Below, piece after piece: positions 1-64,000 of a stretch of DNA of 64,000 nucleotides. This DNA comes from Pecten maximus (lineage: Eukaryota). The stretch's first letter is position 1. The number at the start of each line of letters is the position of its first letter. A program made the translations under genes and the position numbers. The DNA lies in assembly GCF_902652985.1 (NCBI RefSeq), contig NC_047018.1:36580001-36644000 (forward strand). Direction: 5' to 3'. A model generated the notes under the pieces. The model was not told the origin of the DNA. It did not search any database and saw nothing but the letters and a program-made list of their open reading frames with translations.

Positions 1-124
1 TACAACCGATTCTGTAATTTGTATTACCCGCTTCCCATGATGCTTTGTGTATTAAATATGGCTGCCTGACAGACAAGCCTCGTGTTATGAATGCACACAC
101 ATGTACAGAACCCACGAATCAACA
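1..124 (+). repeat. 5' LTR (3' portion only)
   Basis: 1-124 matches 3791-3914 with one mismatch (C79 vs A3869). Ends ...ATCAACA immediately before the PBS. Confidence 0.95.
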
Positions 125-135
125 TGGTGGCAGCG
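125..135 (+). promoter_or_regulatory. Primer binding site, tRNA-Leu
   Basis: TGGTGGCAGCG directly after the LTR is complementary to the 3' end ...CGCUGCCACCA of eukaryotic tRNA-Leu(AAG/UAG). Confidence 0.85.
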
Positions 136-232
136 TCGTGGACGATGATTTGTTAAAATCTAGGTGGTATTCCGCTACTGATTGACTCTGATTTACTGTA
201 TTTTGTCGCCCTGTTAGGTGATAACGTTCGTC

Positions 233-3200
233 ATGGACTCTCCGAGTCGCGCCCCTGCTCCGGCTATGGCCCCAACCCAAGTCAATAACGCATACAGTAC
301 CTCGTTACGTCTGCCCCCACAGCTCGATATAACTTCAGGAAATGTATCAGAGAATTTCAAACGCTGGAAGCGTGAAGTTGAGATATATTTAGCTGCATCG
401 GGTGCAGGTGAACGTAACCAGCGAATTCAAACAGCAATCATATTGAATTGCGCGGGATCACATGTTTTAGAGATCTATGACCAGATCACGTGGGAAGAGG
501 AAGGGGACAAGGACGACCCCAATAAAGTATTGCAAGCTCTTGAGAAATATTGCAATCCCCGCGACAACGAGGTATTAGAATCACATAGGTTTTGGAACCT
601 ACCCTATCAAGAACCTTTTGATAAATTCCTGACTGAAATGAAAACCAGAGTGTCTGCATGTAACTTCCAGGAAAAAGAGAGAATGATGCGCGATAAAATA
701 GTGTTCACAGTAACAGGAAAGTTACAGGAACTCTTGTTGAGGGAAGATAAACTCACCCTTGAGAAAGCTGTCAAGGTTTGTAGGGCATTTGAACAATCAA
801 ATAAGCAAGTAAGAGAACTTCGTGACACTAACCCCACATCGAGAGTGAACAAAGTCGCTAGTAACTATAACCAGAAACCAAACTCGAAGGGGAGGAAACT
901 ACCTGTACTAGATGACATATTGCCAAAATTGAAGGATGCCAAAATATTCAGCAAACTTGACATCAAAGAAGCTTATTGGCATGTGCGGTTGGACAAACAG
1001 TCAAGCTTGCTCACAACAATGATTACGCCATTTGGTCGATACCGGTGGACCAGACTGCCATTTGGTCTGAAGGTCTCCAGTGAGATATTCCAGCGGAAAT
1101 TAGATGAAGCCCTGAGTGACATTGATGGTGTTTTCAGTGTCGTGGATGACATCATCATACCAGGTTGTGGTCCTGACCTCGTCTCCGCCCAACGTGATAA
1201 TCAGCAGAAGCTAGAAAACGTCCTGAAGCGATGTGAAGAAAAACATATCACACTGAATGAAGAGAAGCAAGAAACTGGTCTCAACGAAATTGTATTTCAT
1301 GGTCACCGTATCTCGAAGGATGGTGTCAAGGTCGATGATGCAAAGGTCAAGGCCATTCATGACATGCCCTCACCCACTGACGTCTCAGGTGTAAAACGTT
1401 TGTGTGGCATGGCACAATACATGTCCCGTTTCTTACCGGATTTGGCAGAAACTTTGGAACCAATCCGAGCTCTTACCCGAAAAGGAACGCCTTGGAACTG
1501 GTCTGTTGATTGTGAGAAGGCGTTCAGATTACTTAAGCAAAAGCTGACCACTACACCATGTCTTGCATATTTTGACCCTGATAAGGAGGTTGTCTTACAA
1601 GTCGACAGCAGCAAGGATGGTATCGGAGCCGTACTTCTACAGGAAGGGAGACCCGTAGAATACGCGTCCAGAGCTCTTACGGTGTCAGAGAGAAAATGGG
1701 CTCAAATAGAAAAAGAAGCTTTGTCAGTGCTCTATGGTCTTGAGCGTTTTGACCAATATACATATGGGAGAAACGTCACGGTGCAGAACGATCACAAACC
1801 TTTGGCCGCCATTCTGAAAAAACCTCTGAGAATGGCGCCAAAGCGTCTACAGGACATCATGATGAGATTCCATAGATATGATGTGGAGTTTGAGTTTGTG
1901 AAAGGAGTCAACCTGTTGATCGCCGACACTTTGAGTAGAGCTTACCTCGACTCGACGGATGGAAACCGTGATGAACGTGTTCGCATTCTGACCGTGAATG
2001 TGTTTGGTGACATCCCAGATGCTAGGATTTCTGAAGTTAGAGAAGCCACAGCAAATGATTCAATCCTGCAAGCATTAATGACTCTTGTCATTGAAGGTTG
2101 GCCTACAAGAAGACAGGATTTGCCCCCTGGTGCCGCCGCATATTTTGATTTGCGTGAAAGCCTGTCAGTTGTTGATGGAATTATAATGAGGGGAGAATCT
2201 ATAGTAATTCCTCAAAGTCTCCGAGCAGACATGAAATCGCGTTTACACAGTGCACATCTTGGCTACCATAGTATGCTCAGGAGAGCCCGGTCAATGATAT
2301 TCTGGCCCGGTATGTCAGCCGACATCAAGCAACTTGCTGATGCCTGTGAAATTTGTCAGGAGATGAAACCGCGAAATGCGCCAGAACCGCTTACACAGCA
2401 CACTGAAGGAGCAAAACCCTGGGACAAGATAGGACTCGATTTGTGTCAAGTACAAGGGAAAGACTACCTTATAGCCGTAGATTACTACTCGCATTTCATT
2501 GAGTGTGACTTGCTTACTACGACAACAAGTGCACGTGTCATATCATTCGTAAAGAAACATTGTGCTCGCTATGGCGTCCCAAAGATGATTGTGTCAGATG
2601 GAGGACCTCAGTTCTCAAGCAGTGAATTTAAACATTTTGTCAGTCATTGGGGAATTAATCATGTGATGTCGTCTCCAATGCATCAACAAGCCAATGGTAA
2701 AGTCGAGTCCGCCGTCAAGGTCATGAAGAACCTGTTATTGAAAACTCTTGTTGAAGGGAAGGACCCATATGAAGCAATATTGGAACAACGTAACACACCC
2801 AGACAAGATACTGGTGTCAGTCCAGCGCAGGTAATGTTTGGAAGGACAACTCGAACATTCATTCCCAGTCTATGTCAGGATACCTCAACCTCAGTGCCAA
2901 ATGCTGAAATTAACAGGAAACGCGAAGCGCGTCGACAATCTGTGAAAAGGACATTTGACAGGAAGTCGCATCCATTACGCGCACTCAAAAATGGACAAAC
3001 CGTTTACTTCCAGCATCTAGAGGGAGAGCGATGGAAACTCGGGACAGTGAAAGAAAGGACTGCCTCGAAATCTTACACTGTTTGTGGTCCAGATGGTTGT
3101 GTATATCGTAGGAACCGCGTCCACATGAGGCCGACATCCATACTACCGCGTCCTCGCGAAGTGTCTCCAAATCGCGTACCAGATACTGTCTCTCAAAACG

Positions 3201-3391
3201 TGTCGCAGAAAGACTCCGTGGAGCCTACTAAATTCATGTCGTCTCATGATCAAATCTCTAGTAAAAGTGAAGCCAAGAAACCTACCACAAGTGGCACAGC
3301 TATGACAGTGATGGAACCGTTACCAACAGGAAGTACTCGACCTAAGCGTGATTCCAAACCGCCAGTGTACTTAAAGGACTATGTTACTTAA
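233..3391 (+). CDS. Gag-Pol polyprotein lacking zinc knuckle, protease and RT N-terminus (Gag, partial RT, RNase H, integrase)
   Basis: First ATG is at 233 (the track opens at GTG 218). Gag-like N-terminus (NFKRWK...RDKIV...LTLEKAVKVCRAFE). RT motifs FSKLDIKEAYWH, RLPFGL, VVDD. RNase H LQVDSS...EKEAL...DHKPL...ADTLSR. Integrase HHCC (HSAH...CEIC) and DDE (IGLD, SDGGPQF, GKVE). Confidence 0.92.
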   Translation: MDSPSRAPAPAMAPTQVNNAYSTSLRLPPQLDITSGNVSENFKRWKREVEIYLAASGAGERNQRIQTAIILNCAGSHVLEIYDQITWEEEGDKDDPNKVLQALEKYCNPRDNEVLESHRFWNLPYQEPFDKFLTEMKTRVSACNFQEKERMMRDKIVFTVTGKLQELLLREDKLTLEKAVKVCRAFEQSNKQVRELRDTNPTSRVNKVASNYNQKPNSKGRKLPVLDDILPKLKDAKIFSKLDIKEAYWHVRLDKQSSLLTTMITPFGRYRWTRLPFGLKVSSEIFQRKLDEALSDIDGVFSVVDDIIIPGCGPDLVSAQRDNQQKLENVLKRCEEKHITLNEEKQETGLNEIVFHGHRISKDGVKVDDAKVKAIHDMPSPTDVSGVKRLCGMAQYMSRFLPDLAETLEPIRALTRKGTPWNWSVDCEKAFRLLKQKLTTTPCLAYFDPDKEVVLQVDSSKDGIGAVLLQEGRPVEYASRALTVSERKWAQIEKEALSVLYGLERFDQYTYGRNVTVQNDHKPLAAILKKPLRMAPKRLQDIMMRFHRYDVEFEFVKGVNLLIADTLSRAYLDSTDGNRDERVRILTVNVFGDIPDARISEVREATANDSILQALMTLVIEGWPTRRQDLPPGAAAYFDLRESLSVVDGIIMRGESIVIPQSLRADMKSRLHSAHLGYHSMLRRARSMIFWPGMSADIKQLADACEICQEMKPRNAPEPLTQHTEGAKPWDKIGLDLCQVQGKDYLIAVDYYSHFIECDLLTTTTSARVISFVKKHCARYGVPKMIVSDGGPQFSSSEFKHFVSHWGINHVMSSPMHQQANGKVESAVKVMKNLLLKTLVEGKDPYEAILEQRNTPRQDTGVSPAQVMFGRTTRTFIPSLCQDTSTSVPNAEINRKREARRQSVKRTFDRKSHPLRALKNGQTVYFQHLEGERWKLGTVKERTASKSYTVCGPDGCVYRRNRVHMRPTSILPRPREVSPNRVPDTVSQNVSQKDSVEPTKFMSSHDQISSKSEAKKPTTSGTAMTVMEPLPTGSTRPKRDSKPPVYLKDYVT

Positions 3392-3733
3392 TTTCGCGTT
3401 ATTAGATACTGTGTTTCAGTTACAGACTGTGACTGTGTTCAATTCTTTAAGAGACTGTTCAAATATTTTAGTTGTGATCATAGTAGGACTGTCAAGTTAA
3501 ACAGTTCATGGTGAATCATTCAGTTATTGGTTAAAGTTCATGTTAGAGACGGTTGCAATTTATTTTGTTTGTTTCAAAGTAATATGTGATTTTGAGCAAT
3601 TGTGTTCAGACTCCTACAAAGGTAATGCTCATAAGATCTGTATGAAAATCTCAGTTCAATTTTATAGAGAGTTAAAAATGTTTGGTAGTCAGGTCTAGGA
3701 AAAGTACTATTTTGAAATACTTTCAAAATTATT

Positions 3734-3746
3734 GGAGAAGAAGGGA
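3734..3746 (+). promoter_or_regulatory. Polypurine tract
   Basis: GGAGAAGAAGGGA immediately before the TG start of the 3' LTR. Confidence 0.85.
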
Positions 3747-3914
3747 TGTTAATGATATATGCGTTCCGCATTGTCGGATTTGTAAATTAATACAACCGAT
3801 TCTGTAATTTGTATTACCCGCTTCCCATGATGCTTTGTGTATTAAATATGGCTGCCTGACAGACAAGCATCGTGTTATGAATGCACACACATGTACAGAA
3901 CCCACGAATCAACA
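3747..3914 (+). repeat. 3' LTR, 168 bp
   Basis: TGTT...AACA inverted termini, follows the PPT, matches the 5' LTR portion. Confidence 0.93.
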
Positions 3915-6900
3915 AAAATTAATATTTACCGGTAGTTAGATCAGATACAGTTCATTTTATACTTTGATATTTTTTTCTTTATATTTTCTTCAAATTACAT
4001 TTGTCGCAATCAATTACAATATAACTATTTCTAAAACGATAATCTGTAGCAGTGACGTTGTTGCAAATTTTTATTTCGAACAATCAACAGCAGGCTGGTA
4101 GATAATTAATTGTATACCAGGCTGTTTCGTTTAGTCTGAAATGTCTAAAATGAAGTAAAAACACGGAGAGTGTGCTAATATAAATATCATTATATTATAT
4201 ATCTACATATATCGCTTAAATCAGCAGCTTTTCGCATGTAAAACAAAATATTAGTAAATGGATTTCTTATTTAAAGTTAAAAAGACAATAATTAAGAAGG
4301 TCTCCTCACGGCTAATAATTCAGAGTATTTTCCCCGGGGTGTGTCCGACATAACCCGGGGGTGTCCGTAAATTAAAATCAGTGTAATAGGACATGGAGCA
4401 TAAAGAAACTTATACTGCGTGATTTAAAGTAAAACCGCAGACGAGGTGCTCTCCGCGCTTTACTCATTGTGAGGGAAGGGAAGTAACTCTCAAAAAAACA
4501 CAGTAATCATTACTTGAAAATAATTCACTTACACCACATGGACCACAGGAGCTTGCATAGAAGATGAATCTTAAAAATGTTTGATATGGCAGTGGTTTGT
4601 GTACTGTGGAAAATTCAAGACTGGTAACTCCGCCACCTGCGAAATGGCACCCTACCACACTTCACTCGACTAAAAAACACATTTATACAAACTGACACGG
4701 CGCATACTATATACTACCGTCATCTAGAAACATTCATCTTTCACCTACCGTGTCACTCAATACGAATTGTTACACCCAAAACACAATAATCCGTGAAAAC
4801 ATCGCTGAATTCCTCCTTCAGGACACCATTTTAAAAACTGCTCCCTCAGCCCAGCCATGTAATGCTCCAGACCAAGTCCGAAATAACATTGTCATCATAA
4901 AGTTAGATATGTACAGAAGAACCACTTAACAACGATATGTTTTGCATGTCCAACATCATCAGTATGGGAAGTTTTAAGCAAACTCGAAAAATCACTAAAA
5001 TTTTTGTTAAAAGGAAATGGCACAACATGTCAATATAGATTATAGAGATGTGTACAATATTGATGTATTCCAAAACAAAAAGCAAATTTTGCAAAACAAC
5101 AAATTCTCAAAATTCAACTGAATATAACAACATTACCCCAAGGAAACTGGAAACTTATAGAAATGACAAGAAACTTTAGAAGATATTTAACAAGAAATGT
5201 AAAGAATCCTGTGCGGGACTATAGGCTCTCACAGAGATGTCATTAAAAGAAAGAAAATAAATTATAGGTACACAAAAAAGGAAGTGTAAACATTGTTATA
5301 TAAAAGCTATGCCTTATTTATATTAATAGTCCTCGACCCCAATCCCATAATGGAAAGTTAACAACCATAACATTAAAATGTTAAAATCTTACTTAGAAAC
5401 TTGAATGGATTTGTTAAGTTTCACCTCTTTAGTAGGACTCACACAACTAAATCAGCCAATCAGCTGGTGTTTCGCTTGAACCAAGTCCCTGAAGAAAACG
5501 TGCTTCTTAGGTTTGTAGCCTTTCTCCCGAGTAAATAACATATGAAATGGGTACTTTCTATATACGAGAATGAAGAGTAGGGTCTTGAAATTTGGAAAAT
5601 CAAAAATGTACACTCCTACTAAAATTAGAATGGCGTAGGTTTCGAGGTGTAAAAAGGCGGGAATTTTCCCAGGTATGTTGTCTTTCTAGTACCCATGGGT
5701 CTTTTTTACCATCAAACCTTTACAGAAACATCATTTATCAGGTAGTAAAAACCTCAAACTTTAATATGATATACACTTCACATCATTTGAACTTCAGATG
5801 AGCGAATGAAGGGACGGAGTCACTAGTTAGAGCATATAGTAAAACAAATTAGTTGTGCGAGCCCTTGTAACTTCCTGATTTCTTAAACTTGATGAATTGG
5901 AGAAATTAAGTCAATGAGACTCAACAAAATAACCAATTCCATTTTTGGAACACTTTCAGTTTTGATCAGATGTATTTAATGAGGTGCAGAGCATTTGAAA
6001 AAAATATGAATGGCAAGCTGCTAGAAAGAAAACAAAGGGGCACAACCCTTCAAGTTAGTGAAAATCAAGCCCTGAATTTAATATGTGATTTTCTGTCTTT
6101 TCAGACATTTCATAAACCAAAGTCAACAACTGTAAGAGAGCTTGTCTGTGTCTAACTTCCGATGTTGGATTCCATCAAGGGTCTTTGACCTTAAAGAAGC
6201 TGAGGTTGCCAGATCTAATAATAAAATATGTGTATTGAAACCAGACCAAAATTATTGCAGTATTATTGTAGTATCATGTCAATAAATATCACAATTTACG
6301 CACCGATATTGATATGAGTATTTAACAAAAATATTTTTCTTCTTAAAGCAAACATATTTTTTTTACAATCATTTCAATCACCGGATTAGGCTATATAGTA
6401 AACGTTGTTTATATTTGAATTGTTCCAAGATATATAACCTTTCTCAAACACAATATTCTTAAAAAGATGGTTATATGATTGTTTAAGGCTCTTAAGACAT
6501 CAGCAAGTTCATGACATCAGAAAATTCATATATATTAATTGTCAAAGAAACATGTCAATACACAATATGATGTATAGTGCAATGGATGTTGAAAGCTTAA
6601 TTCCTGCTTTGTAGTCAAGCTGTCAAGAAGAATCAGATAATTAAAACGTTGGTACGATGAATTATACCCCCCACCCCCGAAAAAAAAAAATACCAGACCC
6701 CTATCCTTTCCACAGCGAACAATGTGGAAATACAGATGAGCATAAGGTAGACAATAAGATCTGGTAATTTGTGTAAAATGGACTTAATTTTACATCTTCA
6801 TAATTTGTTTATACGGTCTTCATAACTGTTTTAGAAAAAACACATTCCATACATGCTTTCAGCAGTTTGTTTTGGTCATCTCCTACCCAGTGTCTAACAT

Positions 6901-7326
6901 TTCATCTTCATTAACCAAATTTTTATTTTTCAAATTCACGTTGCATTACTTAGCCTTTGAATAGGCCAACTAGAATAAAAACTTTATGTCTACTAACCCA
7001 ACTGACTCTCTAAAACATGTTTCCCTTTTTCTGGTCAGTAATAGGTGTACAGTGACTACACTTAAAACCTATACATCCATTGGTTGTGTGTTGCTAAAAA
7101 TAGTTTCAATGAAAAACTATTACTTTAAAAATGTTAATACTGTGCATTGTTCTAGTTTATATCTTCTTGTGTTCTTATTGTGTTCGCTAGGTTGTTTTGA
7201 AACAAAACCCTACCTACCGACCCTCTTTTCTCTTTACCTGTAAGTAGAAACACACTTTTTATTTTGTTTCGTCTTATCCTCTCGGGTTTCAAATTATTGT
7301 TTGTCCTGTCAAACAATTTATATATT

Positions 7327-7807
7327 ACTTAAGAGAAAAGGGTTCGACCTTTAGGGCATTTTTTTTTTTTTTTTTTTTTCCCATTATGTGCTCTTTTGCC
7401 TTAATTAACGTCAAATGATTTAACCTTAAGCGAAAGATATTTTCAGTGTAGATAAATATGGTCGGGCCACACAATGCCAATGGCAAACAAATATTTATCT
7501 TTATAAACAAAATTGCCGTAATGTACATCATGTCAAAATTTGTTTGACCATAAGGGGATAAATTATACATAATGCCAAAACATAATTTATTTCCCTTCCT
7601 ATTAAAATGTTTTTGCCATTATGTACCAATCGTTTAACCTTAAGAATCAATCATACATAATGTTGAAAAATGTTAACATACGGACAAACACTTGCCATTA
7701 TGTGACTAATTGGATTTTCATACTTCTAAGGTAAATATTTGACCTAAAGGGTAATTCTTTTGTCATTATGTAAAAGGATGTCTTTATTGATCTGTTCCCC
7801 TTAAGTA
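7327..7807. mobile_element. Possible degenerate MITE
   Basis: TACTTAAG at 7327 and CTTAAGTA at 7800 with loosely complementary flanks. Internal GCCATTATGT/ACATAATG motifs occur in both orientations. Confidence 0.3.
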
Positions 7808-8029
7808 TTATATGTATTATTTTACAATTTAGTATGCCATACATGGGTTGCCAGTGCTGGAACAATCTTTGTTTGAATAGTAAACAGTTTTACATCTGTG
7901 TATCAGTTTGTCTATAGGGCAATGTAGGGTCTGATAGCCGCACAATAGATGACAACTCACATTTAAACTAGTTGATGAAAACTTCATAAACAAATAAATC
8001 AACAAAATTAACCGTAAATAAAATACAAG

Positions 8030-8517
8030 TCATGGCAACATATCACCATACTATTAAGGCTAGCTCAACCCTACATTATCAAACCAGTCACTACACTTGT
8101 AAATCTCTCTCTAACCACATCAACATTCCTAGATACACTAAAAACAGCACATGTCAGGCACATACACAAAAAGAGCAGTACATTCGAAAAGGGAAACTAC
8201 AGACCGGTAAGGATACTCCCAGCACTTTCCAAGATCTTTGGGAGAACCATACATTCCCAACTCGGTAGCCTCTTTGATGGTGTCTTTCACATTGCAGACA
8301 GGAAATAACATATCGAATGCGAACCAGAAGTTAAACTTTTATAGGTTACATTAGATTTCAAGCTAAATTTCCACACACATGTAGCATATATCTGTAAAAA
8401 GCATCAAGACAACTTAACACACTAAAACCATTGGCAAACACCTTAACAGAATAGGCAAACTCACAATATATCACCCATTTATCCTTTAGAATTTCAATTT
8501 CTGTCCACTCACATGGT
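8030..8517 (+). pseudogene. Decayed CR1/L2-group LINE reverse transcriptase fragment
   Basis: Frames not in the track give HKKSSTFEKGNYRPVRILPALSKIF (RT start), then EPEVKLL*VTLDFKLNFHTHVAYICKK/ASRQLN...NFNFCPLTW (RT end). Stops, frameshifts and a missing middle. Confidence 0.8.
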
Positions 8518-8519
8518 GT

Positions 8520-8982
8520 ATTGTGGACTCACAAGAGTTTATCAGTCATTCAATAAATGACCTTTTAACAACAATATTATTTTTTATTGTCCTTGCGAGT
8601 CAACCTTTGCGAAAAACGAGCTCCAGCCTCTGAATATGATCCACGTTACACAAATATAATTTGTTTCATGGAAATAAATACATTTGTGTATGATGCCCAT
8701 TGTGTTTGAAAAACCCTCCCTTTAATGTTTAATCTAGAGCCAGACTTGACGCCATCATGTATACCCCATCTTTGTTGCTACACAATATGTTAAGTAAATA
8801 CATTGTGTTTTTCTATAGCATCAAAAATTATTCATTTTGAATAATGATTGATTGTGGACTCGCAAGAGTTTATCAATCATTCAATAAAGGACCTTTTAAC
8901 AATATGTTTTTATTGTCTTTGCAAGTCAACCTTTTGCAACAAACGAGCTTCAGCCTCTGATCATGAACCAGGCTTACACAAG
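8520..8982 (+). repeat. ~135-bp diverged direct repeat (8520-8653 and 8851-8982)
   Basis: TTGTGGACTC(A/G)CAAGAGTTTATCA...AACGAGCT(C/T)CAGCCTCTGA...TTACACAA occurs twice. Confidence 0.8.
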
Positions 8983-8984
8983 GA

Positions 8985-9380
8985 ATGTCTTAACACGTGT
9001 TCTGGCCTGGACGACAGGTGTGGCGTATACGTGAATGTCTTAACACGTGTCCTGATCTGGACGACAGGTGTGGCGTATAAAGGTACTGTCTTAACACGTG
9101 TTCTGGCCTGGACGACAGGTGAAGCCTATATAGGGGATGTCGTACCACGTGTCCTGATCTGGTCGACAGGTACGGTGTTTAAAGGGGATGTCGTAACACG
9201 TGCCGTCGTCTGGTTAACAGATGGCAAGTTTTTAAGGTGTCGTGGCTTTGACGGCAAATGTGGTGTACAAAGGGCAAGTTTTAACACATTTCGTGGCCTG
9301 GAAGTCAGAGGTATCGCTGCCTGGAAGACAGATACGGTATACACACGGTAAGTCTTGACACGTGCCGGGGCCTGTACGAG
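8985..9380 (+). repeat. Diverged ~50-bp minisatellite, about 7-8 units
   Basis: Unit approx. GTCTTAACACGTGTCCTGGCCTGGACGACAGGTGTGGCGTATAAAGG. Explains the repetitive part of ORF 8848..9351. Confidence 0.8.
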
Positions 9381-9535
9381 GAAACGGTGACTTTACAATT
9401 CAGTTTTTTAAATTATGACCAGTTTCGCCTTTTCAGCTGTACACTAAACCGTAATACCATCATGCTGACGTGTGACGCCGACTCATGACTCTTATTTCAC
9501 AGGCGGTCTTGGAGTATTTTATAAGAGTCAGGTTG

Positions 9536-9726
9536 TCAGTCTCTCCATAAGAATCGATCTTCATGTAATATTTCAGCCAACTTCTTGTTGTAGGGTTCGT
9601 ACAGTGCGGTTAACAACTCTCTAGTTTTCTGCAGCATTGGCCCCTTTGCTTTCTTCCTTGCTGTTACATGCTTTTTGGCTTCCAAACTGATTCCGTATGA
9701 CTTCATTTCAGTCGCCGTTAAGGGAC
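9536..9726 (-). CDS. CHST15: CHST15-like last coding exon
   Basis: TTTAG|RPLTATEM...KGPMLQKTRELLTALYEPYNKKLAEILHEDRFLWRD*. Confidence 0.9.
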
Positions 9727-12700
9727 CTAAAACACAAAGTATCATGATGTAGTCTTACATATTTGTATGTGTTAGTTGTTCAAGACGATAACGACATTGT
9801 AGATTTGTTGCATTCTTAAGAATGTAATGTTTCATTCTATTTCACCCCTGGGAAGGACGGTTAAGTATACTTCATTTTAAAAATTCTGCGTTAATGTCCC
9901 ATCAGCAGGGAACCTTTTGGTTAATAATCAATCAACATCAAGCAGACGTTTGAATTAGTTTAACAGTGGAAACATTACGCAAAACCAAAACTGACACCCC
10001 ACCTCTCCCATCATTCTCAATATGCAATGAACCCCGATAGCCTGGAATGAATTATAAAAATAATGTACAAATATACGACAAAATGGTTTAATCGCTTTCT
10101 ATAATCGTAGTCATTAAAATGAAACGGTCGCAGCATCCAGGCCTTAGCCTAGAGCTTCCTTTCCCTGGGGCTACAGTGGTAGCTAGGTCGATGCCATTCG
10201 GTACGGATATTGTACCAACAGGAAACAACAAATAAACACTTTCTTATCATTCCACTTACCTTCATTACGAACACAAAAATGTAAAAATCCATTTTTGAAC
10301 ATTTGTCTCGTGTCCGTAAACTGATAAGAGATTTCGCGTAAATACTCTGGCAAACGTGAAATACACACAAACTCGCTAAAGCTCGTGTCTTTTCATAATT
10401 AGAAAATGAACTTACTCGAGTATGATGAAAATGATAAACAACCTCAACTCGTATCGGAAACTGTTTATTTAGTAACTCAAAGAAATAAGACGGAAAAGAT
10501 GAAGCAAGTTAATACAATATGTGTTTATTCAGAGAGGTTCTAAACAAAATAAATGATATGTTGATTGTATAGAAAAACATGAAATACATAACTAACCCTA
10601 TGAAATAACTGGTATCCTCGATATATTTCTTGGCAAACTTGAAGGCACATGAATAACTTTATGATCAGTGTCAGAAAAATTTAAAGCGATTATAACAATA
10701 GATTACATACTCACAAAACGGTGATTTTTTTTATCCCTGCTAAAATGTGAAATCAGTTTAAGATAGCGATATCCGAGCATAATACTGTTAAAAGTGTCCT
10801 ACAGATATATGTTTATAGGGTGTAAAACATTGTTTACTTTGGTTGTTGTTTAAACAATATGCTTCACGGTCAAAGTCGAATGAAGTCACGTGATTGCGTT
10901 AGACGAGTCTGCTCAGCGTTCTGTCAAAGAGCGGTAATATCTTAATTCTTGTAGGACTTGCCGAATTGTAATGTTATTGCTTTGCACTAATCTACATATT
11001 TACAAAACTGGATTGCGGACTCTTTTAATTTTTGCTATGAAGGGAAAGTCTTCGTTTTATGATGTACTTTTAAAGATATTAGGCCTGGTCATCTTTTCCA
11101 ACACTGATTTAACAGTAAAAGTCGTTTTAACGGCAATACCAACCCGATTTTGCTTGATGCATATCTCAGGATCAAACTAGTCCTTTTGAGACTGAACCTT
11201 CGATTTCTATGACATATTCCAGGGGTGCAGAGAGTAGACGTGACTGTAAGCCAATGAATATCGAGGATACGTAACTAGTGAATACTCACGTGATCCAAGG
11301 AAGTTGAATATTTGAGACATGTGACTGCTGACATCAGCCGAGTAGTCTTCTGTTCGTAGGAATAGAATTTGTTTCCTAGGAAACACCCGAAGCCACTGCT
11401 TCACATGTTCGGAGTAAAACCCAATGTGGATTCGAGCCTGATCAGAAAAATAGCACACAAAAAATGAACTTTTTATATTGATGTAAAATATCAGAATTAA
11501 CGTACCTATCAATTTTTATTTTTTTCCGCATATAATCGATCACTGTCTCTTTGTCACCGGATATTATCTATCCCTGTACCTGTATTGTAGATACATATAG
11601 TTATTAACAATATACACAAAGTATTACAACACGATCCTTTGTATGACCATCTATTGTTATAATACACACAATAATGATTTATAACAAAACGATCGTTTGT
11701 ATGAGCATCTATTGTTATACTACGTAAAATGATAATAATGATAATTTGATAAGGATATTGCAGCATTTGTTAAGCTACCACTTACCGCCCTATTCCATAA
11801 TTGGTGTTGTTCGTTGCCTGTTAAACATGTCAACATGGAATTGTTTCTCAAACATTGATTCAGAATCGCAATGGAAGCGACAACAGAATTATGGAAATGA
11901 AGTGAAGAATCGCCGGCCAACCGCATGAAGTAGTAATCCGAGTACAGCCTGTAATAATTTAAACCCTGGATTTGTGTTACTATGTTATATATCAAATAAT
12001 TAGCACAATGTATCATATGCACTATGATCAAAAAGTAAAGATATATATATAATTGGTCATGTAATCATGAAACAGTTACACAAGTTTATATCGTTATATT
12101 TGTGTTGATGATCAGAGTAAAACTACCATGTCGACTAGAAACATACATGTACATGAATGAGTAGTGTAAAATTTCTATTTGATATGTAATGTTTTCTTTA
12201 TTTCATATGTGGTAATTTTTGACTACATAATCCATTCACAACACACAGCTCGCCAACGAACCTTGGCGATCTAGTTTTGTACTGTGGGAATCACTATGGT
12301 CACGTGGTATTTTACCTGTATTTTCAGCCCAGACTCTCGCTGTACGTGGCCTATGTCAGGATAAGAGGAAAATGACCAGACTTCTTTTAAGATAATGAAT
12401 TGCCTTAATGTATGGAATAGTGATAAAGTGGGCCCTGTCCATTCATAGGGCGAATTACCTTTCCACAGGATTTCTCATGATCATGATGAACTTCGTGTTT
12501 TTATTGACGTGCCTGACAAGGTCAGGGGTTAAAACCTGTGGTTCCTTAAGACCCTTGTTTTGTGGGATCTGTGTCCATCCTCGGAAATCCCAAGCGTCCA
12601 TAGGTGACCCATCCCCTACATAAATATACAATAAAGGGTGATTAGAAAGACGGGCCTCAAAGGAACTTTGAAAATACGTAGCTTCTGTTGAATGCTGTAA

Positions 12701-15700
12701 GCTTCGTAAATATATTGTGTAGTTAAGAATCAATACTTCTAAAACACAGTTAATTGCTTATGAAATAGATATCTGAATAAAGATAAAAAGATATGTATCA
12801 GAAATGGAATCTCGGATTTCAACTGTATTTATATAGCAATAAAGACGCCAATCTAAGAAGACTATATGCTAAGTAAGATTCTATGAGCATGAATAAATAA
12901 TATCCTAACACACTTAAAGAGTCGGTTACGGTTGTAATAATATTGAAAACGAAATACGCTTTTTCTATAGATATAATTTATATGATCAAGCTAGAGAGAT
13001 ATATCTCGATAAGATGTTATTGAATATGCCAAAACAAAAATCAAACAAAAAAAACAAAAAAAACCTTACTACCATTTTGTCAGCTGGGAACTCTTAAGTC
13101 TATACGAAGAACTATTCGTTCAATAGGCATTTTGAGACATTTCTATATTTTACACCTGTGACACCGAAGACGCTTTTGAGCTTTTCATCCGTGCGCCGGA
13201 TTTTGCTGAGGTGATGGCGATATGGATATTATCAGAATAGGCTTTTTTTTTATTTATCTTTTATGTATTTTGATTATTTCATTTATGGTGAGGATAAGAT
13301 ATTGTTCAATTGAAGTTGTTTCGAATAGTCATCAACTTAACAGGTCTACGATTATTTTTTAATGGAAGGATTTTATGCTGCTCGATCAATACGTTACATG
13401 TCATTTCTGGTTTCTTTAAAGGGTCGAGGAAACCGGATTGAACGCAGAAAAAGCTCCAAGCCAAGAAACAGACATTTTCTTCACATTAGCCCAAGCTGAC
13501 AACTAGAACACATTTAATGTCTATATCGCGAGGAGGAAACACAACCGGCACCAAATTGTAAATTCCTTGTTCTCCATTTGCCACAGGAAAAAAAATAGAA
13601 AAAATACCTCAACCGTGTTTTCAACCCTATCTTTCGTGTTCATTTTCTATATGAAATATCGTAATGTATTATAGTGTACATGTATGCTATATGTACTGAT
13701 GACCTGTAAAGGTCAGTGTCAATAAATGAATTGAATAAACACGTAATTGAATATAACAATACAACAAATCGAGATTTTAATAGAAATGTAATGCACATAC
13801 AATATATATGTTACTAAAATCATTTCATATCAATTCATACTTACCCGTTATGGCGAAATGAAAACCGTTTTCGTCTGTTTTAGTTGGAGAATCAATCACC
13901 AAAGCAGGCTTGTTAAAGAGATTTAGATAATCCTCAAAAGTTTTCTTTTTTGCTTTCCTGATAAGAGTCGTTCCTGTAAAATGAAACGTTAAAGATTAGT
14001 CCCTGTTAGTACACACGATATTAATAATATAACAGTAACGATAGTGGTAACACAGGAATTTGGCCATCGTATCAGGGACTCTTTCCCAATACCATGTCAA
14101 ATATACAAATAACAAAATGGTTTCATAAGGCGAAAAGAAGTACACATTACAAAGAGAAGTAGTGGAGCTATGCACCCTCTTTCCAGAACAAAAACATAAT
14201 GAAATACTAGAATGAATAGTAATAATATAGCATGCCTGCTGATTTTACTACTTGCTGAAAGCTTATATATTTTAGTGATTTGTCGCACTTATAGAAATAT
14301 TCTAAATTAATATTGTGCTGGAACTTGCGAAGAAGTACAGTCTTCACAACGCTTACCTTTTACAAAATATCTCATATTTGTTAAATTTAAGTTCGACAAA
14401 ATAAGTTGATTGATGGCATCCCTTTGATGAGCTGAAGTCCCTATTCAGGTGATTTACCATAGTGAAATAAGAAATAGTGAATGCATGAGAAAAGTCTTCA
14501 AGTGAAATGGAACTGATTGCTGTGACAAATTGTTTACATTTGGTTTATTTTTATTTCACTTCCTATCACGTGGTAGCCACCTACCGTAGCGTATCCAGCT
14601 CCACCACCTCGTTTCCTTTCCCACTACTCCTTGGTTCCCTAAAATATCCGGGTGTTGGGTGATCCGGTCAAATAGATCAGTAGAACCGCTCTTACTCATA
14701 CCTATTTGCATAAAGTAAGGGAGGCACCGAAGCCGTCCATCACCATTCCTCCAACATGGGTTCTTGTAGTCGGGCAGGAACGATGGCATTTCCTAAATGT
14801 TTATAAACATCTAGCTGTCATAAGTACGTTCTACAATATTTAGAAACGTTGGTGATATACCTGCATATAGATGTATATCTAAAAGAAATTGTTATTGTCG
14901 CGCCGCCGGAAATGTAACACAACAATTTCTTTCACCAACGGTAGAAATTTTATCATAAATAAAGAAGTTCCCTGATGGTAGGTAACATATACTAACACGA
15001 TAATATTGTAATACCAGTCACTTAAATGAATGGCCTTAGGGAATATATGTATAAAATAATATATTGAAACTAGTAGTGAATACGGATAAAACTACAATGG
15101 TTAGAAATAGTGTTCATATAAAATAAAATGAATGCTGGAAATATAATGACATGGATATTGGGATCGTAGACCTTTTTTGTTATATTGGTGCCCTGTTTAG
15201 ATTTAATAATAAGTTTACCCATATGATTAAGCATGTAGCTGATCAGAGTCGTAATACACTTTTCGCTTTACGGTCCAAATTTAGATATTGTTAGACTTTT
15301 TGATAAATGTGTTGGCAATTATTTTTAAAATATGCTTGTGAAGTATGGGGGAGGTCTAATTACACAGTAATAGAAAAGAATTAGATTTCTGTAACAATCC
15401 ACTTGGTGTCAAGAAACCTACCTGTAATGCTATGGTTTATGTTGAATAAGGTCGATTTTCATTGGAAAATGAGCACATTTTTAGAATGATGAAATAGTGG
15501 TTTAAGTTATTCAATCACGATAACTGTATTTCAAATAAAGTTGACAGATTTTTTTTTTTTTTTAATTTGTCGGTTACTTGGATTGGGTTTTATATGAATG
15601 AGACATTCTGACATCGGCGTATTACACTTGATCAATCAGCGTTTAGAGGATCAGGCTAATCAAACCGTATTTAACTCTTTAAATATGTCTAGTAAATGTG

Positions 15701-17073
15701 ATATATGTAAGTCCCTCATAGAAAATGTCACTTTACAACGTTACTAAACTAAATGATTATGTAAACAACATAGAATTGCAATAACTAATATGCGTTTGTC
15801 TGAGCCTAATCTTGCTATGGAAGTGTGTAGTAGAAGAGACATTGTAATGAATAATAGACGTTGTTTCAACTGTACACAAAGCGAAATTGTACTTGTATGT
15901 CCTTAGTATTCAGATTTAAGGAAGATATTTATCAAAAAGTATTCTTGCCATTAACCATATGTATTTTAAACTTTAAATTTACTGAATTCAAATAACATAA
16001 AGGAACTACATAGATTGGGTAAATTCATGGTACAGGTTAAAATGTGTTTAGATATTTTGCAAATATATCGATAGTATATTATATATATGTTCATTTTTTT
16101 AGAATTATTTGCTATGAGTAATAAGTATCATCATATATACATGTAACGAAATAGATTGATCTTTATATCAAGTACCTTATGTAATATTTATATCATGTAT
16201 GTTCATGTTGATCTTCATGTGTTATCCTTTTTATCTATTATGTTTGTACAAAACTGATTGGCTGTCAAGCCAAAGGTAACGAAATGAATTGAATATAATG
16301 TGGCATAAATGGCATTGTGATATGAAATTGGAAATTCATATTTGTCTTCCTTGAACTTTCTTTATCTGTTTCCTTTCCTCCTGAATTCTCTCTATTATTT
16401 GACTATATGATGTGTATATTTAGATGTAATTGACGCTGTCAATGTTGTAGTTATGTATTTATTGAGGGGATGGCTTAAAACATTTATTAGACTGCATGGT
16501 ATGTTGGCAAACTAGGAATCGTCGCCTACCTTCTAATATTATCTTCAATTAAATGGGGTGTTCTCTGAACGCTTACATATTTTCCAACAATAGCCAAGAG
16601 TTGTTTTAGGAACCAATAGAAAAAAAGTATATATATATACTGTTTCATATAAGTTTTTTTACACAGTATTTTACACAGCCATGTCCAGATTCGAGCAAAT
16701 ACACATTTGGTCTAATTTTGCAATTATTGGCTAATTTTTATAATACCCGATAACATTTTCGTAACGCTGAAAATATTTCAATTTTGAGTCTAATCAGAAA
16801 AATGAAATTGCCGACAGACAGTTATCTTGGATTTTGACTGTTGAAGTTTGTAAACTTTATTTCTTGAACACTTACCATACACAGCAGGTCTTCTGTAGTT
16901 GACAGGGTCTTGTTTGGCAGACAAATAGGCTTGGTGATCGCGTACTCTCGTATTTCTGTAACAAAGGCCTTTTGCAAAAATCGGCTTTTATTTGTTAACT
17001 GAAATAACCAGACCAGGGACAGTAATCCAGCCAGCACTAACACAGTTAGATGTTTTCGATTCCGACGCATCAT
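9536..17073 (-). CDS. CHST15: Carbohydrate sulfotransferase 15-like (GalNAc4S-6-O-sulfotransferase), 7 coding exons, 397 aa
   Basis: join(17073-16876, 14792-14585, 13973-13845, 12615-12459, 11948-11786, 11437-11290, 9726-9536) = 1194 nt. All introns are GT-AG with consistent phases 0,1,1,2,0,1. Type II TM anchor, KNPCW..RCLPYF motif, 5'-PSB IGMSKSGSTDLF, 3'-PB IMRNPVERLYSDY, C-terminal ML.KTRELL..LYEPYN.KLA.IL..RFLW. Family call is firm; exact orthology is not established. Confidence 0.88.
11290..11437 (-). CDS. CHST15: CHST15-like coding exon 6
   Basis: CAG|ARIHIGFYSEHVKQWLRVFPRKQILFLRTEDY...IFNFLGS|GTGAGT. Confidence 0.9.
11786..11948 (-). CDS. CHST15: CHST15-like coding exon 5
   Basis: TTACAG|RLYSDYYF...LNQCL..SMLTCL...LWNRA|GTAAGT. 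Confidence 0.88.
12459..12615 (-). CDS. CHST15: CHST15-like coding exon 4
   Basis: TGTAG|GDGSPMDAWDFRGW...KFIMIMRNPVER|GTAATT. Confidence 0.9.
13845..13973 (-). CDS. CHST15: CHST15-like coding exon 3 (not in the ORF track)
   Basis: TTTACAG|GTTLIRKAKKKTFEDYLNLFNKPALVIDSPTKTDENGFHFAIT G|GTAAGT. 129 bp, phase 1-1. Confidence 0.88.
14585..14792 (-). CDS. CHST15: CHST15-like coding exon 2 (5'-PSB loop)
   Basis: TTTAG|EMPSFLPDYKNPCW...IGMSKSGSTDLFDRI...KETRWWSWIRY G|GTAGGT. Confidence 0.9.
15130..16050 (+). pseudogene. Decayed non-LTR retrotransposon ORF2 3' part (RTE-X/CR1-group-like, clade uncertain), intronic and antisense to the gene
   Basis: Broken frames give IKHVADQSR..LFALR, YACEVWG, LGVKKPTCNAMVYVE*GRFSL, RLSEPNLAMEV, LVCP*YSDLRKIFIKKY. 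Confidence 0.8.
16876..17073 (-). CDS. CHST15: CHST15-like coding exon 1 (signal anchor)
   Basis: MMRRNRKHLTVLVLAGLLSLVWLFQ...EDLLCM|GTAAGT. An acceptor TTTACAG ending at 17082 implies an upstream non-coding exon. Confidence 0.85.
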
Positions 17074-17945
17074 GTGGTGATCTGTAAACAACAATTGATT
17101 GAAAATAGATTCCTGTGTATTTTCGGTAATTTTTTGTTCCTTGTGAAAAAGCGAAGTATTTGTGTAAAGTTATAATCTTTACGTTGATACACAATTGTAC
17201 CAATTTAGTAAATCAACTCCCAATAAAAGTAATAAGATTAAGTTTTCCCCTTTAACACAGCATCCATAACACTCCGTTATGTAATACTAATTGAACGAGC
17301 ATGGACGATTCTCCAGTGTAGCATAATAAGACTATTAGCGCTGACGTATTTTATTAGTACTTTTAACTTCTTTCAGTAGATCAACACGGCACAGAAGATG
17401 TAATAGAGCTGAGTATTTCAAACAGAGGTCTCAAACAAAAAGGTCCATAAAGCAGGTTATTTCAAACCAGGAGTGTGTTATACAAGGTATTTATAACAAG
17501 ATTCAACAACTTATAACTAGTGATATGTTCGAATATTTATTTAATCCTGTCGAAAATCTGAAATCCGGACATTTTCATAAAAAGCTTTATTTGTTATGAT
17601 TTGAAATGTTACACCATGCATATAGAATGTATATCGCGTATGTTTTTAATTATAAACTAAAGACGAAATGTATTGACAACAAAATATCGCGATGGATATT
17701 TCAGATTATTGCAGTGTTAACATAATAATGATAGGCTGTATATACCGGTTCACTACATTTAATAACGACTGGTTTGTTTTCAAAGTGATTTCTGTTGACA
17801 ATAAATATATAAACTTTCCAAGTAGAAGAACATAGGCATTCATTAATTCAAAGTATAATCAATTTTATTTCAAAAAACTTCAAATATCAATTTCGTGAAT
17901 ATAGAAATTGTACTTGGATATCTAAGGTATCGCAGACCTTTACAT

Positions 17946-18157
17946 ACTACACAAATCACATAACTAACATGTCGTACTACACAAATCACATAACTAACAT
18001 GTCGTACTACACAAATCACATAACTAACATGTCGTACTACACAAATCACATAACTAACATGTCGTACTACACAAATCACATAACTAACATGTCGTACTAC
18101 ACAAATCACATAACTAACATGTCGTACTACACAAATCACATAACTAACATGTCGTAC
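17946..18157 (+). repeat. Perfect 30-bp minisatellite, ~7 copies
   Basis: (TACTACACAAATCACATAACTAACATGTCG)n, identical copies. Confidence 0.97.
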
Positions 18158-20469
18158 CAACCAGTCCTATCACTCTTTACTGGTTTTACTGGCTTGTTTT
18201 CAAGACGTTCTTATCTTAACTGTAAGATACTTTTCGATAAATATAGCTCAGATTCACTGTTCACTCTCATATCCGATACAGTTAATGGAAATATGTAATA
18301 ATGTACATACAGACAGTAGTCCAGTACAGTAGGCCCCGGATCAGGATATTTGGCCAGTAGCTTGCAGTGGAATAGGGTTATAAAAAGTTTGACTAAATGG
18401 ATGATCTTGACATACTTTCAAGGTCACAAGGGTAAGATATGTTCAAACATGTGTGCAGCTTAGTACTCAAAATGTCCTGGGTCATAATATATTGGTTCAG
18501 CAACATGTTGGAGTTCGCTTAAATGAATGTAATTTACCTGCTTTCCAGGTCATAATGGTCAAATGTGGTAAAATCATGTCTTGTCTCTGTCAATAACAAA
18601 GAATCTAAGGAATAGGTTTATCTTATTAGGCCAGTATGATTCTGGCTGACGGAATATGTGATTTCACAAAGGTAAACATATGTATATCGCAAATGACATG
18701 AGTACTCTTTATTTATAGAAGCAATCATACTCGACAAAGTTGTTTACTGTTACGTTTCTTTACAGCAAAATCTTAAACTGAAAGTCTTACTTAACTGATC
18801 TGTACATAAAATGTAATAGTTTTGAAATTCAGTCTTGGCATATTTTCTTTTCATCAAAATTTCATCCATAATATTTTTCGCTCATTACTGATACAGACAA
18901 TTTACTCAATTTGATTGGTTTTAATGAGACTTAAAATAAAACTTTTTTTGTTCTCGAAATCTCATCTTCGCTTCAAGCTTACCTTGTAAGTAAATAATAA
19001 TATTGAAAATACGTTACCCTGGTAAGTTAGGTGTATATCCAATCACAGTTATCCGTAGTATGATGGCCGCGTGGATCGTCCAGTAATACTACCTAACGTT
19101 GTAATAGCTCTCGCCTTATGTCTCTGAAGATAATATCGGTCGTCTTGAGGGCATATTGTATATACATTACGACAAGCATACCTAACGTGTTTTAACTGTT
19201 AACACATAATACAGTCCTCGTTCACCTGTACAGTTTAAATTCGATAGTATTCATTTAGAATGTAAAATAATTGATACATGAAAGCTTAGCCATCAAAACA
19301 ATTAATTAGAAATACATTCAATACGGGATTTTACAAGTCATCTTAGAATGCAGTTTAGCTTTTGCAAAAGAAAAATGCATTTAAATATAATATGCTACGG
19401 GATGCTTTGTTTCGAGCCGACTATTGACTAAGGGTACAGACTTACATTGCCGTGCCAAAAGCGAGGCCTATTAATTCTCTTCGGCCTGTACACAGAATGA
19501 ATATCCTTTTGTTTGTTTTTATTTGTTTGTTGCTTCGTCCTCTTTCATTTAATTTTGTTTTGTGTTGAACATATTTATTTGGGAACAGTAGTGACATAAT
19601 GATATGATACCAGTTATTACAATATGTATTTATAAAGGCCTTTTCCTTTAGAAAATACATCAAGATTATTTACTGAAATCTAACAAGAACGAAGAGTAAT
19701 ATCAACGAAAATGAACAAAGTAAACAATAAATAAAAAATGTTGTTTCACCTTTCTTATATCATATTGTTCTGAAGTATCTTTTAAATAATCTATTTTAGA
19801 AATTGAATGCTTTTGGTATAAGATGAAACAATGATAAAACACAGGAAATATTGATAGGGAGCGAAAAATATAGCGAGGACACCATATTACCTGAAATTAC
19901 AATGGGGAAAGGTTAAATTCACACTTCTTGGGGTTGAATTATGTGTCAATCTTCATGAAATTCCAAACTAAATCGATAAAAAAAAAAGCAAAATCAAATC
20001 CATTGTCAAGACAAGAATAGAAGGTCTCTTAATCTATGGGGAAAATTCATTTGATAAAATCATTAATGATATCTCAATTTAATAATTTATGTATGGCTTT
20101 GCCAAATGTATATGATCAATTCCTGAATAAACTGAATTCAGTCCCTTTTTAGTTTCTTTTTATTGGATAGCAAACTGACAAAGTTAAAAGAGGTACTGTT
20201 AATCAGAATTATTTAATTATTTTGACGGAGGACTAGAAATGGTAGATACAATGGTATGTATATATTCCTTAATACTAGGATAGATAAGAAGACTGTATCA
20301 AAACCTGCTAAAAAGCAAGTTAGTCTGAAAACATACATAGATCTGCAACAGTTACCTACCTTTGATAATGTTTATATAGTTCTGGGAGGATTTTATTGGA
20401 TAAGGTTTAACGAAAAGGTAAGAGGATAAAATATTAAAAGCGAGTCCGATAAAGGAACGCGTGGTAGAT

Positions 20470-21356
20470 ATCAGTTGGAGGTAATGGAGTCCGTGGTAGA
20501 ATTGAGACTTGACACCAAAGTACGAGCGACATGTTCTGTAAACAGATCATCAATTAATGGCATCCCTAGATATTCACGCCGAGGTTTTTATGTTGTAAGT
20601 AATAAACTGATCAAAAATGCGAATTATCATATTTTTTCTTCATTGGCGTATTGTACATTAAACTTGAGATTTACAAGCGACGAATCGTTTAGCAAGTGGA
20701 TAAGGAATAATGTTTTGATAGTCTGTCTGCCTTATACAATAAAACTAAACAATTATCTATTATAAAGAAGAAAAGAGAGATCTTTTTTAAAGTAGTTGTT
20801 ATTAGGAATGAAAAATCGAACGTTCAATTTTACAATGCTGAGCCACTTACAGAACTGTACAAACCCACGGATACTTTAAATTGAGATGTTGTAAATGAAA
20901 CGTATAATTAAAATGGTTTCCATCCGAGTCAAAAAGCGTGATAAATGTAAGTTGGCATAGCCTTTTTCCAAGTTATTGAATGATAAGTAGTGTACATTTC
21001 ATTTTTTAATCAATCGATCGATTTTTAAAAATTATAATAAGAAACCTGTCAGATGAAATAATCATTGACGATTAAAACATATCGACATGTTTTGTTTTGT
21101 TTTTCTCTGTGAATCCGTGTATCCATGTGTCACACTAAACAACAAATGTATATATCACAGCTCTGGTATATACGTATCCGATAAAACAATTCTTTAGATT
21201 TGTTTGCAACCTTATAAAGCTGCAGCATTATCGCAATCCTACATCATTATAATGAAATATTATGAACATTCCGGAACAAGCCATATTCCATCAAACCTGT
21301 CCAAATCTATAATTGAATCTGAATAAAATTACATACCTTAACAGCCGAGATGGGAT

Positions 21357-21390
<34 letters not shown>

Positions 21391-23245
21391 CATCGTTGTA
21401 TAACACTATAACACCGTTCGCAACATCCTCATTGGTCGAATCCTTTTGGTGTTTCTACGAACAAATTCGTCTGGGTTAATACTTATTTTCCTCGTAAGAT
21501 TCAAACTGCAAATCAATCATACACTATACGTCTCAAATTGTCATTTATGAAAATGGCTTACTATGTTCCTGGTAAAAAAATATTTAGATCAGATTGAACT
21601 TCGGTAAAAATGACACCCCTCGTAGTTTATTTCAATTACAAAAGTTATATATCGTTTTAAAACATTCTTCTTGAAGGCAAATGGCAGATTTTCTTATGTT
21701 GGAATGGGACATTAACTGCAGATATCATTTTCCAATCTTCATTCAACCTCGATATCCATGTATAGCACAGATAATTGGCATACATGCATTATATATTAAA
21801 GTTAATTCTAGATGTATACTGTGTTTTGGTGAGAGTTACTTCCCTTCCCTCACAGTGAGCAAAGTGTGGAGATCAGGAATTTTTTTTTTTTTTTTTTTTT
21901 TTGTGCGGTTTATTTTATATCAAGCGGCATGATATATTGTATATTATAATTTAACGAATGTTAATCTAACCACCAAAATGTCTGAAAATGTGCTATACAC
22001 GCTAGGAAAGGTTCAACTACACATAGAGTGGTCCCTGTGGTAATTACCTGAGAATGATGAACACATAAAAATAAAAATAAAACAAAAAGATATGGTTTTA
22101 TGTGTAACATAACAAGCCATTGTCATAAATGACAATTTTGAGTTCTATAGTATATTGAGGTTGATATGCAGTATGCATATCAGAAGGAAAACAGATATTA
22201 ACCGAGACGGATTTATGGTTAAAATCAATCATCAAATACGTGTTCACTTTTGTAAAAACTATTCAGTTATATTGGGTATGAAACTATGTTGTTTGTACAC
22301 ACGCCAAAAAGATTTTGTTGAATTAAGCTCTGATCACTGTGACGTAACAATTGAAAGACGACATCATCTAGAAAACACAAACCTGGCTTTTCTTAAAATA
22401 GCAATAAAAGCATGTGAGAAGATCCGACCAAAGAGGACAACAGTGTTGTACAGCCTTAAATTCCAGTCCTAGGTTGCCAATGTATGTTATCATATTTAGA
22501 ATTATAGATTTGAACAGGTTTTATAGAATACGGCTTGCTCCGAAATGTTTTCATTATAATGATGTAAGATTGCGATAATGCTGGAAATTCATTTGATTGT
22601 TAAAATATCTCAAGAATTGTTTTATGTAATACATATAGCAGGGTATCGTAAAAAGCTATAGTCGTCAATGTTTATTTCATCCGACAGGTTTTCTTTTCTA
22701 AAGATCGATTGATTAAAAAAAGAAAAAGTACACTGTTAATCTCTTAATTTCGTGAAAAAAAAGGTTATGTCAACTTACTTTTAGCTTGTTTGCCCGGGTG
22801 GAAGCAACCGATATGTTCATTTAATAATTCCAGTAACAACATCCAGACTGAAAGTATCAGTGGTTTGTACAGTCCTCTAAGTGGCTCAGGATTGTAAAAT
22901 TGAACAAGTTAATTTAGAAAATTAGGAGGAATTCCGTTTTTTTAATTTCCCTTTTTAAAATCGTTTTCATCTTTCTGATAGGTAATATGTGAGTTTCATT
23001 GTATAATACAGACTTGCTAACAAACATTATTTGTGGTGTTGAATTATTTGTGAAGTTATCCAGTTTCTAAGCGATTCATCGGTTGTAAATCTCAAGTTTC
23101 ATGTACAATATGCCAAAGAAGAAAAAAAATGATAACTCACATTTTTGATTAGTTTATAACATGAAGACCTTGGTGTGAATATCTAGTGTCGCCATTTATT
23201 GATGAACTGCTGCTACCACGGACTCCATATTACCTCAGACTGACA
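20470..23245. mobile_element. ~600-bp diverged inverted repeat pair (20470-21073 and 22660-23245); possible long-TIR DNA element
   Basis: GGAGTCCGTGGTAG/CTACCACGGACTCC, AAACTTGAGATTTACAA/TTGTAAATCTCAAGTTT, TTCAATTTTACAAT/ATTGTAAAATTGAA and AAACCTGTC.GATGAAATAA/TTATTTCATC.GACAGGTTT match in mirror order. Confidence 0.7.
21357..21389 (+). repeat. Poly-G tract
   Basis: About 33 consecutive G. Confidence 0.95.
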
Positions 23246-23669
23246 TTTTGGATCATTTCATTTCAATATACTTTATTGAACTGTTGAGTTAAATAATAAA
23301 AATTAGTTGGATCGCATATCAGAAAAAAAATTGTATAAATTCTCACTCCGGTAATGACAACAGCAATTAGGAAAGTCAATAGAATGGAGTGACATTTATA
23401 GATTGACTTTCAAATGAAAGCAATGAATGAAAATGTCACACCAGTTCAGTTTTTTAGTAAGATAACTGAAATACATTTTAGATTTTTTAAAAAGAAACCA
23501 ATGCTATAAAAGGAAGGTCATGCAAGTTATATCATAAAACAAAGCATGCATAACTATTGTTTAATACCATGCAGTTATTAGATATTGACCAAGAAATCTT
23601 GTATGCTTGCTACATCCATATCGTTTTATGTATTTACGTTTAGCCAATTGCAAGCACAAATGTAAGAGT

Positions 23670-24369
23670 GCAAAAAAAGAGTTCTTATATCTGGAAACCG
23701 GTTGGTTACCCCTTTCGAAGAGAAGAGATGCTCGGAAACTTTCCTTATTCTATTCTATAGTAAATAATCTGGCACCTACTTTTCTTATCGACCTACTACC
23801 AATGTATATTGGCAACATAGCTCCTTATAATTTACGAAATGCAGATTTATTTAGGGAACAACACTTTCGTCTACAACTATCAAATAACTCCTTCTTTCCT
23901 TCTACTTCAAAACTTTGGAATGATTTACATAACACTATCAGAAACTCGCCTACCTTAAGTTCCTTCAAATCTAATCTAAAAAAATCTATGACAGTAAACA
24001 ATATATATGACAAGCATTTTATCAGTTATGGTCCTCGAAAACTAAATATTCTACACAACAGAATAAGAAATCGAGCAAGTGCACTAAGCTATGATCTTTT
24101 TAGAGCCAATCTCGTTGATTCACCTGCTTGTCAATGTGGACATCCCTGTGAAGATTCCTATCATTTTTTCTTTAACTGTCCCCTGTATAACAACTTAAGA
24201 GGAACTCTTATTGCTGATTTCACCTGGTACGGTCCTGTTAATGTAAATATACTTTGCAATGGTGACACGAATATCTCCTCAACTGACAATATAAAAATCG
24301 CCAAAGTTGTGCAAAACTTCTTGAGTAGGTCGGGAAGATTCGACTAATCATCACTTCCTACCCTACCCC

Positions 24370-24402
<33 letters not shown>

Positions 24403-24870
24403 TTCTTTTCATACTATTTTCCTATAATAAAAAAACTTAATCCAAAATGCTCCATTTATCCATATAATATATAAATGTTTTTTCTTCTTATCGATTAAGT
24501 ATATTTGAATTCATTCCAAACATTTATATGTCGTGATCTTTCCCGATGCAGTCATTTAANNNNNNNNNNNNNNNNNNNNNNNNNNNNNNNNNNNNNNNNN
24601 NNNNNNNNNNNNNNNNNNNNNNNNNNNNNNNNNNNNNNNNNNNNNNNNNNNNNNNNNNNNNNNNNNNNNNNNNNNNNNNNNNNNNNNNNNNNNNNNNNNN
24701 NTTATCGAATTTCGGAATATTTGTATATGCCATCATGTGACTATGTTATTGTTTATTATTTTGTTATTATTATGGGAGAAGTCGTTTATAAGTTGGAAAA
24801 ACTTGCTGACTAATCCCTTTGTCATTATTATATGTCAATAAAATATGTTTAAACTAAATATGTTTAAACT
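23670..24870 (+). mobile_element. 5'-truncated CR1-group LINE with 12-bp TSD
   Basis: ORF2 C-terminus (LYLETGWLPLSKRR...SFFPSTSKLWNDL...CQCGHPCEDSYHFFFNCP, stop at 24347). 3' UTR has poly-C, AATAAA and an (AAATATGTTTAAACT)2 tail. AAATGTAAGAGT is duplicated at 23658-23669 and 24871-24882. Confidence 0.9.
24560..24701. other. Assembly gap
   Basis: Run of N. Confidence 0.99.
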
Positions 24871-25329
24871 AAATGTAAGAGTAACCTTCCATGTCTGTTA
24901 TCTACACGGATTTGACACATAATTTACCAGGGTGGAGGGGTTGTTGTTTCAAGCCAACAAACAATCATCTGAATCTAATTCATAATTTTTTTTCTATTCA
25001 AACGATGAAGTTTAATGATAATCGTCGGACTTTGTTCTGACATGAACGTGAGGAAATGCAGATCGTGATACTAACATACGTACAGCTATGAAACTCCTGA
25101 TACAAGATACAATATAATGTTAACTATACACTGAAATGTAATCAATTCGGATGTCAAAACAATCGTATAGCTATTACTCCGTGAACAAATAAATAAAAAG
25201 GATCTGTCATAAATATTGTAACTAATACACACCTAACCATAATGTACACAGATACGTTTAAGATATGCATAAAATTGCATAATGTTCTCAGTAATGATAA
25301 TTCATAAAACCGAGACAATGTAACAAGGG

Positions 25330-26405
25330 AGATAATTCATTTAATGAAAAATGACAAATTTCTTACATCATACTTAAAGCTGCTTTGATTGGACATTTAA
25401 CAATATAATAAATCTCAAATCATTAAACATCATAATTTTTTTGAAAAGTAGAGGTTCCAGAATAATAGATTATGAATTGACTTGTGATGCTTTTTTTAGT
25501 CAAGAACGATACCGATAATTACACACTAATTACTCTAGTAAGTTATTTAGTGGAACAAATCACATGAATTCTCAATGAGCGTCTAATGCAATTCGATAGT
25601 GACTATTCTAAATTAAGTAACGCTCAGTATGGTTTCAAGAAGGATTTACCAACTATTGACGCCATCTTTGTATTACAAACATTAATAAATGAAAATCTGA
25701 AAAATAGAAAAAGACTATATTGCTGTTTTATTGATTACAAAAAAACAGCTTTTTTTATTGATACCTTGTGGTACAAACTTATTAAAGAAAGTGCAGGAGA
25801 AAAGATGTTGAATATCATCCGGGCTCTGTACAGCATCATAGGATTTCTTTTAATGTCAAAATGGATAATTCCGAGGGGACTTATGTCTCCTCTATTGTTT
25901 TCTATGTACGTTAATGACTGCGAAATTAATGTTTTAACAGAAGGGTGTCCTTCTATTGAGTTACAAAACTTCAATCTATTTTTAATTATGTATGCAGACG
26001 ACATGGATGTTATTGGTCGAAATTCTAGAGGGATTAAACAAATGTCTGATACTTTATCAATTTATGCAAAGAAATGGAATCCTACTGTTAAGACTTCTAG
26101 AACTAAGGTAATGGGTTTTCGAAACAGTGGTCAATTCAGAAAGGAAGATGAGTGGTTTTATAATTGGTGTGGTTTAGATATTGTAGATAAATTTAATAAC
26201 TTAGGTAAATTGATGAATTTTAATGGTAAATAAAAAACAAATTGCCGAACAGGAAAAAAAGCATTGTTTTCAATATCAAGAGTATATAAGAAATATATTT
26301 GAAAGTAGATACATACGTCGGTAATATTTTAATCATAGAGCGGGAAGTTTGGGGGATTTCATAAAGCTCCATATATTGAGAAAATTCCGTTATCTTTTCG
26401 TAAAA
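25330..26405 (+). pseudogene. Decayed non-LTR retrotransposon reverse transcriptase
   Basis: ORF 25586..26233 has AQYGFKK..TIDAIFVL, RLYCCFIDYKK, MSPLLFSMYVND, MYADD, KTSRTKVM. Stops and frameshifts on both flanks. Confidence 0.88.
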
Positions 26406-26413
26406 GATCATTA

Positions 26414-26519
26414 AGGATTGAATCTTGATTTGGTCGATTTCAAAGCAGTTCATTAAATTTGTCTCAAGAGCAACTCAATTCATGACCCCATGAAATCGAC
26501 CAAATCAAGATTCAATCCT
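26414..26519. mobile_element. 106-bp MITE with perfect 29-bp TIRs, flanked by TA
   Basis: TA|AGGATTGAATCTTGATTTGGTCGATTTCA...TGAAATCGACCAAATCAAGATTCAATCCT|TA. Confidence 0.8.
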
Positions 26520-28929
26520 TATATTTCAATTGTTTTTTTTTTTAATAAAAAGGTCGGTCTAGATATTAATGTCTCGAAGCTTGTGTAAGTCCAAATGCGG
26601 AAAAGCCCGAGGAGTTCCGGATTGTGCATGTCTAGTCGGTCGAGTAAAATAGTCCGCAATATTAGGATTAAAAGCAGCATTATTTTGTCAAAATAGAAGT
26701 ATTTAGCGTATCTGGTCTTTCTTAAAATACAAGAATACATTATAAATTTGATAATTCTAATAATTATTCCATGTTTATAACAACAATGTAGAAAAAGTGA
26801 AATCGTTCCGCGGAAGGATTTTAACCATATATTCATACGCATCGATCAGTGTTAATCTGGTCAAATTCATGAGCAAATGAAACAGATTAAGTTTGGTAGT
26901 TTCATTGAGTCCAACTTCAGTAGAAATTGAAATATTAGGGGTTAAGAAAACTACTGAAAATTATGTATACTGATAAATTTGTTTTTTCCTCAATAATACT
27001 GAAAATGGAAAATTATAACTTTTGCAGTATATTTTTTTCCTTGAACTCTGAATTCAAAGGTTTCTTTCCTAGTTCTTTTGATTATTTTTCTTCAAAATTC
27101 CCTTGCTATGATCTCCTTTAAAAACTCCACTGATAGTGATGGCTTATACAAGGAAGCTTGTAATGTGTTTGGAATATAGGTGTCTCCAGTCTGACTGCTT
27201 TCCACATTCTTGTCCATCTTTTATTTTCCACATCGATTGACGAAGAGTAAGGAATGCCAACTTTTATGAAGTTGACGACTATATTTAGTCGTAAAGTAAC
27301 ATTGGTTCATTACAATATATGTGTTCAAAAGCAATTAAAATAAAACATAACCGAAGGAAATATATCACCAGGTACTAACTTATGAAACGTAATAACTACT
27401 TTAGAGTTACAATCACTGGCCAGCAGGGGCTTGGGGTTTAATCCTCAAAAGTTTTAAAGCTTTTTGCTGGAGAGAACCAAACATTTCTGTGGGATATTTT
27501 AAACATTTGCATCTTCTATTCACATATTCCCCATATTGTTTTTATCTGCATCATTCTTTTTAATCACAAAATGTAAATAAAAAAAACAAAAAAAACAACT
27601 TAATCGTGAGTTCACTATTAGTTTGTCCAGAGGTCTGACCTCGCAAACTGTCAACAATGTATTCCTACGCGCCAGACTGAAGTTTATCAAATTGTACAAA
27701 TATAGAGATTAATAGTGATCCCTGCCATACTTGTAGTGTATAAGAATGGTACCTGATGCCCACACTGCACGATTCGTAAGAGGATTTCGGATCATACATG
27801 GTTCTTTCCTTTCTAAACGAAGTATTCTTCCTTTATTTCTCCCCTGAAACTGTCACGCACTTAGCATACAGTATACAGTATACAGTGTATGTATTGTGGG
27901 AAATTTACACCAAATACATGTTTAACCGAAGTTTAACAGAGAATGTGCCGCGGGGAACAAAAGCTTTCCATGTTTTCTCCTTCAGATGTTGGTATATTAT
28001 GGTAGGTAGGTCGGTCAGTTTTCTGGCCATCTTTGGCCTGGCTTTTTGGGGTTTTTTTTGTATTTTTTTGTATATTTTTTTTCCAAATGTCTCATTTCTG
28101 GCTTCCCGTCTACATACAAAAAATCAGCTTTTTTTCGAGACGTTGTTGTGAAGAGAAAAAAGCCTTTAATGTGGCCGTGTTAAATATTGTTATGTTTAAG
28201 TACCCAAGGTGGACCCTGGCCATTATATCAAGGACATGTCGAAAATCAGTAAAACCTGATATATGTCGACTGTTTGGCGGTGTTTCCTATACTTCGGCAT
28301 ACTAAATATGAATTAATATGACCTTGTCTTTAACCTAATTTTTCTCCTTTTCTCGCTATGTCGTCAGACGTCTCATAAATATACAATATACAGACAGTAT
28401 TTGTCTACGTGATAACGGCGTGTATGATTCCATACTAACTGGATTAATGATCCTTCGCCGCCAAATGTCCGACACAATTTTCTTTTCGAAGCACGTCGTT
28501 ATCGAAAAGACTATATATCTACATACACTTAGTGGTTCATAACGTCAGCTAGAATACCGCCTATCTTCTCCTGCTTTACTCGATTAGGTCGTCTATACGA
28601 CAATCACTAACTCAGTATATACATTATGAATGGACATATCAAGCCAAATGAGGTTTGGAATATTGTACACGTTTGGTAATTAAACCACAGAATTTTTCGT
28701 CATAGGTTTGAATATAAAGTCTAGTAATCTGATTCTCAATGATCTAGCATCTCGTTACGATCTGAGAGTATATAACTACTGCTGTTCGTCACCTAGAATT
28801 AATTCATTGTTTACATCCCAGTAGTATTTCTAACGTCTCAATCGCCTAAACTGAGACCCTTCTCCTCTCCCCGGTATACTTTCTTTGCTCGTACATGTAA
28901 GTATAGTACATGTAGCTGATTAATATAGA

Positions 28930-29500
28930 AAGAACTGATATTGCTGTTTTCTGAAACGGGAGCAGAGTTAAAGAAAATTAATTATGGACATTTAATGGAG
29001 AAAACATTTCAGTAGTTGATTAGTTTTGTTATCTATGGACTCCCTTTCGATCCAACAACAAACTTAGGTCTATAATTAAACATGTAGCTGATCAAGGACG
29101 TAAAGCCCTTTTTGCTTTCGCTCTAAATGAAATGTTATGAGTTTAAATATCAAAACTATGTTGCATTTTTTGATACATATATCGGAAGTATTCTATTTTA
29201 TGCCTGTGAAATATGGAGATTGCGGTAGAAAAATGTCATCTGGAATTTTGCAAAAAAATAGCTTGGTGTAAAGAAATCTACTTGTAACGCTATGGTATAC
29301 AATGACATTGGTCGCCAACCTCTAGCAAATACACAATTGTTTAGAATGCTACAATATTGGTTTAAATTATTAAAATCTGATAATTGTATCTTAATGGAGT
29401 GATAAAATTTTCTTTTTTTGGGAAACAGAGAAAGAACACCAAACAGTTGGCTGTTTATATTGTTTGAGCTGGGATTTGGACATCTAAATTAAGTCTTAAT
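28930..29500 (+). pseudogene. Decayed non-LTR ORF2 fragment, same family as 15130-16050
   Basis: IKHVADQGRKALFA, FDTYIGSILFYACEIW, LGVKKSTCNAMVYNDIGRQPL, YWFKLLKSDNCIL. Confidence 0.82.
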
Positions 29501-30840
29501 ATGAATAGCTTAGCCACAGAATCCTGAAGATATAGAAATATTAAAAGGGGTTACAGGCAATTTCTGTTTGTCTGTCAATGTTTTTTTTTCAAATATTAGA
29601 AAGAAATATATAAGAAATATTTTTAACATAGGCCGTCAGTTTTTAATGTTATCGAAAAGTTTATTTCAGATGCTTACAAACTTGGAACTGTTCAACTACA
29701 AAATCAACCACAATTGTTGGTCCAGATGTAGTTCTTTGCATCGCTCACTGTCTGATAGTCATCTGTTTGTCCGTCCGTCCGTCCGTCCAGTGCGACAGCT
29801 ATACTCACACGGGTCCTTACATTTATGTATTATTACTTTAACTACACGTGTATATTATTACTCTACCTATATGCGTATATTTTTGTGACATGGGATGCTG
29901 AAGTTACAGCAATAAACAGTTCTATATTGAGTAAAATGTCTGTGAATTAATCTCAGCAATATAGTGCAGTTAACAATATGTATTGTAAAAAAAACTTATA
30001 TCATAGTATATGTATTGTGTCGCTCTGTAACAAGATTATATATCTGTACTGACGAGCCGTAAGGTTAAAGTTAAATAAAAAAAAAACAGGAATGATTACA
30101 GCCATCTCGTGTTGACGTGTTGGCGTGTTGTCGCTTTGTTGCTTCTCAACTTTCTCAAACCGCGCCAAAGCGAGATTTAAGAGATGAATGTCGTCTTGTC
30201 GCGTTTTCAAACCTCCACAAGGTGTCAAAACGACAAAGCGCCAGCAAGCCAACACTAGAAGGTCGTAATCAGCCATCATAGTTAGGTTTGATATTTACTT
30301 TCGCAGCTTTGCTGAAATTAATGAAAGGAATTCTTAACACTGTAACAGGTATCCTTTGCTCAAGAAATGTATCGTTTGATTATAAATAAGGGTCGTTTGA
30401 TTATTAGTAAGGGTCATTTGATTATCAATAAGGGTCACGTGACACCTACAATATGCAATGATTCCTGGGTGCGGTTCATGTTTGATTCTATAGATCGACG
30501 AAGTACGTGTCTTCCCTTTTTCGTGTTATAAAGGCGTTAATTTGTTTTTCTTAGATATATTGTTTGTGTTTCATTTGTTTGTTTCAGCCACGAACTGTCC
30601 ACTACATTGTCGACATGTACGTCGGATCAGTTTCGCAAATGTCATTCCTTCACTTCAGTTTGTCAATCAGAGATTGTTGTCGGAGTAAATGGGCGTCTTA
30701 GTTAAGGAAACTCTTCAAAATCTCAATTGCTTTCCTATGAAACGTATCAAGTTAAGATAAATTTCCATCAATCACAGAACGTTCGTGCAAGGTAAAGTAT
30801 GCCATGTACATACATCAACGTAATAAAAACTGACAAAAGT

Positions 30841-31140
30841 GTTAATTGGTTCGAGCCTTTTTGAACTACAGCAAACTTATATTGGTTCGTGTTAATTGGT
30901 TCGAACCTCTTTGAACTAAAGTAAACTTATATTGGTTCGTGTTTATTGGTTCGAACCTCTTTGAACTACAATAAACTTACATTGGTTCGTGTTAATTGGT
31001 TCGAGCTTCTTTGAACTACAGCAAACTTATATTGGTTCGTGTTAATTGGTTGTAGGCCTCTTTGAACTACAGCAAACTAACATTGGTTCATGTTAATTGG
31101 TTCGGACCTCTTTGAACTACAGCAAACTTACATTAGTTCA
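30841..31140 (+). repeat. 50-bp minisatellite, 6 copies
   Basis: GTTAATTGGTTCGAACCTCTTTGAACTACAGCAAACTTATATTGGTTCGT. Confidence 0.95.
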
Positions 31141-31164
31141 TTGTATACAATCTTGCTACATGTA

Positions 31165-31658
31165 TTTTTAGCTCGCTATTTTGATTTTGCCCTTTTGTAT
31201 TCTTAGTTTTAGCCATATACCGTTGCGGTACAATTCATTATAACCTATGATAGGCTATTCAAATCGATCTTCGTCCGTCTGTCCGTAAACGATACCGTCT
31301 GACTGGGAAAATAAAATGGCAAACAGGCGACCATCTTTGATTTTGACGGTTGAAACTTGTTATCGCTATTTCTTGAGAAATACTGGAAAGATATTTCTCA
31401 AACTTCATGTGTATGTTTCTCTTGGTCCCTAGTTAAACACATTCAATATTGAGTCTGATCGGGAAAACGAAATGGCTAGCAAACGTCCAGCTTCGATTTG
31501 GACAAAAACATATTATCGTGATTTTTACTTGAAATTCCTCCTTAGATCGATCTTAGATCAAATGTTTAAGAAGAAATAGGGAAAGGAGGAAAAAGTGAAC
31601 CGGTCTTCCATAAATCAAATATAAAGATCAGCCAATGGTGGGCGTCAAGATCCATGTG
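31165..31658 (+). mobile_element. Helentron/HINE-like non-autonomous element (decayed)
   Basis: TTTTTAGCTCG start, GTCC/GTCT microsatellite at 31273, two related ~150-bp units (AAAATGGC..CATCTT.GATTTTGAC..TTATCG..ATTT), GC-rich end motif. This layout is typical of bivalve HINE-type repeats. Confidence 0.6.
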
Positions 31659-31889
31659 CAAGCTTTACATATGGCGCATCAACTATGAAAGCGGTCCAGA
31701 TCCGCGCCAGTCCCAGTCATCCTGGCCCTTATGAAAGCTCCGGCATCTCTTTTTACTGCTGGAATACATGATTAAATCCTTCTGGAAACAATAATTTCTG
31801 TCGGCAGAGGAAAGTTTCCACTTATTTAGGAAATTCAAAAAAATATCAAGGCACAATAGAGATCAGATTATCAGCAAGCAACATCTAGT

Positions 31890-33374
31890 CACTGTCGTGT
31901 ACCCATTAGAAAATGGTCTTTCCAAGATGGCGGACCAAGATTGTTACAGAAGGTATATGTGCACTCCAAGCTACTAAATCACATTTTTATAAGTACACTC
32001 TGGCCGAGAAAAAATGTACGAATTCTAACTCAGAAATCGTTCAATTTCATATTACAACATGTATCGGCTGCTATTTAGTTAATAAACAACACAATCTTTG
32101 CATTTTGGTTACATATTAATCCCAAATAATGACTTCTCCGTTCATAATTGAGTGAAAATATTGTGGTATCGTCAGTTAACTTGTGTGACAGCATAATGTT
32201 ACACGATATGCTCATGAAGCCTGCACAATGTATGCACGACGATAGATATGCGCACGATGAGCGATCGAGACAAAGTCTGTGCGATATAGTTATCGTGATT
32301 GATGTAACGGCACAATTTGTGCGGACGATGTGTACAAGATGTGCTTAATGATGCATGTTTAGCGATCCACAACTGAACACCAATTTATAATTTTGGTTTC
32401 ATTTTTGTTTTTGTTTTATGGTGTAACTATAATATAAAAGAATTGCTTGTATGTCTTATTAAACAGCTGAATGCGTGATGTGTCCGTTGTATTCCCGATT
32501 GGGAATCCCTTCCGGTTCTATTTTTAGACGTTTCATGATTGGCTAATAGTATTATCATCTTACCTGAAACACCACTCTACGCTCAGGTTTTGGTATTTGG
32601 AACCAATCCATAACATGTTCTGCTGAACTTGTAACAAACGACCAATCCGTAACGTAAACAAACACAGTTTCACTTTGTTTTTCGTCATAGCCGTGTAATT
32701 TTCTTTTGGTCCCGGATATGACGCGACAGGTGGCGTTACAGGTCAAGATGAAGTATGTGATTGGTCAATGTAGCGGTAAATGCAAAATGTAGATATGCAA
32801 TTAAAAACGAAACAAAGTTAAGATTGAATGCAAGCTGAATACGTGGATGCATATTTTCAAATGACACTGTGACATTAATAGAATTATATTCTTGATTCAA
32901 TTGCAGTTTATTATCATCAAATATGATTCAAACTGATATAATTTTGTTATCCGCGCTGAAATGCATTAGTTAGTTAATCTATTTCACCAGCAGATTTATA
33001 TTATTACCACCAGCATTAAAACTATGCAGTTTATCTTTGTCAAAGATATTTCTTGTTGTACCTAGTACAGGGCTGTAAGCATGAACATCATATTGCTTAC
33101 AAGCGAACGTCTTTAGGGAGTCTTTATGTCTGTAAAGTTAAACATTAGGCTGTTTTAATATTTATTATGAGCGAATGATTCCGTTATCTTAGAACTAAAC
33201 AGCAGTATATAAATGTTGTAAAATAAAGTTTACTATTTTTGAGTTAGACTTTGTATTTTTCTCGGTCAGAGTGTACTTTAAGTGATTTTGTTGCTTTAAG
33301 TGCATACCATTCTTCTGTAAACATCTTGGTACGCCATCTTTAAAAGACCATTCCCTAACGGATACATGACAGTG
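31890..33374. mobile_element. Non-autonomous DNA transposon with ~240-bp diverged TIRs (CACTG...CAGTG)
   Basis: 31890-32130 is the reverse complement of 33140-33374 (AATGGTCTTT..AAGATGGCG.ACCAAGAT / ATCTTGGT.CGCCATCTT..AAAGACCATT; AAGTACACTCTG.CCGAGAAAAA / TTTTTCTCGG.CAGAGTGTACTT). No clear TSD. Confidence 0.72.
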
Positions 33375-35413
33375 TTAATTGCCCCTTCGACATGACCGTT
33401 CCTTGTTTTAAGCTGCTTTTTTTTTTGCTCCTCAAATACAGTTTGCTGTCTAGCGTTTCAGCATTTTATTTCCGCGGGACGGGGTCCTCTCTCAAATTAC
33501 ATTAAGAAATTGTTGAATGGACGTTTGTAAGAGTTATCTTTCCTTCATCACTTGGAAAAGGCTACGTATATTATTTTATTTTACTTTTATTTTATTTTTT
33601 TAATTTGTGTAATTATAACTTACTCTCGGAAATGTGTTTATACCTTTGAACACCCGCTGTGTTAGCGGTACACTTTGTATATATATATTGTACGTTGTAT
33701 ACCTTAGTCACGGCGGTGATTACGATCACGTCACGTTTACTTAGAAACCGAGATGATATAATCGTAACCCTTAAATTAGCGGTATTGTGCCATTAATTTG
33801 ATAATTTAATGTAAATTATTACGAAAAAATGTATATTTGAAGAAAAGAAGTGCTTTCTAACCTTATATATAACACGGTGTACTCGATGTACTGATATTTA
33901 CATGGTTGTGTCTATCATACCAGTCTCGCGATGTGCACGTGTAAAGTCGAGTTTATGCACGTGTAGTTCCATACCCACGCCACCTCGGGTGTCGTATGCA
34001 TACGCACCCGAAGCTTTCAATCTCACTCAGCAACCTTCCCAGGCCTCTGGTAAGTCTTTATCATTCTAACTTTATCTTATACTTGGAAATATGTAATTTT
34101 CATAGCGGAATATAATACTGTTTATCAATCGCCTGACCTGTTCTATCATTCAATAAACCTATGTCAAAATACCGTAAGACGCACGTGTAAAACACTATTG
34201 TGATTTCACAAATGATACATGACGTCACAATTAATATACGACGTTGCACGATTGTCTATGTAGGTAAACGCGTACCGACCGAGTCTGTCTATATATAAAT
34301 ACATTCATATAAGATCTCAATATTTATAATATCGGATCTTGCCTAATGTGAAAATAACTGAATACAATAAAGTAGGTAGCCACAGTTTCGAATATATCAT
34401 ATAACATGTTAGTTTCGTACTTAGTATCATATTGCATGTTGTATCTTAAATCTTGTTTTTTTGGTTTTCCCCACGGATTACCAGTAAAGAACCAATTACA
34501 ATCTCGTGTTAGGTACGTATAGGGCTACGTCTTTCTTATGTATTAAACTATTTATTGCGACAAATTTATTGAATAAGTTGGAGTGGGGCTACAATGTTAT
34601 TGTTCTGTTTATTTTTATGATCCCTTCCACATAGGATATTCTCATAACTGATTATTTTCCGGATTTTTTTTCGCCACCCCTTGCCAGATTAGTTCGTAAC
34701 TTGGATTGTGGCTTTATCATAATGGGTTACAGTTCGAGCTGCTACTTAGCTAGACCAGGCAATGGTTTTATAAACCTAATCACGTAATAGTGATTGTTCG
34801 GCTACATCCTACTAAAACAACAACAATGGACGACAAATACAACATCGAATTTTGGTCGGTGAATATTTGAAGCTTACAATCTTCATCATTTTTTACTTGA
34901 AGTGGTATAATTTAATTAGTTTAAACAGTATAATTTCAAGTATGCCTATGGTTGCCTGAACGCACCTGGCCAGGAAAAAACGAACAAAAATTAATCGTTG
35001 AGTCCATTAAACTATGACAAACTCAAGAAAAACAAAAACAAACAAGAAATATCTTTTAAAAAAAGATAAACGGCATAGTTTTAATGCTGGTGGTTATAAT
35101 GTAAACATTCTGGTGAAATAAATTAACGAACTATGCGTTTCAGCACGGACAACAAAATTATATCAGTTTGAATCATTTTTGGTGATAATAAGACTGCATT
35201 TGAATCGGGAATATAATTTTATGAATGTGTCATTTGAAAAGATACATCCACTTATTCAGCTTGCATTCAATCGTAACTTTGCTTCGTCTTTAACTGCATA
35301 TCTGCATTTTGCATTTACCGCTACATTGACCGACCACATACTTCATCTTGACCAGTAACGCCACCTTTCGCGTCATTTCCGGAACCAAAAGAATATTATA
35401 CGGCTATGCCGAA
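32682..35413. repeat. Two inverted copies of a ~375-bp interspersed repeat (32682-33058 and 35041-35413)
   Basis: GGTCAATGTAGCGGTAAATGCAAAATG and ACCACCAGCATTAAAACTATGC are mirrored in the second copy. Confidence 0.85.
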
Positions 35414-37111
35414 TAAATCATTCGTTCATATAATCTGTGGCGAACCATCTAAATCGTTTTGGAGCAGGTTAAAATTCACAGTCGTACCATTTTGTTATTG
35501 TCACTCTAGAGCCGCTTTTCGTCGCATCGCACCACCATCAGAGTTCCGGAAATGGAAGACCTCTTCGGACCAGTGACCTTGCACGCCAAATACCTAAAGA
35601 GAGTCATCAACCGAAAGAAAACTTCACGACTTGACTCTGGACACCCGTTTACCCACCATCCGTCTTCGTCAACAACGACGAGGAAATGTTGATGACGATA
35701 GAGGCAAGGGCCGGACGAAGACATCCCCAACCGCGCGAACAACGAAGACAGTCAACATCGAAGACTAGAAGAACTCGGTATGTATCATCGTGTGTAGATC
35801 TGCCCACATGCCAATGGGTTACAATGTGTGTTCACTTTTTGCACTCTTTAGAATATTTCGAGGGACGGGTTTCAAAATAATGAAGTCAAGTTGGGTTATT
35901 ATCAGGCCAGGTATGTTTCATATCGTTTCGAAAAGCATATTTCTGTATCATAGCTTTTGTCTTCATCAACAAAGGCGGACACGAAGACTAGAAAGATCTT
36001 TTTACACCAAACAGGGCCAGGGCGTCATGATTTTCCTATTTGTAATATGTTAAAATTATAATTAATTTAATAAAACATATAAAGTATAATAAGAAGCATC
36101 ACAGTGAAAACACGCTATTAAAACTGCCAAGTAAGAGTAAACACATTTGAAGAAAGTTCTTCGCCACATGAGAAACTTGACAGAAAAGTCAATCATGATA
36201 AAAAAATGTCCAGACAGTACTTCGTGAGCCAAAATAACTCATAAGTGTCGATACAATCATTAAAGGTAAGGTATAAAAAAACAATACCCGAGTTTGAGTA
36301 GCTTTTTCTGTGGACCCTCATCACCGTCGACACCGTCTTCTCACAAAACTATACATGTAACTTACAACGACTTACCTGTATGCTAGGGAATTGCTCCCGG
36401 GAAGGGGAAAAAATCGCCTCTGATGACGAAATATCCTATAAGTATAATATCTATGCATAAAGGTGACACGATATAAATACTAATTGTAACATCTATGTGC
36501 GAAAGCTTTTTTTGCGAAATGACTCTTGAATTATCAAATTAGAAATTAATATTGTCACAAATAAATTTAGATTGAAAGTCAGTTTTAGCACTATACATTT
36601 TTATCACAAAATTTCTTACAGAATGTCTTTGTGATACATGTACAAATGAAAATCACGCTTTGTTTGCTTCGTAAAAAACAAACAAACAAACAAATCATAA
36701 TCTTACAAATAATGATAAAGGTATGTAATTTTTAAATAATCGGTGTTTAAAAGTTGGATTAAATATCATTTCGTATATATCTAATACAACAGGAGATTTA
36801 AAAACAAAAACAAAAAAACAATGATATTATATATATATATTTGGTTTTTTTTTGGTAATCTACAATAGATAAGATATGAAATGCATCGTGTCACAACTAA
36901 CCGTGGTTTTGTTAACATGTGAAATGGTACCAATTATTATGGTTCCCGGCGTACTGGCATTAAATGTACAATGTTTATCAATTTTAAGTCCTAAACCAAA
37001 ATTAAAATAAGGAAATGGTCATGATTTTTTTTCAAGCGACTATGCCTGTTAAAATCAATATTGAAAATATTAACATGCATAAACTCTGTTTTTTAGATAA
37101 CCAATCAGTGC

Positions 37112-37317
37112 CACAGGTACTTGGGTAAGAAATTATATATTGTATATATATACTATATAGCCTCGTATTACTATATAAAATGGTAAGAAATTATATATTG
37201 TATATATATACTATATAGCCTCGTATTACTATATAAAATGGCATTTTATATAGTAATACGAGGCTATATAGTATATATATATATACAATATATAATTTCT
37301 TACCCCAAGTACCTGTG
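37112..37317. mobile_element. 206-bp foldback MITE with 8-bp TSD (hAT/P-type signature)
   Basis: ATCAGTGC|CACAGGTACTTGGG...CCCAAGTACCTGTG|ATCAGTGC. Palindromic about ~37240, with a 58-bp tandem duplication in the left arm. Confidence 0.9.
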
Positions 37318-38179
37318 ATCAGTGCAACAATTTGACAGGTCCTACAAGAATGCACAAGTTATCGCCCGTGAGCAGAACGCTGTGCTGTGTAGTGCTTTAA
37401 AACTCGTAAACATTTATTTATAGATTTTTTTTACGGTATTTGCTCGTGTATCGCTTTATCTTAAACCCATTCCACTGTTTGTATCAAGATATCGCCGTTT
37501 TGTGAGTATGAAATCTACAATTATAGTCACTTAAGTAGATCTAAATGGAAATCGCCCCTAGAAATGTTGTCATTCTCCCAAGGTCCCGTAATGCATTCTG
37601 GGAATGATAACGTCTGCCACGATTACCTCCCTTCGTACATAACACTGTTACTGATTGCGAACTTGAATTTAAAAATACCCTGTCAAAATAAATCTATAGA
37701 TAAAGTAATGGTTTAAAGTTTTCTTTACAAAATTATATTGTTAATAAATTCTTTAGCAGGCAAAATTATCAATGATAATTAATACCATACAGAAAAAAAA
37801 AAATTCGAAACAGTTCATAAAATATTCCTACAAACATGGGTACAAGAAAATGATAACGTATGTTAGAACGACTCCGGTACGACTATCTTCCCACGTAGTC
37901 ACACAAATCGATCATAAAACACGGGTACGCTAAATATAACACTCTCTTTAAAACTTCAATAATGAAATATGTATAAACTATTTTACTAATACGTTACTGC
38001 GACCATCCGTAACTAAGTGAAGGTCTCGGTAATGTGAACTTTTCTAAATAGATATTGTCTTACACATTAAAAATGTATTGTCATCCACTTAAAAATGTAT
38101 TGTTTTCGTCGATTTCACCTCTGGACAACTCCGATAATCATTCTGGTATAGATTTATATCTGATCCTTGTGTATAACGT

Positions 38180-38790
38180 TTTCCAATCCGGGTGATTCAG
38201 TGTAGGAAAGTTATGGACACGTCACTCTCCTTCATCATCCGGGTATCATCCGGGTATTTCGTGAGGAATGATATAGACACGCAAGTCTTCTTTAAGATTT
38301 AAGAGGATATATTGCATAATACACCAGTCTCTTTTGACGTCCGGGTATTTCTGTTGTCGTAGATTATAGTCGGTCTCATTCAACATCCAGATATTTCTTT
38401 TAAGCAAGATTGCAAATACGTTAGTATTTTTGACATACGAGTATTTCTTCGAGGAAAGGCTGCAGACACGTCAGTCTCCTTAACCTTTCTTATATTTCAA
38501 GTCAGAGACAGTTCGAGACACGCCAGTCTTCTTTACATCCGGGTATTTCTAGTAAGGGAATGCTGCAAACCTAGCATCCGGGTATTTCTAGTAAGGGAAA
38601 GCTGCAAACCTAGCATCCGGGTATTTCGGCGATAGAAGGTTGGGAATATGTCAGTCCCTTTTCTTATCCGGTATTTCAGGGAAAATATAAGGTCAGGGAC
38701 ACGTCGATCCCCTTTTATTATCCGGGTATTTCAGGGAATAGAAGGTTGGGGACACGTCAGTTCCCTTTGATATCCGGGTAGTTCAGTAAT
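38180..38790 (+). repeat. Highly diverged ~55-bp tandem repeat
   Basis: Recurring ATCCGGGTATTTC...GACACGTCAGTC..CTTT, about 10 units. Confidence 0.75.
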
Positions 38791-39534
38791 CTAATAGATA
38801 GATTATATGCTTACAATATATCCAAAATAATCTACTTACAAATTACACTAAATAATTTGAAATATATTTTCGCAAACTACGCTATGAAAAATCTTATTTA
38901 CAAATTATTCTAAATAGATAAAAACATATTTTTACAATTTACATTTAATATATCAAACATATACAAACAAATCACGATTAATTAATGAGGTATTTACTTA
39001 CAAGTTACGATTATTTTACTAACGAATCACGATTAATTGATAAGATAATTTAATTACAAATTACGATTAATATGAAAAGATCTTAATAGAAAAAATTCAC
39101 GAAACATATATTAACTACAGTTACATGAGTATTGTTTCGACTCGGCTTACAAATCATTATAAACATGTATTATATTATGCTTCAAACAAATATACGATAT
39201 CTTACAAATAGTGTTGGTCCGATGAATCGATTTAATCGATAGTTAGTCATTTTACTTCTGATTATGACTCATCGATAATGATTTTTTTTTTTTTTTGTGA
39301 TCGATGATGGTCGGCCTATAACTTTGAAAATTGCGGTAGCTATGGAGATATACAGACGAGTTCAAAAATTAATAAATGAACAAAGTCACTGTTGAAATTT
39401 AATCAAAATCCACTCAAACAACATTTTAAAACAGTAATTTTGAAAGATAATTTTGTTTTTTTATCATGGTCAAGAATTTTAAAATGATTCACAACATAAC
39501 TTACAAATTAATATAAAAAATTACATTCAAAAAT

Positions 39535-41359
39535 AATATCTGTACAAACCACAAATAAATCATATCTGTACTAATAACAGATAAATAATATCTTTACAAA
39601 CAATAAATATAATATCTATACTAACAACAACAAATATAATATCTTTACTAACAACAAATATAATATCTGTACTAACAACAAATATAATGTCTGTACTAAC
39701 AACAACAAATATAATATCTGTACTAACAACAACAAATATAATATCTGTACTAACAACAAATATATAATATCTGTACTCACAAACAAATATAATATCTGTA
39801 CTAACAACAAATATATAATATCTGTACTAACAACAAATATATAATATCTGTACTAACAACAACAAATATAATATCTGTACTAACAAACAAAATATAATAT
39901 CTGTACTAAAATAAATATATAATATCTGTACTTACAACAATAAATATAATATCTGTACTAAAAACAAATATAATATCTGTACTAACAACAAATATAATAT
40001 CTGTACTAACAACAAATATATAATATCTGTACTAACAACAAATATAATATCTGTACTAAAAACAAATATAATATCTGTACTAAAAACAAATATAATATCT
40101 GTACTAAAAACAAATATAATATCTGTACTAACAACAAATATAATATCTGTACTAACAACAAATATAATATCTGTACTAACAACAAATATAATATCTGTAC
40201 TAACAACAAATATAATATCTGTACTAACAACAAATATAATATCTGTTCTAACAACAAATATAATATCTGTACTAACAACACATATAATATCTATACTAAA
40301 AAAAGCAAATATAATATCTGTACTAACAAAAAATATAATATCTGTACTAACAACAAATATAATATCTGTACTAACAACAAATATATAATATCTGTACTAA
40401 CAACAAATATAATATCTGTACTAACAACAAATATATAATATCTGTACTAACAACAACAAACATAATATCTGTACTAACAAAAGCAAATATAATATCTGTA
40501 CTAACAACAAATATATAATAACCGTACTAACAACAACACATATAATATCTGTACTAACAACAAATATATAATATCTGTACTAACAACAAATATAATATCT
40601 GTACTAACAACAACAAATATAATATCTGTACTAACAACAACAAATATAATATCTGTACTAACAACAACAAATATAACATCTGTACTAATCACAAATATAT
40701 AATATCTGTACTAACAAACAAATATATAATATCTGTACTAACAACAACAAATATAACATCTGTACTAATCACAAATATATAATATCTGTACTAACAAACA
40801 AATATATAATATCTGTACTAACAACAAATATAATATCTGTACTAACAACAAATATAATATCTGTACTAACAACAAATATATAATATCTGTACTAACAACA
40901 AATATATAATATCTGTACTAACAACAAATATATAATATCTGTACTAACAACAACAAATATAATATCTGTACTAACAAACAAAAATATAATATCTGTACTA
41001 ACAGCAAATATAATATCTGTACTAACAACAACAAATATATAATATCTGTACTAACAAACAAATATATAATATCTGTACTAACAACAACAAATATAATATC
41101 TGTACTAACAAACAAAAATATAATATCTGTACTTAAATAAATATAATATCTGTACTAATAACAAATATAATATCTGTACTAACAACAAATATATAATTTC
41201 TGTACTAACAACAACAAATATAATATCTGTACTAACAACAACAAATATGATGTCTGTACTAACAACAAATATAATATCTGTACTAACAACAAATATAATA
41301 TCTTTACTAACAACAACAAATATAATATCTGTACTAGCAACAAATATAATATCTGTACT
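39535..41359 (+). repeat. 24-27-bp minisatellite array, left block
   Basis: (AAATATAATATCTGTACTAACAAC)n with variable (AAC) and (AT) slippage. Confidence 0.97.
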
Positions 41360-42000
41360 TTATTCAACTCCCAAGGCATGAAATAATCATTACAACTGTT
41401 GAATAGCATTCAGTTTATATCACACGTGGAATAAACTATAAATGCGTTTTGATTGGTTAACATAGTGACCTTTGCCGGGACTATTTTTTAATCGCGTGGT
41501 TCAATGCAATTTGATTGGCTAACACTTGAAGGCCGCTTCACGATGTCCTGGAAATGATAATGCATGAGAAGTAGTTCGCAGTTGTTATGCTAAATTCTTG
41601 AAAACATATAACGATTTTTATCAATTTATTGCTTTGAAAGAATAAACCTACTCATCAATTGTTATGATTTGTAATAAATTGTTATATTTCCATACATTTC
41701 CGAATTTGTCAGATTTGTATATTAATTAGTAGCATTTGAAACTAGGTCATATCTTTACACCACACCTGATATTGTGAAAAGAACACACATTGACACAAAA
41801 CAGGTCACTTCATTCTCAGAATAACTTTTCTATTGTGGTAGAAACAGGTCACACAAACTCGTGGTTGGTGTATATGGTATTTCTTTCACTTTCGTGAGTT
41901 ATTTTTCGAAAGTTACAAAAAATACTTGCTAAAGCTCGTGTTTGTGTAACAACTTTTGAAAGAAATACATTAAATAGCAACCACTCGGGGTGTAGCCTCT
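41360..42000. mobile_element. ~640-bp unclassified interspersed element inserted in the minisatellite
   Basis: Colinear homolog at ~53630-54170 (CATTCAGTTTATA.CACACGTGGAATAAACT.TAAATGCGTTTTGATTGGTT...AACCACTCG). Confidence 0.8.
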
Positions 42001-43630
42001 ATATCTGTACTAACAACACCAAATATGATATCTGTACAAACAAAGAAATATGATATCTGTACTAACAACAAACACATCATACCTACTGTAACAACAAATA
42101 TAATATCTGTACTAACAACAAATAAAATATCTGTACTAACAACAAATATTATATCTGTACTAACAACAAATATAATATCTGTACTAACAACAACAAATAT
42201 AGTATCTGTACTTACAACAAATATATAATATCTGTACTAATAACAAATATAATATCTGTACTAACAACAAATATATTATATCTGTACTAACAACAACAAA
42301 TATGATATCGGTACTAACAACAAATATATAATATCGGTACTAACAACAAATATATAATATCGGTACTAACAACAAATATATAATATCTGTACTAACAACA
42401 ACAAATATATAATATCTGTACTAACAACAAATATATAATATCTGTACTAACAACAAATATAATATCTGTACTAACAACAACAAATATAATATCTGTACTA
42501 ACAACAACAAATATAATATTTGTAATAACAACAAATATAATATCTGTACTAACAACAAATATAATATTTGTAATAATAACAAATATAATATCTGTACTAA
42601 CAACAACAAATATAATATCTGTACTAACAACAAATATATAATATCTGTACTAACAAACAAATATAATATCTGTACTAACAACAATAAATATAATATCTGT
42701 ACTAACAACAAATATAATATCGGTACTAACAACAACAAATATAATATCTGTACTAACAACAAATATAATATCTGTACTAACAACAAATATGATGTCTGTA
42801 CTAACAACAAATATATATAATATCTGTACTAACAATATATATATAATATCTGTACTAACAACAAATATAATATCTGTACTAACAACAAATATAATATCTG
42901 TACTAACAACAAATATAATATCTGTACTAACAAACAAATATATAATATCTGTACTAACAAACAAATATATAATATCTGTACTAACAACAATAAATATAAT
43001 ATCTGTACTAGCAACAACAAATATAATATCGGTACTAACAACAAATATATAATATCTGTACTTACAAACAAATATATGATATCTGTACTAACAACAAATA
43101 TATGATATCTGTACTAACAACAAATATAATATATGTACTAACAACAAATATAATATCGGTACTAACAACAACAAATATAATATCTGTACTAACAACAAAT
43201 ATAATATCTGTACTAACAACAAATATGATGTCTGTACTAACAACAAATATATATAATATCTGTACTAACAATATATATATAATATTTGTACTAACAACAA
43301 ATATAATATCTGTACTAACAACAAATATAATATCTGTACTAACAACAAATATAATATCTGTACTAACAACAAATATAATATCTGTACTAACAAACAAATA
43401 TATAATATCTGTACTAACAAACAAATATATAATATCTGTACTAACAACAATAAATATAATATCTGTACTAGCAACAACAAATATAATATCGGTACTAACA
43501 ACAAATATATAATATCTGTACTTACAAACAAATATATGATATCTGTACTAACAACAAATATATGATATCTGTACTAACAACAAATATAATATCTGTACTA
43601 ACAACAAATATATATAATATCTGTACTTAC
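42001..43630 (+). repeat. 24-27-bp minisatellite array, right block, with a ~436-460-bp higher-order duplication
   Basis: Same unit as the left block. Rare variants recur at an offset of 436-460 (ATGATGTCTG at 42789 and 43225; GTACTAGC at ~43006 and ~43466). Confidence 0.97.
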
Positions 43631-43799
43631 AGAGATATGGTAATATGTGTATGTGTATGTACATATCGGTAATCTGATATACAGTACATAATCATAATTC
43701 ACAATTAGTTAACGTTTGAAAATGATTCAGACTTGAGGCTTAGTCTATCTATATACAATACATACAGCCATGGGCATTGTACAGAGATTGAAGCCAGTG

Positions 43800-45190
43800 C
43801 TCCCTTATACTACGTTTTTGTTGGTTTGCCTTGTAGATAAATTTTCCTAGCAGACACATTTCTTTGACATTACGCACATTCAATAACTGAACTTCTTTGA
43901 ACATAGATTTTTTTCCACTAATATTTATAATATAACGGGATCTGACGTTTTGAAATTTTGAAAAAAATCAATAAAAATGAAATTCATCGTCCACTTCAGA
44001 GGGAGAGTTACTATATCTACATTCTCTGTATCATGTTAAACTTTCCTGGTTCAATTGTTAAAGTATGTGTAGATGTACCATTTCAAGTTAAACAATGCAA
44101 TAGCTCAGTACGTAATACAAAATCTGTAAGATGAAATTATAAAGATTCTTCAAAATGAATTTTATATTTATACTCTAAACATTTAGGAGAATTGGGCTCT
44201 CAGTAGTTGTACACCCTGACAAAAATAAAATTAATGATAGTAATATTAGCAAAATACACTTAATAAAGCATCACCCGGACGTAAATTATTTAATCCATCT
44301 CTAATTGCTGTAGCCCATTTGCAATCATTTTTACTTCAATTTTGTTATAGGAATTTATATGATTTTGATACACTATACTAAAATTTTCAGATTCCGAAAT
44401 CTTTAACGACCAATATTTTATTATTCTAGGTTGTTTTTTTTCATCCAAAGTAGATAATCTTCATTTAAAGTACGCCATGTTGTTTTTGGCTGTTTTCTTC
44501 ACTTTCAATAATTCTTTGCAAAAAAAAATAACTATAAATTTTCCCTACATATGTATCAAAATGGTAGAGCATAGTTTTAATCTTTGAATTTAATTATGAA
44601 CACTTTGAAAACAATGCAACCAAAATTTATCGTCGTTGGATAGATAATTAGGTTTGATAAACAGATAGAGAAATCGATCAACACATTCATTTTTACTTTG
44701 TAACACGGTTTTTTGTTATCCCGGAATTCTCCACCTCTTCTAAAAAAAATGATTTTCGTTTTTCTTTTTTTTCAACACTTGCAGTTAGAATCCATTTGGA
44801 ACACCAATTTTCTAAATTATCAAGCACATCTTGGAGACCTCCTCGTCTAAAAAAAACCACCAGATCAGCATCATATCCCGAATCCTTCAAAGTCATAACT
44901 TCTCTTGAAATTCTGTATAAACATGGTTTAAAATCATTTATATACGAAAAGAAAATCATTGGTGACAAAATTTCACTTTTTAATAATCCGACTCTGTTAA
45001 GGAAAATCAGACAATTTTCCATCTTATTTAACTCAAGATTTAGCTTGAGAATACATTTGCTTTAAAATTTTTACAAAAATTCCTCTTATATACCTAGTTT
45101 AGATAGCTTATTATATAAAGTTAGTTTACAGATGTAATAAAATGCGTTGCGAAAATCCACAAAACAGCAATATAATAGTTTCTGTATACT
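43800..45190 (-). pseudogene. Decayed non-LTR retrotransposon ORF2 (RT plus C-terminal remnant)
   Basis: Minus strand gives YCCFVDFRNAF, EILSPMIFFSYIND, YDADLVVF..GLQDVLDNLENWCSKW, and DDEFHF near 43980. Confidence 0.78.
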
Positions 45191-45314
45191 TAATTACCAA
45201 GATAAGACTCAATGTAATTTGCATTATCTAATTAATTAATGTGATTATTATGCTAATCAACACTACCAAATTATAAGAACATGTGGTAATATTCTTAAAC
45301 TAAAATATACAAAA

Positions 45315-47095
45315 GATAACATTCTACCACGGGATCATGGCATTATACCAATGTGTCATTCTAATGTGTCACTAATCATAACAATATTCTATCACAACAT
45401 TCTACCACGGAAACATTAACAATATTCTACAAATGAAACATCACAATATTCTACCACTAAATAAAACCACTGAAACATCACAAAGTTCTACCACTGAAAC
45501 ATCACAACATTCTACCACTGAAACATCACAAAGTTCTACCACTGAAACATCACAATATTCTACCACTGAAACATAACAACATTCTACCACTGAAACATAA
45601 CAACATTCTACCACTAAAACAACAACATTCTACCATGGAAACGTCGCAATATTCTACAAATGAAACATCACAATATTTTACCACTGAAACATCACAACAT
45701 TCTACCACTGAAACATCACAACATTCTACCACTGAAACATCACAATATTCTACCACTGAAACATAACAACATTCTACCACTAAAACAACAACATTCTACC
45801 ATGGAAACGTCACAATATTCTACAAATGAAACATCACAACAGTTCCACTGAAACATCACAATATTCTACCACTAAAATATACCACTGAAACATCACAAAG
45901 TTCTACCACTGAAAATCACAACACTCTACCAATGAAAAAACACAACATTCTTCTTTTGAAACATCACAACATTCAACAAATGAAAAACCACAACATTCTA
46001 CCATTGAAACATCACAACATTCTTATACTAAAATATACCACTGAAACATCACAACATTTTCCTACTAAAACATACAGTACCACTGAAAAAATCACAACAT
46101 TCTACCACTAAAATTTACCACTGAAACATCACAACATTCTACCATTGAAAGATCACAACATTCTACCACTAAAATTTACCACTGAAACATCACAACATTC
46201 TACCATTGAAAGATCACAACATTCTACCACGGAAACATCACAACATTCTACGACTGAAACATAACAACATTCTACCACTGAAACATCACAAAGTTCTACC
46301 ACTGAAACATCACAACATTCTACGACTGAAACATCACAACATTTTACCACTGAAACATAACAATATTCTACCACTGAAACATAACAATATTCTACCACTG
46401 AAACATCACAATATTCTACCACTGAAAAATCACAATATTCTACCACTGAAACATCACAACATTCTACCACTGAAACATCACATCACTCAACCATTGTAAC
46501 ATCACAACACTCTACCACTGAAAAAAGTATCATTCTACCACTGAAAAATCACAACATTCTACCATTGAAACATAGCAACATTCTACTATTGAAACATCAC
46601 AATATTCTACTACTGAAACATCACAACACTCTACCACTGAAAAAAAACACATCATTCTACCACTGAAAAATCACAACATTCTACCATTGAAACATCACAA
46701 CATTCTACTATTGAAACATCACAACATTCTACCATTTAAACATCACAACATTCTACTACTAAAATATAATACTAAAATCACAATATTCTACTACTGAAAT
46801 ATACCATTGAAACATCACATCATTCTACTACTAAATATACCACTGACAAATCACAACATTCTACCACTGAAATATACCACTGAAATATCACAACATTCTA
46901 CCACTAAAATATCACAACATTCTACCACTGAAATATACCACTGAAATATCACAACATTCTACCACTGAAATATACCACTGAAATATCACAACATTCTACC
47001 ACTAAAATATCACAACATTCTACTACTAAAATATACCACTTAAACATCACAAAATTATACCACTGAAATATCACAACATTCTACCATGGAAATAT
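45315..47095 (+). repeat. 24-bp minisatellite array
   Basis: (CACTGAAACATCACAACATTCTAC)n, with ~12-14-bp partial units toward the right end. Confidence 0.96.
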
Positions 47096-47919
47096 AGCCA
47101 TATCATACTTATACCTTATGTCAATAATGAAACATTATTGTGATAGTTTCGTACATAAGAGAAATCGGGTTGTGTAACAGGTCATTACTCTGTTATATAT
47201 CAATGTCGGTGTTCCTTTCTCATCCATATTGATGACTTTCTTAATCCTAACGTCATTATTATAAAGATATAGTAAATAGGGTAGAAATCGTCCGTTCTAA
47301 ACCCAACACTCCGAAAAATAAATGGAACCTCCTAATATGCCCACATACATTTTATATTGTAATTAAATATATAGCAAAGCTTGGTTTAATACCAAATCAT
47401 GGCGCATGTGCTTGGTGAGTGTTAAGTATAATCACATATACATGTATATGTCTGACTGAAACCAATACAGCTTCCAATTTCTAAACTGATACAATTGCTC
47501 AAATATACATTGTCTTATGAAATACGCATGATACAGTATAGTTCTTTCATGGAAGCAATACTATCTATATGCATATGTGGGGGGGCCAGTTTCAAAGTAA
47601 TTAAGGTCAGTAATTACTGATCAGACCATATATGGTCATTGTTACGTAACTCCTGAGACCAGCAGCTGAATCAAGAACAGGTTTTGTCCTAGACAGCACT
47701 GGATTGAGACAGCGTCGGTGTTGGCGGGATTGACCGCGGGGAATACAGGTTTTAGTTGGTCTGAGTGTCTATAAAGCGGGGCTAAATGCCTCAATATAAT
47801 TAACATTGTTTATCCAATATTTGAAGTCCCTTGATTATCATATTGATTTCAATGTTATTCAGTAGCGTGGAATTGTACTGACCAGACAAAGGTCAGAGTG
47901 ATCACCACCGAACACCCTT

Positions 47920-48495
47920 AGACTTAAGTCGTTATGCTATCTTACGGTGTCCGACTTAAGGTTGTAGTCTACTTAACAGTGTCCGACTTAAATCGTTGTG
48001 CTATCTAACACTCTTCGACTTAAGGCGTTATGCTTCCTTACAATGCCCAACTTAATCTTTGTGCTATCTTACACTCTCAAACTTAAGGCGTTATGCTACC
48101 TTACAAAAATGTCCGACTTAAATATCTTGGCTATCTTAAACTCTCCAACTTAAGGCGTTATGCTACCTTCCAGTTTCCTATATAAATCGTTATACTACCT
48201 TACATGCTCTCACTTAAGGCTGTATGTTACCTTACACTCTTTATGCTACAATGGCCGACTTAAGGTTGTATTCTCCTTACACTCTCAGACTTAAATCGCT
48301 ATGCTGTCTTACACTCTCCAACTTTAGGCGTTATGCTACCTTTTAGTGTGCGATATAATCGTAATACTATCTTACACGCTCTCACTTAAGGCTGTATGCT
48401 ACCTTACAATATCCTATCTAAGTCGTTATGCTTCATTGTGGTGTCTGATTTAAAGCTGTATGCTTCTTTACATTCTCCTACTTAAGGCTGTATGT
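47920..48495 (+). repeat. Diverged 32-bp minisatellite
   Basis: Unit approx. GACTTAAGGCGTTATGCTACCTTACACTCTCC, about 17 copies. Confidence 0.88.
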
Positions 48496-48704
48496 CAAGA
48501 GTCACAAACAGGAACTACTCGGCGATCGAAATATTTTGAGATAAAGATAATGTTGCTCGAATGTAAGTAATATTTTACCTTTGTTTTGATATACGTTGAT
48601 GTAAGTAATCGTAAACGCTATTACATCATTCGGACACTGACACATCACAACATGACGGATTCATACTATTAATAAAGGCATTCCATCAAAATTAGTGTGA
48701 ATAC

Positions 48705-49250
48705 AGTTTTACCATGTTTTCGTGAGGTAACAATTAACAGATACATGTTCATATTTTACATGTGTAATAAACTGTACATTCATATTATGAATGTAAAGAT
48801 AAGTTCAGTAAAGGAAAAAAGGTAAAATATAAATGGATTTTTATTAATCAACTTTTAAGTTTAACAAATAATTAGCTGGTTGGCAAATTACGCAAATACT
48901 TGTCTATTGTCAAACCAATGGTTTTGTAAACTACACAGCTTCTGTTTAAAATTTTACCATGTTTCATGAGGTAACAACAGGTACATGTCCATATTTTACA
49001 TATGTTGTACTTGTACATGTATATTAGGATTATAAAGATAAGGTCAGTAAAAGGGAACAGGTAAAATATAAAGTTAACTAATTAGCTGGCTGGTAAATTA
49101 TACAATTTTTATCTATTGCTAAACCAATGGGTGTGTAAACTACACAGTTTCTGTTTTAAAATTTTACCATGTTTCATAAGGTAACAAAGATACATGTCTT
49201 TTCATTTTTACATGTGTAATATACTGTACATTCAGATTAGGAATATAAGG
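48705..49250 (+). repeat. ~210-245-bp tandem repeat, about 2.4 copies
   Basis: TTTTACCATGTTT...AGGTAACAA...TACATGT starts at ~48707, ~48952 and ~49162. Confidence 0.85.
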
Positions 49251-50865
49251 AAAACTTAAATAATCTATTTAGAATTGTCATTGAATATTAAGTTGTAATG
49301 TGAATAATAATATATCCAATTACTTATGCGATGTATAGATGTATGTGATTATGTGGAAAAAATTTGAATAAAAAAAAAAAAATAGTGTGAAGCATTACAC
49401 ATATGGAATACTATTTTCGACCCAATATGAGCCACTACGTAATATCAAAAGTTATATATAGATAAGTCATATCACGACCTTTCGATATATGTATGAAACT
49501 TAATAGTTGTACGCAATCAAAGCTGATAGCATCATTTAAAACTGAAACTTGGTCTTACAGAATTACAGGCAACAGGTAAATGAACCGTTCTGGTGAGGCT
49601 TTGGGCCAATTTACGTGATTTTATTAAATTCCATTTATCCATATTCTTCCTCCTTCTCCACAGATATGACGTCAGTACCAGTTTAAGTTTTTAATGGTGT
49701 AGACAGAGCGATATACGTTGAAAGCATTATATGAGACAAATTAATAGCTGTCGGTTATCGCACTAGTCTTGAAATATCAAATTGTTACGTACAGACGTCA
49801 TCATCTAAAATGCGAACCGGAAAATATTACGTGTGTCAATCCGGAGCTGTTTGAGTTTAAATTGTTGACATTGTCGTTGTGTCCATGCCAGCTATCGGCC
49901 TAAATCAATAGAAGGATTCAAAGTACGGGCAGATGATAATTTGATAGCAATAAGGAGCAATTTTAAAGCCCAATTGCCATGGTAATATGAATATCGGTAA
50001 ATTGTGCGTATGTAATATTAAAACCCGGAGGTTGAATATGACAATATCCGGAAACCAACACGAACTTGAACAGACTTTAAATTACAAGATATCACTCTTT
50101 ACAGACAAATATGGTATGTCATGGAAATTATTATTTTTTTAAATCCAGTTGACTTACTTCTTTTATGGCGATGCAGTTTATTTTACAAAATTATACAATT
50201 ATGCGATTAAGTTCTTAAAAAGGAATTATTGGAAGACATAAGTGGTGGTGGACTTTGTCATGTCGAGAGTGAAAATAGCATTGTCAATACAAGTGTTGGC
50301 ATGCTGTTGGCATATCTCTAAAGGCTTACGTCATTGTCCGTCACGGCAAAAACAACATTGCGTAATACAGACGTTGACGACTTATTTAATTCAATATCTG
50401 TTTTAAATGAAATAATTAAAGAAAATAAGTACATGTACAACAGTATCAAATCTATAAGGCAAAATCGACAGTCATTTCCGCGCCACATATAGCATCCGTC
50501 CAGACGTTTCCAGCTAAAATTAAGGATGTACATTACGTATCTGGTCACTAACAATCTTGAGCACGTGAACATTATCCATACATTAAAGTGTCGCACCATC
50601 CGATATAAAGTAATGATGTAAGTCGTGCAAATAGTTCTTTGAAGGTGGTCAACACCCACGTAATAAAATATCAGAAAAAGTATCCAAGTTTCACATAAGC
50701 CATAAGCATTGTTTCCCAGGATGTCCTTCCTACCGTCCTATCATATTGGGTGGTCGAGTGTCCAACTTGACAAGGAAAATACTTGCTTAAAAAAAGCCCG
50801 GTCTACAGGGTTTATTTGGCAGTGAAGATGTGTATCGAAAGCGAGGCGACGTCAATAAAGCATAT

Positions 50866-51092
50866 AGTGCGTGCAAGTTCGGCATGACAATCTGAGTGCG
50901 TGCAAGTTCGGCATGAAAATCTGAGTGCGTGCAAGTTCGGCATGACAAGTTGAGTGCGTGCAAGTTCGGCATGATAAGCTAAGTGAGAGCAAGTTCGGCA
51001 TGACAAGCTACATGTAAGTGCGTGCAAGTTCGGCATGACAAGCTAAGTGCGTGCAAGTTCGGCATGGCAAGCTTAGTGCGTGCAAGTTTGGC
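50866..51092 (+). repeat. 29-bp minisatellite, ~8 copies
   Basis: AGTGCGTGCAAGTTCGGCATGACAAGCT(A/G). Confidence 0.93.
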
Positions 51093-52426
51093 CAGAAACA
51101 GTTTTAAAAGACGATGGTGCTTTTTTTTACAGAAAACAAATCTAACGTGACTGTCAAAATTTTTATTTTGGAATTGATAAAGAATATGTATTCATCTTTT
51201 AATCAAGAAATTTCTTAATCGTAAAAACTTGCACCATTCCGCCTGCATGTAGCCCGCGGTATAACGATACGACATCACTCGTCATTACAATGAATACATT
51301 GTTCACCAAACTCCATTCTGGTAACTTATAAGATTCAAATCGCGTTAGATTTGTCTGAGGACTCGGCCATCTGTCCGTGTTACAGTGGGTTGACCCATTT
51401 TACATCATGGCTGACCCATACCTAACAAGACTATCTGTCCGTCGGTAAAAATAGTGTGGCCAGACAATGATATCGAGTCAATCGTTCAATTACCGTAAAC
51501 ATGTTACGTACGATGAATTGTTTTACTTTTTATCTTACGATCTGTCTAAATCACATCAATTTTCGTAGCACGCGCAACAGCATCCTTTATGACGTCACAA
51601 GTAAATACGTTTGATAACGTCATAAATTCATGGATATCATAACTGCGGTATGTCTGATAATAATTGTATTTTTCTATTACTGTTATGTCAACAGGAGGTA
51701 TTGAGAATTTCTTAAACGTCTCTGCATTTCGTGTTATGAAAATTGAAATGCACTATTGAAACAGGTATGTTGGCAACCAAGCATACATCTTAGGTTTGAT
51801 TAAAGCTATGTTACACACGGTTGTGCCATTAAAAATATGTTTCTATTTATATTTTCACGTTAAAAAAAAAACTGGTGTATCATCTTTCGTGAAATATTTT
51901 TTCGATTGAATCTGATCACAGTTACCAGTTCCGTCAGAGCGTTATCCAGAAACCACTTCATGACCATTCAATTTTTTTGTAATAATTCGTGAATTTGACA
52001 TGATGATGGTTGTCCGATCGGTGGGAATCTTTTTATCATTATCAACATTCACGTGCGGTTGTTAACTGACCCTCTACGTAAATGTAAATACAGCATTTTC
52101 GTCTGTATCCCAGGAAAATAACCAGAAAAAATGGTTTTGCTTGTTGACCAGCATGGAACATCCGAATACGCTCAAGTTTTCTAATCGCGATTGCAGAAAA
52201 ATGGCTTCTTTCGGACGGTTTGAGGATATATCAGACGGGCATTGATAATGTTATTTTTAAATGGCCTATAAAATGGTCTATCAAATGGCCTATACAAGGG
52301 CCTATAGCTGATTGTTCTGGTAACAAAACAGTTGGGATGCCTTCCATATCAGTCAATAGCAACCTTCGGGAAACAGTTCAACGGGTTGGTCCCAACACCT
52401 CGGTGAAGAGTTTTGAGTTTCGACTA

Positions 52427-52566
52427 NNNNNNNNNNNNNNNNNNNNNNNNNNNNNNNNNNNNNNNNNNNNNNNNNNNNNNNNNNNNNNNNNNNNNNNNNN
52501 NNNNNNNNNNNNNNNNNNNNNNNNNNNNNNNNNNNNNNNNNNNNNNNNNNNNNNNNNNNNNNNNNN
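52427..52566. other. Assembly gap
   Basis: Run of N. Confidence 0.98.
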
Positions 52567-53629
52567 GTTGTTGGTTTTTAACGATAAACCCTCGTGTTGT
52601 TTACTGTTTTGATACGAGATAGCCGAGTAATCACGTGATTTTTGCCGAACCTCGTTTTAATCAGTGTTAACATCTTTTCACGCGGGTTCATGTGCACTAG
52701 CTTTTGCGATCATAGCTTCATAATTCTAAAACAGGACCCACTTTAACCATATAACGAAGCTATTAATAGGCCGATGTCGTGATGAAATCAGACACATACG
52801 AGTAATACGTAATAGTCCTATTTACGAACTAACGAAATTTCTATTTCCTCCACTAAAATCTCTAGTACATATATATACTAGCCAGTTGTAAAATAGGCGA
52901 TCGATCCCATTTGTGCATAGATGTGTCAACCTGTTCATTGATCGGTGCAACAAATACATAACATGCACATGTAGTAAGACAGCTTGATCGTAATAGTGCG
53001 GTAATGTTTCCGGTAAGTATCAAATATATAAACATAATGACACCCATTAGAGAAATAAAAATGGAACCTTTTGACTTTCCTGTTATGGTCGTCCAAAATC
53101 CATTAACTTATATATTAAAAACACACAATCAATTACTGTTGTAAGTATAATTTTATTTATCATTGTGTGGTTAAAAGTCAAAATAATACCTACAATCAAA
53201 TATGTTTATTGTTTAAATCCATATCGTTGTCTCTGGCATGTTGTGTGTGTACTGTTAATGATTTTCAGGAGATACTTTGTATAAGCTTTGCCTTTAGGCA
53301 AGTTTCAAATAGTATCAAAAGAAAATATCCTGAAATGAAAAATGAAATATCATAAACTCATCTTTGATTATACTGTATGTAATAAGGGGTTAAATGGACT
53401 TTTCTACGTCACACTCTCAATCTGACAAACAGTCGTTAAAACCTGAACAAGGTTTAACAATATTGTTACGTCGATTCAGTGTATTGAATGTATTTGCGTG
53501 GTTCTGCCCTTCGGGAACCTGCCATAGAGGCATCGGGATATTAGCGAGTGGCGACGTGTACGGTTTTTGTCGTCGTCGTCGTTGTTTTTTTTATACGTGT
53601 TTTGTTTTCACAAGAATAAGATATTTATT

Positions 53630-54170
53630 GTTCCCATAAATATTTATTATAACTGTTGAATGACATTCAGTTTATACCACACGTGGAATAAACTCTAAAT
53701 GCGTTTTGATTGGTTGAGACGGTAACCTTTGACCGGGACTATTTTTTAATATTGTGATTCAATGTATTTTGGTTGGCTAACACCTGAAGGCCGCTTAACG
53801 AGATCCTCATGATTTTATCATTTTTTAAAGATATATACGTGTAAATATTTCTGTTAGTTTATTGTTTTGAAAAAAATAAACTTGCTTATTATTTGTAATG
53901 ATTTATAATGAATTGTAATATCTCCATACATTTCCTAAATTGACAGTTTTGCATATTAATAAGCGGCATTTCCCTACTGCTTGTTTTTGTGAAGAGAACA
54001 CACGTTGACACAAAACAGGTCAATTCATCCTCAGAATAGCGTTTCTATTGTGGTAGAAACACGTCACACAAACTCGTGGTTGCTGTGTATTGTATTTCTT
54101 TTACTCGAGTTTGTAATTTTTCAAAAGTTACAAAAACCTTTTTAAAAACCACTCGTTGTGTAATCTCCAT
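53630..54170. mobile_element. Second copy of the 41360-42000 interspersed element
   Basis: Colinear direct-orientation similarity across about 540 bp. Confidence 0.8.
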
Positions 54171-54519
54171 TGATTGACAGCCCGTTACTGTAGATAACGG
54201 TAACAACATCATGAATATGTAATTATAGCTATTCACGCTAATCTTATAAAAAGTGGCCAGAGTGCGAATGTTTATTGAAATCCATCTGCCTCCCAGGAAC
54301 ATACATGTGTGTACTTGCGCCCTCTACTGGTGGTTCCATTTCTAATGACAAACGTGCAATACTTACTTTCCATTCAGATAAACATTTCAATCACCTACAG
54401 GACGTTTTGTATTTCTGGACAACTTAAAATGTCACAAAAACAAAATCCATATTATATGCCACAAACATGAACGACCGCGATATGTCCGACAGGCCTATAC
54501 AGTAAGTATATATGTACTT

Positions 54520-57500
54520 ATTCCCTGTAAAAATGGCTCGGGCAAGTAAACAACTGGACCCATGTAGGGATGGAATGGTACAGGCATGGGAAAACTGGGA
54601 CTCCTTTAGGAACGGTACAGGCCGGGAACAACTGGACTCCTTGGAGAATGGTACAGGCCGGAACAACTGGACCCCTGTAGGAATGGTACAGGCCGGGAAC
54701 AACTTGACCCTTGTAGGAATGGTACAGGCCGGGAACAACTGGGCCCCTGTAGGAATGGTACAGCCCGAGAACCACTGGACCCCTGTAGGAATGGTACAGG
54801 CCGGGAACAACTGGACCCCTGTAGGAATGGTACAGTCCAGGAACCACTGGACCCCTGTAGGAATGGTACAGCCCGGGAACAACTGGACCCCTGTAGGAAT
54901 GGTACAGGCCAGGAACAACTGGACCCCTGTAGGAATGGTATAGGCCAGGAACAACTGGACCCCTGTAAAAAGGTACAGGCCAGACACAACTGGGCCCCTG
55001 TAGGAATGGTACAGGCCAGGAACAACTGGACCCTGTAGGAATGGTACAGGCCGGGAACAACTTGACCCTTGTAGGAATGGTACAGGCCGGGAACACCTTG
55101 ACCCCTGTAGTAATGGTTCAGGCAAGTAAACAACTGGGCCCCTGTAGGAATGGTACAGGCCAGGAACAACTCGACCCCTGTAGGAATGGTATAGGCCGGG
55201 AGCAACTCGACCCCTGTAGGAATGGTACAGCCCGAGAACAACTCGACCCCTGTAGGAATGGTACAGGCCGGGAACAACTGGACCCCTGTAGGAATGGTAC
55301 AGGCCGGGAACAACTGGACCCCTGTAGGAATGCTACAGCCCGAGAACAACTGGACCCCTGTAGGAATGCTACAGCCCGAGAACAACTGGACCCTTGTAGG
55401 AATGGTACAGGCCGGGAACACCTTGACCCCTGTAGTAGTGGTACAGCCCGAGAACAACTGGACCCCTATAGGAATGGTACAGGCCGGGAACAACTGGACC
55501 CCTGTAGGAATGCTACAGCCCGAGAACAACTGGACCCCTGTAGGAATGGTACAGGCCGGGAACAACTGGACCCCTGTAGGAATGCTACAGCCCGAGAACA
55601 ACTGGACCCCTGTAGGAATGGTATAGGCCGGGAACAACTGGACCCCTGTAGGAATGCTACAGCCCGAGAACAACTTGACCCCTGTAGGAATGCTACAGCC
55701 CGATAACAACTGGACCCCTGTAGGAATGGTACAGGCCGGGAACAACTGGACCCCTGTAGGAATGCTACAGGCCGGGAACAACTGGACCCCTGTAGGAATG
55801 GTACAGGCCGGGAACAACTGGACCTCTGTAGGAATGGTACTGGCCGGGAACAACTTGACCCTTGCAAGAACGGTACAGGCCGGGAACAACTTGACCCTTG
55901 TAGGAATGGTACAGGCCGGGAACAACTGGACCCCTGTAGGAATGGTACAGGCCGGGAACAACTGGGCCCCTGTAGGAATGGTACAGGCCGAGAACAACTG
56001 GACCCCTGTAGGAATGGTACAGCCCGAGAACAACTGGACCCCTGTAGGAATGGTACTGGCCGGGAACAACTGGACCCCTGTAGGAATGCTACAGCCCGAG
56101 AACCACTGGACCCCTGTAGGAATGGTACAGCCCGAGAACAACTGGACCCCTGTAGGAATGGTATAGGCCAGGAACAACTGGACCCCTGTAAAAAGGTACA
56201 GGCCGGAAACAACTGGACCCCTGTAGGAATGGTACAGGCCGGGAATAACTGGACCCATGTAGGAATGGTACAGGCCGGGAACAACTTGACCCTTGTAGGA
56301 ATGGTACAGGCCGGGAACACCTTGACCCCTGTAGTAATGGTTCAGGCAAGTAAACAACTGGGCCCCTGTAGGAATGGTACAGGCCAGGAACAACTCGACC
56401 CCTGTAGGAATGGTATAGGCCGGGAGCAACTCGACCCCTGTAGGAATGGTACAGCCCGAGAACAACTCGACCCCTGTAGGAATGGTACAGGCCGGGAACA
56501 ACTGGACCCCTGTAGGAATGGTACAGGCCGGGAACAACTGGACCCCTGTAGGAATGCTACAGCCCGAGAACAACTGGACCCCTGTAGGAATGCTACAGCC
56601 CGAGAACAACTGGACCCTTGTAGGAATGGTACAGGCCGGGAACACCTTGACCCTTGTAGTAGTGGTACAGCCCGAGAACAACTGGACCCCTATAGGAATG
56701 GTACAGGCCGGGAACAACTGGACCCCTGTAGGAATGCTACAGCCCGAGAACAACTGGACCCCTGTAGGAATGGTACAGGCCGGGAACAACTGGACCCCTG
56801 TAGGAATGGTACAGCCCGAGAACAACTGGACCCCTGTAGGAATGGTATAGGCCGGGAACAACTGGACCCCTGTAGGAATGCTACAGCCCGAGAACAACTT
56901 GACCCCTGTAGGAATGCTACAGCCCGATAACAACTGGACCCCTGTAGGAATGGTACAGGCCGGGAACAACTGGACCCCTGTAGGAATGCTACAGGCCGGG
57001 AACAACTGGACCCCTGTAGGAATGGTACAGGCCGGGAACAACTGGACCTCTGTAGGAATGGTACTGGCCGGGAACAACTTGACCCTTGCAGGAACGGTAC
57101 AGGCCGGGAACAACTTGACCCTTGTAGGAATGGTACAGGCGGGAACAACTGGACCCCTGTAGGAATGGTACAGGCCGGGAACAACTGGACCCCTGTAGGA
57201 ATGGTACAGGCCGGGAACAACTGGACCCCTGTAGGAATGGTACAGCCCGAGAACAACTGGACCCCTGTAGGAATGGTATAGGCCAGGAACAACTGGACCC
57301 CTGTAAAAAGGTACAGGCCGGAAACAACTGGACCCCTGTAGGAATGGTACAGGCCGGGAATAACTGGACCCATGTAGGAATGGTACAGGCCGGGAACAAC
57401 TTGACCCTTGTAGGAATGGTACAGGCCGGGAACAACTTGACCCTTGTAGGAATGGTACAGCCCGATAACAACTTGACCCCTTTATGAATGGTACAGGCCA

Positions 57501-58650
57501 GGAACAACTGGACCCCTGTAGGAATGGTATAGCCAGGAACAACTGGACCCCTGTAAAAAGGTACATGCCGGGAACAACTGGACCCCTGTAGGAATGGTAT
57601 AGGCCAGGAACAACTGGACCCCTGTAAAAAGGTACAGGCCGGGAACAACTTGACCCTTGTAGGAATGGTACAGGCCGGGAACAACTTGACCCTTGCAGGA
57701 ATGATACAGGCCGGGAACAACTTGACCCTTGTAGGAATGGTACAGGCCGGAAATAACTGGACCCCTGTAGGAATGGTACAGGCCGGGAACAACTTGACCC
57801 TTGTAGGAATGGTACAGACCGGGAACAACTTGACCCTTGTAGGAATGGTACAGGCCGGGAACAACTTGACCCTTGTAGGAATGGTACAGGCCGGGCACAA
57901 CTGGGCCCCTGTAGGAATGGTACAGGCCGAGAACAACTTGACCCTTGTAGGAATGGTACAGGCCGGGAACAACTTGACCCTTGTAAGAATGGTACAGGCC
58001 GGGACCAACTTGACCCTTGTAGGAATGGTACAGGCCGGGAACAACTTGACCCTTGCAGGAATGATACAGGCCGGGAACAACTTGACCCTTGTAGGAATGG
58101 TACAGGCCGGGAATAACTGGACCCCTGTAGGAATGGTACAGGCCGGGAACAACTTGACCCTTGTAGGAATGGTACAGGCCGGGAACAACTTGACCCTTGT
58201 AGGAATGGTACAGGCCGGGAACAACTTGACCCTTGTAGGAATGGTACAGGCCGGGCACAACTGGGCCCCTGTAGGAATGGTACAGGCCGAGAACAACTTG
58301 ACCCTTGTAGGAATGGTACAGGCCGGGAACAACTTGACCCTTGTAAGAATGGTACAGGCCGGGAACAACTTGACCCTTGTAGGAATGGTACAGGCCGGGA
58401 ACAACTTGACCCTTGTAGGAATGGTACAGGCCGGGAACAACTTGACCCTTGTAGGAATGGTACAGGCCGGGCACAACTGGGCCCCTGTAGGAATGGTACA
58501 GGCCGGGCACAACTGGGCCCCTGTAGGAATGGTACAGGCCGGGAACAACTGGGCCCCTGTAGGAATGGTACAGGCCGGGAACAACTGGGCCCCTGTAGGA
58601 ATGGTACAAGCAGTTGACAAAAGAACAACTGACAAAGGGCACCTGGGCCG
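54520..58650 (+). repeat. GC-rich 36-bp satellite, ~113 copies, with 1224-bp and 360-bp higher-order repeats
   Basis: (GGAACAACTGGACCCCTGTAGGAATGGTACAGGCCG)n. Variant series recur at an offset of 1224 (55222 and 56446) and 360 (TGCAGGAATGATACA at 57694 and 58054). Confidence 0.97.
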
Positions 58651-60253
58651 TTAAGCATGATATTCATGTATCCCACGACTTATTTCATATTTTTGCATCG
58701 GTCGTGGTTTAATGAAATATTTTTGAAGCAAAACAAAAAACTTGTGTTAAACAAAATTGAAATCCAATGATGCCTCTGCCAGCTGCATATATACATCATG
58801 AATTATCTACATTAAACGACGAGAGAGGTATATGATTGTAGAGGACAAGTTGGAAGGTCTAGCTCGGGACGGACCCGATATCCGCGACGTACTTAGTTTG
58901 TGTGTATATAAAGAGTGCTCCAGACCGCCAGAATTGATGCTGAACTGTCGAGTCGAGGCGAAAGGTTTGTTGCGAGTGTTATACGATCTTGACCCAGACA
59001 ATTCTAGTCAGCTAAATTATTACAATATGGACTGAATGGTGGCCAGGGGGAGATTTTGACAAATCTGTGAGCCAGGGAAAAATTGAATTAATGTCAAGGG
59101 AAGATCTGTGTGGCATGCCATCGAGGCATTGACTTCGGTGTTTATTTAACAAACTACAAATTTGGCGATAAATTGGGTCAGAATGAAAACGGAAAATAAA
59201 GTGGACGCCATGTTCTGGAACAGCTCGCGGGATTTGAAAGGTGACCCGACGGGAACGGGGGTGATCACGGAAGATGAGAATAATGGGAGGAGGGTTAAAT
59301 TAGAAGACAAATGTCCGAAAGAAGTATTTGGGAGAGGGATGGACGACAGGAAAGAAGTAATAATCAATTGGAGAGAGAAAAATAGAAAAGAAATGGATGA
59401 AATAGAATGATGGAATTATAGACAGAAAGGAAGAGGAAGGAAGGAGATGAAGAAAAGTGTGGTAAAGAGAAAGAGCGTATGAATGAGTGTGGAGAGAGAG
59501 AGAGGCACGACTAGACGGGAGAAGGTATCAAGAAAAGAATTGGGAAAGAGAGAAGAGGGGAGACGACGTAGAGAAAGATGAAATATAGATCCGGAAGTGG
59601 GAAATGGGAAGAAAATGGAAAGGGAAAGACACAGAGCGAAGCATAGTACGGGGTAAATGGGGTTTTATTATTGTGTAACGTCCTATCAAGTAAACGGAGG
59701 AAGGGGAAAATAAAGGGAACGACAGGCAAGGACGAACAGCGACAAGAATGAGTCAGAAATAAGAAGAGTCATTTCAGGAAAAATGAATGCCGAATATATT
59801 GAGAAAAAAGTCCTCCTACCTAATTAATAATTAATTGGAATGCGACACTCATTAACATTGTAATGATACCACCTCTGTATAATGCATATTATCACAGCTC
59901 TGTCACGGCAGTTCACCGAAAACTGTCATAAATTTGATAGAACTATTGTTCTTCTATTGTTTTTAAATCACAACTGTAACGACAAAGGTTCTGCACGATT
60001 TACAAATAGTCATACTCGCTTTCACCAGATCAAACTTAATGTACTTCCTTTTTTTATATAAATAATGAAAAGGCCAGGCACAATAGTACTTTTGACGAGT
60101 GTCCCATACTTAACGGGCAAGATACTGTCGTTACTGAAATATCGCTACAAAGCTTAGGTTAAGTTTCCTGTCATTATAAACAATACATTTGGTTTAATGA
60201 ATATTGTTTTACAAGAATACGTAAATAAAACATGATCGCGGAGCGAATGCTCA

Positions 60254-61200
60254 TCCGGAGATCTATGTCCGTATGTCCCCGTCATCCGGAGATCTATGTC
60301 CGTATGTCCCCGTCAACCGGAGATCTATGTCCGTATGTCCCGTCAACCGGAGATCTATGTCCGTATGTCCCCGTCGACCGGATATCTATGTCCGTATGCC
60401 CCCGTCAGCCGGAGATATATGTCCGTATGTCCCCGTCAACCGGAGATATTTGTCCGTATGTCCCCGTCAACCGGAGATATTTGTCCGTATGTCCCCGTCA
60501 ACCGGAGATCTATGTCCGTATGTCCCCGTCAACCGGAGATCTATGTCCGTATGTCCCCGTCAACCATAGATCTATGTCCGTATGTCCCCGTCATCCGGAG
60601 ATATTTGTCCGTATGTCCCCGTCAACCATAGATCTATGTCCGTATGTCCCCGTCATCCGGAGATCTATGTCCGTATGTCCCCGTCAACCGGAGATCTATG
60701 TCCGTATGTCCCCGTCAACCGGAGATATTTGTCCGTATGTCCCCGTCAACCGGAGATCTATGTCCGTATGTCCCCGTCAACCATAGATCTATGTCCGTAT
60801 GTCCCCGTCAACCGGAGATCTATGTCCGTATGTCCCCGTCAACCGGAGATCTATGTCCGTATGTCCCCGTCAACCATAGATCTATGTCCGTATGTCCCCG
60901 TCAACCGGATATCTATGTCCGTATGTCCCCGTCAACCGGAGATCTATGTCCGTATGTCCCCGTCAACCATATATCTATGTCCGTATGTCCCCGTCAACCG
61001 GATATCTATGTCCGTATGTCCCCGTCAACCGGAGATCTATGCCCGCATGTTCCAGTTACCCGGATGTCTATGTCCGTATGTCCCCGTCAACCCGTCAACC
61101 GGAGCTTTATGTCCGTATGTCCCCGTCAACCCGTCAACCGGAGATCTATGTCCGTATGTCCCCGTCAACCCGTCAACCGGAGCTTTATGTCCGTATGCCT
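60254..61200 (+). repeat. 31-bp minisatellite, ~30 copies
   Basis: (CCGGAGATCTATGTCCGTATGTCCCCGTCAA)n. The last units expand to 39 bp by duplicating CCCGTCAA. Confidence 0.97.
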
Positions 61201-64000
61201 CCGTGAACTTCCTGTTAGTTCCTCGAATTCATCACTAAAACTTAGATTGCAAACCATATACTTTTTTTAGGAATTTAGCTTAATTAATTAGCCATAATCA
61301 GAACTAAACTTAAATTTGCACCTTTGTGTTTTAATGAATGAGCATGAATTTTGGTTCCTTGTTCAAAGTCTGCTAATCTGTTAAGATAATAATTCCATAT
61401 TTATTATTTAATTCGCGCTTGTTTTTTGGGGGATTTTTTTATTGTTTGTTTGGGTTTTTTTTAACCAATTTTCTAAAAACGAAGTGTTCAATTGTACTAG
61501 ATTTAAACTATTAAATTAAAATGATAATAGTTGTCGACAACTAATTTTGAAATACGTCCAGCATATGATGTCGGTGTTCGCCCGAGAGAATATCCTGGAT
61601 ATTATGATACGGGTGCTGGACTGTACGTCCAAAAGATCCTGAACAGTCGTGTCCGCACGTGGCCTCCGGACTATGACGGAGACGGACAGGTTAAGTGTTC
61701 CACGACCGGCTTTTATGGAGCTCTCTAAGCCCGGAGTCAGAGAAGGCCTGTACTACGTTACACTTTAATTATATCATGTCATCCCATATCTTTCTACTCA
61801 TGTTTACGACCTTACAGAGCCTTTATGATGTATAGTTCTGAATAACACCCTCACACATTTTTTTCAGTCCCGGGAAAGAAAACAATATCTAATTGTATTA
61901 TAAATACGGATCGATTTTAACATCAAATATGCAAGCTGTTAATAATTCACTTTTTTTCTCTGAAAGCAAAATAAAATTTGACGGGTCACAAGAACGTAAA
62001 ACAAAATCAATATTTCAAATTGAAAAACACATAAAAATACCAAACTGTAATAACTCATGTTTTTGTCGTTCAATTTACCATGAAGGATGGGCCTCTTGGG
62101 ACTACAAGACGATTTGAATTTTAATGGTCATACCGAGTGAGGACTAGATACCTAAATTATACGTACACAACCTGAACCGTTCATGGGCGATCGCGAGACC
62201 GCTTACAATCCTCAACTATCACAGATAGTCGCTCAAACCCATATTCTAAATCTGTCTACAATCTGACTCGGGTAATTTGAAAATATCTGATAAAGGTTTT
62301 TTATGTACGTAAATATATGTGTGCGTGTGTGTGTGTAGGTGTGTGTGTAGGCCCTGTCTCATCTATGATGACAAGTCCATAGTAAACATGGTCCAATCAT
62401 TACTATTATGTACATAATGTACATTATATAATGGTATGAGAGAGGCGACTGTGTTGAGAGTGAAAGATCAATGACGTATTACATTTCATTACGTCACACC
62501 GCTGTAATATACCGAAATTGTGACCTCTGGCGGCATGTAAAGAAATATATCAGGTCATGTCGATATGTAACAGAGATTAACTTTCGGAACAATCGCGATA
62601 TGTTTGAAAACCTTCTGACAAACTCCGTGTATGACAAAGGAAAGTGATTTCGGAACAAGTTAACCTTTTCGTGAAGGTCATATCTCCTTGCCTTCTGCTT
62701 TGGTGTAATTCCTTTTGACGTTGTATTAATACAAATATCATGTTTGAGTTCTGACCAAATATAATGATCGTGAAAGTCTTTGTTTGGTGATATTTTCTTC
62801 CTTTTCTTTTACTCGTACTTGATATATTGAGCTTAAAAACAGTGGGTGTCGGGTGGTGGGACTTCTAGGGGTAAAGGAAATGTGTATCATGTACATTTGC
62901 AAATATATGTACACACACCTCAATAGAAGTTTTTCTTTAATTTACAGTTACTAATTAATTTACAATAAAAAGGAGTTTACTTACATTATCCAAATAAATA
63001 CTTACCTACAAATTAAAAGTTCAATTTAAGAATGCTTTTCTCTGTCTGTATACCATAAGGAATCGTGCGGGGCATTCCGAGTGTAAATATCTCAGAAGAA
63101 AACGCTCGATATCATCCGAATGTCATCTAGATATCGTCTACAAAGGAAACGACAAACGCACTCCTATCTTAATAATGTCAATCTGGTCCTAAAACAGTCG
63201 ATGTATGCATCCAAGGTAGACTTGTAACTTGTAAACATTTATTCTAAAAAAGTCAGCATCGTCGTAGAGGTCTCCTGTCGTCAAATATTCTACTTGTACA
63301 ACCAGATTACCATATGGTTATCATATATAAACGATAAACAAATAAAAAAAATCAATGATTCATCGATTTAATTAAATCATTTGATGGGAAAAAAAGAGAT
63401 ATTCAAATTTTCAAACCGTGACAAACATTTTAAGGACCTAACGGCAGTTGGGCGTTGGCAGCGATGTTATTATTTATTTAGAATACAAACGGACCGTGTG
63501 TCGTTTGGGAAGGATGGTATATTTCGAAATCCAACATGTAAATTTCAGAGACACTGAGAGAAAGAATGGAACAGTGTAATATATTTGTCTAACGCTACTC
63601 GCCTCGCCATAACTCTATTAAGCGTTCGTCTCACTAGAAACACCAGACCGTGAAGACATTCCAAGCGTGAAATGTTCTACTCTCAATGAAAAATCCATAA
63701 CGCTCATCAAAAATGCAAAACTCTTATAATTCACATTTTTAGCGAAACAAGAAAGAAAATTGTAATTTCATTGACAGGATAGCAAACCGTAACATTGAAA
63801 TCAATAGCTGGGGTCAGTTTTACCAAGAAAGTTATACACCAGCTCAGGCTTCACGGAAACACCACAGGGGCCCGAGAAATAAGAATTTCTTAAAGTCTAT
63901 ATTATTTGGACCTATCCTAGTGTGTTTAATACATTTTGGATATTTTCGAGAGTGGGGCTTAATTAACCTTGGGTTAAACAAGACATGGACAACCCTCGGT

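What the first reader, a model, noticed from the sequence alone, without database searches (positions are those of the whole stretch)
840..960. Young Gypsy element with a clean in-frame loss of zinc knuckle, protease and RT N-terminus
Seen: the ORF reads ...NYNQKPNSKGRK|LPVLDDILPKLKDAKIFSKLD, joining the post-capsid Gag linker to the 'LP..DD' motif inside RT at about 885-900. There is no CCHC, no D(T/S)G protease and no RT 'R.C.D...LN' motif. The remaining >1000 codons, PBS, PPT and LTRs are intact. Known: Mag/Steamer polyproteins carry all of these domains between Gag and this motif. Inference: this is either a one-off deletion or a non-autonomous lineage mobilised in trans that still encodes Gag-RNaseH-integrase. 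It could be a retrotransposed spliced subgenomic RNA (the junction contains AG|G) or act as a defective-interfering element.
Basis: partly seen in the sequence, partly recalled or inferred. Interest (0 to 1): 0.7.

Follow-up and report, generated by a model that had tools for sequence, protein, structure and literature searches.

The report
One-off deletion in scallop retrotransposon copy
This is one young copy of a Gypsy-type jumping gene in a scallop genome that lacks an 879-base internal piece still present in its sister copies; it is the only copy in this genome with that gap, so it is most likely an ordinary one-off breakage that happened to keep the reading frame.

Summary
The window's 3,958-nt LTR element (168-nt LTRs, 5-nt target duplication) lacks 879 nt (293 codons) relative to its siblings. 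The loss removes both zinc knuckles, the protease and the first 54 of 205 RT profile positions; a 1,052-aa frame stays open. The junction occurs once in the 918-Mb assembly, and all 8 siblings run on into the lost segment. No register of the deletion has splice ends; the overlap is 2 nt, which 17% of random deletions show, and a third of random deletions keep the frame. Private coding changes are 5 non-synonymous to 1 synonymous, as neutral decay predicts. No contig shown from 7 public runs carries the junction; one run shows the empty insertion site. None of 236 homologous Gag+RT proteins shares the breakpoint. Siblings carry other private deletions, one with a reverse-transcription signature. 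No reads from the assembled animal were laid, so an assembly error is unlikely but not excluded. The scan has reported similar deleted LTR copies in other genomes.

The parts
1..124 (+). 5' LTR (last 124 of 168 nt; the first 44 nt lie upstream of the window)
   Evidence: full 168-nt LTR in L031, 1 mismatch to the 3' LTR, ends TG..CA
125..135 (+). Primer-binding site, 11 nt complementary to the 3' end of tRNA-Leu
   Evidence: the sibling L033 motif that extends it matches host tRNA-Leu(AAG/TAG) genes
233..3391 (+). Single open frame, 1,052 aa: Gag capsid region fused to N-terminally truncated RT, RNase H, integrase
233..898 (+). Gag region up to the linker (residues 1-222); no Pfam hit, assigned as Gag by position and by homology to the N-terminus of related polyproteins
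897..900 (+). Deletion junction: 879 nt missing, 2-nt overlap at 898-899, no splice ends in any of 3 registers
899..1312 (+). Truncated reverse transcriptase (RVT_1 profile 55-205, residues 224-360)
1499..1879 (+). RNase H (residues 423-549)
   Evidence: PF17919, PF17917
2207..2680 (+). Integrase zinc-binding and core domains (residues 659-816)
   Evidence: PF17921, PF00665
3734..3746 (+). Polypurine tract
   Evidence: sequence; same tract in siblings
3747..3914 (+). 3' LTR, 168 nt
3915..3919 (+). Right copy of the 5-nt target-site duplication (left copy lies upstream of the window)
   Evidence: empty site seen as a 3,963-nt skip (3,958 + 5) in run X3

Best explanation
This is a single copy of a young, low-copy Ty3/Gypsy family that lacks 879 nt through one internal deletion, most likely made when reverse transcriptase slipped between two points sharing only 2 nt, and it is likely a dead end that kept its frame by chance. 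Shown: size, position and uniqueness of the gap in this assembly; no splice ends; normal integration marks (LTR ends, 5-nt duplication, empty allele in another animal). Inferred: the stage at which the piece was lost. I put about 0.50 on an aberrant strand transfer during minus-strand synthesis in a normal particle, followed by normal integration, and about 0.38 on DNA repair after a complete copy had inserted; both are counted in the confidence. Inferred from general retroelement biology: without nucleocapsid, protease and the RT start the fusion protein would not process itself or copy RNA, so the copy could move only with help from intact relatives. Nothing here shows that it has.
For: Uniqueness: 1 of 16 BLAST matches (16 candidates, all scored) spans the junction; a 23-nt junction pattern with up to 1 mismatch gives 1 place, control 0; the LTR census finds 9 copies with internal sequence, 2 solo LTRs and 1 diverged match. 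All 8 siblings read on into the lost segment; 7 of 8 have the two flanks exactly 879 nt further apart, and the eighth has its own larger deletion. Chance: of 200,000 simulated 200-900-nt deletions, 33% keep an open frame and 17% have 2 or more nt of overlap; there is no wider likeness between the breakpoints (11 of 50 matches; 76% of random pairs do as well). No sign of selection: private coding changes are 5 non-synonymous and 1 synonymous, against 0.78 non-synonymous expected from random change. The family breaks often: siblings carry their own deletions of 11, 12, 29, 49, about 226, 316 and 2,835 nt, none shared within the assembly. One sibling (L033) has its PBS extended to an 18-nt tRNA-Leu copy joined to a point 316 nt downstream. 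This resembles the aberrant second-strand transfer described for HIV-1 (PMC12657518, passages), so RT-stage deletions likely occur in this family. The same paper says minus-strand transfer errors give internal deletions, often with short homology. Other animals: single contigs of 4,668 and 4,582 nt in runs X1 and X3 run through both breakpoints with the segment in place; no 879-nt joint is listed for X2, X7, X9 or X11.
Against: The frame is still open despite 9 private substitutions (8 counted, one more in the 3' LTR). This is unremarkable but is also what a functional fusion would show, and 6 coding changes cannot exclude selection. Only one assembly was counted, and contigs of public runs drop rare variants, so further copies of the deleted form in other animals are not excluded. 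The genome search scores only its best candidates. No run laid here appears to be from the assembled animal, so the junction was not confirmed by reads. The stage of the deletion cannot be read from the junction: L039, with a clipped 5' LTR and no matching target duplication, suggests that post-insertion loss also acts on this family.
Confidence: 0.88

Rival explanations
1. A non-autonomous lineage like mouse IAP 1-delta-1: the in-frame Gag-pol fusion is translated, helps its own RNA in cis or interferes with helpers, and spreads with enzymes from intact siblings; other copies sit in other animals.
For: All cis signals are intact and the frame is open. A sibling with an uninterrupted frame exists in the same genome. 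Insertions of this family are polymorphic (empty site in X3), so one assembly samples few loci. A precedent exists (PMC6466679, passages).
Against: 1 copy among 9. No junction contig listed in 7 runs. The copy has 9 private substitutions and differs from the other six two-LTR copies at 16-24 sites 3' of the junction, so it has had time to spawn copies and none is seen. Private changes look neutral. 0 of 236 homologues share the breakpoint.
Confidence: 0.05
2. Assembly error: the locus really holds a full-length copy and the 879 nt were dropped.
For: No read or contig shown here spans the junction, and this exact protein is not in the 15-billion-sequence collection while six sibling proteins are.
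Against: A repeat collapse needs long shared sequence at the two ends, and there are 2 nt. There is no N in the element. The copy has its own flanks, target duplication and private letters, and its outer limits match an independent empty site to the base. The other copies assembled with the segment in place.
Confidence: 0.05
3. Retrotransposed copy of a spliced subgenomic RNA.
For: The loss is clean and in frame.
Against: The three possible registers end AC..CG, CC..GA and CG..AC; none is GT..AG, GC..AG or AT..AC on either strand. The nearest GT is 3 nt inside the left break and the only AG in the 40 nt before and 25 nt after the right break is 14 nt beyond it; no pyrimidine tract. The cut falls inside RT, not at a domain border.
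Confidence: 0.01
4. Host-recruited (domesticated) fusion gene.
For: Long open frame.
Against: LTRs 99.4% alike, an empty allele in another animal, no excess of synonymous change.
Confidence: 0.01

Closest known systems
Internally deleted, defective copies of LTR retroelements (for example HIV-1 proviruses with one internal deletion; PMC12657518, passages read)
   Same: One internal deletion starting in gag and ending in pol, intact ends, short overlap at the junction, not shared with other copies.
   Different: An endogenous Gypsy element in a bivalve germ line; repair after insertion is an equally open cause.
Mouse IAP 1-delta-1 subtype (PMC6466679, passages read; the primary paper PMC2413153 is not held)
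   Same: In-frame deletion that removes part of gag and pol and leaves one gag-pol fusion frame with intact LTRs.
   Different: 1-delta-1 is a common subtype that causes most new IAP insertions and whose fusion protein acts in cis; this deletion is seen once, is 879 nt rather than 1.9 kb, and shows no sign of spread or selection.
Steamer family and related C-clade branches of the Mag lineage in bivalves (PMC8905726, PMC11046912, PMC6238403; passages read)
   Same: The undeleted siblings are about 4.8 kb with one gag-pol frame, two zinc knuckles, short LTRs (168 nt; 153-219 reported), tRNA-Leu priming and few copies.
   Different: LTRs start TGTTAAT and end ATCAACA rather than TGTAACA and (T/A)TAAACA; the PBS differs from the Steamer PBS at several places; the protease motif is DSA rather than DSG.

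Membership tests
Ty3/Gypsy LTR retrotransposon | Direct LTRs with TG..CA ends and a short target-site duplication | tested here: met
   168-nt LTRs, 5-nt duplication in the window copy and in 6 two-LTR siblings
Ty3/Gypsy LTR retrotransposon | Domain order protease-RT-RNase H-integrase | tested here: met
   Pfam order in the sibling (protease hit weak, below cut-off); RT-RNase H-integrase order in the window copy
Ty3/Gypsy LTR retrotransposon | tRNA primer-binding site and polypurine tract | tested here: met
Autonomous element | Complete nucleocapsid, protease and RT | tested here: not met
   293 residues missing
Steamer family (sensu PMC8905726) | LTR starts TGTAACA and ends (T/A)TAAACA; PBS as in Steamer with at most 1-2 changes in its last three bases | tested here: not met
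   against passages
Steamer family / Mag lineage C-clade | Placement in an RT/RNase H tree with reference elements | not tested
   No named reference sequences were returned by the tools; homologues carry only the generic name 'K02A2.6-like' or similar
Non-autonomous lineage (IAP 1-delta-1 type) | In-frame gag-pol fusion with intact cis signals | tested here: met
Non-autonomous lineage (IAP 1-delta-1 type) | Same deletion at several independent insertion sites | tested here: not met
   1 place in the assembly; one assembly only, so other animals are weakly sampled
Non-autonomous lineage (IAP 1-delta-1 type) | Fusion protein translated and acting in cis | not testable with these tools
   Needs expression and transposition data
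Retrocopy of a spliced RNA | Lost segment bounded by GT..AG, GC..AG or AT..AC | tested here: not met
   none of 3 registers, either strand

The most novel reading that the evidence does not exclude
The copy is one member, or the founder, of an IAP-1-delta-1-like parasite of a bivalve Gypsy family: a Gag fused in frame to truncated RT, RNase H and integrase that favours its own RNA or poisons helper particles, with further insertions in animals not sampled here.
Probability: 0.05. Interest if true: 0.55.

Novelty: new member of a known kind. Interest (0 to 1): 0.08.

Why it matters
As it stands it matters little: it is one more broken copy in a small, recently active family. The family is a tidy example of how quickly LTR copies decay, with only 1 of 9 keeping an uninterrupted full frame. 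One sibling preserves a copied tRNA end at its deletion junction, a footprint of a reverse-transcription error known from retroviruses. If the deleted form turned out to spread, it would be an invertebrate parallel of the mouse IAP 1-delta-1 element and a case for studying cis-acting or interfering Gag-pol fusions.

Tried and rejected
Splicing: rejected on junction ends. Pairing of the two breakpoint regions in the RNA: only 5 base pairs link them in the predicted fold, no control run, not used. Template switch between two sub-lineages at the junction: the window copy shares one letter left of the break with one group and four letters right of it with L034/L037, but it also lacks a later L034/L037 letter, so an intermediate position on the tree explains this without recombination. 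Recurrent architecture: of 263 proteins from two searches (best 120 of 530 listed; best 150 of 33,736), 236 had both Gag and RT; 222 had the normal 250-400-residue spacing and 8 had under 150. I viewed five of the 8 (P0077, P0084, P0122, P0164, P0207 and also P0213). The three shortest keep the RT start or its IC.DP motif, break elsewhere, and are 1-2-member clusters of gene models from a coral and a pseudoscorpion; their DNA was not seen, so they may be predicted introns. Expression: no RNA holder listed; runs X6, X7 and X9 are only guessed to be RNA, and the higher depth on the 3' half in X7 and X9 cannot be read as a subgenomic RNA. Table 8 was cut, so not every contig piece was seen. Rows dropped: the alignment of L038 beyond about position 2,100 is meaningless because a tandem repeat interrupts that copy, and L038 was left out of the substitution counts. 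Papers: PMC4191779 and PMC2413153 are not held. Searches listed no paper that by title or abstract start describes this family or deletion; subscription papers, Repbase and supplements were not seen, so this is no proof that the family is unnamed.

Full report
Observation. The window begins inside the 5' LTR of an LTR retrotransposon. One frame runs from ATG 233 to the stop at 3391 (1,052 aa). Pfam finds a reverse transcriptase that starts at profile position 55 of 205, then RNase H and integrase, and no protease. With the upstream flank fetched, the element is 3,958 nt, with 168-nt LTRs that differ at one site, an 11-nt primer-binding site, a polypurine tract and a 5-nt target-site duplication. 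Sources name near-identical proteins as Pecten maximus (great scallop) 'K02A2.6-like'.

The family. A search of the window's own genome (918 Mb) with the element and with the LTR gave 9 copies with internal sequence, 2 solo LTRs and one diverged LTR match. Apart from indels, seven of the copies differ from the comparison copy L032 by 0.3-0.9%. L032 has an uninterrupted frame of 1,345 aa and served only as the ruler. Pfam places a weak protease match at its residues 319-404 and a full RT at 489-653.

The deletion. The window copy lacks 879 nt, or residues 223-515 of the sibling protein: the end of the Gag linker, two Cys/His knuckles, the protease (motif DSA in this family and in 30 of the first 120 homologues) and the RT start. 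Two letters, window 898-899, fit either side. All 8 siblings read on into the lost segment. Seven have both flanks exactly 879 nt further apart, and L039 has a different, larger deletion.

Is it shared? In the assembly, no. One of 16 BLAST matches spans the junction, and a 23-nt junction pattern with one mismatch allowed matches once, with 0 for the reversed control. In public data I laid 7 of the 24 listed runs, all as assembled contigs. In X1 and X3 single contigs of 4,668 and 4,582 nt run through both breakpoints with the segment present. In X6 a contig leaves the window sequence at the left break. Laid on the sibling, X2, X7, X9 and X11 list only one joint, the loop through the LTR, and none of 879 nt. 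X3 also shows a 3,963-nt skip, the empty insertion site. These contigs drop rare variants and the piece tables were cut, so they show that the deleted form is not a major part of the family in those samples, not that it is absent. At the window copy's private positions the runs read the sibling letter, so none seems to come from the assembled animal and the junction itself is not confirmed by reads.

Is it a splice? No. The three registers give ends AC..CG, CC..GA and CG..AC; none is a known intron pair on either strand, the nearest GT is 3 nt off and the nearest AG 14 nt off.

Is the open frame meaningful? Probably not. Of 200,000 simulated deletions in this element 33% keep an open frame and 17% have at least 2 nt of overlap. 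The window copy has 5 non-synonymous and 1 synonymous private change in its frame, against 0.78 non-synonymous expected at random. The seven siblings counted have 37 and 26; changes shared by two or more copies are 7 and 8. Six changes cannot exclude selection, but they give no sign of it. One of them alters the integrase NGxAE alanine found in 75 of 85 homologues with that motif, though 4 carry the same valine.

Is the architecture recurrent? Two protein searches returned 263 proteins; 236 had both Gag and RT, 222 with normal spacing and 8 with under 150 residues between them. The three shortest break elsewhere, keep the RT start or its IC.DP motif, and are 1-2-member clusters of eukaryotic gene models. 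None shares this junction. Only the best hits were listed, and looked at proteins of 578-1,841 residues only.

Mechanism. The family loses pieces often: siblings carry private deletions of 11, 12, 29, 49, about 226, 316 and 2,835 nt, plus frameshifts and stops, and only 1 of 9 copies keeps an uninterrupted full frame. Two routes are visible. In L033 the primer-binding site is extended from 11 to 18 nt of tRNA-Leu complement and joined to a point 316 nt downstream that shares a few letters; the motif matches host tRNA-Leu genes (6 genes in 3 of 7 loci scanned). This resembles the aberrant second-strand transfer reported in HIV-1 proviruses (PMC12657518, passages) and is inferred to be an error of reverse transcription. 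In L039 the 5' LTR is clipped and the target duplication does not match, which points to loss after insertion. For the window copy I favour slightly an aberrant transfer during minus-strand synthesis, which that paper describes as a source of internal deletions with short homology, followed by normal integration (about 0.50), over later DNA repair (about 0.38). From general knowledge of retroelements, a product without nucleocapsid, protease and the RT start would not be self-sufficient.

Comparison with known systems. It is a Ty3/Gypsy element by LTRs, priming signals and domain order. Its undeleted siblings resemble bivalve Steamer-like elements in size, single frame and tRNA-Leu priming (PMC11046912, PMC8905726; passages), but LTR ends and PBS do not meet the Steamer description, and clade placement needs a tree that I did not build (PMC6238403, passages). 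In anatomy it looks like mouse IAP 1-delta-1, an in-frame gag-pol deletion subtype that spreads with help and whose fusion protein acts in cis (PMC6466679, passages; lead from earlier finding e1-9908791). It fails the defining test for such a lineage, which is the same junction at several sites.

Verdict. It is an ordinary single-copy internal deletion (0.88); a spreading lineage (0.05), an assembly error (0.05), a spliced retrocopy (0.01) and domestication (0.01) remain as small rivals. Interest 0.08.

Noticed in passing
L033 element start (G000:C11:36932617-36933194, minus strand): Sibling whose primer-binding site is extended to an 18-nt tRNA-Leu complement and joined 316 nt downstream, plus a second 49-nt deletion: likely footprint of a misplaced plus-strand transfer. 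The rest of the family matches the tRNA over only 11 nt.
   Followed up: partly
L039 (G000:C15:5157446-5159340, minus strand): Sibling with a 2,835-nt internal deletion (4-nt overlap), a 5' LTR clipped to 61 nt and no matching target duplication.
   Followed up: partly
L038 (G000:C17:12772617-12774701): Sibling cut off inside RT by a tandem repeat; another copy (L037) lies about 15 kb further on. Whether the rest of L038 lies beyond the repeat was not found in the stretches fetched.
   Followed up: partly
L040 and L041 (G000:C17:12435258-12435425; C3955:6077-6204): Two solo LTRs with 5-nt duplications; the second has a short internal deletion near its 3' end.
   Followed up: partly
L032:1256-6092, runs X7 and X9: Contigs of two runs guessed to be RNA carry the 6-nt 3' insertion that marks the L033/L035 sub-lineage; X7 also carries the 29-nt leader deletion of L035.
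   Followed up: no
window 54572-58608: 36-nt minisatellite, about 112 copies, 90% matches, G+C 50-55%, with long stop-free frames on both strands; probably non-coding but not tested.
   Followed up: no
window 39529-47086 and 60251-61092: Long 24-26-nt and 31-nt tandem arrays; the first region has a strong negative GC skew.
   Followed up: no
window 20599-23160 and 32678-35416: Two stretches bounded by long imperfect inverted arms (81-93% complementary), likely DNA-transposon or foldback remnants.
   Followed up: no
window 23589-24347 and 25568-26233: Two frames that look by eye like LINE reverse-transcriptase and C-terminal remnants (not scanned).
   Followed up: no
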